Origin: Deltaproteobacteria bacterium | Lineage (GTDB): Bacteria; Myxococcota; Kuafuiibacteriia; Kuafuiibacteriales; Kuafuiibacteriaceae | DNA: 64,000 bases | Assembly: GCA_040218735.1 (NCBI GenBank) | Contig: JAVJQW010000057.1 | Location: forward strand, 500,005 to 564,004 | Direction: 5' to 3' | Shown here: positions 1 to 64,000 of the stretch, one piece after another | Numbering within the stretch: the first letter of the stretch is position 1 | Layout of the letters: the number at the start of each line of letters is the position of its first letter | Program-made: the position numbers and the translations under genes | The notes under the pieces: model-generated | The model's input: only the letters and a program-made list of their open reading frames with translations | Told to the model about the DNA's origin: nothing | The model's database searches: none

Positions 1-753
1 CACGCGCTGGTAGGGCGTGGTCTTCGCGTAGACGATCGGGTCCGCGTACAGCGCGTCCTCCGCGAGGTCGGTGATGTCGGAGGAGAACACCATCCCGATC
101 ACGAGGAACACGAGGCACGCGTACGCCTCGGCGCGCAGCAGCCAGACGATCCGCCGCTGCCGCAGCGCGTCCGCCAGCAGGTGCGTGCACCACACCGCGA
201 CGATCGCGTTGAGACACCCGACCGCGAACGCCCCGCGCACCAGCCCGAGCTTCGGCACCAAGAAGATCGGGAACGCGAGCGACGCGACCAACGCGCCGAG
301 GTAGTCCGCCGTGAGCACCCGCGCGACGAGGTCCTTGAGGTCGTAGCGGTCCTTCAGGATCCGCATCAGCAGCGGGATCTCCAGCCCGACCAGCGCCCCG
401 ATGACGAGCACCAGCCCGTACAGGACCACGTGGAAGAACGACACCCGCGAGAAGGCGAGGAACAGCACCGCCGCCGACACCCCGCCGACGATCGCCACCG
501 CGATCTCGATCTCGATGAAACGCGCGACGACGTCCCGCGTGACGAACCCGGAGAGCCACGCGCCCACCCCCATCGCGAAGAGGTAGACGCCGATGATGGT
601 GGAGAACTGCGTGACGGAGTCGCCGAGGACGTAGCTGGCGAGGGTCCCGGCGATCAGCTCGTAGATCAGCCCGCACGTGCCGATCGCGAACACCGCGATC
701 AGCACGGCCGGCGCGCTCACGGCGGGGCGCGCGGAGCGGGCCTCGGCGGTCAC
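1..753 (-). CDS. speE: Membrane-bound polyamine aminopropyltransferase (spermidine synthase-like), N-terminal part; runs off the left edge
   Basis: Manual minus-strand translation: ...VFAIGTCGLIYELIAGTLASYVLGDSVTQFSTIIGVYLFAMGVG...GLEIPLLMR...DYLGAL...TPYQR, the typical N-terminal TM region of long SpeE-like proteins; GTG start overlaps the DUF350 stop (GTGA). Confidence 0.85.
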   Translation of the reverse strand, partial: MTAEARSARPAVSAPAVLIAVFAIGTCGLIYELIAGTLASYVLGDSVTQFSTIIGVYLFAMGVGAWLSGFVTRDVVARFIEIEIAVAIVGGVSAAVLFLAFSRVSFFHVVLYGLVLVIGALVGLEIPLLMRILKDRYDLKDLVARVLTADYLGALVASLAFPIFLVPKLGLVRGAFAVGCLNAIVAVWCTHLLADALRQRRIVWLLRAEAYACLVFLVIGMVFSSDITDLAEDALYADPIVYAKTTPYQRV

Positions 754-968
754 GCCCCGATGGCGGAGGCGATGATGATCGACAGCCCGATCACGACCGA
801 GCCGAGGAGGATGCCGACCGCCACGTTGTCATCCTCGGCGAGCTCCTTGCGGAGCGAGAACGGCGCGACACGCTCCATCACCAGGAACGCGATCGCGAAG
901 ATCGCGACGCCGATGAGTGAATAGACGACGGAGGCCACCATGTGGCCCTGCTGAGTCTCCCAGAACAT
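750..968 (-). CDS. DUF350 family small membrane protein
   Basis: Two TM helices with PFSLRKELAEDDNVAVGI motif; operon position next to speE-like gene. Confidence 0.85.
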   Translation of the reverse strand: MFWETQQGHMVASVVYSLIGVAIFAIAFLVMERVAPFSLRKELAEDDNVAVGILLGSVVIGLSIIIASAIGA

Positions 969-971
969 CTG

Positions 972-1184
972 TCATTTCCCTCCCCGATACCCGGAGCCGA
1001 AGAAGAACACGCCGCCGCCTCCGCGGCGACCACTACTCGACGACGAACGTCCGCTCGAGAGCGAGGGACGCGAATCGGTACCGCTGAACACGTAACCGCC
1101 CGTCTCGACGACGAGGTACCCCAAGAGCACCGTCGCGCCGACGACGAGATAGAACTTCGAGAACAATCCACCCAAGAAAGCCAT
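972..1184 (-). CDS. Small TM protein with Ser/Gly/Arg-rich tail ending GSGYRGGK
   Basis: ATG at 1184 immediately after the DUF4178 stop; 70 aa, one hydrophobic segment; fits tightly in the operon. Confidence 0.75.
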   Translation of the reverse strand: MAFLGGLFSKFYLVVGATVLLGYLVVETGGYVFSGTDSRPSLSSGRSSSSSGRRGGGGVFFFGSGYRGGK

Positions 1185-1186
1185 GG

Positions 1187-3130
1187 CTACACCCCCGTGT
1201 GGTCGCTCTCCATCCAGCGACGTTTCTCGAACCCGAAGTAACGAATGCCCTGCAGCAGCGGGAACAGCCACAGGATGAAGAACACGATCATGGCGTGTGA
1301 GCCGATGAAGACGTCGGAGCGCACCGCGAGCGTGAGCGCCGTGGGCTCGCCGCGACCGGTCACCCACTCCGGCTTCACCTCGGCGACGTACGTGCCGCCC
1401 GGGACGCCGCCCACGTAGACCGTTCGCGCATGCCGACCGGACGCGTAGGTTTGGCCGCCGACGTACCCCGAGTAACTCGCGACGTGCACGCCGAACGGGA
1501 TGCGTTTGTTCGACGTCTGCTCGATCAACGTGCCTTCACTGAACACGAAGCCGTTCTTCACGTCCGACGCCATCGTGATCTCGAGCGCGCTCTTGCCGCT
1601 GACCTCGAAGGCCTTGCTCCGCAGCAGCTCGCCCTTTACGCGCCGCGGCTTCTCGTTGCCGCCGCGCGTCTTGGTCGGGAGCTTCCACTGCTCCTGCAGG
1701 ACGACCTGGTTGTCGGAGGTCATCGACATCAGCATCGCCAGCAGCAGCAACAGCCCCGAGAAGACGAGGCCGAAGCGGAACGAAGCCTTCAGCGAAGGCG
1801 CCGCGGGGTTCGGTTGGTTCGGCGCGATGCCGGCGGCGCGCGCGAGCGGGCGCTTCAACCCGAACGCCTCCTCGACGACCTTCTTGTCGAGGTACTCACC
1901 AGCGGACCACGTCACCTCTTCGGGCGTGCGCTCCTCCGACAGGATGTGCGGCGGCGCGACGTAGTCACTCGTGCCGACGCGATCCCCGACCTGCACCTTC
2001 CAGTAGAACTCGCCGCGCAGCGCATCGACGACGGCGGTCGACGAAGAGAAGTGGCGGTACGTGCGATCGTCGAAGCGCGCCTGACGCCCGCGCTCCTGCA
2101 CCGCCCCCGCCGACACCGGGCGCACGAAGGTCCAGTGACCGTCGTTGTCGATCAACCAGTAGTAACCGCCGCGCCGGTCCTCGCGGAGCAGGTACTCCTG
2201 CCACGCGTACTTGATCCCGTCGTACGTGACGCTGCGTTCGAGCAGCCCGTAGATCGTGTAGCGCCCGTGCGAGAACTTGCCGGTGCTCCCCAGCGGGATC
2301 TGCGGATCCTGCCCGTGCTGGCGCGCGGCCGACATCAGGTACAGCTCGCTGCCCTTCGAACAGTCGAGGAGCGAGTCACACGAGCCGCACGTCACGCGCT
2401 GGGCTTCGTCGGGCGCGCGCAGCTCGACGGCAGCGCCACAGTTCGGGCAGTTCATCCCGACGCCGGCGGCGGCCTCGGTGGGCTGGTAGTCGCGAAGGAC
2501 GCTCTTGTCGAAGACGTCGTCGTACTTCAGCTCGGCGCCGAGGAAGATCGACTCCGCCTCACGCGGCGCGGTGCCGTAGTCGATCGTTCCGAAGGTCCCG
2601 TTGGGCCCTTCGACGTCGCAGTAGAAGAACTGGGCGCCCGGCTCGACCGCGAACGGGAGCTCGCCCTCCGCCGACACGAACTTCGCGCGGCGACGCTCGA
2701 CGACGGTCAGCTCGTGTTTGCCGAACTTGAAGTGACTGCCGACGCGCGCCGCGGGGTAGCTCGGCAAGCCGGCTTGCGCCCCGCCGAACGTGAGGTAGAC
2801 CTTCCCCTGAGCTTCGGCGAGCCAGCCCCAACGGCCGTCGTCGAAGGCGGCGTACCACTCGTTCCAGGGACCTGCCCCATAGTTCAGCTGAACGCGCCCG
2901 ACGAGTGTGAAGCCCTTGCTGTGGTAGCGCCCGGAGGTCCCGAGCGCGAGCGGGGAGCCGATATCCGCCAGCGGGGCGACCTGCCCGAGGATCTCGAGCT
3001 CGGTGATGTCGTCGCCCACGCGAGCGACGGCGCTCGAGCAGTAGCTACAGACGGACAGGAGCGATGCTCCCGCCCGGAACTCGACCTGCCCACCGCAGTT
3101 GGGACAGTTGACGACGCGGGCGGCCTTCAC
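1187..3130 (-). CDS. DUF4178 domain protein (two Zn-ribbon plus DUF4178 repeats, C-terminal TMs)
   Basis: CPNCG...CxxC twice, W-x-E-W/Y motifs (WNEWY, WQEYLL), GELPF and GEFYW, C-terminal FEKRRWMESD. Confidence 0.85.
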   Translation of the reverse strand: MKAARVVNCPNCGGQVEFRAGASLLSVCSYCSSAVARVGDDITELEILGQVAPLADIGSPLALGTSGRYHSKGFTLVGRVQLNYGAGPWNEWYAAFDDGRWGWLAEAQGKVYLTFGGAQAGLPSYPAARVGSHFKFGKHELTVVERRRAKFVSAEGELPFAVEPGAQFFYCDVEGPNGTFGTIDYGTAPREAESIFLGAELKYDDVFDKSVLRDYQPTEAAAGVGMNCPNCGAAVELRAPDEAQRVTCGSCDSLLDCSKGSELYLMSAARQHGQDPQIPLGSTGKFSHGRYTIYGLLERSVTYDGIKYAWQEYLLREDRRGGYYWLIDNDGHWTFVRPVSAGAVQERGRQARFDDRTYRHFSSSTAVVDALRGEFYWKVQVGDRVGTSDYVAPPHILSEERTPEEVTWSAGEYLDKKVVEEAFGLKRPLARAAGIAPNQPNPAAPSLKASFRFGLVFSGLLLLLAMLMSMTSDNQVVLQEQWKLPTKTRGGNEKPRRVKGELLRSKAFEVSGKSALEITMASDVKNGFVFSEGTLIEQTSNKRIPFGVHVASYSGYVGGQTYASGRHARTVYVGGVPGGTYVAEVKPEWVTGRGEPTALTLAVRSDVFIGSHAMIVFFILWLFPLLQGIRYFGFEKRRWMESDHTGV

Positions 3131-3190
3131 GCCGGTTTCGGGTTACCACCCGCCTGCTTTCGCGGCAACCGATGTATCCTCTCGGCAGCG

Positions 3191-5668
3191 ATGGGGGAGC
3201 CGGTCTTCGCCGGGGCGAGTCGAGTCGAACGCGTCACGGTGTTCTCCGAACATGCGCACGTCACGCGGATCGTCGAGATCGACGTTCCGGCGGGAGAGAC
3301 GACGTACGCGCTCGACGATCTCCCGACGTCGGTCGATCCCGCGACGCTGCGGGTCACGACGTCCGGCGGAGAGATCGTACGCGTCGAGCTGGGGCTCCTC
3401 CCCGATACACACCCCGAGGGCGCCGACTCCACCGCCGATCTCGACGTCGCGATCGAGCGGCTGACCGCGCGCCTCTACGATCTCACCGGGCGCGCCGAAG
3501 GGCTCGCCGCCGAGCTCGAGCTGATCGACGCCGTCGTCCCCGACAAAGCGCGCGCGCCTCAGGGCGCGCTCGCGCCGGAGCGGTTCCTGGAGGGGCTCGA
3601 TGCGCTCGTCGAGCGCCGCCGCGAGACGCTCTACCAGCTCCGTATGGCCGACTACGAGCGGCAGCTCACGGCGGACGAGCTCGACCAGCGCAAGAGTCAG
3701 CGCCGCGACCGCGACAACCCTTCGGCCACGCTCCGCGAGCGCACGCGAACGATGGTCACGGTGCGAAGCGATGAAGCCGTCACGGCTACGCTCGAGCTGA
3801 CCTACGCGATGGGGTGGGCGACGTGGCGTCCGTTCTACGATCTCCGTCTCACACGCGGGCTCCCGACCATCGAGGTCACGCGCTACGCGGAGATCTGGCA
3901 GGAGACCGGGGAGGACTGGACCGACACCGCCGTCCGTACGTCGACGGCCGTCCTCGAAGAGGGCCTCGCGATTCAGCGCGTGCGTCCGTGGGTCCTCGAA
4001 CATCCGACGCCGTCGTCCGGGAAGAACAGACCCCTCCCGAGGAACGCTTCGGTCTTGGAGCCCGCGCTCCTACCGCCACCGATGCCGCAGTCGAGCCCCG
4101 GTTCGAACCCCGGACGGAGTCGGTCGTCGCCGGACTTCCTCGACCACGAAGCGGCGACCGGCGACCTCTCGATCTCCGCGGAGACGCTCGCGCAGTCGCC
4201 GTTCGCTCAGCCGTTGCTCGGGCCCGGCTCGGATCCGACGAGCCACCCGCGCCACGGGAGCAACCCGCGCCCGGACTCGGGGCCCCGCGCACGGCAGTTC
4301 CGTGAGGAGGGGATCTTCTCCGAGATCACCGCGGTGTCCGCACAGGCGGAGACGGGGCCGACGGCGACGCAGCTCGTCGAAGCGCAGCGCACGGGCCGCC
4401 CGTCGCCGCGCGAGGGGACGACGAACATCGGCGTGGTGCAGACACCTTCGCCGGATCATCCGGACTGGGACCGCTTCGAGGCGGAGGCTCCGCCGCGCGA
4501 GAGCAGCGGGGGATTCGACTTCGAGCTGACGGCGAACGAGCGCGCGTCCTTGCCTTCGGGCCACGAGCAGCACCGTCTGTTGTTGGGGCGCGCGAACCTT
4601 CCGTGTGAAGTGCGGTACCTGCTCCGGCCCGCGATCACCGGGCACGCGTTTGCGCGGCTGACGATCACCAACTCGTCGCGGGTGCCCCTCCTCCCCGGGA
4701 ACGCGGCGGTGTTCGACAACGATCGTTACTCCGGCGCGGTGACGCTCGACGCGGCGCCGCCGAAGGCGCGGGTGTCGCTCGACCTCGGCGCGCAGCCACG
4801 CGTGGTCGCGCGCCGAAAGAGCCGAACGTCGATGCGGACGGAAGGGCTCATCACGCGCGAGGACGAGAACGCGAACGAAGTGCTGCTCGACACCGACTTC
4901 CGCCTCTTCTACTGGCTGCTCAACGGCCATGTCGTCGGCGCGCCCGAGCAGCCTCCGCCGCCCGACCCGGCCGCCGTGAAGATGGTCCGTGCCTTCGTCC
5001 AGGCCGGTGCCGATCTTCGCTACAGTCGTGCGGGTCTGATCTCTGGCGATCTCGCGCGCCAGTCGGGGAGCGAAGCCGTCCAGCGAACGCTCGCCGAGTG
5101 CGACGCGTACGTGACGCGGCACTACAAGAGCAGCAGCCGAGACAAGCAGTGGAAATACGTGAAGAGACCACCGAACGTGAAGTCGGTGCTCACCAAGGAG
5201 CTCGCTGGCGATGCACTCGCCAAGAAGACGGTCGCGCTGGTCATGGTGTCGGCGACGGCGACGCTGAAGAGCAAGAGGAACGCCTACCGACCGGAGAACG
5301 CGGCGGACGCCAATCCGAATACCGCTTGGGTGGAGGGCAGCCCTTGGCACGGGCGATGCGAGGGTATCGACCTTCGCGTCGACCAGGCCGCCAAGGCGGC
5401 GAAGCTCATGATCCTGAATGGCTACACGAAGTCCGAGAAGACGTGGAAAGAGAACTCGCGCATCAAGCGCGCGAAGGTCTTCGTGAACGGCGATGTCGTG
5501 GCGTCGGTCGAACTGTTGGACACCCTGGAGCCGCAGACCTTCGCGCTCGGTCGTGATCTCTCGGCCAAGGACGTCATCAAATTTCGGATCGTCGAGGTCT
5601 TCCCGGGGAGCAAGTACAAGGACACGGCGATCAGCGAGCTGCGCCTCGTCGCGAGCGAAGCGGGGTAG
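3191..5668 (+). CDS. DUF4140/DUF4139 (MuiA-like) protein, apparently fused to an unrelated C-terminus ending in a discoidin/NADase-type glycan-binding domain
   Basis: Start MGEPVFAGASRVERVTVFSEHAHVTR; ATWRPFYDLR, WQETGEDW and PLLPGNAAVFD motifs; C-terminus YRPENAADANPNTAWVEG...NGYTKS...NSRIK...YKDTAISEL. Confidence 0.7.
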   Translation: MGEPVFAGASRVERVTVFSEHAHVTRIVEIDVPAGETTYALDDLPTSVDPATLRVTTSGGEIVRVELGLLPDTHPEGADSTADLDVAIERLTARLYDLTGRAEGLAAELELIDAVVPDKARAPQGALAPERFLEGLDALVERRRETLYQLRMADYERQLTADELDQRKSQRRDRDNPSATLRERTRTMVTVRSDEAVTATLELTYAMGWATWRPFYDLRLTRGLPTIEVTRYAEIWQETGEDWTDTAVRTSTAVLEEGLAIQRVRPWVLEHPTPSSGKNRPLPRNASVLEPALLPPPMPQSSPGSNPGRSRSSPDFLDHEAATGDLSISAETLAQSPFAQPLLGPGSDPTSHPRHGSNPRPDSGPRARQFREEGIFSEITAVSAQAETGPTATQLVEAQRTGRPSPREGTTNIGVVQTPSPDHPDWDRFEAEAPPRESSGGFDFELTANERASLPSGHEQHRLLLGRANLPCEVRYLLRPAITGHAFARLTITNSSRVPLLPGNAAVFDNDRYSGAVTLDAAPPKARVSLDLGAQPRVVARRKSRTSMRTEGLITREDENANEVLLDTDFRLFYWLLNGHVVGAPEQPPPPDPAAVKMVRAFVQAGADLRYSRAGLISGDLARQSGSEAVQRTLAECDAYVTRHYKSSSRDKQWKYVKRPPNVKSVLTKELAGDALAKKTVALVMVSATATLKSKRNAYRPENAADANPNTAWVEGSPWHGRCEGIDLRVDQAAKAAKLMILNGYTKSEKTWKENSRIKRAKVFVNGDVVASVELLDTLEPQTFALGRDLSAKDVIKFRIVEVFPGSKYKDTAISELRLVASEAG

Positions 5669-5760
5669 AATTCGTCCCTGTTCGGGCGGCGGGAGCACGA
5701 ACACCTGCGGACGGTACCGCCCGTGTCGAGCCACGCCGCGTCGACATCGGCCGTGACGCC

Positions 5761-5850
5761 GGTCCGACGGCGCCGAGCGTACTCGCGTTGTTGACCAGGA
5801 CGTCGATCGCGCCGAACGCGTCGGCGGCCTCGGCGGCGATCCGGGCGGGG
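5761..5850 (-). pseudogene. Fragment of a short-chain dehydrogenase/reductase gene
   Basis: ARIAAEAADAFGAIDVLVNNASTLG is a classic SDR segment; no surrounding TGxxxGxG or YxxxK motif. Confidence 0.5.
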
Positions 5851-5932
5851 GCCCTCGCGCGCGTTCGGCGGCGCGGCGTGCTCATGCATTGGAATCTGGT
5901 TGTCGAACGAGCACGGCGTTTCCTGTGTGCCG

Positions 5933-5961
5933 GTAAGGTTCGCGCACCCTCGAAACGAATA
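5933..5961 (+). promoter_or_regulatory. Putative ECF-sigma promoter GTAAGG-N17-CGAATA
   Basis: Same hexamers and spacing as the motif at 14892-14920; about 60 nt upstream of the lipoprotein gene at 6023. Confidence 0.55.
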
Positions 5962-6022
5962 CCGATACGAGGCCTCGGTCGTTCCGGGCCGCTCGTACAA
6001 CTCATTTTCAGGGGAGAGATCG

Positions 6023-6502
6023 ATGTCGAATTCAACGAAGCGCGGCGGGCTGTGGTCCGTCGCTGTCCTGGGGTTCATCGCGGCGTGTGGATCGGTCGAC
6101 GAGCGGCCGGCGTCGGAGGAGGCGCCCCAGACCGCGACGACGGAGCAGGGCATCCTCGGCTCCAACCTCTGCAAGGACGTCGACCTCATCTTCACCAACT
6201 CGCGCGAGCGGGCGAGCGGCAACGTCGCCATTCGCGTCCGTCGCGTGAAGTTCTCCGAGAACGCGAACGGCCCGTGGCGCTCCGAGGACTTCAGTAACCG
6301 GGTCGTCGGTTACGGCGACACGGTGACGGTCGACAACCAAGACCTCGAGAACTCGTACAACGATGATCTCGAGCACTGGCGCATCTACTACAACGTCCTG
6401 CAGCCCAACGGGACTTGGGGCTCCGAGGTGTATCAGCAGGTCACGCACTTCGGCGACTCCACCTGCCGGAACTACCGAGGTTACTCGCTCGTCGTGAACT
6501 AA
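6023..6502 (+). CDS. Secreted lipoprotein of unknown function
   Basis: GGAGAG RBS then ATG; lipobox IAAC; beta-rich mature domain with two Cys. Confidence 0.8.
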   Translation: MSNSTKRGGLWSVAVLGFIAACGSVDERPASEEAPQTATTEQGILGSNLCKDVDLIFTNSRERASGNVAIRVRRVKFSENANGPWRSEDFSNRVVGYGDTVTVDNQDLENSYNDDLEHWRIYYNVLQPNGTWGSEVYQQVTHFGDSTCRNYRGYSLVVN

Positions 6503-6506
6503 CGAC

Positions 6507-7223
6507 TCAGGGTCGCAGCCGAAGCGTGAAGGAACGCGCTTGCCAGCCGTCGCCGGTCTCCTCGCCCAGCACCGCTTGCGGCCTGGGCGCGGCGCCGGGG
6601 CGGGAGACGACGGCGACGAGGCGGACCTCGCCCGTTTGGCCGCGGGCGAGCACACCGGCTTCGCCGACCCACCGAGCCGTGCCCCGCGGCGACACCTCCG
6701 CAACGACCGAGGACGAGACCGGCGCGCCGTCGACGACGACGAACAGCGACGCCCCGACCGGGCCGGACACCTCGACCATCGGTCGCATGACGATCGCGAT
6801 CTCGGTGGGGCCGTCGAGGATCGTGGGAGTCGCCGCGCCGCGCCAGTCCTCGGCGGTCGGCTCATACTCCACCCGGTAGGCCGGCAGCGCGTCGCCGTCG
6901 GGAGGGACCATGAGGAGCAGCACGGCGGCCGCCGCGGCGACGGCGGCGACACCGATCGGCCACGTTCGCGCGCGGCGCAGCGGGCTCGCGGCGTCCAGCG
7001 CGACGCCGACGAGTTTGTCCTCGAAGTCCTTCGAGAGGGGCTCGCACATCTCGAGCGCCGTCCGCAGCGCCGAGTCGTGCACGGCATCTTCGCGCAGCCG
7101 CGCCTCCTCGTCCGCGCTCAGCGTTCCGTGGGCGAGGCGCTCGATCCGTGGATCGAGGTCCGCGTCGAGCGCGCTCATCGCCTGCCCGATCGCGCGGAGG
7201 CCGTCGTCGACGCGGTCAGACAC
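6507..7223 (-). CDS. Putative membrane anti-sigma factor (paralog 1)
   Basis: Overlaps the ECF sigma stop; N-terminal helical domain (RLAHGTLSADEEARL), one TM, beta-rich outer domain; homologous to 11504-12256. Confidence 0.75.
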   Translation of the reverse strand: MSDRVDDGLRAIGQAMSALDADLDPRIERLAHGTLSADEEARLREDAVHDSALRTALEMCEPLSKDFEDKLVGVALDAASPLRRARTWPIGVAAVAAAAAVLLLMVPPDGDALPAYRVEYEPTAEDWRGAATPTILDGPTEIAIVMRPMVEVSGPVGASLFVVVDGAPVSSSVVAEVSPRGTARWVGEAGVLARGQTGEVRLVAVVSRPGAAPRPQAVLGEETGDGWQARSFTLRLRP

Positions 7224-7872
7224 GGCCAGGTCCTTCGGCTGCGAGCTCCGCCTCGAGCTCGCGGACCAGCTTCAGGAGTCGATTGCGCCAGGAGTACAGG
7301 GCGGTCGGTGTCGTCCCCTCCTCCTCGGCGACGAGCTGAATCGGCTGCTCGTCGATGTACAGGCGTTGGAAGTACACACGGCCCCGCGGGCTGAGGCGTT
7401 CTTTCAGGCGCTCGGCGATGAGGGCGAGCAGCTCGCGCGACGCCACGTAGTCCTCGTGGCTGGCCGCCGTGCCGCGCATCTCGTCTAGGCGCTCGTCGAG
7501 CGTCGGGTCCTCGGTCCAGGGGTTGCGCTTGCCGGTCCGCATGATCATGCCGACCTCGCGATCGGCGAGGAGGCCGACGAAGCTCGTGAACGACAGGCCG
7601 CGGCGCTCGTCCCACGCGCGGAGCGCCTTCCCCCGCCGCGAGAACAGCGCGGCAAAGACCTCCTGCACCATGTCTTCGACATCATGGCGCAGGTTGCGAC
7701 CGCGTGCCTGCGCCGCGTGGCGCATCAGCGCTCGCGAGACCCGAACCTGAATGGTCGGGGCGATCCGGGCGACGACGGTGCGCATCGCGTCGGCGTCGCC
7801 GTCCAACGCCGATACGAGCCGCGCGCGCAGCTCCTGTGGACCGAGCCGGTCGAGGTCGATACCCGGGGTCAC
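7216..7872 (-). CDS. ECF RNA polymerase sigma-70 family factor (paralog 1)
   Basis: Region 2 DVEDMVQEVFAALF, WDERRGLSFTSFV; region 4 LSPRGRVYFQRLY...ALYSWRNRL; GTG start with GAGGA RBS chosen by eye. Confidence 0.85.
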   Translation of the reverse strand: MTPGIDLDRLGPQELRARLVSALDGDADAMRTVVARIAPTIQVRVSRALMRHAAQARGRNLRHDVEDMVQEVFAALFSRRGKALRAWDERRGLSFTSFVGLLADREVGMIMRTGKRNPWTEDPTLDERLDEMRGTAASHEDYVASRELLALIAERLKERLSPRGRVYFQRLYIDEQPIQLVAEEEGTTPTALYSWRNRLLKLVRELEAELAAEGPGRV

Positions 7873-7975
7873 GACGTCGTTCCTCGAGACTCCGTAACGT
7901 ATCAACAACCGCCCGTCGCGGCGTCCCCTGTGCAATCCCTCCCGAGCTTTCAGTTCTGTTCGCCAGACGATCAGC

Positions 7976-10729
7976 TCATCGCACGACGACGCGGAAGCTG
8001 GCCCAGTCGACCTCGGGACGGTCGACGGACAGCCGGCTCTGCGCCTCGGCGAGCAGCGTGGGGCCATCCCAGACGCCGCGGCGCCGCTGCGCGGCGTACA
8101 GGGCCGTCACGACCACCCGAGCGTCGACGTCGCGCACCGGGCGGACGGACGCGATCACCCAGCGCGCACCCGCCATCAGGAAGGCCTGCGCCAGGCCGAG
8201 GCCGGACACATCCTTGGCCGCGGAAGTCGCCGCCGTCTCGCAGCCCGATAACACCACGTGGTCCGGCACCGACGACAGCGCGAGGATCTCGGCGACGCCG
8301 AGCAGCTCGACGGACGGGTCGCCGAGATGGCTCTCCCAGCCGTCGAGCCCGGCGTAGTGGGCATGCCCCGCGTAGTGCAGCAGCCGAGCGCGGGGCGATC
8401 GCGTCGCCGCTGCGACGGCGCTGCGCGTGGCTTCCGCACCCGAGAGTCGCCGGACGGACCAACCGCCGTCACTCAACGTGCGCTCGACGTGGGCTGCCTC
8501 CTTCGTCGACGTCCGCAGCTTGACGAACGGATCGATGACGATCGCCTCGGCGCCGCGCGGTGTGTCGGAGGACGTTGGCGACTCGACGTCGGCCGGGTAG
8601 GCGACCGGGCGGGAGGCGACCAAAGGCCGCCCGCGCCACGGCAGCGCGTGGAAGTCGACGCGGTTCAGGACGCCGTTCGGGAGCACGTGAACCCTCGCGT
8701 GCCCGTCGAGCACCGCGTCGAAGGGATCGAGGAGCTGGTGAGCCAGCGCGTCCGCCGTCGAACGTTCGACGTCGATCGGTCCGAGGTGACGCGCGATCGA
8801 TCCGGCCGCGGTCGACGCGAACCCCACCCACCCCTGCTCGACGCGGTGGTAGGTCAGCAGGACCACCCCGCGCGGCGGCGGCTCGAGATCTCGATCGGCG
8901 GGCAAGGAGGCGCCGAGCGCGGTGAGCGCATCGTCGATCTGCACGCGCGTCGCCGCCGACCGCCCCTCGCGGCGTTGGATGCGGCGCCGGATGTCGTCGA
9001 CCGGGAGGTCCCAACCGCGATCGTCGGGTCCGTCGTCGACGTGGATGCGACGGTGCTCGGACAGCGCTTCGTACCAGAGTTGACGCGCCTCTTCGGGCGC
9101 GCCGTCGAGGCGCGCCCTCGCGTTCAGCCCGAGCAGCACACGCCTTCGACTGCGTCGCGCCGTGTCCGCGGCGGCCGCGATCTCGTCCTTCTGGATCAGC
9201 AGCTCGATCAACCGCTGGCTGCCGTCCGCGTGCCGGCCGACGAACCCCTCTCGACCACCACCGAGCGGTGCGCGCAGGCTGAGGCGATCGAGGACACGCT
9301 CGCCTTCGCGATAGACCGCGATGGCTTCCTCGATGCGACCCTGTCCTTCGAGGGCACGGCCTCGCCCGACGAGACCGCGGAGGCGGGTCGTCGCATCGCC
9401 GTACCATCGGCCCAGCAGCTCGAGCCGCGCGTACGCGTGCTCGGCCTGTTCATGGTTCGCCTGGGCGAGGGAAAGATCCGCCTGCAAGATCGATTGCAGC
9501 TTTCGTAGCGGAATCGCGGGCTCGGCGAAGGCCGCGCGCGAACGAACGAGGAGATCGCTCGCCGCCTCCAGATCTCCCGCGAGCAGCTCGACGTATCCGA
9601 GCCGCGCGAGGGCGTTCGAACGATGCCGTGGGTTGTCGCAGCGCTCCTCGTACAGCTCGAGGGCCGCGCGCAACGACGCACGTGCCGGCTCGAGCGTTTG
9701 GGTATCGGACAGCCCGGTGGCCAGCCGGCCCAGGATCACCAGCGCCAGCGCACGCCGGCACGTCGGCTGCGTCGGGGTCTCCTCGGCGAGGCGCGCGTAC
9801 AGATCCGCTGCCTCTTCGAACCGCCCGAGGTCGATGAAGGTCTCGACCTGGAGTTCCGCGGCCGCTCGCCAGACCGCTTCGTCACCCATGCGTTCGGCGT
9901 GTTCGAGTGCACGCGCGCCGTAGCGCAGCGCGCGCCGATAGTCGCTGACGCCGACGGCGGCGTAGGCCCGATAGTAGGCGGCGTCCTCGGCGGCCGCCGG
10001 ATAGACGGACGCGCGCGCGTCGACCTCCGCGAGCGTCATACAAACGCGTGCGTAGTCGCCGCGGTTCCTCAGGATGTACGCCAGAGCGAAGCGGTCGTGC
10101 ATCTCGCCCGATACGGATCCCGCGGCCCGGTGTTGGTCGATGCTCCGGGTCAGCCGAACGACCGCCTCGGCGTGGTCACCGCGATCACGTGCCATTCGTC
10201 CGAGGAGCGCATGGGCCTGCGCACGAACGCCTTCGTCAGGATCCTCGGTGAGCGGCAGGAGGATCGCGGCGGCCGCGGCCCGCTCGCCATCGCTCCTCAG
10301 TCTTCGCGCGGCTTCGAGCGCGGGATGGACCTCGTGCCGCTCGAGCCGGAGCGTCCAGCGTTCGGACGAGCCCTGCGGTCCGATGGCCAACGTCGCCGGG
10401 AGGTCCGACGGAGCAACGGGGAGGGACAGCCGAAGGCCACCGGCGGCGGGCGTCGTGTGAAGATCGCGCGGGCGCCCGTCCAGGCTGACGGGCGGAGCCA
10501 CCGCGCCGCCGAGCCAGATGGTGAGCGTCGCACCTGCGGTCAGGAGGCAGCGACCCTCGACCGTGACTTGGTCGCAGCCCTTGAACAACACGCCCGGCCC
10601 GCCGGTCGACGACGCCACGACGCCCGCCGTCACGTCGGTCGCGCCCGTCAGCCGCTCGTGAGCGAGCCACCCACCGACGAGGCAGAACGCGGCGGCGACG
10701 AGACCCCTCAGAGGCCCTCTGGGAAGCAC
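7976..10729 (-). CDS. TPR-CHAT (caspase-like, clan CD) protease with N-terminal signal/TM segment
   Basis: Ala/Arg-rich TPR-like helices; CHAT motifs VLPNGVLNRVDFHALP, LHYAGHA (His), VVLSGCET (Cys), GLAQAFLMAGARWVIAS, WASF. Confidence 0.9.
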   Translation of the reverse strand: MLPRGPLRGLVAAAFCLVGGWLAHERLTGATDVTAGVVASSTGGPGVLFKGCDQVTVEGRCLLTAGATLTIWLGGAVAPPVSLDGRPRDLHTTPAAGGLRLSLPVAPSDLPATLAIGPQGSSERWTLRLERHEVHPALEAARRLRSDGERAAAAAILLPLTEDPDEGVRAQAHALLGRMARDRGDHAEAVVRLTRSIDQHRAAGSVSGEMHDRFALAYILRNRGDYARVCMTLAEVDARASVYPAAAEDAAYYRAYAAVGVSDYRRALRYGARALEHAERMGDEAVWRAAAELQVETFIDLGRFEEAADLYARLAEETPTQPTCRRALALVILGRLATGLSDTQTLEPARASLRAALELYEERCDNPRHRSNALARLGYVELLAGDLEAASDLLVRSRAAFAEPAIPLRKLQSILQADLSLAQANHEQAEHAYARLELLGRWYGDATTRLRGLVGRGRALEGQGRIEEAIAVYREGERVLDRLSLRAPLGGGREGFVGRHADGSQRLIELLIQKDEIAAAADTARRSRRRVLLGLNARARLDGAPEEARQLWYEALSEHRRIHVDDGPDDRGWDLPVDDIRRRIQRREGRSAATRVQIDDALTALGASLPADRDLEPPPRGVVLLTYHRVEQGWVGFASTAAGSIARHLGPIDVERSTADALAHQLLDPFDAVLDGHARVHVLPNGVLNRVDFHALPWRGRPLVASRPVAYPADVESPTSSDTPRGAEAIVIDPFVKLRTSTKEAAHVERTLSDGGWSVRRLSGAEATRSAVAAATRSPRARLLHYAGHAHYAGLDGWESHLGDPSVELLGVAEILALSSVPDHVVLSGCETAATSAAKDVSGLGLAQAFLMAGARWVIASVRPVRDVDARVVVTALYAAQRRRGVWDGPTLLAEAQSRLSVDRPEVDWASFRVVVR

Positions 10730-11382
10730 TGTTGGTCGTCCGCCTCCATCGAGTACCCCTCACAGATCGGATTCGCCGACGCGTGGTTGTACGTCTGAGC
10801 GAGACAAGCGCAGACGTAGGTCACAATGCAATGGGGGCAGGACCCATAACCATCGAAGAGCTGATTGGCGTGTTCGATGTCGCAGCGGAGGAAGCGATCT
10901 CCGGCGACCACCTTCGCTTTGAATGCGTTCGACTCGAGGATGTGTTCGACGGCTTGCCATCCCTCTTCGCCCAGCGTCGTGAAGAACAAGGCGTGCTCGG
11001 CGACGGCTTCGGGATCCGCGAAATCGTGGAACGTCTGCAAGGGCTGTCCTTCGTCGCCGAGGAGGGTGAGTTCCTCGAGCTCGACGGGCTCACCGATATC
11101 CGAAAAATCCTTCACCATGACGAGGATGTCGAATTCGTCATAGTAGATCGTACAGGAGCCCTCCCCTTCCACCGGAGTTTCACCTTCGTCCCCGTCGTTC
11201 CAATCCTCGAGGCCAAAAGGAGGATTGGACACCGCGTCGTGGTCTTCGTAGTCGTCGGACGGGTCCGACGCCTCGGCACTACTCGCCGACGTGACCTCCG
11301 CCGTCTTTGCTGGCGCGCCGCCGTCGCAAGAGACCACACCCACCACCGTGCACATCGCTACGATTCGTTCGATTCGATTCAT
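10708..11382 (-). CDS. Acidic lipoprotein with Cys-rich C-terminus
   Basis: GAAGGAG upstream of ATG; lipobox-like VVSC; C-terminal CPHC...CAC...C...C; overlaps the CHAT start. Confidence 0.75.
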   Translation of the reverse strand: MNRIERIVAMCTVVGVVSCDGGAPAKTAEVTSASSAEASDPSDDYEDHDAVSNPPFGLEDWNDGDEGETPVEGEGSCTIYYDEFDILVMVKDFSDIGEPVELEELTLLGDEGQPLQTFHDFADPEAVAEHALFFTTLGEEGWQAVEHILESNAFKAKVVAGDRFLRCDIEHANQLFDGYGSCPHCIVTYVCACLAQTYNHASANPICEGYSMEADDQQCFPEGL

Positions 11383-11503
11383 CTCTCTACTCCTTCTGAG
11401 ATCGTGTCACGTCCTCGGTCCGCATTGATAACTATGATGGGAGGACGACACTTCTTGCGCGGCGCCGATCAGGAAAACTCGCCGGGTCGCGACGCTCGTC
11501 AGG

Positions 11504-12256
11504 TCATCGATCGTCGACGACGACGACGACGCGCGCGGCTTCCCAACCGTCCCCGGTCGCACGAGGTGTGCGGGCCGTCAGCCACGCGGCCAGCGCCTCT
11601 TCTCGCGGCGCCTCGCCGGGTCGATGCACGACGAGCACGAGCACCGCTTCGTCGGTTTCGACTTCGACCAGCCGTCCGACCGAACCGACGAATCTCGCGG
11701 CGCCCGTCGGCGAGACCTCGAGTCGACCTTCGACGGGATGTAGCCGACCGTCACGCACCGCATACACACGCGCCTCGACGGTACTCGACACGCGCGTCGC
11801 CGGCCGCAGGACGACTTCGAGTGGCGCATCGGGCGCAAGCCTTCCTGCAGACCGTGCAATCGCGTCCCCGCGGTAGGTGTCATCGCCCACGTGGACCTCG
11901 ACCTCGTACGCGGGCAGCGGCGACGTTCGGAGGACGAAGGGCAGGACGGCCGCCGCGGTCGCCAGGACCGCGACCGCGAGCCACGGTCCGCGAATCACGG
12001 GCGCCCGTATCGGCGAGGGCGCATCGGCGAGGGCGTCCCGCGCGATGTCGTCCAACCGGTCGACGTCCGCGGTGGAGAGCGGCTGGTAGGCGACGAGGCG
12101 ACGAGCGAGCTCCGGATCGCGCTCCGCCTCGCGCTCGAGCTCGAGACGCTCGGCCGCCGAGGACGTCCCATCGGCGAGCGCCTCGAGCCGGGGGTCGACG
12201 TCGTCCTCGGCATCCATCGACGAGGCGATACGGTCAAGGAGGCGATCGTCAGCCAA
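11504..12256 (-). CDS. Putative membrane anti-sigma factor (paralog 2)
   Basis: Overlaps the sigma stop; same architecture and motifs as paralog 1 (LPAY, RG, EVSPxG, RPG, GDGW). Confidence 0.75.
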   Translation of the reverse strand: MADDRLLDRIASSMDAEDDVDPRLEALADGTSSAAERLELEREAERDPELARRLVAYQPLSTADVDRLDDIARDALADAPSPIRAPVIRGPWLAVAVLATAAAVLPFVLRTSPLPAYEVEVHVGDDTYRGDAIARSAGRLAPDAPLEVVLRPATRVSSTVEARVYAVRDGRLHPVEGRLEVSPTGAARFVGSVGRLVEVETDEAVLVLVVHRPGEAPREEALAAWLTARTPRATGDGWEAARVVVVVDDR

Positions 12257-12872
12257 CGCGTTCCTCCTCGTGATCGAGCTCCACCGCGACGTCGGCGACC
12301 ATTCGCCGCAACCTCGAACGCCACACGTAGATGGCCCCCGGCGTGGTACGGGCGCGTTCCGCGATGCGGTCGACCGGCTGCTGCTCGATGTACAGCCATC
12401 GGAAGTACTGCATGCCGAGCGGGCTGAGTCGTTCGCGCAAGCGTTCGGCGAGGACCGCGATCAGGTTCCGTGACTCGAGCCGTGCTTCGACCGCGCGCAG
12501 GTCGGGGACGTCCGCGAACACTTCGTCGTCGGCGAGCGTCGGATCCTCGGTCCACGGGTTGCGCTTCGCGGACCGGAGCAACGACAGGGCTTCCCTCTCG
12601 GCGACGAGACCCACGAAGTTCTCGAACGACAGACCTCGGGCGGGGTCCCAGCTCCTCAGGACGCGAGCGTCGGACGCAAAACACGATGCGAAGACGTCCT
12701 GGACGACGTCCTCCACGACCTGCCGCAGGTCGCGCGCCTGCGCCGCCGGACGCTTCCGCGCGACGATGCCCGCGACGCGCCTGTGGACGATCGGCGCCAT
12801 CGACTCGACGAGACGGCGTCGCATCCCGGCGTCGCCGGCCAGCGCGTCCGCGACCGTCTCGCGGTCCGTCAT
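12249..12872 (-). CDS. ECF RNA polymerase sigma-70 family factor (paralog 2)
   Basis: VEDVVQDVFASCF, WDPARGLSFENFVGL, RNPWTEDPTL shared with paralog 1, AIYVWRSRL. Confidence 0.85.
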   Translation of the reverse strand: MTDRETVADALAGDAGMRRRLVESMAPIVHRRVAGIVARKRPAAQARDLRQVVEDVVQDVFASCFASDARVLRSWDPARGLSFENFVGLVAEREALSLLRSAKRNPWTEDPTLADDEVFADVPDLRAVEARLESRNLIAVLAERLRERLSPLGMQYFRWLYIEQQPVDRIAERARTTPGAIYVWRSRLRRMVADVAVELDHEEERVG

Positions 12873-13004
12873 GCGTCGGGCGGCGTCCGGACGGCGGCGC
12901 GCCTGCGCTCGCACCGGCCGAGACACCGGACGCACCATTGTCGAATCGACCACTCCGAGCTCCTCGGACCGCGCCCCCACGGGGGACATCGGCGCTTGAT
13001 TCGA

Positions 13005-13033
13005 ACTTCTACGCGACCCCCTCCGGATCTTAC
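13005..13033 (-). promoter_or_regulatory. Putative ECF (autoregulatory) promoter GTAAGA-N17-AGAAGT
   Basis: 12-mer TCTGTAAGATCC is identical to the one at 14912-14923; upstream of sigma paralog 2. Confidence 0.5.
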
Positions 13034-13073
13034 AGAGCGCGTGTCGAATGGGACGAATCCCACCGTCGCGGCC

Positions 13074-14792
13074 TCAACAGGGGCCCAAGACCTCGATCTT
13101 CACGTCGTCGATGCGGAAGTGCGTGCTGTCGCCCGCCGCGACGAACTTGAGCACGCGGAAGTCGCCACCGGTCTGCCAGAAGGCCGCGCCCGTCGCGACC
13201 GGAACGCCGTCGACGGTGAAGTCATAGGTTTCGGCGCTCATATCGAGGACGACCTCGAAATCCTGCCAGACGCCCGCCGCGTAGTTCGGTCCCAGGTTGG
13301 TCGAAGTGCCCGTGTGGTAAATGAGCTGCCCGCCGACGGAATAGGTGATGAGGAAGAAATTCTTGTACGTGTTCGATTGACTCGAGACGTTGAACCCGAA
13401 CTTGTCGGTCTGCTCCGCAACCGAACGCCACGTCACGCGAATCTTCGCCGTCCCGAGGGAGGAACAGCTGGCGGCGAAGGCGTCGATACGCGGCCACGAT
13501 CCCGGGGCCGAAGCGCGATTGAATCGTACGTTCTGCGTAACGTTTCCGCCGTAGCTGGTGTCGACGAGGATGGACTGCGTTGGATCCGACGGGTGCGTCG
13601 CGAACACCCCCAGCGAGTCGCCGACGGGTGCCCCGGCCGGACTCGCGAGCGGGGCCATTCCCACGGTGTCGGCTTCGAAGTCGCTGTTGAAGACCACCGT
13701 TGCGCTCGCGCTCGGCTGCAGCAGTACACTGACGTCATCGTCGAGGAAGTTGGCGACGGCGATGTCCGTAGCGAGGTCGCCATCGAAGTCGCCCTGGGCG
13801 ATCGAGTCCGGAGCGTCACCGACGGCGATTCTCGGCGAAGCGTTGAAGGTCGCGCCCGTACCGATGAAGATCGACAGGTCGTCATCGAAGTTGTTGGCCA
13901 CGACGATGTCGGCAAATCCGTCGTTGTTGATGTCAGCCGCGACCGCGACGTTCGGGTTGTTGCCGACCGGAAACTTGGTTGGGGCCTGGAAGGTTCCGTT
14001 GCCGTTGCCCAGGTGGACGCCGACCTCCGAGTTCGCGTTGTCGAGCGACAGTAGGTCGAGCAGACCATCACCATCGAAGTCGGAGAGGTCGATGGACCGG
14101 TCACCACTGTCGGCCGCTGTGACCGGGGCAGCAAACGTGAGGGGGCCGGTGGCCAGACTGACGGTGATGTCGAAGCGCTCCCGCCACAGCAGGTCGGTCA
14201 GGCCGTCCTGGTCGACGTCTGCGGCGACGAGCACGCGAACGCCATCGATGGTGTTGAACACCGTTGGCGCTCCAAGGGCCCCGGTGCCCAGGTTCGGGTG
14301 GATCTCGATCGCGCCGCTGAGGAGGTTGAGTCCGACCGCGACGTCGAGCGTGCCGTCCTGGTCGAAGTCGGCCAATGCAATCGACGTCGGCATCATCGTC
14401 ACGGCGGTCACCGTGGGGGCACCGAACGCCCCTGCGCCGTTGTTGAGCATGACGCCGAACTGCCTGCCGAAGTTGCTGGCGACGACGGCATCGAGATCCC
14501 CGTCCCCGTCCATGTCGCCGAGCGCGATGGCGGTTGGGTCGTTGAAGACCGCGAAGTGAACGGCGGGCGCCATGTTGCCACTTCCATCCGAGAGCAGGAC
14601 GCTCAAGTCGTTCGTGGCTCGGTTCACGGTGACGAGGTCGATGTCGCCGTCGCCGTCCAGGTCACCGGCCTGCACTTGGTTCGGAGCGCCGCCGACGGGG
14701 AAGTCGACGGGCGGATTCAGCTGGGCCCGAACGGGTTTGGTGGGAATGAGGATGGCCAACGGTAGGGCGGCCATGAGGATGTAATTTCGCAT
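13074..14792 (-). CDS. Secreted FG-GAP/VCBS repeat (beta-propeller) protein with C-terminal beta-sandwich domain
   Basis: Signal peptide; seven GDxDGDGxxD-type repeats. Confidence 0.9.
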   Translation of the reverse strand: MRNYILMAALPLAILIPTKPVRAQLNPPVDFPVGGAPNQVQAGDLDGDGDIDLVTVNRATNDLSVLLSDGSGNMAPAVHFAVFNDPTAIALGDMDGDGDLDAVVASNFGRQFGVMLNNGAGAFGAPTVTAVTMMPTSIALADFDQDGTLDVAVGLNLLSGAIEIHPNLGTGALGAPTVFNTIDGVRVLVAADVDQDGLTDLLWRERFDITVSLATGPLTFAAPVTAADSGDRSIDLSDFDGDGLLDLLSLDNANSEVGVHLGNGNGTFQAPTKFPVGNNPNVAVAADINNDGFADIVVANNFDDDLSIFIGTGATFNASPRIAVGDAPDSIAQGDFDGDLATDIAVANFLDDDVSVLLQPSASATVVFNSDFEADTVGMAPLASPAGAPVGDSLGVFATHPSDPTQSILVDTSYGGNVTQNVRFNRASAPGSWPRIDAFAASCSSLGTAKIRVTWRSVAEQTDKFGFNVSSQSNTYKNFFLITYSVGGQLIYHTGTSTNLGPNYAAGVWQDFEVVLDMSAETYDFTVDGVPVATGAAFWQTGGDFRVLKFVAAGDSTHFRIDDVKIEVLGPC

Positions 14793-14891
14793 CTTATCCC
14801 TTCAGAAGGTCGACAGGAGAGTCCACGGAGCTGCACGGCGGTTCGTCGTCCAGGACGAGCCTGGACGTTTCGAGTGGCCGGTCGACTTGGA

Positions 14892-14920
14892 TATTCGCGC
14901 TGGGCCCTTGTGGATCTTAC
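14892..14920 (-). promoter_or_regulatory. Putative ECF-sigma promoter GTAAGA-N17-CGAATA
   Basis: Matches the motif at 5933-5961; about 100 nt upstream of the FG-GAP gene. Confidence 0.55.
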
Positions 14921-15130
14921 AGACGCCCGTGGTCCGCTTCTCGATAGCAGCACGATGCGAACCGTGCGGCCCCTCACCCCGCGGCCTTCGAGCTGAGCGG
15001 CAACCGGTGGGTCGGCATGGATCCCGACCGAGGGCGTGCCGTGCCCTCTGGGGATCACTCAGCGAGCGGCAACTCGAGTTGGCGGTTCAGGGAGCCAGAG
15101 GCGGTCGAGCAACGTAGCGCGCGTCGTCGT

Positions 15131-15799
15131 TCAGCGATCGTCGTCGAAGCGCGCGAAGAACGCGTTGCCCAGCGGTCGGTGCATGCGCTCGCGGCCCTGC
15201 GCGCCGCGTTCGTTTTTCTCGGCGACGGGGTTCGCGGGGCGGTCCTGCGGCTCCAGCTTCGCGCGCGCCGGGCGCACGACGCCGGTCGGGGCGTCGACCA
15301 CCGCGAAGCGCCCGTCTCCCAACCAGGACGCCCAGCTCTCGAGCCGGTCGTTGAGTTGGTGACCGATGACGACGAACGTCGTGCCTGCGTCGCGCCACTT
15401 CGAGAGCAGAGCGCGCGCCTTGGCCTGGTAGAGATCGACCGGCTGCACCGGCGCGGCCGTGCTGCCCGCCTCGTCGATCACGACGAAGCGTGGTGCCGTC
15501 TCGCCGAAGCGTTCGAGGAGCTGAGAGTAGCTGCTCCACGTCGCGGAGCGATCGGCCTGGGCGACCGGCGCGTTGGTGTTGAGGATCGCCGCCGAGGTGT
15601 GTGCGGTCGAGGCGCCGCTCGGGTCCAAGACACGGAGCGCGGCCATCGCCGCTTGTGTCTTACCGGAGTAGCTCGGGCCCACGATCGCCGCCGCGGCCCC
15701 GTCCGTGAGCGCCTCGGCCAAGGCCTCGCCGGTCGCCTGGGCTCGTGGGTCGAGCTGGGCGCTGACCTTCTTCGACGGCAGCGGAGCGACCATCCACAT
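15131..15799 (-). CDS. Small stand-alone P-loop NTPase
   Basis: Walker A GPSYSGKT; Walker B FVVIDE. Confidence 0.6.
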   Translation of the reverse strand: MWMVAPLPSKKVSAQLDPRAQATGEALAEALTDGAAAAIVGPSYSGKTQAAMAALRVLDPSGASTAHTSAAILNTNAPVAQADRSATWSSYSQLLERFGETAPRFVVIDEAGSTAAPVQPVDLYQAKARALLSKWRDAGTTFVVIGHQLNDRLESWASWLGDGRFAVVDAPTGVVRPARAKLEPQDRPANPVAEKNERGAQGRERMHRPLGNAFFARFDDDR

Positions 15800-15891
15800 T
15801 CAGGGTACCGAACTGTCGCCACCTCCCGAACCAAAAAGCCGTCCGGCCGTACGATTGCCGGGGCAACGACGCGCGCGGTACCCCCGACCTG

Positions 15892-17241
15892 ATGAAGATC
15901 CCGCCGCCCCCCGACATCGAGAAGGGCCTCCGCGTCCTCGGCGAAGTCTACGAGGAGATCGACCGCCAGATCGGCGCCGAAGAGGGCACGCGGGACGACA
16001 AGGTCTCCGACCACGAGGTCGCCAAGTTCCTCGCCCAGCGCGGCGGCGCGAGCGACGCCGCGGGCGCGGCGCTCGCGACCTTCTCCGCGTACATGCGGCA
16101 CGTCGCCGCCTCGTCCGACGTCCCGGTCGACGACATCAAACGCACGCTCGGCGACGTGCAACGCTTCGTGGATCGCGACCGCGACGCCGACCTCGACGTC
16201 GCCGACATGAAACCCACCTGGCGCGCGCTCACCTTGTTCGCCGCGGAGGTGAAGTCCAAGGGGCTGTCCGCCGAGGCCATCGTCTCGGACCGCTCCGGCC
16301 GACCGATCGGCGACGTCGTAGCGCTCGCAAAGGGCCTCTCCCAGATGAGTCAGGTGTTCGCTGCGATCGGCGACGTGCACGGTCAGGGCGAAATCACCGT
16401 CGACGCGATCAAGGCCTACCTCGCCGCCGGGCCTGACGTCGTCGCCACGAGCAAGTCCGCCGTCCGCCGCGTCACGCGGCTCCTCGAACATCGCACCGGC
16501 GGCACCTCGTTCAAGCAGGCCGACGTCGACGCGGTGATGAACGACGCGCTCTCCGCCTACAAGAAGAACGCGAACGGCCCGGACGATCGCAAACGTCTCG
16601 CCCGCACCTGGCAGTCACTCGCCGCCTTCGCGGACGAAAACGCCGTGCGCAACAAGACGCCGGAGACGATCGTCGGTACGGCCGCCACACCCGCGGCACC
16701 CGCCACACCGGCGGCCGGCGGGCCGCGCGCGGCCGACGTCGCTGCGTTCACCGCGCTGTCCACGGACACCAAGGCGGAGATCCTCGAGGACTACGGCAAC
16801 CTCTTCGACTACTACGTCGCGTCCGGCGAAGTCGCGCCCGACACCCTCGACGGCCCGCGTCTCGCCTTCGCGAAGGCGATGGAGCGCGAGCTGATCTCGA
16901 TCGTCGGAGACTTCGAAGAGGACAGCGGCGTGTACGGGACGATCGGCTCCCCGCGCGTGCGCGTCGAAGTCATCGAGCTCCCGAGCGGCGAAGTCGTGGG
17001 CGGACGCATCTGGATGCACCAGGACGGCTTCAACTCCGAGTCGGGCCCGACGGACGCCAACGGCGATCGCTACTATCACTTCGACACCGCCAACGAAGCC
17101 GAGGCTGCCGGCGCGGATCCGCACGAGGACATCAACTGGCAGGTGCACGGCCTCTTCGAAGTCGCGCCGGGCGGCGGCGCCGTGCAGCTCGGTGGCTCGT
17201 ACGAACACGTCAGCGACTACTGGGAGTGGTCCGGGCACTAA
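15892..17241 (+). CDS. Hypothetical protein with two tandem helical repeats and an acidic C-terminal domain
   Basis: Strong GC3 codon bias; repeated KGL...TW(R/Q)xLxxFA...xExIV units. Confidence 0.75.
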   Translation: MKIPPPPDIEKGLRVLGEVYEEIDRQIGAEEGTRDDKVSDHEVAKFLAQRGGASDAAGAALATFSAYMRHVAASSDVPVDDIKRTLGDVQRFVDRDRDADLDVADMKPTWRALTLFAAEVKSKGLSAEAIVSDRSGRPIGDVVALAKGLSQMSQVFAAIGDVHGQGEITVDAIKAYLAAGPDVVATSKSAVRRVTRLLEHRTGGTSFKQADVDAVMNDALSAYKKNANGPDDRKRLARTWQSLAAFADENAVRNKTPETIVGTAATPAAPATPAAGGPRAADVAAFTALSTDTKAEILEDYGNLFDYYVASGEVAPDTLDGPRLAFAKAMERELISIVGDFEEDSGVYGTIGSPRVRVEVIELPSGEVVGGRIWMHQDGFNSESGPTDANGDRYYHFDTANEAEAAGADPHEDINWQVHGLFEVAPGGGAVQLGGSYEHVSDYWEWSGH

Positions 17242-17321
17242 GCGCCTCCAGCTCCGATCAGATCGTGAGCGCCGCCACCGCTTTGCGCTCGGTGCCACAC
17301 CTTTGCTTTGTTCCTCGCTCG

Positions 17322-18122
17322 ATGCCCCGCCCCTACGCGCTCCCGCTCCTCCTCTTCCTCTGCGCCTGCCCCGAGTCCGAACCGGTCGACACCACCACCC
17401 GCGACGGCGGCCCGAACGTCACCACCGACGCCGGCACCCGCGACGGCGGCGACCTCACGAACGAGACGCCCGGTGACCGCATCGCGCGCCTCGTCTGCGA
17501 GCGCGAGGTGGAGTGCTGCCCGGGCAACAGCTCGAACTGCGACATCCTCGGCTCCGTCCTCGACGCCCGCTTCACCGGCCCCGGCATCGAGCTCGACCCG
17601 ACCGGCTACGACGCCTGCGTCGCCAAGATCCAAAACGCCACCTGCGACGAAGTGGTCGATTTCGGCGGACGCCTCCCGTTCGCGCGGTTCTGCGACGCCG
17701 ACGCGACGACGCGCCCCACGCTCGACAACGGCGCCGCGTGCGGCGGCCTGTTCGCGGACCTGGCCTGCCGCTCCGGGCGCTGCGGCCCCGACGACACCTG
17801 CATCGATCTCGCGGGCGACGGCGAAGACTGCGGACCGGGCGAATGCGCCGCAGGGCTGAAATGCAGCCTGGGAACGTGCCGCATCCCCACCGCCGCCGAC
17901 GAGGTCTGCGAACAAAACTCCGTCTGCGTCGACGGCTACGAATGCTTCCGCATGAACCCGAACGAAGACGCGCGGTGCCACGCGATCACCACGATCGCGG
18001 TCGGCGAGACATGCGGCCGGGGCCTCGAATGTACGCTCGGCCCCGACGAATGCCGCTGCCCACGCGGCCAAACCGGCTGCGGCAGGGGCGTCTGCGGCTC
18101 GCGTTCGTACTGCCTCCCCTGA
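17322..18122 (+). CDS. Cys-rich lipoprotein
   Basis: Lipobox LCAC; RDGG/DAG linker; many Cys. Confidence 0.8.
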   Translation: MPRPYALPLLLFLCACPESEPVDTTTRDGGPNVTTDAGTRDGGDLTNETPGDRIARLVCEREVECCPGNSSNCDILGSVLDARFTGPGIELDPTGYDACVAKIQNATCDEVVDFGGRLPFARFCDADATTRPTLDNGAACGGLFADLACRSGRCGPDDTCIDLAGDGEDCGPGECAAGLKCSLGTCRIPTAADEVCEQNSVCVDGYECFRMNPNEDARCHAITTIAVGETCGRGLECTLGPDECRCPRGQTGCGRGVCGSRSYCLP

Positions 18123-18180
18123 CCCGCTCCACACGAACGACCGACCCCGCGCCACGTCACCATTTGGTAGACGCGCAACG

Positions 18181-19314
18181 ATGCGTTCGTTCGCTCCCGC
18201 ACTCGCGGCGCTCCTCATCGCCTGCTCCGGCGCCGAACCGATCGACGACGTGACGCGCGACGGCGGCGTCGACACCACCGACCCACGCGACGCCGGTACA
18301 CACGACGCCGGCTCGGCGACCGACTCCGGCGCTACGCGCGACGCCGGCTCGACCACCGACGGCGGCAACCCCGACGCCGGCACGGATCGCGACGGCGGTG
18401 CGGAGCGCGACGGCGGACTCCAAGAACGCGACGGCGGCGACACACCGACGCCCGTCGCACCGCCGACCCTCCCCGGGCCGTACACCTCAACCGCGTTGAA
18501 CGGTACGGCACCGACGACCAGCACGAACGACATCGACATGAGCTGCCTCGTTCCGTCGCAGGGTCCGAGCGCCGGCCCCTACCCTGTCGTGCTCGTGCTC
18601 CACGGGTTCCGCATCGACGCGAACCTCTACGACAGCTACGTCGAGCGGCTCGCGTCCCACGGCTTCGTCGCGTGCACGGCGGACTTTGCGGCGAGTGTCA
18701 TCCCGAACCACGTCGAGAGCGCACAGGACATCCTCGAAGGCCTCGACTGGGTCCTCGCGCAGACGACGGACGCCGACCCCGACCGCGTCGCGCTGGTCGG
18801 TCACTCCCTCGGTGGAAAACTCGCCGTCTACGGCGCGTCGATGGATCCGACGATCGACGCCATCGTCGGCCTCGACCCGGTCGACGGCGCGATGCTGTGC
18901 AACGCCACGCGCTGCCCCGACGCGACCGACATGCTCCCGGTGTCGATCCCCACCGCGTTCCTCGGACAGACACTCGACCGGATGCCCGGCCTCGGCGGCC
19001 AAGCCTGCACGCCGACCGCGGACAGCTACACGACGTTCTACACGCCGGCGACGAGCCCGTCCCTGGAGGTCACGATGAACGGCGCGAGCCACATGAGCTT
19101 CGTCGACGATCTCGAGGCGTGTGGATTTGTCTGCTCGGTCTGCCAGGAGGCGACGATGGCCCAAGCCGACGCGCTCGCGATCGCACGCGCGTATACGACC
19201 GCGTTCTTGTTGCGCCACGTCGTCGGCGACGCCGGCTACGACAGCTGGCTCACGGGCGCCGACGCCAATGTGAACTGGATCGCGGGCGGCGCGATCACCG
19301 TGCAGTCCAAGTGA
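18181..19314 (+). CDS. Alpha/beta hydrolase lipoprotein (chlorophyllase/cutinase-like)
   Basis: Lipobox LIAC; LHGF, RLASHGF, GHSLGG nucleophile elbow, LDPVD, HMSFVD. Confidence 0.85.
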   Translation: MRSFAPALAALLIACSGAEPIDDVTRDGGVDTTDPRDAGTHDAGSATDSGATRDAGSTTDGGNPDAGTDRDGGAERDGGLQERDGGDTPTPVAPPTLPGPYTSTALNGTAPTTSTNDIDMSCLVPSQGPSAGPYPVVLVLHGFRIDANLYDSYVERLASHGFVACTADFAASVIPNHVESAQDILEGLDWVLAQTTDADPDRVALVGHSLGGKLAVYGASMDPTIDAIVGLDPVDGAMLCNATRCPDATDMLPVSIPTAFLGQTLDRMPGLGGQACTPTADSYTTFYTPATSPSLEVTMNGASHMSFVDDLEACGFVCSVCQEATMAQADALAIARAYTTAFLLRHVVGDAGYDSWLTGADANVNWIAGGAITVQSK

Positions 19315-19315
19315 C

Positions 19316-20227
19316 TCAGCCGAAGTGCGCTGCGAGGATGCGCGCGCTCATCAGCGTGTCGCGGTAGGGCACCTGGCCCGCGTCGTTGCCCGCGGCGCCT
19401 GCGACGACCATCAGCGGCAGCAAGTGTTCCTCGCGCGGGTGCGCCTCGCGTGCGCCGGGCGCCGTCGCCCACTTCGCGAGCCGGGCTTCGCGATCCGACT
19501 TCGGGAGCGCGACCGTCTCGGCGAGCCAGTCGTCGAACGGCTTCGACATCGCGCCCCCGTTGTTGCTCTTGAACGCGCGCATGTTGTGGAAGCTCATGCC
19601 GCTCCCTACGATGTAGACGCCCTCCTCGCGCAGCGGCGCGAGCGCCCGTCCGAGCGCGAGGTGCGCCTCGGGGTCGAGGCCCTTCACGAGCGACAGCTGC
19701 ACGGTGGGGATGTCGGCCTTCGGGTAGGCGACCATCATCGGTACGAACGTGCCGTGGTCGAAGCCACGCTCCGGCGCGGACGCGACCTTCACGCCGGCCC
19801 CGTCCAGCAGCTCCGCGACACGCGCCGCGACGTCCGGCGCACCCGGTGCCGGCCACTGAACCTTGTAGGTGTGCTCCGGGAAGCCGTAGTAGTCGTAGAG
19901 CATCGGCGGGCGCGCCGCGGTCAGGACCGTCGCTACGTCCTCTTCCCAGTGCGCGGAGATCACCAACGCGGCGCGCGGCTTCTCGGCCGGGACGTTCGGG
20001 AGGCCCTGCAGGTACTTCGTCAGGCGCGCGAGCGAGTCCGGCTCGCCCCATGGTTGGTCCATGATGTTCCACGGGCCGCCGCCGTGCGGCAGATAGACCG
20101 CCGGCATCTTCTTCGTCTTGGTCGCACTCATCGTCGTTCCTTCCCACCACACCGCGGTCGCCGCGGTTCCGGCCGCGACGAGCGCGGTCCTCCGCGTCAC
20201 CTTGTTGTCCTGCTTCGGGTCGCTCAT
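19316..20227 (-). CDS. DODA/LigB-family (class III) extradiol ring-cleavage dioxygenase
   Basis: PHGGGP, ISAHWE, YDYYGFP, RGFDHG, GSGMSFHN, HPREEHLLPL. Confidence 0.9.
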   Translation of the reverse strand: MSDPKQDNKVTRRTALVAAGTAATAVWWEGTTMSATKTKKMPAVYLPHGGGPWNIMDQPWGEPDSLARLTKYLQGLPNVPAEKPRAALVISAHWEEDVATVLTAARPPMLYDYYGFPEHTYKVQWPAPGAPDVAARVAELLDGAGVKVASAPERGFDHGTFVPMMVAYPKADIPTVQLSLVKGLDPEAHLALGRALAPLREEGVYIVGSGMSFHNMRAFKSNNGGAMSKPFDDWLAETVALPKSDREARLAKWATAPGAREAHPREEHLLPLMVVAGAAGNDAGQVPYRDTLMSARILAAHFG

Positions 20228-21198
20228 CCGGATCCCTTCGTCGTGTACTCGAGCGTTCGGTAGGACGCCTCGAAGTCCATCCGGGCGAGGGCGCCTTCGA
20301 GGCGTCGCCGCGCCTCACGTTGGGTGAAGTAGTGCCGTTCGACCCAGTGGTCGAGCAAGAAGGGCTCGGGCCCGAGCGCCGCGAGTATCTTTCGGACCTC
20401 GGTCAACGACGGGCGATCGTCTTCGTCCTTCGCGAGGCACGCGTTCGTGATTCGTGTCAGCTCCGGATCGAGGCCGGCGCGCCGTTCGGCGAGGTCGGGG
20501 GTGGCGTCCGAGCGGATCGCCATCAGCGTCGCGAGACCCGTGTCGCCGATGAAGGGGGGGCGCCCCGCCAACATGCGATGAAGCCCGTAGCCCACCGAGT
20601 AGACGAACGTCTTCGCCGTCGGTTTCCTTCCGTCGATCGACTCCGGTGCGAGGTAGCTGTAGTCGTGCTCGAGCAGCCCGGCGGCGGCGCCGTGTGAGTA
20701 GTGCCGCCAGTCGGGGTAAGCGTGGAACGCGAGCGTGAGCTCACCGCGCGCGGTGAGGCCCCAGTCCTCGGTGGGTTTGTAGGTGATGTCGCTGCGCGGG
20801 GTCGACGCGACCTCCTCGAGCACCGTGACGAGCGCGTGGTGAAAGGTCACCGCGAGCGCGGGGTCGATGGCGCCGCGCACCTCGAGCTCGTGCCGCGTGG
20901 CGTCCTCCCAACTCACGAGGCGGTCGTCGGTGTGAACGAATCCGATGATGTTCCCGTCGGCCTCGAGGGTCTCGACGAGCGCGGAGACGGCGCCGCCCCC
21001 GACGGCGCCGAGGACCTCCGCGTGCCCACTTATTCCGCGAAGGACGTCGTCCAGCGTTTCGAACGAACGCCAGATGCCGACGCGGCGCACGCGGCCTTCG
21101 TGCCGGGCGACGCCCTCCGTGACCGAAAACCAGTAGCGCGAATCCGGTTGCGCCGTCGCGATGCTCCTGCCGACGCGCTCGAACAGCTTCAGCTTCAT
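20224..21198 (-). CDS. Degenerate Ser/Thr protein kinase (pseudokinase)
   Basis: C-lobe motifs YLAPE, VYSVG...MLAGRPPF, CLAKDEDDRP are retained; no HRD, DFG or Gly-rich loop. Confidence 0.65.
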   Translation of the reverse strand: MKLKLFERVGRSIATAQPDSRYWFSVTEGVARHEGRVRRVGIWRSFETLDDVLRGISGHAEVLGAVGGGAVSALVETLEADGNIIGFVHTDDRLVSWEDATRHELEVRGAIDPALAVTFHHALVTVLEEVASTPRSDITYKPTEDWGLTARGELTLAFHAYPDWRHYSHGAAAGLLEHDYSYLAPESIDGRKPTAKTFVYSVGYGLHRMLAGRPPFIGDTGLATLMAIRSDATPDLAERRAGLDPELTRITNACLAKDEDDRPSLTEVRKILAALGPEPFLLDHWVERHYFTQREARRRLEGALARMDFEASYRTLEYTTKGSG

Positions 21199-21836
21199 CG
21201 CGCCTCCACGGCGACGTAGCCGGTGGGGTGCCGAAGCACCGCGGTGTGCGGCGCGATGCGAACGTCGATGCTCACGCGCGTTTGTGTCTCGGGCGCGCGC
21301 GCCGCGTGCACGTGGAGCGGCGTGAAGAGGAGCACCTCCCCGGCGGAGGTTTCGTACGGGACCAGCGCGTCGTCGTCGTCTGCGAGGCCCCACGCGTCGG
21401 CGGGCGGACGGAACCCCGGTTGCACGCGGAGCGCGGCGGAGCCGCGTGCGTCCGTCAGCGCGATCCACACGTTGCGCTCGTCGAGCGGGTGGCCGATCCC
21501 GTGATCGGTGTGCGGCGGCACCGGGGATCGTGTGTCGCCGGGGATCAGGATGCGGAAGTGCGACGTGCTCTGCACGACGACTTCGGACCAAACGAGCGCG
21601 GGTATCGCGGCGCGGAGCACTTCGAACAACGCGTCTCGATGTGAACGGCAGCGACTCGCGACGGTGAGGTGATGCGCCAGCTCGGCGGCGCGCTTCCCGT
21701 CGATGTGCTCGTGGAGTCGATCGAGCTCGTCGTCGATCCCCGCGGCCCGCAGCGTGTCACGCGCCCAGGCGATCAGACCCGAGACGTCGACGCGCCGCCG
21801 CTCGACGTCCCACGGTGGCAGTGGCCCCAGGCTCAC
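21195..21836 (-). CDS. Fe(II)/2-oxoglutarate dioxygenase (PhyH/StrG-like)
   Basis: PPHTD (HxD), NVWIALT, GEVLLF...HVH, TRVSIDVR; start uncertain (GTG 21836 or 21899). Confidence 0.7.
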   Translation of the reverse strand: MSLGPLPPWDVERRRVDVSGLIAWARDTLRAAGIDDELDRLHEHIDGKRAAELAHHLTVASRCRSHRDALFEVLRAAIPALVWSEVVVQSTSHFRILIPGDTRSPVPPHTDHGIGHPLDERNVWIALTDARGSAALRVQPGFRPPADAWGLADDDDALVPYETSAGEVLLFTPLHVHAARAPETQTRVSIDVRIAPHTAVLRHPTGYVAVEAR

Positions 21837-21877
21837 GGAGGTGCATTGTGGCCCGAGGTGCCGACCCGGTGCGAGGG

Positions 21878-22816
21878 TCAGCTCCAACCCTTCATCCACG
21901 GCTGCGCCACGTACCGATCCCAACCGTCCGGCAGCACCGTCACCACCGGTCCGTCCACCTCTCCGCGCGCTGCGATGCGGAGCGCGGCGACGACGTTCGT
22001 GCCCGCGCTGCCGCCGACGAGGAGGCCCTCCTCGCGGACGAGCCGCTGGACCATCGCGAAGCTCTCTTCGTCCGAGACCCGCTCGGCGGCATCGATCACT
22101 TCGCGAATCAAATTCGTCGGTGGCAGGCTGCCGCCGATGCCTTCGACCGCGTAGGCGCCATCGGGCCCTACGACCCCGGTTTCGACCCAATCCGCGAGAC
22201 CCGAGCCCACCGGGTCAGCGAGCACCACCTTGGCGCCGACCCCATCGAATTTCAGACGGCGGCCCACGCCGCTGATCGTTCCGCCCGTCCCCGCGCCGGC
22301 GACGAAGGCGCCGATGTGGCCGCCGGTGGCGTCGAGGATCTCCTGCGCGGTGGTCGTCTCGTGCACGGCGACGTTCGCAGGGTTGTCGAACTGCGCGGTA
22401 AGGAACCAGCCCTCCTCGTCCGCCATGCGCTGCGCGACGTTGCGGAAGTTGTCGGGGCTGTCGAGCGGCGCGTTCGGCGTGACGACCACGCGCGCGCCGA
22501 GCATCTGCAGCGCGACGCGTTTGTCGACGGACATCTTCTCGGGCATCACACACACGAGCCCGTAGCCGCGCGCCGCGGCGACCAACGCCAGTCCGACGCC
22601 GGTGTTCCCGGCCGTAGCCTCCACCAGCGTCGCCCCGGGCTTCAGCGCACCTCGGCGCTCCGCGTCCTCGACGATCGCCTTCGCGATGCGGTCCTTGATC
22701 GAGCCGCCGGGGTTCAGATGCTCGCACTTCGCGAGGACCGGAACCGGCAGACCACGCCCGAGGTGAGCGAGCTCGACGAGGGGCGTCTCTCCGATCGCAT
22801 CCAAGATCCGCGACAC
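21878..22816 (-). CDS. Cysteine synthase / cystathionine beta-synthase family PLP enzyme
   Basis: IGETPLV, KCEHLNPGGSIKDR (PLP Lys), ATAGNTG, GAGTGGT, EGIG. Confidence 0.92.
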   Translation of the reverse strand: MSRILDAIGETPLVELAHLGRGLPVPVLAKCEHLNPGGSIKDRIAKAIVEDAERRGALKPGATLVEATAGNTGVGLALVAAARGYGLVCVMPEKMSVDKRVALQMLGARVVVTPNAPLDSPDNFRNVAQRMADEEGWFLTAQFDNPANVAVHETTTAQEILDATGGHIGAFVAGAGTGGTISGVGRRLKFDGVGAKVVLADPVGSGLADWVETGVVGPDGAYAVEGIGGSLPPTNLIREVIDAAERVSDEESFAMVQRLVREEGLLVGGSAGTNVVAALRIAARGEVDGPVVTVLPDGWDRYVAQPWMKGWS

Positions 22817-22863
22817 GGTCGGGAGCCTCGCGAACCGGCGCACCTTCCGCAAGCGCGACGCGC

Positions 22864-24288
22864 TCAGGAAAACCGCGCCGCGATCTCTTGGACCCTCTGA
22901 CCGAGCTCCCACTTCAACACGTCGGCCGAAGCGTTCATCGCGTAAGCGTGGTGCGCGTCCCAGCTCGGGTTTCGCATCCCCTCGGCCGCGAACGGGACTC
23001 GCCAGCGTAGCTGCCGCGTCGCGAAGGTCGCGTAGAAGCGCGCGAGGGTGTCTCGGTCGGTCGCCGCGAGGCGATCGACCTGGGCTTCGATCTTCGCGAT
23101 CAGCTCGTCGCGCGCTGCTTCGGGCGTGACGGAGCGCGCCCAGCTCGCGTGGGCTTCGTGGCTCGTCGTCGCGCGTCCCCCCGTCATCCCGCCGAGCTTC
23201 GCGATCAAGACGGACTCGTCCGCGTAGTAGGCGTCGCGCGGGACGACCTTGCGCTCCGCCCACGCGCGCCCCTTCCACGCCGGTCCATCGTCGAACGGGA
23301 CGGCGGGCACCGTGTCCGGTGCGTCGAAGAGCTGCACGCCGAGTGAGGCGCCCGCGCGGTTCCCGGACAGGTCGCCGGTGACGAACCCATCGCCGAGGCC
23401 GCCGAACACGTGGAGCGTCGCTTCGATGCGCGCGGTGGGATCTTCGAGGTCCGAGTGGTCACCGAGGCGATCGAGATCGACCGAGGCCGGCGTCCCCTTC
23501 AGCTCGTACGCGCTCCCGACACGCACCGCCTGGTCCCACGCGCTCTGGTGGAGCGCGGAGTCGAAGTCGGGGCGCGGGATGAACGCCCAGACCTCGTCGT
23601 AGGCGGGCGGTCCGCCGAGGGTGCCGGGGAGCAGAGAGCTCGGGTAGCCCTTCACGCGATCGTACGCCTCGTCGACCTTCTTCGCGTCGTCGTTCGGATC
23701 CATCGCGTCGGCGACGGCGTCCATCGAGTCCGCGAGCTTGCCGTCGCCGTAGTTACGATCGAACAGCCACACGTACGCGAACATGCACTGCGCCGCGACG
23801 TGCCACGCACGGTCCATCGCGAAGCTCCCCTCGCGGTCGTCGGGGATGAAGCCGGGGAAGGCCATGCGGTTCTCACCGGCGACACCAAGGGCGTGGGCGG
23901 CGACGGCGACGACGGCCACGAGGTTCACACGCCGCGCGTGCGCGACCGGATCGTTGCCCGGCGTCGTCACCTGCTGCGCGGCGAGCGTTCGGGCCAGCGC
24001 GTACAGATCTGCGACGCGCTTCGGCGCGCGCGGTCCGCTCATCGCACTGCTGAGCTGACGAAATACGTTGCGTACGGGCGGCTGGTGCTCGATCTGCTGG
24101 GCGGCGAACGTCGCAAACGCGTGGTTGCCCTCGGCCGGGTCCAGGACCATCGGGAACAACACCCCCGCCGACGGCGGAAACGCGGGCACCGCCACGGGAT
24201 CGGCGGGCGCCGCAGAAGGCGTCGGAGGCGTCGAAACGGCCGGTGGAGCCGCGATCGTGGCGATCCGGCCGGCGCCGGGGATGTTCAC
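22864..24288 (-). CDS. Hypothetical protein with Pro-rich N-terminus and possible H/E/D metal site
   Basis: Coding bias from the GTG at 24288; DRAWH...YE...DLSGNRAG. Confidence 0.65.
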   Translation of the reverse strand: MNIPGAGRIATIAAPPAVSTPPTPSAAPADPVAVPAFPPSAGVLFPMVLDPAEGNHAFATFAAQQIEHQPPVRNVFRQLSSAMSGPRAPKRVADLYALARTLAAQQVTTPGNDPVAHARRVNLVAVVAVAAHALGVAGENRMAFPGFIPDDREGSFAMDRAWHVAAQCMFAYVWLFDRNYGDGKLADSMDAVADAMDPNDDAKKVDEAYDRVKGYPSSLLPGTLGGPPAYDEVWAFIPRPDFDSALHQSAWDQAVRVGSAYELKGTPASVDLDRLGDHSDLEDPTARIEATLHVFGGLGDGFVTGDLSGNRAGASLGVQLFDAPDTVPAVPFDDGPAWKGRAWAERKVVPRDAYYADESVLIAKLGGMTGGRATTSHEAHASWARSVTPEAARDELIAKIEAQVDRLAATDRDTLARFYATFATRQLRWRVPFAAEGMRNPSWDAHHAYAMNASADVLKWELGQRVQEIAARFS

Positions 24289-24399
24289 ACCGTCGACGGA
24301 CCCGACCACGGGTGAGTTTTCGGTCGAACGGGTGCGTTCGTTGCGCCGATCCGGGCGCGGGTGGACAGCGACGACGGTCGGCCAGGATACTGAAATTCG

Positions 24400-24762
24400 T
24401 TGGGTTCCTGGATCGCCGACCGTACCGCGCAGCGCGCGGCGGAGGACTTCCTCGCGCGCCACGCCACGCTGCACGACCTGCTCGTCGCGGGCGGTGAAGT
24501 GCTCGAGGTCGTAGTCCAGGACGAGTACACCCACGACGTGGTCGCCCGGGTCGCGAACACCATCGCGGTCTTCGACAGCACCTGACTGGGGGGTCTGCGG
24601 CAGGTCCTTGCCGCCACGCGAGTCCCGAGCGCCGATGAGCTGCTCGACCACCGACTCCGCACGGGGTGGCGGCCGACGCCGACCGCGCTCAACGACGGAC
24701 CGAAGATCCTCGGACACGCATCGACGCGCTGCGCACCGAACGGTGACTGCACCCGCGCGTAA
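24400..24762 (+). CDS. Candidate selenoprotein, 120 aa, with in-frame UGA at 24583-24585
   Basis: VVQDEYTHDVV...VFDST-UGA-LGGLRQV...DELLDHRLRTGWRPTPT...ILGHA; frame stays open to TAA at 24760-24762; SECIS-like hairpin follows. Confidence 0.65.
24597..24614 (+). promoter_or_regulatory. Bacterial SECIS-like hairpin GCGGCA-GGUCCU-UGCCGC
   Basis: Perfect 6-bp stem after an 11-nt spacer following UGA; G-initiated loop with GCAGGUC core. Confidence 0.6.
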
Positions 24763-24789
24763 GGCGACGACGCAGCGAACGAAGGCGCA

Positions 24790-26151
24790 TCACGGCGCGT
24801 CGCCGGGGAAGGGGTTCGACCAGCGCGCGTCACCGGCAATCGTCTCGTCGGTGAGCGTGTGCAGGAACGCGACGAGGGCAGCGACACCGTTCGGTCCCAG
24901 GTTCAATCGCACCGGTTGGCCCCCTTGCGGCGTGCGGAGGATGGGGTCGAGGTTCGGGTGCGCTTGGACCTCGCGGTCGTAGAAACGCACGACCCGCTCC
25001 AGCGTCGCGAAGCGACCGTCGTGCATGTACGGCGCGGACTGGGCGACGTTGCGGAGCGACGGTGACTTGAACTTGCCATCGTCCTGCGGCCGCCCGGTCA
25101 CGTCGCCAAAGCCGTTGTCGTTCGGATCGACGAGGCCGTTGTTCTTCGGCGCGACCATGAAGAACGCGGCGACGTTGTCCCCGGTGGGCGCGCCGGGCGG
25201 CGCGTTCGGCGGAGGCGGGGACACCGGGTTCTGCAGGAGGTGACACGTGGCGCACAACCCAGGCGGCAAGCCCTGTTGCTGACCGAAGAAGATGCGCTTG
25301 CCGAGGTTCTCCTGCGCCGTGAAGTTGGGGAAGTCGTCGCGGATGTCCGAGACCTGTCCGAGGCCCGCGTCCCACTTCGAACGGTAGGAGACGATCGAGC
25401 GGACGAACTGGGCGAGCGCGAGCGAGATGCGCTCGGAGGTCACCGTCGCGTCGCCGAACGCGTCGGTGAACAGCGGACCGTAGTAGTCGACGGCCGACAG
25501 ACGCGTGACCAACGCCTCCAACGTCATACCCATCTCGACCGCGTCCTGAATCGGCATCAGGACCTGCTCCTCCAGCGTGGCGGCGCGCTCGTCCCAGAAC
25601 ATCGAACCGCGGTGGTAGTAGCGAAGGTTGAGGAGCGGCATCGAGTTGCGGCCCGTCGCGCCCCCCTCGAAGCCCTCGGAGAGCGCTGCGGTGTCGGAGA
25701 ACGCCGTCGACTGCGGGTGGCACGAAGCACATGCCTTGGTGCCGTTCGCGCTGAGGCGTTTGTCGTAGAAGAGGACGCGACCGAGCGTCGCACCCGCGTC
25801 GGTGATCGGGTTGTCACCCGGCGTGTTGTCGAAGCCACGCATGCGCCCCGTGGTGAAGTGCGGCGGCAGGTCGTGCCGGTAGTCGAGGAGCGTGGCCGGC
25901 AGCTGCGGCGCCGGGAGCGCGGCGGTCGGGTCCGTCGGGTCCGTGGGATCGGTCGGGTCCGTCGGATCGGTGGGGTCCGTCGGGTCGGTGGGGTCCGCCG
26001 GATCCGCAGGGTCGGTCGGGTCCGTCGGATCCATCGGCGTCGTCCGATCCGTGCGCCCGGTCGGGTAGTAGGGCGTCCGTTCGGCGTCGTCCGTCTCGGG
26101 GACACCGCAGGCGGTCAGGGCGAGGGCAAGCAGGAGTCGGTTCGTCTTCAT
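24790..26151 (-). CDS. Di-heme cytochrome c peroxidase/MauG-family lipoprotein
   Basis: Lipobox LTAC; LGRVLFYDKRLS, CASCH, FWDERA, CATCH, FKSPSLRNV, PYMHDGRF. Confidence 0.92.
   Translation of the reverse strand: MKTNRLLLALALTACGVPETDDAERTPYYPTGRTDRTTPMDPTDPTDPADPADPTDPTDPTDPTDPTDPTDPTDPTAALPAPQLPATLLDYRHDLPPHFTTGRMRGFDNTPGDNPITDAGATLGRVLFYDKRLSANGTKACASCHPQSTAFSDTAALSEGFEGGATGRNSMPLLNLRYYHRGSMFWDERAATLEEQVLMPIQDAVEMGMTLEALVTRLSAVDYYGPLFTDAFGDATVTSERISLALAQFVRSIVSYRSKWDAGLGQVSDIRDDFPNFTAQENLGKRIFFGQQQGLPPGLCATCHLLQNPVSPPPPNAPPGAPTGDNVAAFFMVAPKNNGLVDPNDNGFGDVTGRPQDDGKFKSPSLRNVAQSAPYMHDGRFATLERVVRFYDREVQAHPNLDPILRTPQGGQPVRLNLGPNGVAALVAFLHTLTDETIAGDARWSNPFPGDAP
25925..26032 (-). repeat. 9-bp coding tandem repeat encoding (DPT/DPA)x12 linker
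   Basis: Directly visible in the peroxidase N-terminus. Confidence 0.9.
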
Positions 26152-26277
26152 CGTGTGCGTGGTTCTCCGTTCGTTCGGCCAAACCCGAAGGGGGTTGGAG
26201 CCGAACACCCATCCACGCGACGTCTGTCTCGAAAGTCCGCAGTCCGTGTATCGATGGGACGCAGATCACGACGATGA

Positions 26278-27576
26278 TCACGACTCGACTCGAGCTTCGA
26301 TCGCCGCGAGGAGCGCGTCGACCTCGGCGGCCGAGAGGGTCTCCTTCTCATCGAGCCGACCCGCCATGGCGGGGAAGGTTCGCGTCGCGTTCCACGAGCG
26401 CTCGATCGTCCCGTCCGAGATCAAGACCACCCGTTCGCCGTCGAACGGCGCGATGTCCGCGGGGACCCCTTCGTTCCAGATCCAGCTGTCGGTGTCGTCC
26501 TGCCCCGCGACCCCGCCCCCGCGGAGGCCCATCCACTGCACGAGCTGCCACCGGCTCGTCACGGTGCGCTTCGCGTCAGATCCGTCGCCCGCCGCCGCGA
26601 CCGCGCCGGGTGAAGGCGGCTCGCCGGGGAAGCGGGATCCGGCAAGCGCGCCGAGTAGCAACGTGTGGAGTTGGAAGTTGTCTGCGATGCCCGTCATCAC
26701 GAAGCGCACCCCGACGCGCGACGGGACGTGCACGACGACGAGCGACTCCACGTCGAGCACCTGCACCATCTTCCCGAGGAACCCGTACTGCTCGTCGTAG
26801 CGACGAAGGAGCTCACGCAAACGAACGCGCTCCGAGAAGTGCGCCCGCACCTCGGCGGACTGCGCGAAACACGCGACCGCGGCCTGCTCCATCGCGACGA
26901 AGGACTCCGGGAGCTCGCGTTCGTCGTCGGGGCCGTCGATCGTCTCGAGCATCGTCGCGAGCGCTTCGAACACCGCCGGCGGAAAACGACGGGCGTCCGC
27001 CCCCTGCTCGACGAGCGCGCCGGCGCCGAGCGCGAGCAGCGAGACGCGGTGCGGAGGGTACGCGCGAATCGGCGCATCGAGCCGGTGGAGGATCTGCTCG
27101 CGGTCCTCCCGCTTGTTGCAGAGCGCCTGCACGATGTTGGGGTCCAGCTCGTCGCCGCGGAGCCCCTCGTCGAGCGCCGCGAAGAGCTCGTCGACGCTCG
27201 CGCCGGCGTACTGCCCGCCGCCGGAGAACACGCCGAGATCCGCGAGCACGTACTCGATGACCTCGGGGCCCATGATCGGCCACGCCATCAACCCGTGCAC
27301 CAGCGTCATCACCCGCGGTGACCCACCGACGAGCTCGTACGCGAAGTACGCCAACCCGCACCCCGCGCCGAGGAACACCCACGCCACGAGGACGGACTTC
27401 GTGTCGAGAACGAACACGCCGCCGACGAGCGCGGCGTAGCTCCCGAGGATCCCGAGGTTGCGGAGGCGACGTACTGGGGCGTCGAACATCGAGAACACCG
27501 TCGTGAAGAAGAACGGGAACCCCAACAGGAGCAGCGCGGCGTCGAGGTCGACGAGTTCCTTCAACGCTTCCGGCAT
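26278..27576 (-). CDS. Hypothetical protein: N-terminal TM region plus conserved-looking soluble domain
   Basis: Hydrophobic N-terminus; GIADNFQLHTLL and WIWNEGVPADI motifs. Confidence 0.75.
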   Translation of the reverse strand: MPEALKELVDLDAALLLLGFPFFFTTVFSMFDAPVRRLRNLGILGSYAALVGGVFVLDTKSVLVAWVFLGAGCGLAYFAYELVGGSPRVMTLVHGLMAWPIMGPEVIEYVLADLGVFSGGGQYAGASVDELFAALDEGLRGDELDPNIVQALCNKREDREQILHRLDAPIRAYPPHRVSLLALGAGALVEQGADARRFPPAVFEALATMLETIDGPDDERELPESFVAMEQAAVACFAQSAEVRAHFSERVRLRELLRRYDEQYGFLGKMVQVLDVESLVVVHVPSRVGVRFVMTGIADNFQLHTLLLGALAGSRFPGEPPSPGAVAAAGDGSDAKRTVTSRWQLVQWMGLRGGGVAGQDDTDSWIWNEGVPADIAPFDGERVVLISDGTIERSWNATRTFPAMAGRLDEKETLSAAEVDALLAAIEARVES

Positions 27577-27610
27577 CGCGCAGCGTGATAACGCGCCGGA
27601 CCGCCTCGCG

Positions 27611-29254
27611 CTACGGGCAGTAGCGATCCGGCCAGCCCTGCACGCAGGCGCTCCCGTCCGGGCACATTCGACTCGGTGGGCACGCCGCGAAGCAGTACCC
27701 CGCCGCGCCCCACCCCGCCGTCGTCGGGTGCGTGCAGACCTGGTCCATCGGGCACGTCGGACCGTCGACGCCGACCGGCGCGATGACACACGGGTTCATG
27801 CAGCGCGGCGAAGCGACATCCGCGGGACACGCACCCTCCGCGCACGGATCCGGCGCGCCCGGCGTGCAGCGGTCGAACAGCGTGAGCGTGGACGTCGTCG
27901 TGAGCGAACACGCGAACGCACCTTCGATGCGGCCGAGCTGCGGCGAGTCGAAGGTCTCGGCGCCCGATGCACACAACGCCGGATCGAGCGCGGGCACACA
28001 CACGCCGCCCGAGATCCGCGCGGCGCACGCGAGCTGCCGCGGCTCCCCCTCCAGCGGGACCCGCGACGCACACTGCCCCGCCGGCACCTGGCGCGCGGCG
28101 ACGTTCTGGAGCGTCGGGCTGCACGGCAACGTGCAGAAGTTCGCGTCACATACCCCGCCGAGGTTCAGGCAGGTGTTGTCGGCCGAACACGACGGCACGG
28201 TGCAGACACCACCGAACGCGAGGTCCTCGAGGCAGGTTGCGCCGTCCGGACAGTGAGCGTCGACTTCACATCTACCGAGCAACGGTCGCGCCGCATAGCC
28301 GAGCTCCAGCGGATCCAGCCGCGCCGGTGCGGTCGCGATCCGCGAGAGCAGATCGTGCGACAGGCTCGACACCCACGACGCACACGCAGCGGCGTCCGTC
28401 ACGAGGCCACGATCCACGATCACCGCGCACGCTGCGGCGGCGAGCGGTGCGTTCGGCGTCGGCGCGTAACACGGGCCCGGCAGGATCGGCTTGGTGCGAT
28501 CGACCTCCGGGACGACCGTGTCACGCCACCGAAACGCGATACCGCACAGGTCTCGGCTCGCCTCCACCGCCTCGAGGCAGGCCTGGGACGCGACGACGCC
28601 CGCGCGCCCTTCCCCGTCGACACCGCTGGTGAACATCTCGACGCACGCCGAGCGCTGCCCGACGGTCGGCGGGATCTCGCCGCGACGATCGCAGAACGCA
28701 CGCTCGCAGATCTGCTCCGCGAGCGTCGGCATCACGCCCGCATCGACCCCCGAGTCCACGCCGACGCCGCCGTCGCGCTGCGGGACCGTGATCCCGTTCG
28801 TCGCGCCACACGCCGCGACCGAAGCGCACGCGCCCTCGCGATCGATCCAGTCGATGCCGCAACACACGCCGCCGGGGCAGTCGCTGTCGGCGCCGCACGC
28901 GATCGTCTCGTCGTAGGTCGTGGCGGGCGGCGTGGGTTCACTCGCGCAGGTGTCGGCGGCGAGGCACGTGAGGGTTCGGTCGCAGCAGACCAGGTCGGGC
29001 GCGCAGCCCTCTGCGGTCGACGAGCGCCCGCACGGTGCGCCCTCCGGGAAGAACGGCGTGTACGTCCCGCCGCCGGCGGTGCAGATCTCCCGACTCAGAC
29101 AGACCGGCGCACCGACCTCCGTCAGCTCGGTGCCGAGGCCGCCCTGACAACACACCAGCGGGAGCAGGCAGTCCGCGGGCCCGTCGCAGCGCACGGTGGG
29201 GTCCTTCAGGCTGCACGCGGGTAGGAGCACCGCGAAGAGCAACAGACGCTTCAC
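27611..29254 (-). CDS. Cys-rich lipoprotein
   Basis: GTG overlapping the upstream stop; lipobox LPAC; many CxxxxDC repeats. Confidence 0.8.
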   Translation of the reverse strand: MKRLLLFAVLLPACSLKDPTVRCDGPADCLLPLVCCQGGLGTELTEVGAPVCLSREICTAGGGTYTPFFPEGAPCGRSSTAEGCAPDLVCCDRTLTCLAADTCASEPTPPATTYDETIACGADSDCPGGVCCGIDWIDREGACASVAACGATNGITVPQRDGGVGVDSGVDAGVMPTLAEQICERAFCDRRGEIPPTVGQRSACVEMFTSGVDGEGRAGVVASQACLEAVEASRDLCGIAFRWRDTVVPEVDRTKPILPGPCYAPTPNAPLAAAACAVIVDRGLVTDAAACASWVSSLSHDLLSRIATAPARLDPLELGYAARPLLGRCEVDAHCPDGATCLEDLAFGGVCTVPSCSADNTCLNLGGVCDANFCTLPCSPTLQNVAARQVPAGQCASRVPLEGEPRQLACAARISGGVCVPALDPALCASGAETFDSPQLGRIEGAFACSLTTTSTLTLFDRCTPGAPDPCAEGACPADVASPRCMNPCVIAPVGVDGPTCPMDQVCTHPTTAGWGAAGYCFAACPPSRMCPDGSACVQGWPDRYCP

Positions 29255-30273
29255 AGCAGCACCTCGATCCCGAAGATCGGTCCCCACACGAGGTAGTCCG
29301 GCAGCAGGAAGAGCATCTCGTTCTCGTCGAGCTTGGAACCGCCGAACGCTCCGCCGATCGGGGAGATGAAGTCGGCGCGGAACCCAGCGTACGGTTTGAT
29401 CGCAAGCCAGCCTGCGACATCGATGACACTCACGACGGTGATCGAAACCTCGGCCTCCACCAACAACGCGAAGAGGCTCCCCCAGTCACCGTAGTCGACG
29501 TGCGCGAAGCCGGTCAGCGGGATCGCCGACAGCTCGTACTCGAAGTCGATCAGCTCCGGCTCGCGAATCTCCCGGTCGACACGAATACCGAGCCCCGCCG
29601 CGTTCACTCGCGCGGTCTGGAGACCCGGCGGATCCACACCGATGATCTCGATGGCCTGCGGCTTGGAGAAACGGGTGTAGCGCAGGAAGAACATCCCCGC
29701 GGAGAGCTGGCCGGACAGGAAGTTCGTGTTCCACTCCTCGTCCTTCGAACCCACCCAGACCTGGTTGTCGCGGAAACCGAACTGCGTGCCGTCGACGCTG
29801 CCGCGGAAGTTTCCCACGCGGAGCTGTAGACCGACCTCCGTCCCCACGAGCTCTTCGAGCGCGCGACTCTTCAGCTCACCGATCAACTCACGCAGCACGG
29901 TGCGCGCGATGCGGTTTTCGACGAGCTCGTCGATGGCGTCGGTGCCCGGTGAGAGCAACTCATCGGTCAGCGCAGAGAACGCGAAGTCATAGTCACCGAC
30001 GGTGAGTTTCAGGCCGACCTCGCTGATGATCCCGGAGCCTCGACCCACCGCCGAATCCGGCGGACCGACGACGTCCGACTGCGCCATGAACGAGAACAGG
30101 CCGCGGCTCAGGTAGCCGATCCACAACCCGGTACGGACCTCCGCGGCGTTCTCGGCGCCGAAGAGGCGCCCGATCATCCGAGGCTCATCCTGGGGCTCGT
30201 CGGCGAACGCGACGCCCGTGCCCATGACCGCGACGAAACCCGCCGCTACGAATACCGACCGCAATCCACCCAC
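29251..30273 (-). CDS. Secreted, probable outer-membrane beta-barrel protein
   Basis: Signal peptide ending AFA; amphipathic beta strands; C-terminal WGPIFGIEVLL. Confidence 0.65.
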   Translation of the reverse strand: MGGLRSVFVAAGFVAVMGTGVAFADEPQDEPRMIGRLFGAENAAEVRTGLWIGYLSRGLFSFMAQSDVVGPPDSAVGRGSGIISEVGLKLTVGDYDFAFSALTDELLSPGTDAIDELVENRIARTVLRELIGELKSRALEELVGTEVGLQLRVGNFRGSVDGTQFGFRDNQVWVGSKDEEWNTNFLSGQLSAGMFFLRYTRFSKPQAIEIIGVDPPGLQTARVNAAGLGIRVDREIREPELIDFEYELSAIPLTGFAHVDYGDWGSLFALLVEAEVSITVVSVIDVAGWLAIKPYAGFRADFISPIGGAFGGSKLDENEMLFLLPDYLVWGPIFGIEVLL

Positions 30274-30326
30274 TTGTCCGACGATCTCATCGGTCGTTCA
30301 AGTGGCGGCTTGAGGCTTCGAGACGG

Positions 30327-31454
30327 TCAACGGCTGCAGAACATGTAGTGATAACAGTCGGCCATCATGCCGTCCGTCCAGGCGCCCCCGTGGTAGCGAA
30401 CCCGGTACGCGACGGGCGTCGGCGGATCGTCGAAGGCCCGCGGCGGCGCGTTGGGGACGGTCGCACCGCAGCCCGCGAGCGGCGGTGTGCTCGCCGCGTA
30501 GTCGGCGTGCGGGAGGACGAGGTGGAACGAGTCACAGGCGTTGTGGTGGTTCCACTGGTAGTTCATCACCGCCTCCACCGCGGCCGCACCGTCGAAGACA
30601 AACGGCTCCTGCTCGTCGACCGACAGCGCCGGGTTCGTGTCGGTCACCGTGAGGTGCTCGATCCGATAACCCTCGGTCTCACCGCCGCCGAGGAAGGAGC
30701 AGTAACGCGCTTCGAAGTGTGCGGTGTCGAAGTCGAACGTCGCCTCGTTCGGCCACTCACCGAAGGGGCACTCGAGGTCGGCGAAGACGTTGCCCTCGAC
30801 GAGTGTCCCGACGAGCACGCCCACCGACGTGTACTCGATCTGCGCGCCGGACAGGTTCGCGCTGGTCATCCCGACGAAGTCCGCGTGCCCGTGGACGATC
30901 ACGCCGCTCTCCTGCTCGACCCGAATCCGCAGCGAGGACGAGTCCCCCGCGAGCGCGTCCGCGAGGCCCTCGACCGGAAAACGATCCACGGGGACGCGGT
31001 ACTCGATCGCCGGGCCCTCCGGCAGATCGATGAGGTCCATCGACGGCGCGGTCGCTTCGGCGTCGCGGACGTAATACTGCGCCGTCGACCAGCGCAGGAA
31101 GAGCATCGCGGCGAGGACCGGCCCGCTCGAGGTCTGACAGACGTCGAAGCGCGCGCCGTAGGTGACGTTGTCACCCGCCTCCGGCTCGAGGAACGCCGGG
31201 CCATTGGGGAGCTCGAGGGCGCTCGCCGGGGGGAGCGTCGCGGGCGCGACGAGGGAGTAGGAGGTCAGCGGCGCCCCCGGCGGACACAGGTCACTGACGA
31301 CACCCCCGTCCAGGTGGCCGCCGTCCGGGGTCCCGCCGTCGCGCTGCGCTGCGCCCGCGTCACGAAGCGGGGTGCCGCCGTCGCGGGGAGGATCGTCGCG
31401 GCGTGTCTCGCCGCAGGCGACGAGGAGACAGAGCAGGAGGAGGCGTGCGCGCAT
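30327..31454 (-). CDS. Lipoprotein of unknown function
   Basis: MRARLLLLCLLVAC lipobox; RDGG linker; C-terminal YQWNHHNACD. Confidence 0.75.
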   Translation of the reverse strand: MRARLLLLCLLVACGETRRDDPPRDGGTPLRDAGAAQRDGGTPDGGHLDGGVVSDLCPPGAPLTSYSLVAPATLPPASALELPNGPAFLEPEAGDNVTYGARFDVCQTSSGPVLAAMLFLRWSTAQYYVRDAEATAPSMDLIDLPEGPAIEYRVPVDRFPVEGLADALAGDSSSLRIRVEQESGVIVHGHADFVGMTSANLSGAQIEYTSVGVLVGTLVEGNVFADLECPFGEWPNEATFDFDTAHFEARYCSFLGGGETEGYRIEHLTVTDTNPALSVDEQEPFVFDGAAAVEAVMNYQWNHHNACDSFHLVLPHADYAASTPPLAGCGATVPNAPPRAFDDPPTPVAYRVRYHGGAWTDGMMADCYHYMFCSR

Positions 31455-31529
31455 GGTGGTCGGTGAACGCAACAGTGGGACCAACGGGCGGCGCTCGCAA
31501 TCGACCGGCGTTGCGTCGAAAATCTGATT

Positions 31530-31913
31530 GTGTCGACCCGCCTCCGCGTCGCGCTCGCCCTCCCCGTCACGATCGGCGTCGGGCTCGCCGCTCGGTTCCT
31601 CTTGCCGGGCGCCATCGCCAACTTCCTCGGCGTCGCGCTGTGGTCGGGCCTGGTCTACCTCCTCGTCGTCTTCGTTCGTCCCACGATTCGACCCGTGACC
31701 GCGGGGATCGTCACCGGTTCGATCAGCCTCGCCGTCGAGCTGTTCCAGCTCACCGAGATCCCCCTCGCGCTCGCGAAGGTCAGCGTCCTGTTTCGGCTCG
31801 CGCTCGGGACGCACTTCGCGCTGGACGATCTGCCCGGGTACGCCGTCGGGACGATCGCGGCGGCGCTCGTGCACTTCGGACTTCAGAGGAAGACGCAGCC
31901 CTCGCCGCGGTAG
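31530..31913 (+). CDS. DUF2809 family membrane protein
   Basis: GVALW, VELFQL, LALGTHFALDDLPGYAVG. Confidence 0.75.
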   Translation: MSTRLRVALALPVTIGVGLAARFLLPGAIANFLGVALWSGLVYLLVVFVRPTIRPVTAGIVTGSISLAVELFQLTEIPLALAKVSVLFRLALGTHFALDDLPGYAVGTIAAALVHFGLQRKTQPSPR

Positions 31914-33097
31914 GTCGGCGCGCGTTTCACGATTCGATCTCCGCGAACGAAGACGTACTGCGCGAAGTGCTCCGCGAGCTCACCCGCCTTCGCGTGGCGA
32001 AAGAAGATTGGATCGCCGAGCGCCACGGTCATCCCCGCCGGCAGACGCAGCGGCGTCTGCACCTCCCCCGCGCCCTCGAGATCGAACAGCTCGAGCCCCG
32101 CCGGTAGGTAGGGTCGCGGCAACCGATCGCGCCCCGCCTCGCCGGACGCGACGTACCCACCGCCGTGACAGGTCACCACGCCCGGCGCCGGGCGTCGCAC
32201 CGCCTGCACCGCGAAGAACACCGCGGGCACCAGATCCAACGCGCGGTAGTAGTCGAACAGGTGACTGTCGAGGAAGCCGGAGCCCGCGGTGACCTCCGTC
32301 AGCGCGTCCTCGGCGCTCGCCCAGTGCACACTCCCCGACCCACCACCGTTGAACATCGCGAGCTCGAACCCGTCCGCGCGGAGCACCTCGGCGATGCGCG
32401 CGCGCAGCCGCTCGACGGGGCCGCGGCTCAGCTTCTTGATCCCGCGCTTCGGGAGGTTGAGCAGGCGGCCGAAGGGGCTGTCGTCCGTCATGCCCGCGAT
32501 CTGCGCCTCGTAGCCCATCACGCCGTACAGCCGCACGCCCGCCGTGTCGCGGATGCGCCGCGCGAGCGCGAGCACCGCGTCGACGTCGGCGATCGGGCTG
32601 CGTCGCACGCCGAGGTGCACCTGGTCGCCGAGCCACCGCAGCGACATGTCGACGTCGATCACCACGGGGATCTCGACGCCGCGCTCCGCGCCCGCCGGAC
32701 CGAGCACGGCGAGGTGCTCCGCGTCGTCGACCGCGATCGAGACGGTGTTCGTCGCGGCGAGCGAGGCTAGAGTCTCGGCGTCACGCAGCGACGCGGACGG
32801 GTACGCGACGAAGACGTCGTCGAACCCGGACGCCACGAGGTGCTTGGCCTCGTCGACCTTGAAGCTCATGACGCCGCGGAACACGGCCGCGTCGAGCGCC
32901 ATGATGTGTCGCAACAGCTCCACGCACCGCACGGACTTCGAGGCGATCCGCAGCGTCTTGTTCGCGGCGCGCACCGGTCCGAGGAGCCGTTCGACGTTGG
33001 CGTCGACGGCGTCGAGGTCGACGACCGCGACGGGCAACGATTCACCCGCCACGGCCCCCGTGAGTCGTTCGTAGTCCTCCTCGGGGCTCAGAGACAC
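31883..33097 (-). CDS. PLP-dependent amino acid aldolase/deaminase (alanine racemase-like fold, DSD1 family)
   Basis: VVDLDAVDAN, LRIASKSVRC, GVMGYEAQIAG, NGGGSGS, EVTAGSG, GAGEVQTP, FRHAKAGE. Confidence 0.88.
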   Translation of the reverse strand: MSLSPEEDYERLTGAVAGESLPVAVVDLDAVDANVERLLGPVRAANKTLRIASKSVRCVELLRHIMALDAAVFRGVMSFKVDEAKHLVASGFDDVFVAYPSASLRDAETLASLAATNTVSIAVDDAEHLAVLGPAGAERGVEIPVVIDVDMSLRWLGDQVHLGVRRSPIADVDAVLALARRIRDTAGVRLYGVMGYEAQIAGMTDDSPFGRLLNLPKRGIKKLSRGPVERLRARIAEVLRADGFELAMFNGGGSGSVHWASAEDALTEVTAGSGFLDSHLFDYYRALDLVPAVFFAVQAVRRPAPGVVTCHGGGYVASGEAGRDRLPRPYLPAGLELFDLEGAGEVQTPLRLPAGMTVALGDPIFFRHAKAGELAEHFAQYVFVRGDRIVKRAPTYRGEGCVFL

Positions 33098-36039
33098 TGC
33101 GCAGCGTAGCTGATATCGACCGTCGTGCCAGGCTCCGGCGTCGCAAACGGCGTGAACACCACCGCGTTCGTCCCGCCGTCGTAGGCCCAGTTCACGATGC
33201 CGCCGTCGTTCGGCGGGAAGCTCACGCCGTCGATGAACACCTCGATCGTCGGCACCACCGGCTGCCCGCTGAGGAAGAACTGATTCCTCAGACCGAACGC
33301 CGTGCGCGACAGATCCTCGAGCGCCCGCGCCCAGTCCGCCGTGCAGATCGACTGGAACACCCCGCCGGTGCGGCGCGCCATGTCGATGTAACGCGGGCCC
33401 GCCCACGCCTGGCCGCCGGGGCCGCTACAGCCACCCGGGTCGTCGCCGACGATCGCCGAGAACGCGAACTTGTTGCGGTTCTGGAAGCCTTTGATGCTCG
33501 CGAAGAACTGGTAGTAGAAGTCGGTCGTGTTCGTGGAGAGGTCCGGCTGGTCCGACACCACGATGATCGACAGGAACGCCTGCGGACGCAGGAAGTTGCT
33601 GTGCTGACTCGCGTACGTCGGGTTCGACAGCGCGAAGTACGCCGCGTCGAAGCCCTTCTCGGGGCCTGGCCCGACGGCGCCCACCGCGACGTTCGCCTGG
33701 AACGCGGCGGCGGCGTTCGGCGTCTGCCGCGTGATCACCCGCTCCATCGGCGTGCCGCCCACCGGCTGGAACAGACCGAACCCACCGATCGCCTCGTCCA
33801 ACGTGACCGCGGCGATGTGGTAGTCGACGGCCTCGGCGTCCGCGTACGTGATGAACGACGCGAAGTTGGTGGACAGCGAAGCCTGCTCACCGCCCATCGA
33901 GCACGAGTTGTCGACGAGGAACAGGATGTCCGCCTGCGGGTTGCCGAGCTGCGTGAAGGCGTCGGTCTGAACCGCATCGACCTCACCGCGACCGGCCAAC
34001 GCGATCACGTGCCGCAGCATCGTCCCGGAGATCGTGTGCGGGATCTCGATCGCGTCCGCGTAGGCGCGCTCCGCCGTGGGGCGGAACTCGACGAGCAGCG
34101 ACGTCCCCTGCCCCGGCTGCAGCGTCATGCCCGCGGCCGGCAGCGAGTTGCCGTCGCGCACCACCGTGTACGGCGACGACGCCGACGGCTCCACGGTCGC
34201 GCCGATCGTCACCGGCACGGCGCCCACGTTGTACAGCTCCACCGGCTGCCGGCGGCTCGCACAGTTCACGCCGACGTCGCCGAAGTCGATCGAGTCCGGG
34301 AACACCAACAGGTCCGAGCTCCCCGCGTCCCCGGCGAGTGAGAAGCTCACCGGTGCGTCGCTCGCCGAGAAGTCGAGCCGCACCGAGCCGCTGTGGGTGC
34401 CCGCGGCCATCGGGCTGTACGCGACGCGAATCAGCTCGGCGCCGCCGCCCGGGACGACGCGCGCCGGCTCGGACTCCACCGCGAACGACGGATCGCTGCC
34501 CGGCTCCAGGGCGGCGCCGTAGATCAAGCAGTCCGCGCCACCGGTGTTCTCGAACACCGCCGCGCGGGTCTTCGTGCGACCGATCTCCGTGATGCCGAAC
34601 GTCATCGTCGTCGGCGAGATGCGATACGAACACGGCGGGACGTTGCGGCCTTCGCCGTCGAGATCGACGGTGACCTCGGGCTGCCCGACGTCGTTGGAAC
34701 GAATCACGAGCTCGGCGCGCGACGTACCCTCGGCGGTCGGCGCGTAGGTCACCGTGATGACCGCGCCGTCGCCGGGCGGAATCGCCGGCGGCAAGGCGCC
34801 CGGCGTGAAGAGCGCGGCGTCGTCACCGAGCATCGCCAGCTCCGAGATCTCGAGGTCGTGGAAGCCGGTGTTCGTGACGAGCAGCGAACGCGTGTACGGC
34901 ACGAGCGTCGCCACCAACCCGAAGTCGAGCGACTCCGGCGTCACGGTGATCGTCGGTCCGCCGCCGCGGCCTTCGAGCGGGACCACCACCGTACGCGACG
35001 CTGGCACCGGGCCGTCGGTCTCGACGGTCAGCGCTCCGGAGTGGTCGCCGAGCGACGACGGACAGAACTGAAGATCGATGTCCACCGACGACGACGCCTG
35101 GAGCGTCCGCGGCGAAGGATCGCGCGCGACGACGAACGCCGGGCTCGCCCCGTTCGCGAACCCCACCTGCGTGATGTTCGCGGGCAGCGCGCCGGTGTTC
35201 TCACACGTAACCGTCTGCGTCGCGCAGACCTCGGGGTTCACATCGCCGAAGTCGACTGGGCTCGGCGTGCAGACGATCGCCTGCTCCGTGCCTTCGCCGC
35301 GCAGACCGACGTCGAGCGTTCGACACGCGTCGCAGGTCTTGAGCTCGATCGTGGCGTCCTCGCGCAGCCCGGAGATCTGCGGCGTGAACTCGACCTGCAA
35401 GAGCTTCGACTCACCCGCGGCGAGCGCGAGGCGGCCGGAGGTGCGCGCGCTGGTGTCGTCGGTGGTGACGCAATAGACGTCGCGCGCGCCGCGGCTGCAC
35501 AGGTCGACGCCGGTCCCGCGATCGAACTGCACCTCGAGCGGCTCCTCCGAGGTGTTCGTCACCTCGAGCTCGAGGGTGTGGGTCTGGTCGATGAGCACGA
35601 GCCCGAAGTCGAGCTGCTCCGGATCCACGATGAGCTGCGAGTCGACCGCGTTGGCCTCGACGATCAGGTCGCGCGCGGGGACGTCGTCGACCGGCGTCAC
35701 CGTGAACACACCCCCGGCGACGCCGAGCGCCGTCGGCTCGAACGTGATGGACAGCTCCACCGCGGCGCCCGGCGCGACGCGGTCGTCGGCGAGCTCGAAC
35801 GTGAAGTCCGCCGCGAGGTCGGCGCTCGGCGCGATGCGATCGACGGTCAGGACGCCGGCGCCCGGGTTTCGAATCTCGGCGACGAGTGTCTTCTTCTCAC
35901 CGACGACGACGTCACCGAACTCCAACACCGAAGGGACGACCTCCAGCTCGGGGAGGTTCTCGGTGACTTGGGTGTCGTCGCACGCGACGAACACGACAGC
36001 GACGGTGACCAGGGCGCGTAGGCCCGAATTCCTCTTCAT
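33088..36039 (-). CDS. Lipoprotein with multiple choice-of-anchor D (ASH/Ig-like) domains and a C-terminal VWA domain
   Basis: Repeated P-x-x-L/V-D-F-G...N-x-G modules; DILFLVDNSCSM MIDAS motif. Confidence 0.85.
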   Translation of the reverse strand: MKRNSGLRALVTVAVVFVACDDTQVTENLPELEVVPSVLEFGDVVVGEKKTLVAEIRNPGAGVLTVDRIAPSADLAADFTFELADDRVAPGAAVELSITFEPTALGVAGGVFTVTPVDDVPARDLIVEANAVDSQLIVDPEQLDFGLVLIDQTHTLELEVTNTSEEPLEVQFDRGTGVDLCSRGARDVYCVTTDDTSARTSGRLALAAGESKLLQVEFTPQISGLREDATIELKTCDACRTLDVGLRGEGTEQAIVCTPSPVDFGDVNPEVCATQTVTCENTGALPANITQVGFANGASPAFVVARDPSPRTLQASSSVDIDLQFCPSSLGDHSGALTVETDGPVPASRTVVVPLEGRGGGPTITVTPESLDFGLVATLVPYTRSLLVTNTGFHDLEISELAMLGDDAALFTPGALPPAIPPGDGAVITVTYAPTAEGTSRAELVIRSNDVGQPEVTVDLDGEGRNVPPCSYRISPTTMTFGITEIGRTKTRAAVFENTGGADCLIYGAALEPGSDPSFAVESEPARVVPGGGAELIRVAYSPMAAGTHSGSVRLDFSASDAPVSFSLAGDAGSSDLLVFPDSIDFGDVGVNCASRRQPVELYNVGAVPVTIGATVEPSASSPYTVVRDGNSLPAAGMTLQPGQGTSLLVEFRPTAERAYADAIEIPHTISGTMLRHVIALAGRGEVDAVQTDAFTQLGNPQADILFLVDNSCSMGGEQASLSTNFASFITYADAEAVDYHIAAVTLDEAIGGFGLFQPVGGTPMERVITRQTPNAAAAFQANVAVGAVGPGPEKGFDAAYFALSNPTYASQHSNFLRPQAFLSIIVVSDQPDLSTNTTDFYYQFFASIKGFQNRNKFAFSAIVGDDPGGCSGPGGQAWAGPRYIDMARRTGGVFQSICTADWARALEDLSRTAFGLRNQFFLSGQPVVPTIEVFIDGVSFPPNDGGIVNWAYDGGTNAVVFTPFATPEPGTTVDISYAAQCL

Positions 36040-36153
36040 CTCGAACGACTCCTTGTCGCGTGCGGCGCGTTTCGGATCGACGGGGATTGTATTCGATACT
36101 CGGGTCGGGCGCCCGCGGGCGCGCCGGATGCGTCGCGCAGAAGGTGCGACACG

Positions 36154-36927
36154 TCAGGGCGTGTGGAGGTGATTCAACGGGCCGGGCCCTCGACCCACGT
36201 CGAGCGCCGATGCGCGGGCGATCGCGTCGCTGACGAAGGCCTTCGCCGCGACCACCGCTTCACGAAGCGCCAAGCCCCGCGCGAGGTGAGCGGCGATCGC
36301 GGAGGAGAGCGTGCACCCGCTCCCGTGGGTGTCTTCGGTCGCGATTCGCTGGCCTTCGATTCGGTGCAGCGCGGCGCCGTCCCAGAGGACGTCGACGCTC
36401 GAGTCCCCTTCGAGGTGTCCGCCCTTCACGAGCGCGGCCCGGGCACCGAGCTGCTGCGCGGCGACTTCCATCGCGGCGACGTCGGCCGGCGGCTCGTTCC
36501 CGAGCAGCGCACCGACCTCGAAGAGGTTGGGGGTGATGACGGTCGCGCGCGCCGCGAGGCGGCGCATCGCGGACAGCGCGTCGTCGTCGACCAGGCGCGC
36601 TCCGCTCGTCGCGATCAACACGGGGTCGAGCACCACCGGGACGTCCGGGAGCGCGTCGCTCACCGCGTCGATGATCTCGGCGGTCGGCAGCATCCCGATC
36701 TTGATGGCGTCGATTCGAATGTCGTCCAACACGGCCGCGAGCTGCGCCCGCACCACGTCGACCGGCAGCACGTGCACGTGGGTCACCGCGACGGTGTTCT
36801 GCGCCGTCACCGCGGTGATGACCGAGGCGCCGAACACGCCGAGCGCGGTGAACGTCTTGAGGTCGGCCTGGATCCCTGCGCCGCCCCCGGAGTCGGAGCC
36901 TGCGATCGTCAGCGTGTTGTGAACCAT
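36154..36927 (-). CDS. thiD: Hydroxymethylpyrimidine/phosphomethylpyrimidine kinase
   Basis: [47 protein letters not shown]. Confidence 0.96.
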
Positions 36928-36944
36928 GGAGGGGAGCGTGAGGT

Positions 36945-36968
36945 GGGGGGCGACGGACGCCGCCCCCC
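36945..36968 (-). terminator. GC-rich hairpin between the RRM gene and thiD
   Basis: Minus strand GGGGGGCGGC-GTCC-GTCGCCCCCC; no U tract, so terminator function is uncertain. Confidence 0.35.
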
Positions 36969-36979
36969 GGCTTCAAAGG

Positions 36980-37318
36980 CTAGTAACGATCGCGGTCGCG
37001 ACCGCGGCCACCGCCGCCGCCGCCGTAGCCGCCGCGACCACCGCCGCCGCCGCCACCGCCGCCGCCACGGCGATCCTGCGCCTCGTTCACGCGCAGCGAA
37101 CGGCCGCCGAGCGGCTGGCCGTCGAGCGCCTCGATCGCGGACTGCGCGTCCGCATCGGAAGCCATCGTCACGAAGCCGAAGCCTCGCGGGCGTCCTGTCT
37201 CGCGATCCATGATGATCGCGACCTCCTTCACATCACGGCCGTCGGCCCCAAAGTGATCCCGAAGCTCCTCTTCGGTCGTGTTGTAGTTCAGGTTGCCCAC
37301 GTAGAGCTTGTTTCCCAT
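36980..37318 (-). CDS. RRM RNA-binding protein with Gly-rich tail
   Basis: RNP2 LYVGNL; RNP1 RGFGFVTM. Confidence 0.95.
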   Translation of the reverse strand: MGNKLYVGNLNYNTTEEELRDHFGADGRDVKEVAIIMDRETGRPRGFGFVTMASDADAQSAIEALDGQPLGGRSLRVNEAQDRRGGGGGGGGGGRGGYGGGGGGRGRDRDRY

Positions 37319-37501
37319 CTCTTCGAATCCTCAATACCGGACGGCGATTTCAGTCGCACCGATGCGACCGTTCGCTTCACCGTCCATCTTCTCTTTTTCG
37401 TTCAGGCTCCCGCGCGCCGCCGGTCGTCTGGAAATCTCTCTCTCATCGGTCTCGGACTGCAGGGCTGGCGCCCCTTTGCGCGATCGTGAACCCAGGGAAA
37501 T

Positions 37502-38470
37502 CTACACCCGGGGTGGCAGGGACCTGTCAAGCGCGGACGTCTCGCGGCGACGCTCCGAGGCGAACCAGTCCTTCGTCCGAACCCGGTCGGACCAGGGCGT
37601 CCCGGGGAGCCGCCCGTCGGCCTGGAACTCCGTCAGCCGGGCGTCCTTCTCGACGAACCGATCGAAGACCCAGGTCGAAAGCTCCGCCTCGTCCGACGGC
37701 ATCGCGTCGATCGGGTAGCGCTCCACGTGCACGTCGATGCGGCGCACCTTCGCGGCGAAGCAATCGGGGAGATCAGGCGTGAAATCCGGGTACGCGATCG
37801 TGATGTCGTAGACGGCATCCAGGTGATCGCGCAGGCCGGTCATCGTCGCGACGAAGCCCTTCGTCCGGGGCACCAACGTGTGCGCCGGGACGTGGTGTCC
37901 GCGCTCCCCGGCGAACGCCTGGGCCTGCGCGAGCTTGCTGGGGGTGAGCCGTGTGCCCTCCAGGAATGAGACGAGGAACAGCGGGATGTCGTCGCGGCGG
38001 TACTTCGCGAACAGGCGCTCGATGTTCGAACGGTCCTTCATCCAGTCGCGCTTCACGTAGACGCAGTCGAGGAACTTCATCCCCCACCCCACGCCCGGTA
38101 CCCACTTCACGACGTCCTTCACGAAGAACTTCATGTCGCCGAGGCGACCGCACCGCCACGCGAAGCAGAGCAGCACCATCACGTCGGTCATCGTCTGGTG
38201 GTTGGGGATGAGCAGCGCGTTCTCGCGCTTGGGGATGGGGGCGCCCGTGAAGCGGATCTCGATGCCGTTCATCTGCTCCGCCATCAGGACCCACATCCCC
38301 CAGATGGATCGTGCGCACCACCGATTGATCGCGCGGCAGAGCCGTCGCGAGAACGGATAGACGAGCGCGCTCGCCATCTGAATCGGGTTGAGGATGAAGA
38401 TCAGGTAGGCAAACGAGAGCGCACCGGCCGACAGACCGAGGAACCGCCTGATCGGACCCGGCCCTTCCAC
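37502..38470 (-). CDS. Lysophospholipid acyltransferase (PlsC/YihG/LCLAT-like)
   Basis: NHQTMTD (HX4D), FLEGTR, LVPRTKGF, YDITIAY. Confidence 0.9.
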   Translation of the reverse strand: MEGPGPIRRFLGLSAGALSFAYLIFILNPIQMASALVYPFSRRLCRAINRWCARSIWGMWVLMAEQMNGIEIRFTGAPIPKRENALLIPNHQTMTDVMVLLCFAWRCGRLGDMKFFVKDVVKWVPGVGWGMKFLDCVYVKRDWMKDRSNIERLFAKYRRDDIPLFLVSFLEGTRLTPSKLAQAQAFAGERGHHVPAHTLVPRTKGFVATMTGLRDHLDAVYDITIAYPDFTPDLPDCFAAKVRRIDVHVERYPIDAMPSDEAELSTWVFDRFVEKDARLTEFQADGRLPGTPWSDRVRTKDWFASERRRETSALDRSLPPRV

Positions 38471-38513
38471 CGGTCCGTCCTAACAGAACGGGCGCGCGTG
38501 TGGAAACGGCGGA

Positions 38514-39311
38514 TCAGACGACGGTGCCGGGTGGCAGCTCGCGTTGGGGCGCGGCGTCGGCGCCTTCGACGTCGCCGAGGCCGACGAGGTCCACCGAGTC
38601 CAGCTCGATGGTGATGGAGATCTGCTCGTCCTCGAAAGACTCGAGCGCGGCGAGCTCGGAGTCGTCGACGGAGACCAGCACCGACAGTCCAACGAAGTCG
38701 ACCGCCGCGTGTTGCTGTCGCACCCGTCCGGGGAGCGAGAGGGTCCGCGCGGTCGTCGGGTGCACGAGCGTCACCCACACATCCCGGCCGAGCCCGATCC
38801 GAACGTCGGTCCGAATCATCAGCTCGTCCTGGTTGCGGATGAACGCGCAGACGGCCTCGACGGACGTCGAAGAGTCGAGGAGGACACGAAGCTCCGCGGG
38901 GCCCGCGTCGAGGATCTTGGGCTCGGGCGGCGGCGCTCGCTTCGGCGTCTCGATCGGCTTCTCGGTCACGGCGAACGGCGTCCGGCCGGATCTCAGATCG
39001 ACGATGAACCGATCCCACTCGTGGCGGGTGGCGGGATCCAGCCCGAACAGCTGAATGCCCACGGCGTGATCTCCGCCGTCGCGCTCGACGATGTGCACCG
39101 CCATCGCGGTCAGGCGGAGCGGCTCCTGGAGGTTCGGGAGCTCGACCTCGAGGCGCAGGAGCTTGCGGGCCGTCGGCGGGCTGCGTGTCGACACGAGGAG
39201 CCCGTCGAAGCTGACGTTGCGGACCAGCGCAGGCGTAGCACGACGCCCCTCGAGCACGATGATCGGTAACTCGACGGCGTAGCGATGATGTCGACGATGC
39301 TCGGCGCTCAT
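38514..39311 (-). CDS. PilZ domain protein
   Basis: RRHHR (RxxxR) and NVSFDG (D/NxSxxG) motifs. Confidence 0.8.
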   Translation of the reverse strand: MSAEHRRHHRYAVELPIIVLEGRRATPALVRNVSFDGLLVSTRSPPTARKLLRLEVELPNLQEPLRLTAMAVHIVERDGGDHAVGIQLFGLDPATRHEWDRFIVDLRSGRTPFAVTEKPIETPKRAPPPEPKILDAGPAELRVLLDSSTSVEAVCAFIRNQDELMIRTDVRIGLGRDVWVTLVHPTTARTLSLPGRVRQQHAAVDFVGLSVLVSVDDSELAALESFEDEQISITIELDSVDLVGLGDVEGADAAPQRELPPGTVV

Positions 39312-39478
39312 AGCCCAACCCTGCTCATCGGGCGATGCACACCTCTCCTGGAGCCACGGGTGCCCGGGTCGTGACGGGTGATCCGGATCGAGACAATCCC
39401 GGCCCTGCGATCCCCTTCGAACCGGCGATCGCGCCACGCAGAACCCTTTGCTTTCCCTCGGGCGCCGGTCGGGGTTGA

Positions 39479-41197
39479 ATGTATGCGGCGGTGTCGGTCG
39501 ACCAGGAAATGCGAGCCCTGTCGCGCGACGTCGCGTCGGCCCTGGGCGCGTTCACGCGGGTTGCGCGTACTCGGCCACTCTACAGCGTCCGCAACAAGGT
39601 CGTGGACGGCCTGATGAAGATCCTCGTGGAGGCCTTCGACGGACTCTTCCGCATGGTTCCCGAGGTGTCGCTCGTCGTGCGACCCGACGCGTTCCTCTTC
39701 AACGACGACCGTGTACTGGAAGAAGACGACGTCGATGCGTCCATCCCGTTCCTCTTCTACCGTGACGGAGTCCGCCGGATCGACTTCATGCGCGGCCTCG
39801 AAGAACGCGAGCTGGAGGTCCTGCTCGACGCCACCGCAAAGGGCTTCACGTACCGCGGCATGGAGGACGACCTCGTGTCGTTCCTCTGGCACCAAGACCT
39901 CCGCCACATCCGCTACCTGACCGTCGACGTCGCGGTCGTCGACGCGCCGACCGCGGACATCGACCTCGACGCGCAGATCGACGCCCTCCTCTACGCGATC
40001 TACGGCGACACCGACGACGACGTCGGTCCACGCTCCATCCACCTCGACAGCTCCGACATCTCTGCCAAGTCGATCGCGGACGGGCTGGGGTCCGTCGACG
40101 AGATGGCGCCCGGCTTTCACCCCAGACGCACGTTTGTCTCGGCCCCGGCGTACGGGAAGAGCTACGTCGAAGAGCTCGAGACCCACGACCCCGAAGCGCT
40201 CCGGATCGAAGCCACCCGCGCAGGCCTCGAAGCGTTCTCCGCGGACATCGACAGCCAGGACGCCGTGCTCGCCGGCATCGCCCTGTTGCGCCTCTTCGAC
40301 GGCGCAGTGGTGAGCCAAGATCTCGAGGGGATGCGCCAGATCATCGAAGGCGTCCGCGCGGCCGAGCCCGCCCCGCGCGCGCAGACCTGGCTGACGGAGG
40401 CGCTCTCCGAAGCGCGCGTCCGCTCGATCATCACGACCGTGCAGTCCCGTCCCGAGACCGAGGACGACGTGCGCAAGCTCTTCGAGCGCGCCGGAGAGGC
40501 GGTCGTCCCCAGCGTCATCGCGGCGCTCCCGTTGCTCCCCGATCCGCAGGTCCGCCGACGCTTCTCGGACCTCGTCATCGCGTTGGGCATCAAGGACCGC
40601 GACCACGTCCACCAGCTCCTCCAGAACGACCAGGCCTTCGTCGCACGCGAGGCGCTCTACTTGCTCTCCCACGTCGGCCACCTCGACGACATGCACGCGG
40701 TGCGGCAGGTGCAGGTCCACCCCAAACCGCAGGTTCGGCTCGCGTTGCTCGACATGATCAACCGGATGCCGCTCGACGTCGCGGAGGCGGTGGCGATCGA
40801 TCTCCTCGACGACAAAGAAGCGCGCGTGCGCGTCGCGGCCGCGGAGGCGCTCGTCGAGCTGGGTAGCAACCGCGCGCAGCTCGCGGTCGCCAACATCGTC
40901 CAACGGACCGACTTCGCGAGCGAGCCGCAGTCCGTGAAGGCCGCGTTCCTCCGCGCGTACGTTCGACTACAGCGCGCCGGCTCGATGTACGTCATCTCCC
41001 AGATGATCGACGCCGCCGACCGGCGCCTCGTTACGAAGGGGACGGAAGATCTCGCGCTCGCCGCCGTCCAGGCGCTCGCCGCGAACCCGAACCAGCAGAC
41101 CGTCGATCGCCTCAAGGACGCGTGCCTCTCCAAGAACAAGGGCGTTCGGGAGATGGCCAAGGGCTACCTCAAGCAGATGAAGTCGGAGCGGAGCTGA
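39479..41197 (+). CDS. HEAT repeat protein
   Basis: LFYRDGVRRIDF N-terminal domain; HPKPQVRLA and DKEARVRVAAAEAL repeats. Confidence 0.85.
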   Translation: MYAAVSVDQEMRALSRDVASALGAFTRVARTRPLYSVRNKVVDGLMKILVEAFDGLFRMVPEVSLVVRPDAFLFNDDRVLEEDDVDASIPFLFYRDGVRRIDFMRGLEERELEVLLDATAKGFTYRGMEDDLVSFLWHQDLRHIRYLTVDVAVVDAPTADIDLDAQIDALLYAIYGDTDDDVGPRSIHLDSSDISAKSIADGLGSVDEMAPGFHPRRTFVSAPAYGKSYVEELETHDPEALRIEATRAGLEAFSADIDSQDAVLAGIALLRLFDGAVVSQDLEGMRQIIEGVRAAEPAPRAQTWLTEALSEARVRSIITTVQSRPETEDDVRKLFERAGEAVVPSVIAALPLLPDPQVRRRFSDLVIALGIKDRDHVHQLLQNDQAFVAREALYLLSHVGHLDDMHAVRQVQVHPKPQVRLALLDMINRMPLDVAEAVAIDLLDDKEARVRVAAAEALVELGSNRAQLAVANIVQRTDFASEPQSVKAAFLRAYVRLQRAGSMYVISQMIDAADRRLVTKGTEDLALAAVQALAANPNQQTVDRLKDACLSKNKGVREMAKGYLKQMKSERS

Positions 41198-42684
41198 TGC
41201 AGCTGTCGGACGGCCCTGCGGTCCCGACCGTCAGCGACAAGGTCGCGGAGAGCTCACGCTCGTTCCTGCTCGGGCTCTTCATGAGCCTGCGCACCTCACA
41301 GATCCACGACACGTCGAACAAGGCGTTCGAGAAAGCGCTGCTCGCGGTGCACGAGACCGCGACGACACTCTTCAAGGCGACCGGTGGGTTCCGGATTCAG
41401 TTCGTCGACGAGTCGGTGTTCGTGAACGGCGCGCGCATCCGCCTCGAGCGCTCGGCGTTCACGTCGGTGCGCGCGCTGAAGGCCTACCTCGAGGAGCAGG
41501 ACATCGGCGGCATCTCGATGACCGGGCCGCCGAGCTACGACGCGATCAAGCGCCTCGTCCTCGGCCTCGCTTCGCGCGACCACGAAGAACGCATCACGGC
41601 GCTCGGCGACGCCGACCTGGAGCTGCTCGGGCTGCAGGCGATGGCCGACGAGGTCGACCACGAGGTGCGCGTCGACCGCCGCATCCTCGCGGTGCAGTCG
41701 TACGGCAAGCTCGTCCTCGCGATGCGCGAGCAGCTCGAGCACGCGGAGCGCGGGAGCACCGACCTCCCGAAGTGCCGCATCCGCGCGGTGCGCGTCATCC
41801 AGGACATCGTGGAGCTGGTGAACGAACGCGCCGACTTCATCCTGCGCCTCGCGACCAACCAGCGCGGGACGGAGCTCGAGGAGCTTCACGGCGTGAACGT
41901 CGCGCTGCTGTCGATCGCGATGGGCGCCGCGCTCGGACTCCCCCGCCGCGAGCTGGTCGACCTCGGCATCACCGCGATGTTCCATCACATCGCCGTGCGG
42001 CGGCACCGCTACGACGGGCGCCTCCGCCTCGGTCGCGACGTCACGCTCGGCTCGATCGGCCACTTGATGTTCCAGTCCGGCGGGAGCGACGCGGCGTATC
42101 ACCGCACCGTCATGCTCGCGCAACATCGGCAACGCGACCGCGACCTCACCGGCGTACGCAAGACGCGGCCGATCCTCGGCGCGCGCATCCTCGGCGTCGC
42201 CACGGTGTACGACCAGCTGCTCGGCGGCTTCGGTACGCGCGACGAGGTCCCCGCCCACCCGCTCGAAGTCCTTCGTGTGCTCTACCTGGACGAGACGGGG
42301 CGCTTCGATCCGAACCTCGTCGACCTGATGATCAACCTCATGCGCGCGTACCCGGTCGGCTGCGAGGTGGTGCTCTCCGACGGCCAGCACGCGGTGGTCG
42401 AGTCGCACCTCGGCAGCTCACGGTGGGACCGCCCGGTCGTCAAAGTCGTCGGCACACACGACGTCGTCGACCTCATGCGCAAGAGCGACGAGCGCTTCGA
42501 ACGCAACATCCGCGGCACGCCGCTCTACTGCGGCAAGATCGCCCGCGGGACGAAGCCCGACGCACCGTCGGGGTACGACGACGCGCTGCCGGAGCCGGAG
42601 AAGATCGCGACACCACAACCCGCGGCGGCGACGCGCGCGTCGCTCGACCAGATGCTCCAGGACTTCCTGGTCGATCCCGACTGA
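41197..42684 (+). CDS. HD-GYP-like protein with degenerate catalytic motifs
   Basis: HGVNVALLS, LGITAMFHHI, ARILGVATVYD, FDPNLV, YPVGCEVVLSDG; TGATG coupling to the HEAT gene. Confidence 0.8.
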   Translation: MQLSDGPAVPTVSDKVAESSRSFLLGLFMSLRTSQIHDTSNKAFEKALLAVHETATTLFKATGGFRIQFVDESVFVNGARIRLERSAFTSVRALKAYLEEQDIGGISMTGPPSYDAIKRLVLGLASRDHEERITALGDADLELLGLQAMADEVDHEVRVDRRILAVQSYGKLVLAMREQLEHAERGSTDLPKCRIRAVRVIQDIVELVNERADFILRLATNQRGTELEELHGVNVALLSIAMGAALGLPRRELVDLGITAMFHHIAVRRHRYDGRLRLGRDVTLGSIGHLMFQSGGSDAAYHRTVMLAQHRQRDRDLTGVRKTRPILGARILGVATVYDQLLGGFGTRDEVPAHPLEVLRVLYLDETGRFDPNLVDLMINLMRAYPVGCEVVLSDGQHAVVESHLGSSRWDRPVVKVVGTHDVVDLMRKSDERFERNIRGTPLYCGKIARGTKPDAPSGYDDALPEPEKIATPQPAAATRASLDQMLQDFLVDPD

Positions 42685-42771
42685 GCTCGCGGCTACGCCA
42701 TAACGCAGCGCCGCTCCGCGGCCCTGCTTGGCACAGCCGTCGGACCGACCGCCTTCGCGCTCGGCCTCCGG

Positions 42772-44556
<1,785 letters not shown>

Positions 44557-44694
44557 GGAAGATACTACCCGACACCGATCGGCTACCTGGACCGCCCCTC
44601 CAGCGGGGCAACCACGCCCTTCGGAGCGCATGTCTCGTATCGACGCAGTCGAACCATGGCGCCCACCCGCCGGACCGAACTACGCTCCCGCTCC

Positions 44695-46191
44695 ATGCGA
44701 AGACTGCTCGTCCTCTCCCTCCTCGTCGGGCTGACGGCCTGTAAGAAGTCCAAGGACACCGAGAAGACGACCGCCCCGCCGAAGGCCGTCGCCGCGCGGG
44801 AGGCACCCGCGCCGAGCGATGTCTTCACCCGAATCTGGGAGGGCACGCTGGAGTCGAAGTACGGGTGTGACGACTACGACTACTTCCCCGACGGCGGGAT
44901 GCGGAACCTCGCGTGCCACCTGCAGACCGTCGTGCCGTACACCGAGCTGCTCGCCGCGGCCGGCGGCGTCTGGGCCAAGGGACCGCACGGCACGCAGCGA
45001 CTCCGGCTCGACGCGGAGGATGGGTTCGGACACTACGACCCGAAGTTCGTCGACTTCCTCGCGGACAACGCGGTGATCGGCGCGCGCAGCGGCAAGATCA
45101 AGGCGGCGACGCAGCCGATCTACGACCAGGTCTTCTCGAACCTCGCGAAGATCTATCTGCGCGCGAAGATCCAGCTCGAGCGCGACCCCGACCTCATGCA
45201 GCGCGAGCGCGCCTATCTCCTCGCGCACCTCGAGTCGCCCAAGGAGCAGCGCCCGATCGATCGCCTGCGCGAGTACGAGCCGGAGGACGCCTACAACCTC
45301 TACGGCCCGGCGCTCGCGTTCTGGATCCGCCGGGACGTCGACGGCACCGCCGACAAGTTCGAGGTCGGCCTTCGCCGGCTCCTCAAGGCCTACGAGCCCG
45401 CGGCGATCCGCGCGATCGAAAAGATGGAGCTCGCGAAGACGGAACCGATCGTGGCGCCCGGCGAAGCCGCGCCGTCGCCCGCGACGGGGGTGCCCGACGG
45501 CCCGATCGACACGATGATCGCGGCGGCCTGGCGGCAAGTCGGGACCTCTCCGTTCGCCTGCCCGGACAAGTTCGAATACAAACCCGGCGGGATGCAGATG
45601 GCGTACTGCTACGTGCGCGGCCTGATCGACTACCCGGTGTTCAAGGCGAAGCTCCCGACGCGCATCTTCGAGAGCGGACCGCACGGCGAGGGCCTCGACC
45701 TCGGCAACGAGAAGTCGTTCGGCCACTACGATCCGAAGTTCGTCACCTGGTTCGTCGAGCACGCCATCCCCGCGAACCGCGACGGCGCGCTCCGCGCCGC
45801 CACCCAAGCCGCCTACGACGATCGCTTCCGCATCGCGGCCCGCGCCTTCTATGCCGCGCACCTGCGCCTGAAGGACGACGCCAACTTCCGCGCCGCGGAG
45901 AAGAAGAAGTACGAGGCGTACATCGAGAGCGGCGGGCAGCCCCCGTTCTGGACGTACTGGGAGAAGATGCCGGGCGACTACTCCGCCCAGGCGATCGCCG
46001 GCACCGGCGTCGCGTTCTGGCTACGACGCCAGATGGACGGCACCGACGCCGAGTTCCTCCGCGGCCTCGAGAAGCTCCTGTCGACCTACGACGCGGAGTT
46101 CTTGGGCTGGGCGAAGCAGGTCGGCTTCGACGGGTTGTTCAAGGGGCCCGAGTACTTCGCGGATCCGCCGCCCGAGAACGAAGGCCCGTGA
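44695..46191 (+). CDS. Lipoprotein made of two tandem copies of an uncharacterised domain
   Basis: Lipobox LTAC; GGM..C...GPH...FGHYDPKFV...ATQ..YD...AFW.RR..DGT occurs twice. Confidence 0.8.
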   Translation: MRRLLVLSLLVGLTACKKSKDTEKTTAPPKAVAAREAPAPSDVFTRIWEGTLESKYGCDDYDYFPDGGMRNLACHLQTVVPYTELLAAAGGVWAKGPHGTQRLRLDAEDGFGHYDPKFVDFLADNAVIGARSGKIKAATQPIYDQVFSNLAKIYLRAKIQLERDPDLMQRERAYLLAHLESPKEQRPIDRLREYEPEDAYNLYGPALAFWIRRDVDGTADKFEVGLRRLLKAYEPAAIRAIEKMELAKTEPIVAPGEAAPSPATGVPDGPIDTMIAAAWRQVGTSPFACPDKFEYKPGGMQMAYCYVRGLIDYPVFKAKLPTRIFESGPHGEGLDLGNEKSFGHYDPKFVTWFVEHAIPANRDGALRAATQAAYDDRFRIAARAFYAAHLRLKDDANFRAAEKKKYEAYIESGGQPPFWTYWEKMPGDYSAQAIAGTGVAFWLRRQMDGTDAEFLRGLEKLLSTYDAEFLGWAKQVGFDGLFKGPEYFADPPPENEGP

Positions 46192-46198
46192 GGTCGAG

Positions 46199-48325
46199 CT
46201 ACCAGCCGACGGCGTAGACCGAGATCGCCATGTGCGCGATCAGCAGCACGAACATGATGATCGAGATGCCGATGTGGATGCCGCGCCACTGCGCGAGGAG
46301 CCGCTTCGACAGGTTGTAGAACTGCATCCGCCGGTCGATCACCGAGCGCCGGCTCATCAGCCGCAGCGTCGTGCGCCGCAGCCGCTTGTTCTTCATCTTC
46401 CCCATCGTCTTGAAGCGGAGCGCGAACTCGGCCGTGATGCGGTCGAGCTCCGACTTCACGAGGAACGCGAGGAACCCGACCGCGCTCATGCTGTCGGTCT
46501 CGGCGTTGCGCGCCTCTTGTGACTTCTCTTGCGCCTTGAGGAACTGCGCGAGCACGTTGGCGCTCATCGTCATCGCGGCCCACTGGTCGGCGACCTGCTG
46601 AATGCCGGCGTCGAGTTTCTTGCGCTCGCGCTCCGTCGACGCCTCGAGCTTGGGGATCGCCGTGTAGAGGAAGCGCCCCACGATGCCGGACAGCACGATG
46701 CCCGTGACACACCACCACAGCGTGAACACGAGCGGCCGGTCGGCCGGGCTGAAGATGTTGAGGTCGGTGTGGAACAGCGACAGCACCGGACCGGCGAGGC
46801 CGAACACCACGTGGAAGTCGAACCACGTCTTGGAGCTACCGATGCGCCGCAGCCCGGGGACGTGCAGGCGCAACGTGTAGAGCGCGGAGATCGTCATCAT
46901 GCCGGCGCCGAAGTAACCGAGCCACCGTCCGAAGCCCGTCACCGCGCGGAAGCGCAGGTCGATCGCAGCGGCCGTCGCGGGGCCTTCGATGAGCCCGACG
47001 AACAGCTTCCACACCGACAGGTCCGGCTGGATCTTCCGCGCGACGAACTCCCAACCGCAGATCAGCACCGCGATCGTCGCCGCGATGAACAGCGCGTACA
47101 TCCCGAGCACACCCTGCTGCCGGGTGGTCTCGGCGTACCCGTGCTCGAACGGCGCGGGCTCGAAGAACTTGTCGGCGCGATCGATGTAGCCGCCGTCGCG
47201 CCGGAACAACGCGCGCGGATCGATCTGGATGATCGCCCCCGTCGGGCACGCGGTGATGCACGCCATGTCGGAGAAGCCGAAGCAGTGGTCACACTTGTTC
47301 GCGATGCGCTTCGCCTTCTTCTTCTTCTTGGGCGCGGCCTCCTCGCCCTTCGCGATCACCGTCTTCGGCTTGTCCTTCGCGGCGAGCTGCACGAGGTCGA
47401 CCTCGGGCGTCTCGTCCTTGATGTCGACCATACGAATGGCCTCGTGCGGACACGCCTTCCCGCACAGCGTACAACCGACGCAGTTGTCGTAGACGATGAC
47501 CTCGGAGTCCTCGTCGTAGCCGATCGCGTCGAAGTTACAGACGTCGATGCAGCGCGCGTCCTCGCAGGTCCGGCAGTTGAGCGTGAACTGAATCAGCCCC
47601 AGCCTCGGACCGAAGCGCTCGATGCGCGAGATGCCGTGTCGATCCTCGCAGGCCTTCACGCACTCGTCGCAGTCGATGCACTTGTCGGTCTGGATGATCT
47701 TGATCGCCTTCGCGTACTCGAAGCCTTGGCGTACGTAGAAGTCGAAGATCTCCGCGCGGTCGTCGAGCTTGAGGAGCGTCTGCCGGTAGTACGCCTCCTC
47801 GCCCTTGATCTCGACCGCCTCCTTCACACTCGGCAGCTCCTCGAGCGCGGTCTCCATCGCAGCCTTCGGCAACTTCAACAGCGCGCAGTGCACACACGTG
47901 AAGAGCGCCATGTCGTACTTGTTGCCGTCGTCGCTGCGCGCGTACTCGACGTGTTCGTTCGTGAAGAACTCACCGACGTCGAACATGGAGACGATGCGCT
48001 TCGCCACCTGCATCGTCGGCGTGATGCGCTTCTTCTTGTTCTTCGGCGGCTCGGGGACCTTGCCCTGCTCGAACTCCGCAAAGGCGATCTGCCCCTTCAG
48101 GAGGAAGTAGAACGCCGGCGCTTCCTTGTCGTCCGCGCGCGGGAGCACACGGTCCTGCTCGACGCGCACGACCTCCGCCGAAGCCGCGATCCGCTCCATC
48201 TCCGAGTCCGTGAGATCGCGGAACAGATCGAGCCGCCGGAGAGCGTCGATCGGATCGTCGGTGACCTCGCCGTACCCCGGCGCGGACTCCGTCGGCCGCA
48301 GCTCGTGGCCGGCCGGCGCGCTCAT
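46199..48325 (-). CDS. cNMP-binding-like plus multi-4Fe-4S ferredoxin plus His-containing membrane domain fusion
   Basis: LFRDLTDSEM N-terminus; CIDCDEC, CRTC, CVGCTLC, KCDHC, ACPTGA; TM His residues. Confidence 0.85.
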   Translation of the reverse strand: MSAPAGHELRPTESAPGYGEVTDDPIDALRRLDLFRDLTDSEMERIAASAEVVRVEQDRVLPRADDKEAPAFYFLLKGQIAFAEFEQGKVPEPPKNKKKRITPTMQVAKRIVSMFDVGEFFTNEHVEYARSDDGNKYDMALFTCVHCALLKLPKAAMETALEELPSVKEAVEIKGEEAYYRQTLLKLDDRAEIFDFYVRQGFEYAKAIKIIQTDKCIDCDECVKACEDRHGISRIERFGPRLGLIQFTLNCRTCEDARCIDVCNFDAIGYDEDSEVIVYDNCVGCTLCGKACPHEAIRMVDIKDETPEVDLVQLAAKDKPKTVIAKGEEAAPKKKKKAKRIANKCDHCFGFSDMACITACPTGAIIQIDPRALFRRDGGYIDRADKFFEPAPFEHGYAETTRQQGVLGMYALFIAATIAVLICGWEFVARKIQPDLSVWKLFVGLIEGPATAAAIDLRFRAVTGFGRWLGYFGAGMMTISALYTLRLHVPGLRRIGSSKTWFDFHVVFGLAGPVLSLFHTDLNIFSPADRPLVFTLWWCVTGIVLSGIVGRFLYTAIPKLEASTERERKKLDAGIQQVADQWAAMTMSANVLAQFLKAQEKSQEARNAETDSMSAVGFLAFLVKSELDRITAEFALRFKTMGKMKNKRLRRTTLRLMSRRSVIDRRMQFYNLSKRLLAQWRGIHIGISIIMFVLLIAHMAISVYAVGW

Positions 48326-51300
48326 CGTTTCCTCAGCAGGCGCTCGGCTTCGTCGCGCAGCTCACCCGCAGGACCGAGACGCACGAACTTCTCCAGCTGC
48401 CGGCGGCCCGCCTTGCGGGTCTTGCGACTCGCGGTCAGCGCGCGCCCCAGATAGAAGTGCGCTTCGATCGGCGCTTCCTCGCTCTCGAGGCTCTTCTTCA
48501 GCAGCTTCACGCCGCGCTTCGTCTTGCGGTCGAGCTCGACGCGCCCGAGGTACGCGAGCACCAGCGGGTTGTAGTTCTCCACGCGCCCGTTCGTCGTGAG
48601 GCCTTCGTCGACCTCCACCGCACGCGTGAACGCCTTCACGCCGTCGTCGCCGCGCCCCATGCGTGCGTAGACCTCGCCCAACGCGATCTGCGCCTGGGCA
48701 TCCTTCGGCTTCAGCGCGACGAGCGCCTCGAGCGGCTTGACCGCCCCTTCGTAGTCTCCGCGTTTGATGCGGAGCTCACCGAGCAGCTGCATCGCCTCGG
48801 GGACGACGGTGTCCTGACCCTCGAGCGCTTCGAGCACTTCGATCGCGTCGATCGTCGCGTCCCGCGCGACGTACGTGCGCGCGAGATCCATGCGACCCGT
48901 GATCGAGTCCGGATCCATCTCGATGCCCTTGTTGAGGTGACGCACCGCCGCGGACTTCGCGCCCTTCTCCAGGTGCGCGCGACCGAGGCCGAACTGCGCC
49001 GCCGCCGTCTGGTGCAGCGACAGCGACTCCTCGTACATCCCGATCGCTTCGTCGTACTTCTTCTCCGCGAGGCGCCGGTCCGCGACGGCGACCGTCGACG
49101 CCGCCTCCAACGCCTTCTGCAGCGCCGCTCCGCGCGTCGACTTCGCGAGGGCGCGGTACGCGTCCTCCGGGAACACACGCGGGTCGTACTCGACCTCCAC
49201 GATCTCGAATCGCTCGAAGACCATCCGCACCGTCGCGTACGGCAGCCGCGCGACGCCCGCGCTGCGCGCCTTGGTCTTGTCGTTCGCCTTCTCGATCTTC
49301 TTCGCCTCCTGCACGAGGTCGAGGCGCCGGTCCAAACGCTCCAGGTACGCCGCACGCGCGAGGCCGATGCGATGATCGACGTTGTTCGGCTCGAGCTCCA
49401 ACGCACGGTTGAACTGCTTGCGCGCGCGATCGAACTCACCGAGCGCGAGCAGCACCCCACCGACCGCCGACTTGAACACCGCGGAGTCCTCGAACGCCGC
49501 TTCGGCGTTGCCGAGCTTCTCGATTCCCTCCTGCAGCTTGCCGTCCGCGAACAGCGGCACCGCGAACGCCAGCGCTGCTCGGCCGGCCTCGTCCTTGGCG
49601 ACCTCCGGGATCTCGTCGCGCACCAATCCGGCGAGCGTCGACACCGCCGTGCTCTCCGACGGATCCGCGCCGGTGATCTGCCCGAGCACGTAGCGGTCGA
49701 TCGCCGCCTCGACGTCGAGCGGATACCGCTCCTGCAACCGATCGAAGTCTGCGAACGCCGCCGCGTGCGCCCCGTCCTCACCGTACCAACGCGCGAGCTC
49801 CAGCAGCGTACGCCGGTGCTGCGGGTGCAGCGACAACGCGCGGTACAGCGCCTCGAGCGCCGCCGTGCGCCGGCCCTCCAGCTTCGCGATGCGACCCTTC
49901 AACATCCACGACTTCGGCGACTGCGGGTACTGCTTCAGGGTGGTGTCGAGCGCGCTGACGAGCGACTGCCGATCCGCCGTGGTCGTCGAGAGCTCGACCA
50001 TCGCCGCGATGAGCTCCACCGAAGGGCGCGGCGACTTCGCGGAGGCGATCGCCTCGTCCGCCTTCTGCCGCATCGTCGGGTTACGGCCGAACCACCGCCA
50101 GCGCGTCGCGTAGATCTCCGCGAGCGCGCCCGACAACAGCGGCGCGAGGTCCGGGTTGGATCGCACCAGCGTGCTCGCGTGATCCTCCGCCGCGAGCAGT
50201 GAAGCGAGCCCGCCCCGCTCGAGATCGGACGCGATGCCCTTGAGCTCCTCCTGCGCGACCTCGGGCCCCGGCCCGGCGCGCGAAACGACGACCGCGTACC
50301 CCGTGAACGCCGCAGCGATCGTCAGCACACTCACGATCGCGACGCGCGTCCAGACGCCGAAACGCTCCGAGGTGCGCACCACCATCTGCCCGGGCGCGCG
50401 CTCCGGAGCTTCGTCCTTGCCCTTCACACGGGCGCGGACCGGCTTCTTCCTCGGGTTGTCGTCCGCCGGCTTGTCCTCCGCCTTCGGCTTGGAGGCCTTC
50501 GGGGTGTCGCTCCGTGGGGGCGCCTCCTTCTTCTCGTCGGCGCGATCCTTCTGACCGAAGAGCGCCCACAGCGCGTCGTCGACCATGCGCGTCGACGCCG
50601 GCCCGACCTGCTTGTGCGCGGGCGTCGCCTTCGGCGCCGAGGCCTCCTTCGGTTTGGGCTCCGGCGCGGGTTTCTTGGCCGACGGCTCCTTCGGCGCCTC
50701 CTTCTTCACCGAGGGCGCCTTCGGCTCGGCCTTCTTCACAGACGGCGCTTTCGGCTCCGGCGCCGGGGGCGCGGGCGTGGCGGCCTTCGGCTCGGGCGGC
50801 GGCGCGGAGGACGGCTCGGGCGCGCGCATCGCGGCCTCGAGATCCATCATCTGCGACGGCGCGCGGATCGGCTCGCGCTTCGAGGACGGGACCTTCGAGG
50901 GGATCAGGTCGTCCGTGGCGGGTGCGTTCGAGGCCGGCGGGTTCGCGGCGACGCGCGCTTCGGCCGCCGCGCGCACGGCGTCGGCGTCCGCCTTCTGCAT
51001 CATCTGCGAGTACTCCGCCGCGCTACCGCCCATCTTGGGTTTGAGCGGGTTCGGCGTGCCGTACGCGGTCGGCTCCTCGCGCGGGTCCGGCGCGTCACCG
51101 TCCTGCACGCGCCGCGGCGGCGGCAGCTCCGTCTTGCGGTCGTGGTACGCGGTCGGCTCGGCGTCGGCATCGAGGCCGGCGCCGTCCGGGAGGTTGGCGA
51201 GCGCTTCGCCGAGCGCCTTCTTGTCGTCCTTGTTCCGCAGCTTCTTGAGCGCGTCGGGATCGAAGACGGTGTGTTCGGACTCGGGCGTCGCGGTCTCGTC

Positions 51301-51813
51301 GATCGACTCGTCGGCCTCGCCCCACGGCGAGTCGTCCGGGACGTTGTCGCCCGAGAAGACCGGCAGCGCCGCTTCGCCCCCGCCGTCTCCCTTCGCGGCG
51401 CGACGCGCCTGCGCGAGGAGCTCCGTGTACTCCGCTTCCTTCGGCGCGAGCTTCACCGCGTGGCTCAAGAACTGAACGGCGCGCTTCGCGAGGCCGCGCT
51501 TGAGGAGGATGCGCCCCATCAGCGCGAGCGCCTTCGGATTCTCCTGGTCGATCAGCAGCGCGCGTTTGATCTGCTCGAGCGCTTCGCGGACGTTGTCCTG
51601 CTCCGCCTCCGCGACGGCGAGCGCGAGCCGCCCCGCGACGGAGTCCGGATGCGAGAGCAGTCCGCGGTTCGCGACGGCGGCGGCTTCGGCGTGTTGGCCG
51701 ACGCGGTTGTGCTCCTCTGCGAGGGTGACGAACGCGAGCGAGCGCGGGTCGTCCTCGAGGAGCTTCTTCAAAGCGTCGATGCGCTCGTAGCTTCTATCGT
51801 TGGTCTCGGACAT
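48322..51813 (-). CDS. Large TPR protein with Pro/Lys-rich linker and one TM
   Basis: N-terminal DPRSLAFVTLAEE TPRs, central low-complexity region, TM, C-terminal TPRs. Confidence 0.85.
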   Translation of the reverse strand: MSETNDRSYERIDALKKLLEDDPRSLAFVTLAEEHNRVGQHAEAAAVANRGLLSHPDSVAGRLALAVAEAEQDNVREALEQIKRALLIDQENPKALALMGRILLKRGLAKRAVQFLSHAVKLAPKEAEYTELLAQARRAAKGDGGGEAALPVFSGDNVPDDSPWGEADESIDETATPESEHTVFDPDALKKLRNKDDKKALGEALANLPDGAGLDADAEPTAYHDRKTELPPPRRVQDGDAPDPREEPTAYGTPNPLKPKMGGSAAEYSQMMQKADADAVRAAAEARVAANPPASNAPATDDLIPSKVPSSKREPIRAPSQMMDLEAAMRAPEPSSAPPPEPKAATPAPPAPEPKAPSVKKAEPKAPSVKKEAPKEPSAKKPAPEPKPKEASAPKATPAHKQVGPASTRMVDDALWALFGQKDRADEKKEAPPRSDTPKASKPKAEDKPADDNPRKKPVRARVKGKDEAPERAPGQMVVRTSERFGVWTRVAIVSVLTIAAAFTGYAVVVSRAGPGPEVAQEELKGIASDLERGGLASLLAAEDHASTLVRSNPDLAPLLSGALAEIYATRWRWFGRNPTMRQKADEAIASAKSPRPSVELIAAMVELSTTTADRQSLVSALDTTLKQYPQSPKSWMLKGRIAKLEGRRTAALEALYRALSLHPQHRRTLLELARWYGEDGAHAAAFADFDRLQERYPLDVEAAIDRYVLGQITGADPSESTAVSTLAGLVRDEIPEVAKDEAGRAALAFAVPLFADGKLQEGIEKLGNAEAAFEDSAVFKSAVGGVLLALGEFDRARKQFNRALELEPNNVDHRIGLARAAYLERLDRRLDLVQEAKKIEKANDKTKARSAGVARLPYATVRMVFERFEIVEVEYDPRVFPEDAYRALAKSTRGAALQKALEAASTVAVADRRLAEKKYDEAIGMYEESLSLHQTAAAQFGLGRAHLEKGAKSAAVRHLNKGIEMDPDSITGRMDLARTYVARDATIDAIEVLEALEGQDTVVPEAMQLLGELRIKRGDYEGAVKPLEALVALKPKDAQAQIALGEVYARMGRGDDGVKAFTRAVEVDEGLTTNGRVENYNPLVLAYLGRVELDRKTKRGVKLLKKSLESEEAPIEAHFYLGRALTASRKTRKAGRRQLEKFVRLGPAGELRDEAERLLRKR

Positions 51814-51952
51814 CGACGCGGATCAGCGCACATCGGACCCACGTCGCCGGGGCCCGACCCCGGCGTAATGTATCGGCGGGTCAACTTCCTGAAAAGACCG
51901 GCGAACGGCGCGTTGCGCGGGCCGCAAACGTCGAAGATAATTCGGGTCTCTC

Positions 51953-54205
<2,253 letters not shown>

Positions 54206-54231
54206 GCGAGTCGCCGGAGGGGAGGAAGCGG

Positions 54232-54259
54232 GGCGGCCCGTCGAGGACGACGGACCGCC
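54232..54259. terminator. Hairpin between convergent genes
   Basis: GGCGG-C-CCGTCG-AGGA-CGACGG-A-CCGCC. Confidence 0.4.
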
Positions 54260-54275
54260 GAGCAGATCATCGCGA

Positions 54276-55928
54276 CTAGGGCAGCGTGAGCATCTGGCTC
54301 GTGCCGTCGTCCGCGGTCACGGTGATCGTCTCACCCGTGGTGCCGCCGACGCCGAGCCCGAACGAACCGTCGCTCGCCGCCTGCGTCATCAGCGTCGTCG
54401 TCGTGGACGTCTGGCTGACCGTGACGTTCGCAAACGAAGCCACCGAGCCCGCCTCGCCCGCGAGCAGGTACCCGCCGAGCGTGACGCCCGTGATGTTCGA
54501 CGCGAAGTCGGCCGGCTGCATGCCGCCGAGCGAGTCGAACGTGTTCACGTCGCCCGCGACCGCGGCGATCGCCGCCTGGTCCTGCGGATCCGGGAGCGCC
54601 GCGAAGAAGTGGACGATCGTGACCTGGCCGCCGGCCGGGACCGTGACGTCGTAGGTGACCTCGAGCTGGTCGGTGGCGCTCGTGTTGCTCACGAACGACG
54701 TGGCGTTGCCGAACCAGAAGAACGTCGTCGGGTCCGTGCCGGTGAGGTTCGCGTCGTTGTACGCAATCCAGGTGTCCGAGGCGTCCGCCGTGGCGTCGCC
54801 CGAGCTCGTCGCGACGACCTGCGAGCTGCCGTCGGCGCCGAGGTTGCTGCGAAGGGTGACCGACGCGCTGATGGCCGCGCCGCTCGGGTTCGAGAGGACC
54901 TCGGTGTAGCGCAGCAGGTCGGTGACCGGCGACACCCAGACGAGACGCGTGACGTCGAGACCCGACAGCGACACCGGGCCGAGGCGCAGCTCCGAGTTGT
55001 CTTCGACGACACCGCCGGTGCCGAACGGGAAGAGCGAGCCGTCCACGCGAAGCTGATTGCAGTCGTCACACGCGTCACCCTGGTTGCTCGAGGAGCGCCC
55101 GTCGTCGAGCTCGCCGTCGGACTGGATGTCGTAGATGGCACCGAGGCCAGAGGTCAGGTTGTAATCGAACGTGGGGGCGCCGTCCGTGACGACGTCAGAG
55201 GGCGTCGGGAGCGCGGCGACCGCGATACCGATCGTGCCGCCCGAGGCGTCCGCGATCAGCCCACCGATCGACGCGATGAGGTCCTGCAGCACGGCGTCCT
55301 CGTCCGCGAGGTCGGTGCCCAGCGTGGCGAGCTCCGCAGCGCCCTGCGTGTAGAGCGAGGCCACCTCGGTGGTCGAGAAGTCGTTGAGCGTGCGGCCCAT
55401 CGGCGTCTCGGTGATCAGGACGATCGCCTGGATGAGGCCCGTCGACACCGGGTCGACGCGAATGCCCGTCGAGGACGTCACGGTCCCGATGAGACGCGTG
55501 CCCGCGATCTCCGCGAACACCGCGAGGCGCGTGCTCGCGATGACGCCGTCGTCGACCGAGATCGAGAAGTCGCCGTTGGCGTCGGTGAACGTGCCGCCGA
55601 ACTGTCCGATCGGGCTGCCCGTGTCGTCGATCGCGACGACGAACACCGCTTCACCTTCCCCGGCGGGGCCGGCGGCGGTGGCGAGTGAACCCGCGATCTC
55701 GGCGACCGGCGCGTTCATGCCGTCCTGGCCGTCCATGCCGTTCATGCCGTCTTGGCCGTCCATGCCGTTCTGGCCGTTCATGCCGGCGGGGCCGGTCGCG
55801 CCGGCGGGGCCCGCGGGTCCGGTGGGGCCTTCGGGTCCGGTCGGGCCCTGTGCGCCGTCTTCACCGCCGCAGGCGATTGCGCCAAATGCCAGTGTCGCTG
55901 CGCAGACCCATGTCAGTCGCTTCATCAT
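54276..55928 (-). CDS. Surface lipoprotein with collagen-like Gly-X-Y repeats
   Basis: Lipobox AIAC followed by GAQGPTGPEGPTGPAG...GMDGQDGMN; beta-rich C-terminus. Confidence 0.85.
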   Translation of the reverse strand: MMKRLTWVCAATLAFGAIACGGEDGAQGPTGPEGPTGPAGPAGATGPAGMNGQNGMDGQDGMNGMDGQDGMNAPVAEIAGSLATAAGPAGEGEAVFVVAIDDTGSPIGQFGGTFTDANGDFSISVDDGVIASTRLAVFAEIAGTRLIGTVTSSTGIRVDPVSTGLIQAIVLITETPMGRTLNDFSTTEVASLYTQGAAELATLGTDLADEDAVLQDLIASIGGLIADASGGTIGIAVAALPTPSDVVTDGAPTFDYNLTSGLGAIYDIQSDGELDDGRSSSNQGDACDDCNQLRVDGSLFPFGTGGVVEDNSELRLGPVSLSGLDVTRLVWVSPVTDLLRYTEVLSNPSGAAISASVTLRSNLGADGSSQVVATSSGDATADASDTWIAYNDANLTGTDPTTFFWFGNATSFVSNTSATDQLEVTYDVTVPAGGQVTIVHFFAALPDPQDQAAIAAVAGDVNTFDSLGGMQPADFASNITGVTLGGYLLAGEAGSVASFANVTVSQTSTTTTLMTQAASDGSFGLGVGGTTGETITVTADDGTSQMLTLP

Positions 55929-56065
55929 CAAAGTCAGTCTCCGTTTCAAGAAATAGGTTTGGAACGCAAGCGCAGACTGTATGCAGACAAAACGGACGAA
56001 AGTGCAACGAGGGACCGCAATTCGGGGTGCGAACCTTGGGCCCCTACGCCCGGTTGGCCGCGCGG

Positions 56066-56494
56066 TCAGCCGAGCCAGCCTCGGGTCCGAGCCCGCGCTG
56101 CGAGCCCAAGGAGGCCGATCGAAACCCCACACGTGATCGCCGGCAGCACCGCAGCGCTCACGCCGAACACCGAGAAGCCGTCCGCGATCAAGAAGTTGTG
56201 CCCCACCTGCACGGCGAGGCCCGCGAGGCTGAGCGCGAACAGGGCCTGGGCGATCGACCGCCGCACCAGGAGCGCGACGCACCCGGCGGTCCCGCCGAAC
56301 ACCGCGACGCCGAACGCGAGCGTCACCCACCCCGGCATGTTCGCGTAGAAATCGCGCTGGGGGGCCGGCAGCTCGCTCGTGTCCATCGCGAGCTGGGCGG
56401 CGAAGGCGAGGACGCCGAGGGCGTTCCAGATCAGGGCGAGGATGGCGACGACGCGCAGCCATCGCGGAGGGGCGGATTGGGAGGTGGTGTTCAT
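56066..56494 (-). CDS. Small 4-TM membrane protein
   Basis: PPRWLRVVAILALIWNALG...MPGWVTLAFGVAVFGG. Confidence 0.8.
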   Translation of the reverse strand: MNTTSQSAPPRWLRVVAILALIWNALGVLAFAAQLAMDTSELPAPQRDFYANMPGWVTLAFGVAVFGGTAGCVALLVRRSIAQALFALSLAGLAVQVGHNFLIADGFSVFGVSAAVLPAITCGVSIGLLGLAARARTRGWLG

Positions 56495-56562
56495 CGCGAT
56501 GCGCGCTCGAGGAGCGTGCGCGAACCGTAACGGCCGCCCGTCGGCGCCGGATAGAAGATTTC

Positions 56563-57408
56563 TTACCGCTGGGGATCGGGGGACGTCGAGTCGAGCGGGA
56601 AGAAGTTCGGCTCGCCTTCGTCGAAGCCGCGCTCGATGAAGCCGGTGGGGTTGAAGCCGGAGAACTTCTTGAACTCGCGAATGAAGTGCGACTGATCCGC
56701 GTACCCGCACCGGTATGCGATGTCCGCCCAGCTCATCGTTCGTCGCTCCTTCATCTGCGCGAGCACGTCGTTGAACCTCAGCACGCGCTGGAAGCTCTTC
56801 GGCGTGAGGCCGACGTACCTCTTGAACTGATCGATCAGGTGCTTCTGTGAAGCGTCGTACGTCGCGAGCACGTCCTGAAGTTTGGACGCCGGTGCATCGC
56901 GCAATCGATCGACGACTTCGACGAACGCCGCCGACGGGCGGAGCGAAGCGTCGTACCTCGCGTCGAGCCATCGGTCCGCGACGGCGAATCGCGCCGCGGC
57001 GTCCTCGGCGGCGACGAGCGCATCGCGCAACACATCGAGCTGCAGGTCTTCGAGCGCTTCACTCGGCACGACCCGATCCGCGAACGCGGACATCGGCCGG
57101 TGCAGGAACGGATACGCGCCGTACGCCTTGAACTGCACGACGAACATCGCCGAGTCCGCGTGCGCGGAGATCGAGAGGTAGGCGTGGTGCGCGCCGGAGA
57201 GCCACGCGCCCCGGAACGTCGCGTTCGGCTCGAGGGTGTCGTTGTCGAACGTGTGCCGCTCGAAACCGTCCAACTCGATGATCAGGAACACGTCTGTCGT
57301 GGGCACGACGCGCTCGATCGAGTGGTCGGGCACGAAGCCCGAGAACGTGAAGACGGCTTCGACGAGGTCGGCGCCGGGCCCCGACGGTGCGTGGGTTTCG
57401 AAGTTCAC
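56563..57408 (-). CDS. AraC family transcriptional regulator
   Basis: FKRYVGLTPK...RF, WADIAYRCGYADQSHFIREFKKFSG. Confidence 0.92.
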   Translation of the reverse strand: MNFETHAPSGPGADLVEAVFTFSGFVPDHSIERVVPTTDVFLIIELDGFERHTFDNDTLEPNATFRGAWLSGAHHAYLSISAHADSAMFVVQFKAYGAYPFLHRPMSAFADRVVPSEALEDLQLDVLRDALVAAEDAAARFAVADRWLDARYDASLRPSAAFVEVVDRLRDAPASKLQDVLATYDASQKHLIDQFKRYVGLTPKSFQRVLRFNDVLAQMKERRTMSWADIAYRCGYADQSHFIREFKKFSGFNPTGFIERGFDEGEPNFFPLDSTSPDPQR

Positions 57409-57474
57409 GGTCGCATCCGGAGGATGCGTTGCGAAGGCCCCTCCCGTCGAAGATAATTCCACTGGCCCTGGACC

Positions 57475-57834
57475 ATGAGTCACCGCCGCTACGAAACCGC
57501 CGAGCTGGTCGTCGACGTCCGAGGCCTGGGGAGCGCCCACGGCGTTCGGCTGAACGTCGAGCACGCGAGCGGTGCGGCGCTGATGATTCCGCGGGCGACG
57601 GAAGAAGTGATCGACGGGGGCGTCCGTGTCCGCACGTCGGGCTTCGACGGGACGCACTACACGGTCGACGTGTTCGAACAGTCCGTCACGATCGACGCCA
57701 CGGCAGCGAGCCCGATCCTGGGCGGGGCACAACACATCGAAGCGCCACGCGTCGAGGTCCCAGCGGCGGATCCGGGTGCACTGCGTGTGACGGGTGACGA
57801 AGAGACGATGCCGATTCCGATGGCCAAGGAGTGA
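57475..57834 (+). CDS. Hypothetical protein
   Basis: 119-aa ORF with coding bias filling the gap before hemL. Confidence 0.55.
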   Translation: MSHRRYETAELVVDVRGLGSAHGVRLNVEHASGAALMIPRATEEVIDGGVRVRTSGFDGTHYTVDVFEQSVTIDATAASPILGGAQHIEAPRVEVPAADPGALRVTGDEETMPIPMAKE

Positions 57835-57872
57835 TTGAGGTCGCGGTCGTTTTCTCGTAGCGTCCCCGCCCC

Positions 57873-59159
<1,287 letters not shown>

Positions 59160-59229
59160 GAGGGCTCCCGGACCTACGTCGTCCGGCCTACCGATTTGCC
59201 CTCCGGGGCCATGCACACTAGCAAGGAGT

Positions 59230-60969
59230 ATGGGACTCGGGTTCCGCGCGTCGGTCGTCATGGCCGGCCTCCTCGCGCTGGTGGGCTGTAGTAGCGGCCC
59301 CGACGGATCGTGCACGACCAACGCCGACTGCGCCGGAGGGGAGATCTGCATCAGCTTCACCTGTCGCGGTGCGGGCACGGCGACGACCTGCGAAAACGAC
59401 GACGACTGTGAAATCGGGTCCTTCTGCGACCCGGCCACCAGCACGTGCCAGTCGAGCGCGCCGGGCGACGGCGGCACCGAGGTGCGCGACGCCGGGACGA
59501 ACACCTCGACCACCGGGCGCGACGGCGGCGTCGGCTACGACGGCGGCCCGACGGGGCAGTGCCAGACCGATCAAGAGTGCGGGACACCTCCGGTCGACAT
59601 CTGCGTCGCGAACCAGTGTGTGAAGGGCTGCGGGCAGCCGAACGGCATCACGTGTACGGGCGGCACCGTCTGCGACATGCCGACGGGCCACTGCGTGCAG
59701 CCGAACATGCAGTGCAACGTCGACACGGACTGCAACCCCGGCCCGCCGACGCAGGTCTGCATCAACAACGCGTGTGTCTTCGGGTGCGCGGTGGATCCCA
59801 ACCTGTGCGCGATGAACGAGATCTGCGACAGCGGCACGGGCCGCTGCGTGACGGCGCCGATGCCGTGCATGACGGACGTGGATTGCAGCCCGCCGATGAC
59901 GGTGTGTGAAGCGCCGCAGTGTGTGCCGGGGTGCGGTCAGCCGGGCGGGATCCAGTGCGCGGCCCCCACGCCGATGTGTGATTCGGCGACGGGTCGATGC
60001 ACCGCGGGCCCGACGTGCAACCTCGACGCGGACTGCATGGGCGCGAACGAGATCTGCGTGAGCAACACCTGCGTGATTCGCTGCGACGCCACCGGCGGTA
60101 TTCAGTGTACGGCGCCGCAGATCTGCAACCCCGCGACGGGGCGCTGCGTGATGGGCAACCTGCCGCTCGGCGATCCGTGCGCGGACGACTCGCAGTGCCA
60201 GTCGGGCTTCTGCTTCAGCGTGACGATCAGCGGGACGAGCCACGACATCTGCTCCGAGCCGTGCGGGCGCGGCAGCGACTGCCCGCTCAACTTCACGTGT
60301 GCGTTCGTGAGCGGGATGAACTTCTGCCTCGGCGAGAACCTGATCACGCCGCAGCCCACGTGGGACACACCGGCGGGCGGGAGCTGCTCGACGAACTCGA
60401 ACACCTGCCAGACGGGCTGGTGCAACACGGGGACGAACCAGTGCATCGAGACGTGTCAGCGTGATCAGCACTGCGCGTCGTTCGGCGGGCAGTGCTGGAC
60501 CTACGAACAGACGGCGACGGGCGGCAACACGTTCGACCACCTGTGTGTCCCCGGCCAGGGCGGTCCGAACATCGACGGCGCGGCGTGTACTACCAACGCC
60601 AACTGCCAGAGTGGGATCTGCAACCGTTACAACAACACGTGCGGCGGACACTGCTGCTCGGACGCCGACTGCCCGACGCTCCAGAACTGCATCGTCTACG
60701 ACCTCGACGCGACGACGATCGTGAAGGTCTGCGGCCCGCGCTCGGGCACCGCCGGTACCGGCGCCCTCGGCGCGACGTGCACGCAGGCGAGCGACTGCGA
60801 GAGCGAGGTCTGTCTGCCGTCGAATCCGGCGGACATGAACAGCCCGCGTCGCTGCTCGACGACGTGTTGCACGAACGCGGACTGCAACGCGCTGCCCGCG
60901 GGCGGCGTGTGTCGGCCGTTCAACAGCCCGGTGATGAACACCATCGTCGGCGGCTGCCAACCGAACTGA
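59230..60969 (+). CDS. Very Cys-rich lipoprotein (CxxDxDC repeats)
   Basis: AAGGAG RBS; lipobox LVGC; many Cys repeats. Confidence 0.85.
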   Translation: MGLGFRASVVMAGLLALVGCSSGPDGSCTTNADCAGGEICISFTCRGAGTATTCENDDDCEIGSFCDPATSTCQSSAPGDGGTEVRDAGTNTSTTGRDGGVGYDGGPTGQCQTDQECGTPPVDICVANQCVKGCGQPNGITCTGGTVCDMPTGHCVQPNMQCNVDTDCNPGPPTQVCINNACVFGCAVDPNLCAMNEICDSGTGRCVTAPMPCMTDVDCSPPMTVCEAPQCVPGCGQPGGIQCAAPTPMCDSATGRCTAGPTCNLDADCMGANEICVSNTCVIRCDATGGIQCTAPQICNPATGRCVMGNLPLGDPCADDSQCQSGFCFSVTISGTSHDICSEPCGRGSDCPLNFTCAFVSGMNFCLGENLITPQPTWDTPAGGSCSTNSNTCQTGWCNTGTNQCIETCQRDQHCASFGGQCWTYEQTATGGNTFDHLCVPGQGGPNIDGAACTTNANCQSGICNRYNNTCGGHCCSDADCPTLQNCIVYDLDATTIVKVCGPRSGTAGTGALGATCTQASDCESEVCLPSNPADMNSPRRCSTTCCTNADCNALPAGGVCRPFNSPVMNTIVGGCQPN

Positions 60970-62660
60970 TGAAGAAACATTTGGGATGGGCGTTGCTGCT
61001 CGCGGTCGCGGGCTGCGGCGCGGACGAGTGTACGACCGGCGAGGCGGAGTGCAGCGCCGACGCGCTGTCGCTTCGGACCTGCGTCGACGGTGCGTGGCAG
61101 GACGTCGGCTGCATGGCGGACGGCGGACAGCTCTGCCAGGCGGGGGCGTGCGTTGATCCGTGGCGGTACGATTCACCGACGTGGTCGACGTGCCCGGATT
61201 CGACGCGCGCCACGACGGAGTCGCTGTCGGCGAAGGCGGCGTACTACGACGCGATCACGGCGCGGCTGCACATCCACCCGACGTTGAAGTGGGCGATGGG
61301 CGTGGACCTCGCCGCCGGAGCCTCGGAGGCGACGGCGACGTACGAGGACGTCGAGCGGTGGCTCTCCGGTGAAAACGACGGGCTGTGGAGCGCGTTGATG
61401 TTGGCGGCGCAGGCGTTTCGTTACGCGGTGACCGGCGAGGCGGCGGCGCTGGAGTTGGTGCGTACGCTGGTCGACGGCGAGGTGACGCGCATGGAGGTCA
61501 CCGGCGTACCCGGGATGTTCACGCGTCAGTTCATCCCGCCGGGCGTCGACGGGATCACGTGTCCGGCGGACGACGAGGCGTACACGGTCGACGAGGAGAA
61601 GGACGACAACCGTTGGGTGCGCGTCGGATCGGAGGGCTGCGCGTGGGTCGTGGACCGCGAGAACATGATGTGGACGAAGACGGACCACTGCGGGCTCGAC
61701 GCGTTCGTCGACTGGTGCTGGCTCGACAACGTTTCGAAGGACGAATACTCCGGCCACATGTTCGCGCTCGCGATCGTGCGCGAGCTGGTCGACGACGCCG
61801 ACGTGCAGGCGAAGGTGACGTCGATGTTGGAGCAGATCGGCGCGCTGCTCGTCGCGAACGGGCTGGCGGTGCGTGACTGGGACGGTCGCATCACGGAGCA
61901 CGGGCGGTTCCACCCGCTGGCGTTCGACAACTTCCCCGGGTTCAACGCGGCGATGTCGCTGTCGTATCTGCAATCTGTCTTGCACGCGACGAACGACGCC
62001 GAGCTGCGGGCGCTCTACGACCGCTGCCTGCTGATGACGGACGGGCCCGACGACTGCTTCGAGACGGGGTTCATCGAGATCCTCCCGTTCATGGACTACC
62101 TGAACGAGCCGGGGCTCTACATCGGCCGCGAGGCGTGCTCGACGAACTACAACAACGTGTCGATGCACATGCTCTCGATGCGCACGTTGGTGCACGAAGC
62201 GCACGACCCGGAGCTGCGCTCGCTCTACCAGAAGTCCCTCGACGAGGACGTCTTCCGCGCGACCGACGAGCCGCGGAAAATCCAGGTCCAGCACAACGCG
62301 TTCTTCGACTTCATCTTCGCGGCGCACAAGGCGCTCGGTCCCGGCACGGACGGCCCCGCCTACGACGCAGTGGAAGACGGCGTGTGCATGCTGCGTCAGT
62401 TCCCGGCGAGCAAGGCGGTGGTCGCCGTCGAGCCCGACCCCGCGCTGCTCGCGCCCTACTGCAAGGACCGCTTCGACCGCGACACCGGCGGCGTCGCCAA
62501 GGAGGTCGCCGACCGCTGCATCCGCAACTTCGTGTGGTGGGGCGATCCTTACGACCTCCGCGAGTGCAGCGCCGTGGACAACCGCGTCGAAGTGCCGACG
62601 GACTACCTGCTCGCGTACTGGATGGGCCGGTACTACGGGTTCATCGACGCCGAGATGTGA
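60969..62660 (+). CDS. Lipoprotein with probable alpha/alpha-toroid enzyme-like domain
   Basis: TGATG coupling; lipobox VAGC; ENDGLWS, RYAVTG, SKDEYSG, YLLAYWMGRY. Confidence 0.8.
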   Translation: MKKHLGWALLLAVAGCGADECTTGEAECSADALSLRTCVDGAWQDVGCMADGGQLCQAGACVDPWRYDSPTWSTCPDSTRATTESLSAKAAYYDAITARLHIHPTLKWAMGVDLAAGASEATATYEDVERWLSGENDGLWSALMLAAQAFRYAVTGEAAALELVRTLVDGEVTRMEVTGVPGMFTRQFIPPGVDGITCPADDEAYTVDEEKDDNRWVRVGSEGCAWVVDRENMMWTKTDHCGLDAFVDWCWLDNVSKDEYSGHMFALAIVRELVDDADVQAKVTSMLEQIGALLVANGLAVRDWDGRITEHGRFHPLAFDNFPGFNAAMSLSYLQSVLHATNDAELRALYDRCLLMTDGPDDCFETGFIEILPFMDYLNEPGLYIGREACSTNYNNVSMHMLSMRTLVHEAHDPELRSLYQKSLDEDVFRATDEPRKIQVQHNAFFDFIFAAHKALGPGTDGPAYDAVEDGVCMLRQFPASKAVVAVEPDPALLAPYCKDRFDRDTGGVAKEVADRCIRNFVWWGDPYDLRECSAVDNRVEVPTDYLLAYWMGRYYGFIDAEM

Positions 62661-62663
62661 GCC

Positions 62664-63194
62664 GTGGTCAGCACGCTGCGGCCGGAAGACCTCCGCGTGG
62701 GCGAGGTCTACTTCGAGGTGCTCTACTGCGGACCCGAGCTCAGCGCACCGATCGTAGAAACGTTCGTCTACGTGGGTAAGGAAGACGGCGGCTACATCTT
62801 CCAGGACGCGGGGGCCTTCTTCGCAGAGCAGCGTGGTGAGCGTGTGGACGCCGAGGGCTCGTTTCGCCTGCATCGCGAAGAGAGCCTCGAGATCGTGTAC
62901 ACGCAGCTCGGGCTGATCGCGGAGCTCGCGCAGTGGCGGCAGCCCGCCCCACCGCCGCCGCCCGCGGAAGCGCTGCGCTTCGACCGCGAGCTCGAGAAGC
63001 GGCACGCGACAGTCGACTTGTTACGCCAGGCGATGGGCGAAGAGCACGCCGAAGCGGCCCGCATCATCGCCGCGGCCCACGCAGCTCAGAGCCCGGAAGC
63101 GGCCACGCAGATTCTGAACGCGGCCCTCGAACGCGAGCGCGCGCCGTTCCTGCGGGAGCTCTACCGCAGCGCGCTACGGCGCATCGGCACCTGA
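62664..63194 (+). CDS. Hypothetical protein
   Basis: GTG 3 nt after the upstream stop; coding bias. Confidence 0.6.
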   Translation: MVSTLRPEDLRVGEVYFEVLYCGPELSAPIVETFVYVGKEDGGYIFQDAGAFFAEQRGERVDAEGSFRLHREESLEIVYTQLGLIAELAQWRQPAPPPPPAEALRFDRELEKRHATVDLLRQAMGEEHAEAARIIAAAHAAQSPEAATQILNAALERERAPFLRELYRSALRRIGT

Positions 63195-63484
63195 GCGACG
63201 AGCCTTGAAGACCAGTCGATCCAAGACCTTCGAATCTCCGCCGACCTCGTTATAGAGGCGCCGAAGTTCCACGTGGTTGCAGGGGACATCGCGGATCAAT
63301 TGGTAAATGTCATCTGAACGGCCCCCATCAGGCGGCGAGAGGCGCCTCGACGTAGGGCAGCGCGCCGGCGCCGCGGAGCGGCTCGTCCCTCGTGCGCCGT
63401 TTCGCCGGGCTGGTGAAGGCGGGGGTTCGCGGACGGCAGTGCTCCGAGGAGTGCCGCGCTCTCGAACACCGGCTGCTATCGCTC

Positions 63485-64000
63485 TCACGAGCTGCCCTCC
63501 GCGTGTGCCGGCGGCGTCGGATGCGCTTCACGCCGAGGACGCTCGGGACACGCGCCTGGCCTGGTCCGGGTGGAGCGGCGCTCGTGAATCCTCCGATCGA
63601 TGAAGGCGCGACCCAGCACCTCCCGCGCCGCGTGAAGGTTGTGCGCGCGACACAGTAATCGCAGCTCACCGACCACGCTCTTGGCCCCCAACGCGCGGCC
63701 GCCTACGTGATCGAACTCGAGGTTCGACCGCTCGCTGCATCGCCGACCGTCCGGGCTCACGAACGTACACTGCGCGCCGTCGCGCTCGACCACCGCGCGC
63801 CGCGTCGCGGCCGAGACGTACGCTGCGCCTGCTGGCGCATCCTCGGCGGGTTTCGATCACGGACGACTCGTCTTTCCGTTCTTCCGCTTCTCCAGCCTCT
63901 CGACATACAGCGCGAGCGCAGCTTCGAAGATCTCCCCGATGTCCGTCCCAGGCGGGGTGAGCTCCTTGGCTCGATCCAAGAGCGCCTTCGCTTCGGCGCT
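63485..64000 (-). pseudogene. HNH endonuclease gene (3' part) interrupted by an in-frame TGA at 63857-63859
   Basis: ...LLDRAKEL...LEKRKNGKTSRP*SKP...RRAVVERDGAQCTFVSPDGRRC...LEFDH...LLCRAHN. Confidence 0.75.

Follow-up and report, generated by a model that had tools for sequence, protein, structure and literature searches.

The locus analyzed here represents a single copy of a cassette that is widespread and already catalogued and that combines a membrane anti-sigma factor with a caspase-like protease predicted to be exported, and the system that it encodes is a split relative of the DdvS/DdvA pair of Myxococcus. Peculiar to this copy are the two sigma/anti-sigma pairs around one CHAT gene, the absence of the subtilase, and a 12-base element occurring twice. 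With moderate confidence, we suggest that the locus is a modular trans-envelope switch made of an ECF-type sigma factor, a single-pass anti-sigma factor, and a separate, exported TPR-CHAT protein, in which CHAT would clip the anti-sigma.

In the window, i.e., the whole stretch of 64,000 nucleotides under analysis, the genes of the locus were chosen by third-position G+C content and translation, which bore out the gene set and positions given in a preliminary description and placed the FG-GAP protein, sigma B, anti-sigma B, a lipoprotein, the TPR-CHAT protein, sigma A, and anti-sigma A on a single strand, the minus strand (Table 1). The start of sigma A is uncertain, with a GTG at 7872 and a reading frame open to 8067. 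The locus ends with a lipoprotein gene in convergent orientation, whose product has no Pfam family and, in a phmmer search of its own genome, matched itself alone; it is an orphan, and its tie to the cassette is uncertain. The earlier statement that there are no Cas genes in the window also held, since the Pfam scan of the 34 other ORFs of the window found no cas or CBASS families, and PADLOC, run on 12 proteins of the locus, returned just three matches, weak and sub-significant.

Table 1. Features of the sigma/anti-sigma/TPR-CHAT locus, in positions of the window
Feature	Position	Strand	Description
Convergent lipoprotein	6023..6502	+	159 aa, N-terminal lipobox LGFIAAC; third-position G+C 0.89
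Anti-sigma A	6507..7223	-	238 aa, one hydrophobic segment; family profile matches RslA
Sigma A	7216..7872	-	Divergent ECF-type by profile; RNPWTEDPT linker motif
TPR-CHAT	7976..10729	-	917 aa, predicted to be exported; PF12770, E 1.6e-24
Orphan lipoprotein	10708..11382	-	224 aa, acidic, Cys-rich; third-position G+C 0.74
Anti-sigma B	11504..12256	-	250 aa, architecture as anti-sigma A
Sigma B	12249..12872	-	47% identity to sigma A; ORF open to 12989
12-base element TCTGTAAGATCC, copy 1	13025..13036	-	Between FG-GAP stop and sigma B start
FG-GAP/VCBS repeat protein	13074..14792	-	572 aa, signal peptide, secreted; PF13517
12-base element TCTGTAAGATCC, copy 2	14912..14923	-	120 nt upstream of FG-GAP start codon

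The TPR-CHAT protein comprises a hydrophobic helix (residues 8 to 27, nt 10649 to 10708), a beta-sandwich (47 to 131), a TPR superhelix (136 to 607), and the CHAT domain (622 to 916), and its AlphaFold model reached a pLDDT of 86 and a pTM of 0.85. The His/Cys dyad, previously described as intact, corresponds to His789 (nt 8363 to 8365) and Cys830 (nt 8240 to 8242); since none of the 17 aligned homologues departs from either residue and both align, in the 11-paralogue profile, with H862 and C907 of DdvA, the CHAT active site is under selection. As judged by profile and model, DdvA is the nearest solved relative of the window CHAT, with an identity of 16 to 17%. In particular, the profile comparison gave an E value of 3.5e-8 for DdvA (8rot_B) versus about 2e-3 for the craspase CHAT, and the best Foldseek matches were again DdvA (8rw5, 5.4e-14; 8rot_A, 1.2e-13), with separase and Csx29 (8eey_B, E 5.5e-12) behind. 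A hydrophobic segment is found at the N terminus of all 16 split homologues and ends in a lipobox in 10 of them, the helix of the window protein being without one, while a single strong transmembrane (TM) segment precedes the CHAT part in each of three fused proteins. These features support the preliminary proposal of an exported CHAT, and we infer that the protein is probably both exported and membrane tethered.

Both sigma factors contain the RNPWTEDPT motif. Their TIGR02937 scores (37.9 and 34.4 bits) lie under the 42.9-bit cutoff, and single sigma sequences scored below 24 with PF04542, i.e., under the curated cutoff. The 11-paralogue sigma profile matched the solved ECF sigma factor 9isn_F (E 1e-11, profile positions 15 to 201 of 208), in agreement with the ECF (group 4) type, which is defined by sigma-2 and sigma-4 regions only, in about 200 aa. 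On profile evidence, sigmas A and B are thus a divergent ECF branch. Compared with sigma B, the sigma factor of locus L001 is the nearer relative of sigma A (55% identity), which indicates that the two pairs are not a recent tandem duplication.

In both pairs, the stop of the sigma gene overlaps the start of its own anti-sigma gene by 8 nt, and each anti-sigma, the two being 38 to 40% identical, has one hydrophobic segment. Anti-sigma A presents a helical anti-sigma-like N-terminal domain, a TM segment at about residues 85 to 113 (nt 6885 to 6971), and a periplasmic beta-sandwich (116 to 236); the anti-sigma model places helices at residues 2 to 79, followed by the TM helix and the beta-sandwich. 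Pro114 and Tyr116 (LPxY) and Arg128 of anti-sigma A are invariant, and the invariant ectodomain residues are retained in both anti-sigmas of the window. By their own sequences these proteins reached no curated family; the family profile matched RslA (3hug_B, E 7.9e-5) and also ChrR (E 3.5e-3), in both cases at the anti-sigma domain. The HxxxCxxC zinc motif of ZAS proteins is absent from anti-sigmas A and B and occurs at the aligned position in the paralogues of loci L007 to L010 and L013, the last of which matches Pfam zf-HC2 (26.9 bits versus a cutoff of 22.2 bits). The profile matches and the zinc motif of some paralogues suggest that the TM proteins of the preliminary description are indeed anti-sigma homologues, and the predicted helical domain and single TM helix, with a sigma gene adjacent, point to class I (ASD) transmembrane anti-sigmas.

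A chance association can be excluded, because the same gene set recurs in the own genome and in other genomes. In the own genome (11.6 Mb), sigma, anti-sigma, and TPR-CHAT are encoded separately, within 15 kb, at 11 loci; among 19 foreign loci, which were found through the sigma (some of the records are titled Acidobacteriota), CHAT lies near the sigma in 13, and sigma, anti-sigma, CHAT, and S8 occur together in 10. The gene-neighborhood survey proposed earlier thus finds the linkage conserved within and between genomes. Anti-sigma and CHAT are fused in one frame at L011 of the own genome and at L017 and L021 among the foreign loci, and complete cassettes show both the order sigma-antisigma-CHAT and the order CHAT-sigma-antisigma. 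Contig C14 (54 kb) carries an orphan sigma/anti-sigma pair and no CHAT, and C52 and C17:38629 hold CHAT genes of the family that have no pair. Two family sigmas beside one CHAT occur in none of the 10 other own-genome loci and in none of the 19 foreign loci. The sigma, anti-sigma, and CHAT trees share two well-supported groupings, namely, the pair L004 and L006 and the clade L007 to L009, which L010 joins in both of the trees where it is represented. They leave undecided which pair partners the window CHAT, whose nearest paralogue is located at L013, where no family sigma is adjacent.

Of the 11 split loci, 9 contain a dedicated S8 subtilase, and the S8 family has exactly nine strong members in the own genome, all inside these loci and none elsewhere. 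Locus L005 holds a trypsin-like protease in the corresponding place, and the window locus is the sole one of these 11 without a second protease: no S8 gene was found near it on the contig, and no S8 remnant in the lipoprotein region. A simple motif search recognized the Ser motif in nine of nine subtilases and the Asp and His motifs in two or three, so some subtilases may be inactive. The second protease of the usual cassette, overlooked in the preliminary description, could equally be the site-1 enzyme. Other cassettes have as neighbors subtilases, an astacin-FG-GAP protein, an FG-GAP-hydrolase, and an RHS protein.

The orphan lipoprotein gene adjoins the CHAT gene where several paralogous loci hold a subtilase gene, and it shares 22 nt at its 3' end with the start of CHAT. 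Family-profile searches assigned its product to no family, and no counterpart turned up in the other genomes of the family, the 19 genomes searched giving a single further match, which was weak (E 7.1e-4) and lay in an unrelated 1304-aa frame. The FG-GAP protein matched PF13517 (E 2.8e-38) and PF01839 (E 1.2e-18), three paralogous cassettes are also flanked by FG-GAP proteins, and its gene is probably an output gene. The exact TCTGTAAGATCC sequence has only two copies in the 11.6-Mb genome, upstream of the FG-GAP gene and of sigma B. The paralogues showed no promoter motif in common, and instead of serving as a promoter, the 12-mer may act as an operator or be left over from a duplication.

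The comparison with DdvS/DdvA drew on PMC6061681, PMC11506125, and PDB entries 8rot, 8rw5, and 8rlz. In both systems, an ECF sigma gene adjoins a single-pass anti-sigma, and the TPR-CHAT part, with a conserved His-Cys dyad, is periplasmic (by predicted export for the window). However, anti-sigma, TM helix, and TPR-CHAT form one polypeptide in DdvA and are encoded by separate genes in the window, where anti-sigma and CHAT each have their own beta-sandwich, while the TM-to-TPR region of DdvA is described as helical. An arrow-shaped dimer, in which the active site faces the linker of the partner, is a DdvA-type feature. Different from DdvA, the window anti-sigmas lack zinc ligands, and two sigma/anti-sigma pairs are present. 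The DdvS/DdvA regulon controls a neighboring CBASS/CRISPR-Cas island, whereas Pfam and PADLOC found no such genes in the window; in the excerpted data (Table S7), the link to a defense island is optional among DdvA-like pairs. The authors of PMC11506125 proposed that CHAT is the site-1 protease, followed by RseP; the same paper reports that the H862A and C907A variants resembled the wild type in unstimulated cells and that DdvA proteolysis was not triggered by the single phage tried, so the protease role of DdvA is itself putative. By analogy, CHAT as an anti-sigma site-1 protease is plausible, and for DdvA it is already in print.

Regulated intramembrane proteolysis of anti-sigmas is classically exemplified by RseA, on which DegS and RseP act, and some anti-sigmas cleave themselves (both cases are also summarized in PMC11506125). 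The likeness lies in the single-pass anti-sigma, the bulky ectodomain to be removed, and the site-2 proteases available, Peptidase_M50 genes being present in the own genome (best, a 580-aa frame, E 5.3e-65); however, the candidate site-1 enzyme of the window is a cassette-encoded caspase-family protein and not a PDZ serine protease. The type III-E craspase, which is cytoplasmic and RNA guided, combines Cas7-11 (gRAMP) with the TPR-CHAT protein Csx29, Csx30, Csx31, and a sigma factor. The preliminary analogy with it stands insofar as the fold is related (Csx29, 8eey_B) and a TPR-CHAT protease is tied to sigma control, but the relationship is remote, DdvA is nearer, and, different from the cytoplasmic craspase, the window CHAT has a predicted export signal, the 64-kb window contains no cas genes by Pfam and PADLOC, and the partner is a class-I-like membrane anti-sigma instead of Csx30. 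A further relative is the ECF54-type gene context, which is attributed to Huang et al. 2015. This context comprises a sigma factor, a carboxypeptidase-regulatory-like domain protein, a subtilase, and a CHAT-TPR protein in Actinobacteria (PMC8999054; PMC7826278 supplement), its regulation by proteolysis has already been proposed (PMC8999054), and ECF54 is described as confined to Actinobacteria and without a recognizable anti-sigma (PMC7826278 supplement). Compared by gene context, sigma, CHAT-TPR, and subtilase also co-occur in 9 of 11 own paralogous cassettes and 10 of 19 foreign loci; the window family differs by a clear membrane anti-sigma, and the window locus by having no S8 gene near its sigmas.

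It is possible to hypothesize the following sequence of events. Judging from gene coupling and homology, each anti-sigma would hold its own sigma through its cytoplasmic helical domain, while gene fusions and co-divergence suggest that the periplasmic beta-sandwich would meet the membrane-tethered TPR-CHAT. In the periplasm, a signal (probably a protein to which the TPR part binds) would activate the His789/Cys830 site, and the activated CHAT would clip the anti-sigma ectodomain, a step already proposed in print in the case of DdvA. The cleavage would then be completed by a site-2 protease of the RseP type and by cytoplasmic proteases, with release of the sigma, which may transcribe its own operon and the adjacent secreted FG-GAP gene via the shared 12-base element. 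With a single CHAT gene between the two pairs, at least one pair, and perhaps both, would answer to CHAT. As no second protease is present, the window locus may work differently or be incomplete.

The TPR-CHAT protein could instead be a sensor or scaffold, or cleave another target, such as the FG-GAP protein, the lipoprotein, or a subtilase zymogen. In that case, S8 would clip the anti-sigma in the usual cassette, and a housekeeping periplasmic protease would do so at the window locus. The restriction of S8 to the split loci and its presence in 10 of 19 foreign ones, the trypsin-like protease of L005, the coupling of CHAT with a subtilase in descriptions of actinobacterial ECF54 (PMC8999054; PMC7826278 supplement), and the 22-nt overlap of the lipoprotein gene with CHAT all speak for this view; we nevertheless hold it to be rather unlikely, as the window locus keeps an intact and conserved dyad without any second protease, and the simple search recognized Asp/His motifs in so few subtilases. 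Even less credence can be given to the view that CHAT, like the subtilases and FG-GAP proteins, is a secreted hydrolase output (serving, e.g., feeding or predation) that is not involved in signaling. Although the neighbors are mostly secreted hydrolase-like proteins, anti-sigma and TPR-CHAT form one polypeptide at three loci and likewise in DdvA (PMC11506125), CHAT co-diverges with sigma and anti-sigma, and it is predicted to be membrane or lipid anchored and not freely secreted.

A further alternative is that CHAT is wired to a single pair, the other being an independent orphan pair alongside, so that the switch would not be branched into two outputs; we consider this a serious possibility, only just short of an even chance. 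The orphan pair and the pairless CHATs of the own genome, the greater similarity of sigma A to the L001 sigma than to sigma B, and the lack of two family sigmas per CHAT at every other locus are consistent with it, whereas both gene orders occur in complete cassettes, so that either pair could partner CHAT, and both anti-sigmas keep the invariant ectodomain residues. A bolder proposal, which we regard as improbable, is that one exported caspase-like protease serves both sigma/anti-sigma pairs, with the orphan lipoprotein replacing the subtilase as a partner or securin-like pseudosubstrate and the parts possibly exchangeable in trans. If true, two transcription programs would branch off from one and the same periplasmic signal, and this genome, with its 11 split and at least one fused cassette and its orphan CHATs and pairs, might hold a combinatorial network of protease-gated sigma switches.

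Since the G+C content of the window is about 69%, the genes were picked by third-position G+C and translation. The resulting row, annotated with Pfam and profile searches, bore out the preliminary description in its gene positions, domains, and sigma motif. Taken singly, sigma A and sigma B score slightly below the curated ECF cutoffs, and a profile built from 11 paralogues aligns with the solved structure of an ECF sigma factor over nearly its full length (E 1e-11).

Features of the sigma/anti-sigma/TPR-CHAT locus (window positions) and of related loci in the source genome (positions preceded by the locus name)
Feature	Position	Strand	Remarks
Secreted FG-GAP repeat protein	13074-14792	-	Pfam FG-GAP_3, E 2.8e-38
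Sigma B	12249-12872	-	ECF-like, RNPWTEDPT present
Anti-sigma B	11504-12256	-	Start overlaps sigma B stop by 8 nt
Orphan lipoprotein	10708-11382	-	
TPR-CHAT protein, 917 aa	7976-10729	-	Pfam CHAT, E 1.6e-24, plus TPR matches
Sigma A	7216-7872	-	ECF-like, RNPWTEDPT present
Anti-sigma A	6507-7223	-	Start overlaps sigma A stop by 8 nt
Convergent lipoprotein gene	6023-6502	+	
FG-GAP + RHS + SpvB-type secreted protein, 1,848 aa	L007:1-5544	-	
FG-GAP + alpha/beta-hydrolase secreted protein	L004:11950-14100	+	
Astacin + FG-GAP secreted protein	L009:12350-14614	-	
Fused relative, about 1,056 aa	L011:5478-9134	+	Contig C23

The AlphaFold model of the TPR-CHAT protein (pLDDT 86, pTM 0.85) comprises a hydrophobic helix (8 to 27), a disordered linker, a beta-sandwich (47 to 131), a TPR superhelix (136 to 607), and the CHAT domain (622 to 916). 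The His/Cys dyad, previously reported as intact, was confirmed as His789 and Cys830, which are invariant in all 17 homologues and coincide, when the 11-paralogue profile is aligned, with the catalytic residues H862 and C907 of DdvA, the fused TPR-CHAT anti-sigma factor of Myxococcus. DdvA also gives the best profile match (8rot_B, E 3.5e-8, versus about 2e-3 for craspase) and the top fold matches (8rw5, 5.4e-14; 8rot_A, 1.2e-13), with separase and Csx29 ranking lower, at an identity of 16 to 17% to the two DdvA structures. Searches of solved structures with the single CHAT or sigma A sequences returned nothing useful, so that profiles were required for CHAT, sigma, and anti-sigma.

Furthermore, a hydrophobic segment lies at the N terminus of all 16 split homologues, in which anti-sigma and TPR-CHAT are separate genes, and ends in a lipobox in 10 of them; in the window protein, the segment is present but the lipobox is not. 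Each of three fused relatives, which carry both parts in one polypeptide, has a single strong transmembrane segment ahead of the CHAT part. Read from sequence and model together, this putative export signal agrees with the exported protein proposed earlier, and CHAT is most likely located outside the cytoplasm, as in DdvA.

Neither of the window anti-sigmas, used singly, reaches a curated family among Pfam and other curated models. Their family has 14 strong members in the source genome; the N-terminal domain of five aligned paralogues keeps an HxxxCxxC zinc motif, which is lost there in the window proteins, and one zinc-motif paralogue reaches Pfam zf-HC2. Moreover, the family profile matches RslA and ChrR in their anti-sigma domains (E 7.9e-5 and E 3.5e-3, respectively). 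By homology, then, the transmembrane proteins of the window are the anti-sigma factors that they had been taken for. Anti-sigma A, as modeled by AlphaFold (pLDDT 82), consists of a helical bundle (2 to 79), a transmembrane helix, and a confident beta-sandwich (116 to 236). The invariant residues next to the membrane on its outer side are Pro114, Tyr116 (LPxY), and Arg128, the last of these sitting in a low-confidence loop of the model. A fold search with the ectodomain returned generic Ig-like sandwiches alone, none at E ≤1e-3, and thus no specific structural relative. Cofolding of CHAT (46 to 917) with the anti-sigma A ectodomain (114 to 238) gave scores of 0.31 and 0.27, the mark being 0.32, and carries no weight for or against binding.

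The linkage of these genes recurs beyond the window, both within the source genome and in other genomes (neighborhood survey, HMMs). The source genome (11.6 Mb) contains 21 CHAT matches. With HMMs built from the window proteins, and taking as a locus a family sigma, an anti-sigma, and a CHAT gene no more than 15 kb apart, we found 11 split loci, window included. One sigma/anti-sigma pair (contig C14) and two CHAT genes (C52 and C17:38629) are orphans. A lipoprotein-like S8 subtilase of 635 to 784 aa is present in 9 of the 11 split loci, and the S8 HMM finds exactly those nine strong members genome-wide and zero on the window's contig. At a tenth locus, a trypsin-like protease takes the place of S8; the window locus alone among the 11 is devoid of a second protease. 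A simple motif search of the cassette subtilases (loci L001 to L010) recognized the Ser motif in nine of nine and the Asp and His motifs in two to three, and some of them may be pseudo-proteases. In the fused relative L011, which lies directly 3' of a family sigma gene, a single frame contains, in order, the ZAS motif HLRDCRLC, one strong transmembrane segment, a PxY ectodomain, TPR repeats, and CHAT with the dyad; thus, split and fused forms coexist in one genome.

A sigma-seeded scan of other genomes yielded at least 19 loci, which represent a sample. Among the 19 matches listed, sigma, anti-sigma, CHAT, and S8 occur together in 10, 3 of them in records titled Acidobacteriota or Thermoanaerobaculia; CHAT is present without S8 in 3 more, the contig ends after the anti-sigma in 2, and the sigma alone is visible in 4, one of these on a 3.3-kb contig. 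Anti-sigma and CHAT form one frame of about 1,180 aa in two Haliangium-titled records among the same 19. The anti-sigma profile matches 66 of 301 genomes of a phylum sample at E ≤1e-8, 26 over at least 200 of its 257 positions and the others in the N-terminal domain only. In a representative library of 1.84 billion proteins, 438 clusters match the anti-sigma at E ≤1e-30, and the best 150 of the 438 are all 213 to 369 aa long, corresponding to the stand-alone form. An orthologous locus in relatives was considered and rejected: the top CHAT hits from five related genomes are 30 to 36% identical, and none of 19 family genomes contains a real counterpart of the orphan lipoprotein.

In the phylogenetic trees, the clade of cassette loci L007 to L009, to which L010 belongs in both trees where it is represented, is well supported for sigma, anti-sigma, and CHAT, and the pair L004 and L006 recurs in all three. 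It follows from these shared clades that the three genes duplicate and diverge together.

Two family sigmas beside one CHAT have no second case among the source genome loci or the 19 matches listed. Sigma A is 55% identical to the sigma of another locus versus 47% to sigma B, so the two pairs are not a fresh tandem duplication. Both gene orders are found in complete cassettes, and the sigma, anti-sigma, and CHAT trees do not indicate which pair is the partner of CHAT, which may act on one anti-sigma or on both. Third-position G+C is lower in the orphan lipoprotein gene (0.74) than in its neighbors (0.79 to 0.90), and the gene falls in a small G+C dip (0.666 at 10001 to 12000), as would fit an insertion or a gene of younger age. 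Its product has no match above chance in the Atlas, and no decayed subtilase or CHAT was found in its region.

Elsewhere in the window, positions 3191 to 5668 (+) encode a protein of 825 aa that combines DUF4140 and DUF4139 with NADase_transloc (F5/8 type C) at its C terminus; it is concealed by a spurious ORF call of 1,412 aa, which also overlaps a genuine DUF4178 gene at 1187 to 3130 (-). A 983-aa protein of repeated HYDIN/ASH/PapD-like Ig domains lies at 33088 to 36039 (-). A 1,163-aa TPR protein and a PEGA-domain Ser/Thr kinase are encoded divergently (48322 to 54205), followed by a collagen-repeat protein (54276 to 56462).

The best-supported reading of the locus is a five-step protease-gated sigma switch. 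Each anti-sigma would keep its sigma bound in the cytoplasm, and its ectodomain would contact the membrane-tethered TPR-CHAT protein; a putative periplasmic signal would switch on the CHAT dyad; the ectodomain would be cut off, and an M50 site-2 protease, of a kind present in the source genome, would finish the release; and the freed sigma would transcribe its presumed targets. The cut is predicted in the flexible loop of Arg128 or at the juxtamembrane LPxY, and the orphan lipoprotein might activate or inhibit CHAT. As the main rival, the second protease of the cassette would be the true site-1 enzyme and CHAT a sensor or an upstream protease; the window locus, having no such second protease, either offers the cleanest test or is incomplete. 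It could also be supposed that CHAT is a mere output of sigma control, but this is opposed by the anti-sigma-CHAT fusions and by the co-divergence of the genes, which argue that CHAT works with the anti-sigma.

For the output of the protease-gated switch, one copy of the 12-mer TCTGTAAGATCC precedes the FG-GAP start by 120 nt and a second lies in the gap that separates sigma B from the FG-GAP stop, with no other exact copy in the whole genome; the element could represent an operator or the remnant of a duplication. One of the two sigmas probably has the FG-GAP gene as a target. Pfam searches of ten large ORFs selected from those flanking paralogous cassettes detected FG-GAP repeats in three, and the secreted proteins concerned (L007, L004, and L009) may be outputs of those switches. 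At L006, the 13-mer ACCATCAACGGCC (C64:172265 and C64:177509, minus strand; genome-wide count of 4) lies upstream of the cassette sigma and of an adjacent gene for a 664-aa secreted protein, and may parallel the window 12-mer. Apart from these two, a screen for shared 10-mers gave chiefly noise, and no motif common to the upstream regions of the paralogous sigma genes was found by eye. A GG(A)TTCG element near some sites was dropped for inconsistent spacing. Between 5600 and 15200, a scan found no sigma-70-type promoter, and two weak terminator-like hairpins were fewer than in shuffled sequences; neither result carries weight either way.

The locus holds a real and well-conserved cassette, the split counterpart of a system already published. 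DdvS/DdvA of M. xanthus pairs an ECF sigma with a transmembrane anti-sigma bearing a periplasmic TPR-CHAT (PMC11506125, PMC6061681), and its authors proposed that CHAT, once activated by a signal, cleaves the linker in trans as site-1 protease and that RseP acts next; DdvA dyad mutants had no phenotype in the absence of the signal, which these authors describe as unknown (PMC11506125). The word "subtilase" is absent from the available part of the supplement on DdvA-like pairs (PMC11506125). Sigma, subtilase, and CHAT-TPR are catalogued for actinobacterial ECF54, with proteolytic regulation suggested (PMC8999054 and the PMC7826278 supplement); CHAT goes unmentioned in the main text of PMC7826278. 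Literature searches revealed no account of the split form in myxobacteria, the PMC7826278 supplement being covered in its part before the later ECF groups. The principle is not new, the mechanism having been hypothesized in print and the gene context catalogued, and the local peculiarities (second pair, missing subtilase, orphan lipoprotein, and unique 12-mer) leave the overall picture unchanged.

The split form may make it easier to study how a TPR-CHAT domain switches off an anti-sigma, since the protease is encoded apart from its presumed substrate and each can be produced, combined with the other, and altered by mutation on its own. About a dozen diverged copies, fused and split, in one genome provide natural specificity swaps. 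The window locus is the simplest version, with CHAT but no second protease and with a candidate reporter promoter, and would thus be a convenient place to test a bacterial caspase relative as a site-1 protease.

Follow-up and report, generated by a model that had tools for sequence, protein, structure and literature searches.

A near-invariant arginine loop in single-pass anti-sigma factors encoded beside an exported TPR-CHAT protein is a candidate activating cleavage site

In a 64,000-nucleotide stretch of a Myxococcota contig (hereafter the window), we found two paralogous membrane-anchored anti-sigma factors that carry an arginine followed by glycine in a loop just outside the membrane, and this arginine is nearly invariant across a large family of relatives. 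Both anti-sigma genes belong to a run of six minus-strand genes (6507-12989) in which two ECF sigma/anti-sigma pairs are arranged around one gene for a TPR-CHAT protein. Since the CHAT domain keeps its catalytic dyad and has DdvA as its closest match, we propose that the locus is a split switch of the DdvA/DdvS type, in which a single TPR-CHAT protein, tethered to the membrane in the periplasm, serves both sigma/anti-sigma pairs. The arginine loop is a good candidate for the site at which cleavage would turn the sigma factors on. We consider it a real possibility, at somewhat less than an even chance, that the TPR-CHAT protein acts in trans as a site-1 protease and cuts the anti-sigma factors at the invariant Arg|Gly/Ser bond, which lies in the first loop of their Ig-like domain.

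The two ECF-type sigma genes lie at 7216-8067 (sigma factor 1, with an uncertain start codon) and 12249-12989 (sigma factor 2). Their products are 47% identical and match both TIGR02937, under its curated cut-off (E 1.5e-8 for sigma factor 1 and 1.3e-9 for sigma factor 2), and Sigma70_r2 (E 0.005 and 5e-4). In each pair the stop of the sigma gene overlaps the start of the anti-sigma gene, so that the two are translationally coupled. The open reading frames of anti-sigma factor 1 (238 aa) and anti-sigma factor 2 (250 aa) occupy 6507-7223 and 11504-12256, respectively. The initial annotation had taken both proteins to be anti-sigma factors. This assignment is borne out by the coupling to ECF-type sigma genes, by weak matches of the N-terminal helical domain to RslA, ChrR and the N-terminus of DdvA, and by the zf-HC2 domain that 3 of the 8 further paralogues scanned in this genome carry. 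Across the family, zf-HC2 is present in 11/144 members; neither window protein matches it in Pfam, and anti-sigma factor 1 has no Pfam or NCBIfam match. The same annotation had described the two proteins as otherwise divergent, which does not hold, as BLASTP aligned them over their whole length at 38% identity (E 8e-23). Because the two are full-length homologues, a motif common to them alone would be expected from common descent. Between anti-sigma factor 2 and the TPR-CHAT gene lies an ORF for an acidic, lipoprotein-like protein of 224 aa (10708-11382), which had no match in Pfam or NCBIfam and matched only itself when the genome's ORFs were all searched by BLASTP. A small lipoprotein-like ORF at 5900-6502 had no paralogue in a search of the genome. 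No CRISPR genes were seen in the window's module.

The AlphaFold model of anti-sigma factor 1 (mean pLDDT 88) consists of helices at residues 2-85, a transmembrane (TM) helix at 92-104 and a beta sandwich at 116-236; by eye, we had placed the TM helix at residues 87-107 (TWPIGVAAVAAAAAVLLLMVP; 6903-6965, minus strand). A Foldseek search with the model returned generic Ig-like matches only, none of them at E<=1e-3. The family is one of single-pass anti-sigma factors with a helical, sigma-binding N-terminus and a periplasmic Ig-like domain, for which Pfam has no model. The juxtamembrane motif spans residues 113-129 of anti-sigma factor 1 (LPAYRVEYEPTAEDWRG; 6837-6887, with Arg128-Gly129 at 6837-6842) and residues 114-130 of anti-sigma factor 2 (LPAYEVEVHVGDDTYRG; 11867-11917, with Arg129-Gly130 at 11867-11872). 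It had been placed after the TM helix at about 6838-6890 and 11866-11917, and it is indeed there, on the minus strand and within 1-3 bases of those positions. The arginine falls about 21 residues past the TM helix.

We collected a family seeded from anti-sigma factor 1, from which alignments A1 and A2 were started, and obtained 4423 representatives at E<=1e-3; the residue counts given here refer to the best 150 of these. Mean column identity in the family alignment is only 22%. Aligning homologs had been suggested as a check on conservation of the Arg-Gly pair, and the arginine proved to be kept in 149/150 sequences, with Gly, Ser or Ala at the next position (P1') in 143/150. It is likewise invariant in the first 10 paralogues recovered from this genome, together with Pro114 and Tyr116, and in all 14 strong members. 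The residue before it (P2) is hydrophobic or aromatic in 110/150. Therefore, the (D/E)xxR-G motif of the initial annotation stands as to the arginine and the small residue after it, and falls as to the acid at P4, which is acidic in only 12/150 sequences and most often Arg (33), Ala (32), Gln (26) or Ser (22). The acidic position of the family is P5 (83/150), preceded by glycine at P6 (120/150), and the signature that follows the LPxY first strand reads G-G-(D/E)-x-x-hydrophobic-Arg-(Gly/Ser/Ala). The spacing from the tyrosine to the arginine is 12 residues in 118/148 sequences and 11-13 in 147/148, and between the arginine and the following strand it ranges from 18 to 30. As judged from the alignment, the family-wide arginine pattern exceeds chance. 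We found no paper on the arginine motif or on the anti-sigma family, which may be mentioned in the supplements of ECF classifications.

The TPR-CHAT gene (7976-10729, minus strand) encodes a protein of 917 aa that matches Pfam CHAT (1.6e-24) and TPR families. Its AlphaFold model (pLDDT 86, pTM 0.83) has a signal-anchor helix at 7-28, a beta-sandwich at 47-131, a TPR/helical region at 136-604 and the CHAT domain at 622-917. The best Foldseek matches were DdvA (8rw5/8rot, E 2e-13), then separase, then Csx29. In profile searches the CHAT domain again matched DdvA best (8rot_B, E 4.4e-12), and profiles also reached Csx29. The whole protein had no match in the PDB by phmmer; among the sequence searches, only profiles reached DdvA and Csx29. 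The predicted catalytic residues are His789, in LLHYAGHAH (8363-8365), which is preceded by Gly788, and Cys830, in VLSGCETA (8240-8242); the His-Gly-His sequence and the cysteine are invariant in 26/26 CHAT homologues. Signal or lipobox N-termini are present in all 13 CHAT paralogues of the genome, and 10 of the 13, the window's included, have a conserved Cys pair after the signal or lipobox. The initial annotation was thus right in placing a CHAT protease next door, and in this neighbor the His-Cys dyad is intact. As the protein carries an export signal, it is expected in the same compartment as the arginine motif. A complex prediction for residues 48-917 of the TPR-CHAT protein and residues 110-238 of the anti-sigma factor gave scores of 0.29, 0.34 and 0.02 (mark 0.32). 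We also considered Asp733, Glu744 and Asp867 of the CHAT domain as candidate S1 residues that might track the arginine, and rejected them: they are also present in CHAT paralogues unlinked to anti-sigma factors, and a weak family member lacking the arginine (His-Met-Gly, on contig C56) adjoins a divergent CHAT gene that still encodes Asp, Glu and Asp. Since these acids are kept both beside the Met variant and in unlinked CHAT proteins, covariation lends the cleavage reading no support.

Linkage of the anti-sigma family to CHAT genes is strong. Of the 16 family members that the profile detects in this genome, 14 have a gene for an exported TPR-CHAT protein no more than 12 kb away, and 9 also have an S8 subtilase gene beside them; among relatives a CHAT gene is present in 16/20 loci. 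The family occurs in 27/151 sampled genomes of the phylum, and its Atlas clusters are mostly from Myxococcota and Acidobacteriota. A lead to DUF4384, which labels 33% of one Atlas cluster, was dropped, as 0/144 members match DUF4384 in Pfam. A word-based search for homologues of the single protein recovered a near-identical copy only. No fused, longer relatives of the anti-sigma family were found, which is weak evidence. Moreover, the genome encodes M50 site-2 proteases and, with a single TM helix and a bulky extracytoplasmic domain, the anti-sigma factors have the features of substrates of regulated intramembrane proteolysis (RIP).

In the mechanism that we propose, each anti-sigma factor would retain its own sigma factor in the cytoplasm and present the Ig-like domain outside the membrane. 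A signal sensed by the TPR part would activate the CHAT domain, which would then cut after the invariant arginine (Arg128|Gly129 and Arg129|Gly130). The cut would remove the bulky domain, and the stub left behind, about 21 residues long, would be a substrate for a site-2 protease of the RseP type, whose action would release the sigma factor. We infer cleavage itself, the bond that is cut, the CHAT domain as the cutter and the later site-2 processing from several lines of evidence. These are the invariance of the arginine, to which no equally conserved partner corresponds; its fixed spacing from the tyrosine, in a loop of low pLDDT; the linkage to CHAT genes, taken together with the intact dyad, the export signals and the M50 genes; and the precedents of HetF, of clan CD peptidases and of DdvA. 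Also in favor, the window locus has a TPR-CHAT gene and no S8 subtilase gene, and both of its anti-sigma factors keep the Arg-Gly pair. Other observations argue against CHAT cleavage. Many related loci encode an S8 subtilase that could be the cutter, and an invariant arginine followed by a small residue is also what one might see at a docking contact or in a tight turn. CHAT proteases differ in specificity, as Csx29 cuts after Met or Leu, and DdvA dyad mutants had no phenotype in the absence of signal, as described in PMC11506125. Furthermore, the first strand would stay hydrogen-bonded in the sandwich after the cut, so release would not be automatic.

An unlikely alternative, which nevertheless deserves weight, is that the arginine loop stays uncut and occupies either the active site of CHAT or the groove of the TPR part, as a docking element or pseudosubstrate, with the signal conveyed by release or conformational change, or with the anti-sigma domain keeping the protease inactive. 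The invariance of the arginine, its position in a loop and the gene linkage fit docking equally well. Such binding has precedents in the prodomain of the gingipain RgpB, which is described as inhibiting the enzyme by an arginine in the S1 pocket (PMC4357240), and in securin, which sits in the separase site (quoted in PMC11506125). However, the small P1' residue and the hydrophobic P2 residue look substrate-like, and the CHAT protease HetF does cut a Y-R|S sequence, as stated in PMC9457339.

The cutter could instead be the S8 subtilase, a lipoprotein, with the TPR-CHAT protein as its upstream sensor or activator and the arginine loop as a subtilase site or as an element irrelevant to CHAT; we regard this as improbable. 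The subtilase S1P serves as the site-1 protease of SREBP. S8 genes occur in 9 of the genome's 13 modules, as they do in 14/20 loci of relatives. The cassette enzyme is apparently active, with catalytic Asp, His, Asn and Ser invariant in 6/6 paralogues and Pfam Peptidase_S8 matches at E 4e-11 to 4e-7. Against this reading, the window module itself lacks S8 and still has Arg-Gly in both anti-sigma factors, and S8 is absent from 4 of the 13 modules, one of which has a trypsin-like lipoprotein instead. Among the 20 sampled loci of relatives, S8 was never found without CHAT. In addition, the residues after the arginine are variable and form no S1P-like RxxL pattern.

The motif could also be purely structural, which again seems a minor prospect: LPxY...GG...R(G/S) would then form the hairpin or turn with which the Ig-like fold begins, with the arginine kept for folding or for packing next to the membrane. 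This would agree with the fixed spacing around the Gly-Gly turn that contains the P6 glycine, with the presence of further invariant fold positions (Pro148, Gly181 and Arg184) and with the generic nature of the sandwich, which has no specific structural relative. Yet in the AlphaFold model of anti-sigma factor 1 the loop at 121-130 has a mean pLDDT of 67, compared with at least 94 for the rest of the domain, and is the least confident loop of an otherwise very confident domain. Residue alternation would put the arginine on a face with variable polar neighbors, and we found no comparably conserved acidic partner for it, as no acidic column of the same domain exceeds about 57%. From the pLDDT and the residue pattern, the arginine looks exposed. 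Lastly, the separase-type (D/E)xxR recognition put forward in the initial annotation is very improbable, since the acidic P4 residues of the two window paralogues (EDWR and DTYR) and the place of separase among the best structural matches of the CHAT protein are outweighed at the family level by the non-acidic P4, the glycine at P6, where the consensus needs an acid, and the family's own acid at P5, and the resemblance at P4 would thus be coincidence.

Preferring cleavage of the arginine loop by the CHAT domain, we see its interest in relation to the DdvA work of 2024, which put forward a periplasmic CHAT domain as the initiator of the proteolysis that frees an ECF sigma factor (PMC11506125). 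Cleavage of DdvA was not demonstrable in that work, given the unknown signal and the union of enzyme and substrate in a single polypeptide. In the window, the protease and its candidate substrate are separate proteins, which would allow a direct test of CHAT-driven RIP, unlike the fused DdvA. If true, caspase-like proteases of the bacterial envelope would act as site-1 proteases, and the mechanism would extend to thousands of family representatives, with 13 modules in this genome alone.

DdvA-DdvS of Myxococcus xanthus (PDB 8rot, 8rw5 and 8rlz) is the nearest known system, as it also combines an ECF sigma factor, a single-pass anti-sigma factor and a periplasmic TPR-CHAT region with a His-Cys dyad. 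In DdvA, CHAT was proposed to cut the juxtamembrane linker, with RseP acting next, and RseP is described as degrading DdvA that lacks the TPR-CHAT region (PMC11506125). The window system differs in that the TPR-CHAT region forms an exported protein by itself, complete with a signal anchor, rather than the C-terminus of the anti-sigma factor, in that the anti-sigma factors carry an Ig-like domain with the arginine loop and have no zf-HC2 match, and in that one CHAT protein would serve two sigma/anti-sigma pairs.

The Y-R|S site of HetF, the founding CHAT protease, fits the arginine motif better than the separase consensus does. In Anabaena PCC 7120, the HetF CHAT domain cuts PatU3 between R117 and S118 (N-Y-R|S); cleavage is lost in R117A, R117D and R117H and reduced in S118A, as given in PMC9457339. 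Arg at P1, Tyr at P2 and Ser at P1' resemble the family pattern hydrophobic-Arg-(Gly/Ser/Ala) and the W-R-G and Y-R-G of the window, and most clan CD families are described as Arg-specific (PMC4357240). HetF differs in having its CHAT domain in the cytoplasm and its TPR region in the periplasm, and its substrate is an inhibitor of cell division and differentiation, not an anti-sigma factor. Separase, a structural match of the window protein, likewise joins a TPR-like region to a clan CD protease of CHAT type and has Arg at P1, but it is eukaryotic and cytoplasmic or nuclear, and the acidic P4 and P6 of its consensus, (S/D/E)xExxR (quoted in PMC11506125), are not kept in the anti-sigma family. 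The craspase of type III-E CRISPR systems offers a further parallel, supported by structure and profile matches, in that the TPR-CHAT protein Csx29 cuts Csx30, an inhibitor that holds the ECF sigma factor RpoE; Csx29, in contrast, is cytoplasmic, is guided by RNA and has Met or Leu before its cleavage site (quoted in PMC11506125).

The same cast of genes surrounds the actinobacterial ECF54 sigma factors, namely a sigma factor, a +1 beta-sandwich (carboxypeptidase-regulatory-like) protein, a subtilase and a TPR-CHAT protein (Casas-Pastor 2021; PMC8999054). ECF54 belongs to another phylum, and no anti-sigma factor is recognised for it in the account cited here. None of 144 anti-sigma family members matched the Pfam carboxypeptidase-regulatory-like family of the ECF54 +1 protein at E<=0.01. 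The window has the CHAT gene of this cast and no subtilase, and both occur in 9 other modules of the genome. Finally, in the RseA/DegS/RseP pathway, the classical form of RIP, a periplasmic site-1 cut is followed by the action of an M50 site-2 protease. The proposal departs from that pathway in making a clan CD cysteine protease, instead of a serine protease, the site-1 enzyme and in placing the cut in the first loop of a folded domain.

A six-frame search of the window found LPAY twice, both times within the peptides that the initial annotation had quoted. These peptides, LPAYRVEYEPTAEDWRG (6837-6887, minus strand) and LPAYEVEVHVGDDTYRG (11867-11917, minus strand), correspond to residues 113-129 of a 238-aa anti-sigma ORF (6507-7223, anti-sigma 1) and residues 114-130 of a 250-aa anti-sigma ORF (11504-12256, anti-sigma 2), and each follows a hydrophobic helix, with the motif arginine about 21 residues beyond it. 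The two anti-sigmas had been called otherwise divergent; however, they align end to end with 38% identity (BLASTP, E 8e-23). Sigma ORFs lie upstream of, and overlap, the anti-sigma ORFs (7216-8067 and 12249-12989, minus strand); they share 47% identity, and their hits to the ECF sigma superfamily model (E 1e-8 to 1e-9) fall short of its curated cut-off. Between the two sigma/anti-sigma pairs lie a 917-aa TPR-CHAT protein (7976-10729; Pfam CHAT E 1.6e-24, plus TPR matches) and, inside the module, a 224-aa lipoprotein-like ORF (10708-11382, minus strand). Every relevant gene of the locus is on the minus strand. Neither this ORF nor a second small lipoprotein-like ORF (5900-6502, plus strand) has a Pfam or NCBIfam match or a paralogue in the window's genome. 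A 572-aa secreted protein with FG-GAP/VCBS repeats (13074-14792, minus strand; FG-GAP_3 E 3e-38) is encoded immediately upstream of the module; it may be a target or an unrelated neighbour. Elsewhere, a DUF4178 and zinc-ribbon protein (1187-3130, minus strand) overlaps a 1412-aa open frame on the opposite strand (1430-5668, plus strand), the first part of which resembles a shadow of the opposite gene; only its C-terminal part is likely to be a real gene.

When 1.84 billion cluster representatives were searched with a profile of the anti-sigma family, 4423 proteins matched at E<=1e-3; tightening the threshold to 1e-10 left 2149, and 1e-30 left 240. The initial annotation had made its proposal depend on conservation of Arg-Gly: among the best 150 of the 4423 representatives, the arginine (P1) is present in 149, and the next residue (P1') is Gly in 84, Ser in 49, and Ala in 10. 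Counting back in the same 150, P2 is hydrophobic or aromatic in 110, P4 is acidic in just 12, P5 is acidic in 83, and P6 is Gly in 120. These column counts therefore give a family signature, LPxY-x5-G-G-(D/E)-x-x-hydrophobic-R-(G/S/A), and the motif observation, although real, needs to be re-described. Among the best representatives, the Tyr-to-Arg spacing is 12 residues in 118/148 and 11-13 in 147/148, and 18 to 30 residues separate Arg from the conserved strand that follows. A zf-HC2 match was found by Pfam in 11/144 members, and the C-terminal half matched no Pfam family at E<=0.01 in any of the 144; the periplasmic domain lies outside Pfam's coverage.

In the window's genome (11.6 Mb, 70 contigs), a first search gave 10 anti-sigma paralogues, in whose alignment only Pro114, Tyr116, Arg128 (the motif arginine), Pro148, Gly181, and Arg184 of anti-sigma 1 are invariant besides the start. 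Scanning every ORF of the genome with HMMs derived from its paralogues gave 16 family ORFs at E<=1e-8. Arg-Gly or Arg-Ser is retained in each of the 14 strong members; one weak member, on contig C56 (2301-3053, minus strand), has His-Met-Gly in place of hydrophobic-Arg-Gly, and another aligns in the N-terminal domain only. Adjoining the His-Met-Gly member is a divergent CHAT gene (C56:4682-7177, plus strand) whose dyad and conserved acidic residues are still present.

We found that 14 of the 16 family ORFs, all except those on contigs C14 and C58 (388 kb), have a TPR-CHAT ORF no more than 12 kb away; together they make up 13 loci. These 13 modules, for example loci L011, L012, L014-L018, L019-L021, and L024, represent a large paralogous expansion, with two gene orders: sigma-antisigma-CHAT-S8 and CHAT-antisigma(zf-HC2)-S8-sigma. 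A Peptidase_S8 lipoprotein of 640-780 aa is present in 9/13 loci (Pfam E 4e-11 to 4e-7), and the six paralogues compared all retain Asp, His, Asn, and Ser. One module has, in the subtilase's usual place, a trypsin-like lipoprotein of 350 aa (L015:6432-7484, plus strand; Trypsin_2 E 1e-14). Unusually, the window locus has a single CHAT gene between two sigma/anti-sigma pairs and lacks an S8 subtilase; nine other modules have a single pair and a subtilase. Across the phylum, 27/151 sampled genomes contain a family match at E<=1e-8. In 20 loci taken from about 45 full-length matches in these relatives, a CHAT match lies within 9 kb in 16, 14 of which also have S8; four have neither, one of them stopping at a contig edge. 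Of the two, CHAT was the steadier neighbour in this sample.

The AlphaFold model of anti-sigma 1 (144 sequences, mean pLDDT 88) places helices at the N-terminus, followed by a TM helix (92-104) and then a beta sandwich (116 to 236). Its first strand (116-122) is followed by a segment without regular structure (123-134) that carries Arg128-Gly129. Mean pLDDT is 67 in block 121-130, as against 94 in 111-120 and at least 95 in each ten-residue block from 141 on. These confidence values and an alternation of hydrophobic and polar columns suggest that the arginine is solvent exposed. Foldseek matched the model to generic Ig-like folds alone, and none of these reached E<=1e-3; for the N-terminal part, the best PDB matches are the anti-sigma domains of RslA, ChrR, and the DdvA N-terminus, all weak (E 0.07-1.2).

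All 13 CHAT paralogues of the genome carry an N-terminal signal anchor or lipobox, followed in ten, the window's included, by a conserved Gly-Cys...Cys pair; such N-termini fit a periplasmic location. The window's CHAT protein is modelled (AlphaFold, pLDDT 86, pTM 0.83) as a helix (7-28), a beta sandwich (47-131), a long helical repeat region (136-604), and a CHAT fold (622-917). The beta sandwich (window 10337-10591) is membrane-proximal and bears the Gly-Cys...Cys pair; it could pair with the anti-sigma Ig-like domain. DdvA (8rw5, 8rot_A; E about 2e-13) heads the Foldseek matches, followed by human separase and the craspase Csx29 in that order; TM-scores are low (0.23-0.36), as expected of flexible multidomain proteins. 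The CHAT-domain profile likewise matches DdvA (E 4.4e-12), Csx29 (E 4e-5), and separase (E 2e-3). None of His785, Gly788, and the predicted dyad residues His789 and Cys830 varies across 26 homologues, and Asp733, Glu744, and Asp867 seldom do. Clan CD specificity is attributed in PMC4357240 to the segment that follows strand 1 (helix alpha-1), together with loops L4 and L5, with MALT1 Asp365, Asp462, and Glu500 and gingipain R Asp163 as examples; by analogy, Asp733/Glu744 and Asp867 would occupy such sites.

A cleavage site in the Arg loop is plausible, and our best, still tentative, reading is that the periplasmic CHAT protease cleaves after the invariant arginine. Site-1 cleavage at this position would leave an M50 protease with a stub of some 21 residues, and the genome has several M50 genes. 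Against CHAT cleavage, however, the scissile bond would lie within a folded domain, and CHAT's conserved acidic residues show no covariation with the arginine; docking or pseudosubstrate binding by the loop is a possible but doubtful alternative. The subtilase is also a frequent partner, which counts against the CHAT protease, but cutting by the subtilase, absent from the window locus, seems unlikely. A purely structural loop is similarly improbable. Separase-type recognition of (D/E)xxR, as initially put forward, is very improbable, since the acidic P4 is peculiar to the window pair and a few others.

Arg|Gly is the typical cleavage site in MALT1 substrates, and a small P1' residue is favoured by caspases. 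Arg at P1 is preferred by most clan CD families, according to PMC4357240. As described in PMC9457339, the HetF CHAT protease cleaves PatU3 at Arg117|Ser118 (N-Y-R|S); Arg117 substitutions abolish this cleavage and Ser118Ala weakens it. The actinobacterial ECF54 neighbourhood described by Casas-Pastor 2021 and in PMC8999054 includes, besides a subtilase and a TPR-CHAT protein, a beta-sandwich protein at +1; no anti-sigma was recognised there. In DdvA, as presented in PMC11506125, a periplasmic TPR-CHAT is fused to an anti-sigma; self-cleavage in its juxtamembrane linker is a proposal, dyad mutants had no effect when the signal was absent, and RseP degrades DdvA only after TPR-CHAT removal. Whereas DdvA joins TPR-CHAT and anti-sigma in one protein, the window locus has the same design in separate genes, and is a split version of DdvA/DdvS.

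Follow-up and report, generated by a model that had tools for sequence, protein, structure and literature searches.

A putative new selenoprotein family, found in Myxococcota and other soil bacteria, with an in-frame UGA codon that is very likely decoded as selenocysteine

An open reading frame that starts with TTG at position 24400 of the window (the whole stretch of 64,000 nucleotides analysed here, from a genome of the Kuafuiibacteriaceae, Myxococcota) ends after 61 codons in ...VFDST-TGA, and past this TGA the same frame remains open for 58 codons (24586-24759), up to a TAA. The locus presents an otherwise open frame of 120 codons interrupted by one in-frame TGA, and the question that it raises is whether this triplet terminates a short peptide or is read as an amino acid within a longer protein. 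A preliminary description of this DNA proposed that the UGA is decoded as selenocysteine (Sec) and is followed by a hairpin resembling the SECIS element of fdhF; the ORF, the TGA, the 58-codon continuation, the spacer and the hairpin are all present where it had placed them. The comparative evidence makes it very likely that 24400-24762 on the plus strand is a single gene in which UGA codon 62 specifies Sec. The features of the locus are as follows.

24362-24391, + strand: promoter-like site (TGGACA, 18 nt, GATACT), a consensus match only
24400-24762, + strand: whole putative selenoprotein gene, 120 codons including Sec62, then TAA
24400-24402, + strand: probable TTG start codon, with an in-frame TGA upstream at 24391-24393
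24517-24537, + strand: codons for QDEYTHD (Q40-D46), the best-conserved family motif in a ten-row alignment (A1)
24583-24585, + strand: in-frame TGA, putative Sec62 codon in the motif S-T-U-L-G-G, from column conservation
24586-24596, + strand: 11-nt spacer from the UGA to the hairpin, the same spacing as in the fdhA-like gene of this genome
24597-24614, + strand: SECIS-like hairpin (5' arm 24597-24603, loop GUCC 24604-24607, 3' arm 24608-24614)
24730-24732, + strand: Cys111 codon, in the tail after LGHA
24748-24750, + strand: Cys117 codon, kept mainly in near relatives of the window
24760-24762, + strand: true stop codon TAA, read from the sequence

The TTG was chosen as the start since the next in-frame start codon, GTG at codon 34, would lose the conserved residues T23 and L24. 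The promoter-like site was found once, as against 0.0 expected from 50 shuffles. It is sigma-70-like and ends 8 nt before the TTG, so that the mRNA would be nearly leaderless if the site is real.

The same region is crossed on the opposite strand by an ORF of 617 aa (22864-24717, minus strand). One account of the locus would make this ORF the real gene and the plus-strand frame a by-product of high GC content, and it can point to the fact that the minus frame is open across the whole selenoprotein region and that antisense ORFs over the gene recur in relatives. However, within 24390-24660 GC is highest (0.85-0.88) at the third codon position of the plus frame (GC3) and lowest (0.40-0.42) at its second. 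Across 82 homologous sequences the codon-position entropy for plus-frame positions 1, 2 and 3 is 0.60, 0.55 and 1.24, which would place the greatest variability at the first codon position of the minus ORF. Moreover, the coding signal of the minus strand is kept only to about 24300, and the minus ORF has neither a Pfam or NCBIfam match nor a tblastn match in a locus from the same genus (L034). The GC periodicity and the homolog entropy together imply that the minus ORF is over-extended through the antisense of a real plus-strand gene, and we regard the opposite assignment as extremely improbable.

As to the surroundings of the gene, the minus-strand ORF would comprise roughly 480 aa if confined to 22864 to about 24300, the listed 617-aa form being over-extended; in L034 a PALP gene stands directly upstream in its place. 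On the other side lies a convergent minus-strand gene (24790-26208), 27 nt from the selenoprotein stop and itself ending in TGA, whose product resembles di-haem cytochrome c peroxidases of the MauG-MbnH type (PF03150, 170 bits; 220 bits against TIGR04039, under its cut-off of 363 bits) and carries a run of PTD/PAD repeats at the N-terminus. Conservation of the neighbours of the window gene was not found beyond the same genus, and clustering of flanking ORFs from 81 loci gave lineage-specific neighbours only (cytochrome c with rhodanese, SNase, PD40, DUF4112, DoxX and redoxin). The largest cluster of flanking ORFs was partly an artefact made of antisense ORFs over the gene itself.

To follow the TGA column through relatives, we carried out a six-frame search of 61 related genomes, the window's genome included. 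The protein is encoded in nine of them, each time with exactly one in-frame stop, which is TGA and falls in the same column, in the context (F/Y)(D/A)(S/C/T)T-stop-LG(G/A). An alignment-based pattern scan of one genome per species identified 407 loci that encode a relative, and in the best 80 of these 407 the column holds TGA in 80/80, so that neither TAA nor TAG ends the homologs here; the true terminal stops of the same 80 loci are mixed (TGA 45, TAG 19, TAA 15, contig end 1). A second scan, seeded with Cys homologs (an alignment of 3 sequences), returned 80 loci with 78 TGA, 1 TGC and 1 unresolved. The TGC locus, L114, comes from an Acidobacteriota MAG, and its codon was confirmed in the DNA, as the preliminary description had hoped when it called for Cys-containing homologs at this column. 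With duplicates removed, 146/147 distinct homologous sequences from genome assemblies carry TGA at the column and 1 carries TGC. The pattern in both scans contains QDE(Y/F)TH and hence biases them toward that motif; they are unbiased against Cys forms, since one pattern of the first scan demanded a Cys codon at the column.

Conservation at the protein level spans the TGA on both sides, as anticipated in the preliminary description, and the downstream frame, which retains the motifs GW.P.P and ILGHA, has no start of its own. It is this comparative pattern, 146/147 TGA together with conservation on both sides, that lifts the locus above chance. The family is present in hundreds of genomes of Myxococcota, Acidobacteriota, Gemmatimonadota and Planctomycetota, and nearly all of its members use Sec and not Cys. 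Record titles place among the carriers Kofleriaceae, Polyangiaceae, Haliangiales, Myxococcus xanthus, Corallococcus (two complete genomes), Pyxidicoccus and Paraliomyxa, and further Pyrinomonadaceae, Blastocatellia, Thermoanaerobaculia, Gemmatimonadaceae and Isosphaeraceae. This distribution also bears on the idea that a gene with Cys or Trp here was inactivated recently and left a pseudogene: a single-base change would indeed turn TGC or TGG into TGA, but the TGA is common to 146 of the 147 sequences across at least four phyla and both halves are under purifying selection, which leaves the pseudogene with hardly any probability.

Searched exhaustively with the family profile, 1.84 billion cluster representatives yielded 694 matches at E <= 0.001. 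Among the 150 matches listed, the large majority are halves that end at profile position 62 or start just after it, a pattern expected if gene callers cut the gene at the TGA. From the listed matches we took 28 full-length relatives and read the Sec column by eye: it holds Cys in 12, Trp in 4, Ser in 4, Arg in 2, Pro in 1 and Gly in 1, and is unclear in 4. The Trp, Ser, Arg, Gly and Pro variants show that the Sec residue is replaceable in some lineages. Among 56 metagenome loci found with one of the relatives (P0002), 47 have TGA and two (L286 and L287) have TGG, the other 7 being partial or left out of the reading. L286 and L287 are close relatives of P0002 on metagenome contigs, with an otherwise intact gene that reads FETS-W-LG, and their TGG is a one-base escape from TGA. 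We considered whether W at this column in database proteins is a TGA translated under code 4, and rejected this on the real TGG in the DNA of L286 and L287.

If the TGA were an ordinary stop, the 61-residue peptide would be the whole product, and what follows would be a small gene or a non-coding or RNA element. Gene callers do split the family in this way, as the halves that make up most of the listed database matches illustrate, and TGA is used as a normal terminator here, for example at the end of the adjacent minus-strand gene (24790-24792). Yet the downstream half lacks a start codon after the TGA, amino-acid conservation with third-position variation runs straight through the triplet, the internal stop is nearly invariant whereas the terminal stops vary, contiguous Cys forms exist, and in a sample of 301 genomes the gene is confined to those with a selA match. 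Ordinary termination is on these grounds very improbable.

The machinery for Sec insertion is present in the window's genome, which spans 11.6 Mb over 70 contigs and is 96.5% complete. Its tRNA-Sec reaches 70.4 bits, where the cut-off is 47, and ARAGORN assigns it the anticodon tca; selB scores 341 bits against 242, selA 493 against 268 and selD 326 against 125. The selD gene is itself a selenoprotein gene, with the motif SGG-U-AAK and a hairpin after the UGA (C18:152317-153240, L030), and an fdhA-like gene with the motif QCAAT-U-HAPT lies at C55:398376-399125 (L194). To relate the family to this machinery we used an even phylum sample of 301 genomes, in which a carrier was defined by a strong match (E <= 3.2e-31). 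Strong matches occur in 65/301 genomes, with the in-frame TGA in all 65. Cross-tabulated by hand, a selA match is present in 65/65 carriers versus 210/301 genomes overall, a tally that includes the unpublished genome G195, a non-carrier, and 0/91 genomes without a selA match carry the gene; these are counts only, the related genomes not being independent. The preliminary description had named three observations that would speak against Sec, namely homologs that stop here with TAA or TAG, a downstream frame that is not conserved or has its own start, and genomes with the UGA form that lack Sec machinery. All three were tested, and all favour the Sec reading, the last through the 65 selA-positive carriers and through selA, selB, selC and selD in the window's own genome.

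The hairpin follows the UGA after 11 nt as GCGGCA (24597-24602), GGTCCT (24603-24608) and TGCCGC (24609-24614), and RNAfold closes one further pair, G-U, for a stem of 7 bp and the loop GUCC at -10.1 kcal/mol. In E. coli the fdhF SECIS likewise starts 11 nt after the UGA and has a GCAGGUC apical core that is bound by SelB, and its upper stem contains a bulged U. The window stem, as the preliminary description noted, is predicted to be perfect and lacks this feature of fdhF. The best comparator lies within the organism itself, and the same SelB must read both hairpins, just as both genes would depend on selA, selB, selC and selD: the fdhA-like gene of this genome also has an in-frame UGA, an 11-nt spacer and a 7-bp G+C-rich stem, with the small apical loop GGUCU. 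Its loop starts with GGUC and that of the window hairpin with GUC. The likeness to an fdhF-type SECIS proposed earlier is supported by this hairpin from the same genome. The two proteins are unrelated, the window protein having ~120 aa, no molybdopterin domain and T-U-L-G in place of U-H-x-P.

Taken alone, the window hairpin is not beyond chance, since at a GC content of 68.6% shuffled sequences fold as well: the 86-nt region folds no better than its shuffles (z +1.02), 176/200 of which fold at least equally well. Rfam gave no match on 24300-24900 at E <= 10. [quoted passage not shown] The window hairpin, whose loop lies 18 nt after the UGA, falls within these limits in stem, loop, distance and energy. 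We applied our own version of the published rules, restricted to contiguous stems, and 33/82 family members passed, compared with 382/8039 random positions (4.7%) and 887/19168 other TGA triplets (4.6%); a test based on MFE was passed by 39/82 members versus 185/3222 in the background (5.7%).

The position of the hairpin is conserved among relatives, and its register varies by clade across the 82 members. In 29/82 a perfect 6-bp stem begins 11 nt past the UGA and has the loop GGUC or AGUU; in 30/82 such a stem lies 17 nt past the UGA, its loop being mostly CGUGU; and 23/82, the window's clade among them, have other registers. The covarying hairpins that the preliminary description looked for are found in the first of these registers, where covariation is 0.254 as against 0.128 +/- 0.015 in shuffles, a value reached by 0/500, with changes on both sides in 5/6 pairs and slid controls at 0.061-0.210. 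The second register is conserved, and covariation was not found in it.

These observations also weigh on the idea that the UGA is read through without Sec, by a near-cognate Trp or Cys tRNA or by programmed readthrough that the hairpin stimulates. The TGG variants L286 and L287 fit an insertion of Trp, but the strict co-occurrence with selA (every carrier, and none of the selA-less genomes), the match of hairpin spacing and loop to the organism's own fdhA-like SECIS, and Cys as the commonest replacement among the 28 relatives all argue for Sec, and readthrough of this kind seems to us very unlikely. Under the favoured Sec reading, UGA codon 62 would be decoded by the standard bacterial route, in which the mRNA hairpin 11 nt downstream (7 bp, GUCC) would recruit SelB carrying Sec-tRNA(Sec) to the ribosome, and translation would go on for 58 codons past the UGA with no termination. 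The gene is real and very probably encodes a selenoprotein; as far as the catalogues consulted reach, the family is new, and the mechanism would be ordinary SelB/SECIS decoding.

Transcription of a homolog could be followed in two RNA-seq runs labelled as the same species as the Myxococcus locus L096. Reads cover both halves of the homolog at similar depth on either side of the TGA, with no listed difference at the TGA. The data appear to be unstranded, the two mate orientations having similar depth, and the coverage is continuous with the flanks, so that they report transcription of the region and are silent on recoding. Upstream of this homolog (L096:5736-5898), 161 nt of the L096 reference are replaced by 131 other letters in the RNA-seq contigs and reads, a strain difference.

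The product would be a protein of ~13 kDa with no signal peptide evident in its N-terminus on reading by eye. Four motifs mark the family, QDE(Y/F)THD, T-U-L-G, GW.P.P and LGHA.C, and in alignment A1 (10 rows) Q40, D41, E42, H45 and D46 are invariant. The Sec motif is (D/E)(S/T)T-U-LG(G/A), and the 3 residues on either side of U do not include Cys. Neither CxxU nor UxxC occurs in the family, which agrees with the earlier remark that a thioredoxin-type CxxU is lacking. The suggestion made at that stage that the two C-terminal Cys could be resolving residues is only partly supported: a Cys within 4 residues after LGHA (Cys111 in the window) is present in 72/82 members, and Cys in the tail is missing from 9/82, whereas Cys117 is confined mainly to near relatives, being shared by the 6 A1 rows closest to the window plus one more, P0002.

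An AlphaFold model built with the 10-row alignment has a pLDDT of 88.1 and a pTM of 0.81. It contains two N-terminal helices, strands at 33-39, 45-51, 54-60 and 65-72, a helix at 78-87 and two short strands. Sec62 is placed in the turn that joins strands 3 and 4 of a four-stranded sheet, and QDEYTHD covers the last part of strand 1 and the turn leading into strand 2; if the sheet is a simple meander, the Sec62 turn and the QDE..HD turn would lie at the same sheet edge. In a sequence-profile search of the PDB the best E was 0.97, neither the window model nor the model of a paralog described below had a Foldseek match in the PDB at E <= 0.001, VIA-align against 48,161 chains gave best Z values of 4.6 (window) and 5.2 (paralog), both under the usual background, and the best score in the ESM Atlas was 0.76, under the level of a lead. 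Thioredoxin-fold chains do not appear in the Foldseek or VIA lists, although such a fold may still be present. Searches of Pfam and NCBIfam 20.0 with the window protein and 12 + 12 homologs reached no curated cut-off, the weak matches all lying at E 0.045-0.16, and the database names of family members are 'hypothetical protein' only. From the conservation of the QDE..HD motif and the predicted model, we tentatively suggest a reactive selenol assisted by His45 and acidic residues, which might be redox-active or metal-binding, and the usually present C-terminal Cys could serve for resolution or as a second ligand.

A second family, of ~150 aa and with the motif order QGEFHHD ... ATNCNGG ... RCPDN ... 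HWFDPC (loci L202, L203, L204 and L206-L285), was reached from four weak matches without a stop codon in the phylum sample. It comprises at least 1832 database clusters, of which the named ones are called 'hypothetical protein', with no Pfam domain in any cluster, and Pfam and NCBIfam searches with 3 of these paralogs gave no family. Alignment of the Sec family with this paralog family by hhalign gave a probability of 97.2% and E 2.9e-11 over 77 columns, with the Sec column aligned to an invariant Cys of the paralogs and QDE.THD to QGEFHHD. The two families thus share a homologous core and a similar order of predicted secondary structure; the paralog family differs in that it always has Cys and possesses an additional region at the C-terminus, where more Cys and His residues are invariant. 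It occurs in Polyangia (Sorangium, Chondromyces), Gemmatimonadota (Gemmatimonadaceae) and others, gave no match at E <= 0.001 in the window's genome, and has no conserved gene neighbour.

With regard to novelty, the 2026 inventory of prokaryotic selenoproteins comprises 119 families and subfamilies, nearly all with an InterPro-type identifier, and its Table 1 holds no family that matches the window protein or the T-U-L-G motif (PMC13188914). Like the families inventoried there, the present one has a single Sec, rare Cys homologs and truncated or split database entries; unlike most of them, its Sec forms far outnumber its Cys forms. Passages of deep-Sep (PMC12013277) and BSepDB (PMC13326102) mention neither Myxococcota nor a matching family, and open-access full texts on selenoproteins in Myxococcus, Myxococcota or MAGs offered nothing relevant in their titles or the opening of their abstracts. 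The earlier suggestion that the family may be undescribed is accordingly upheld as far as Pfam, NCBIfam and the 2026 inventory reach. A more far-reaching proposal, which leans on the predicted structures and for which we see the chances as evenly balanced, is that this undescribed, almost obligately Sec-using family may have a fold without a solved relative, may form a new superfamily with its Cys paralogs, and may present in its selenol- or thiol-bearing beta-turn and QDE..HD motif a new redox or metal-handling centre of aerobic soil bacteria.

What sets the family apart is how widely it occurs, that it uses Sec almost exclusively, that cultured myxobacteria carry it and that our searches gave no recognised domain or fold. 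Since its relatives stand in databases mostly as truncated halves, the carrier genomes, which number in the hundreds, are probably mis-annotated and their selenoproteomes under-counted. Known selenoproteomes are dominated by anaerobes; this family occurs mainly in aerobic soil lineages and may help to explain why these retain the costly Sec machinery. The Cys paralog family is likewise uncharacterised, and solving either family would inform the other. Cultured Myxococcus xanthus and complete Corallococcus genomes contain homologs, and both Sec insertion and the function of the protein are genetically testable.
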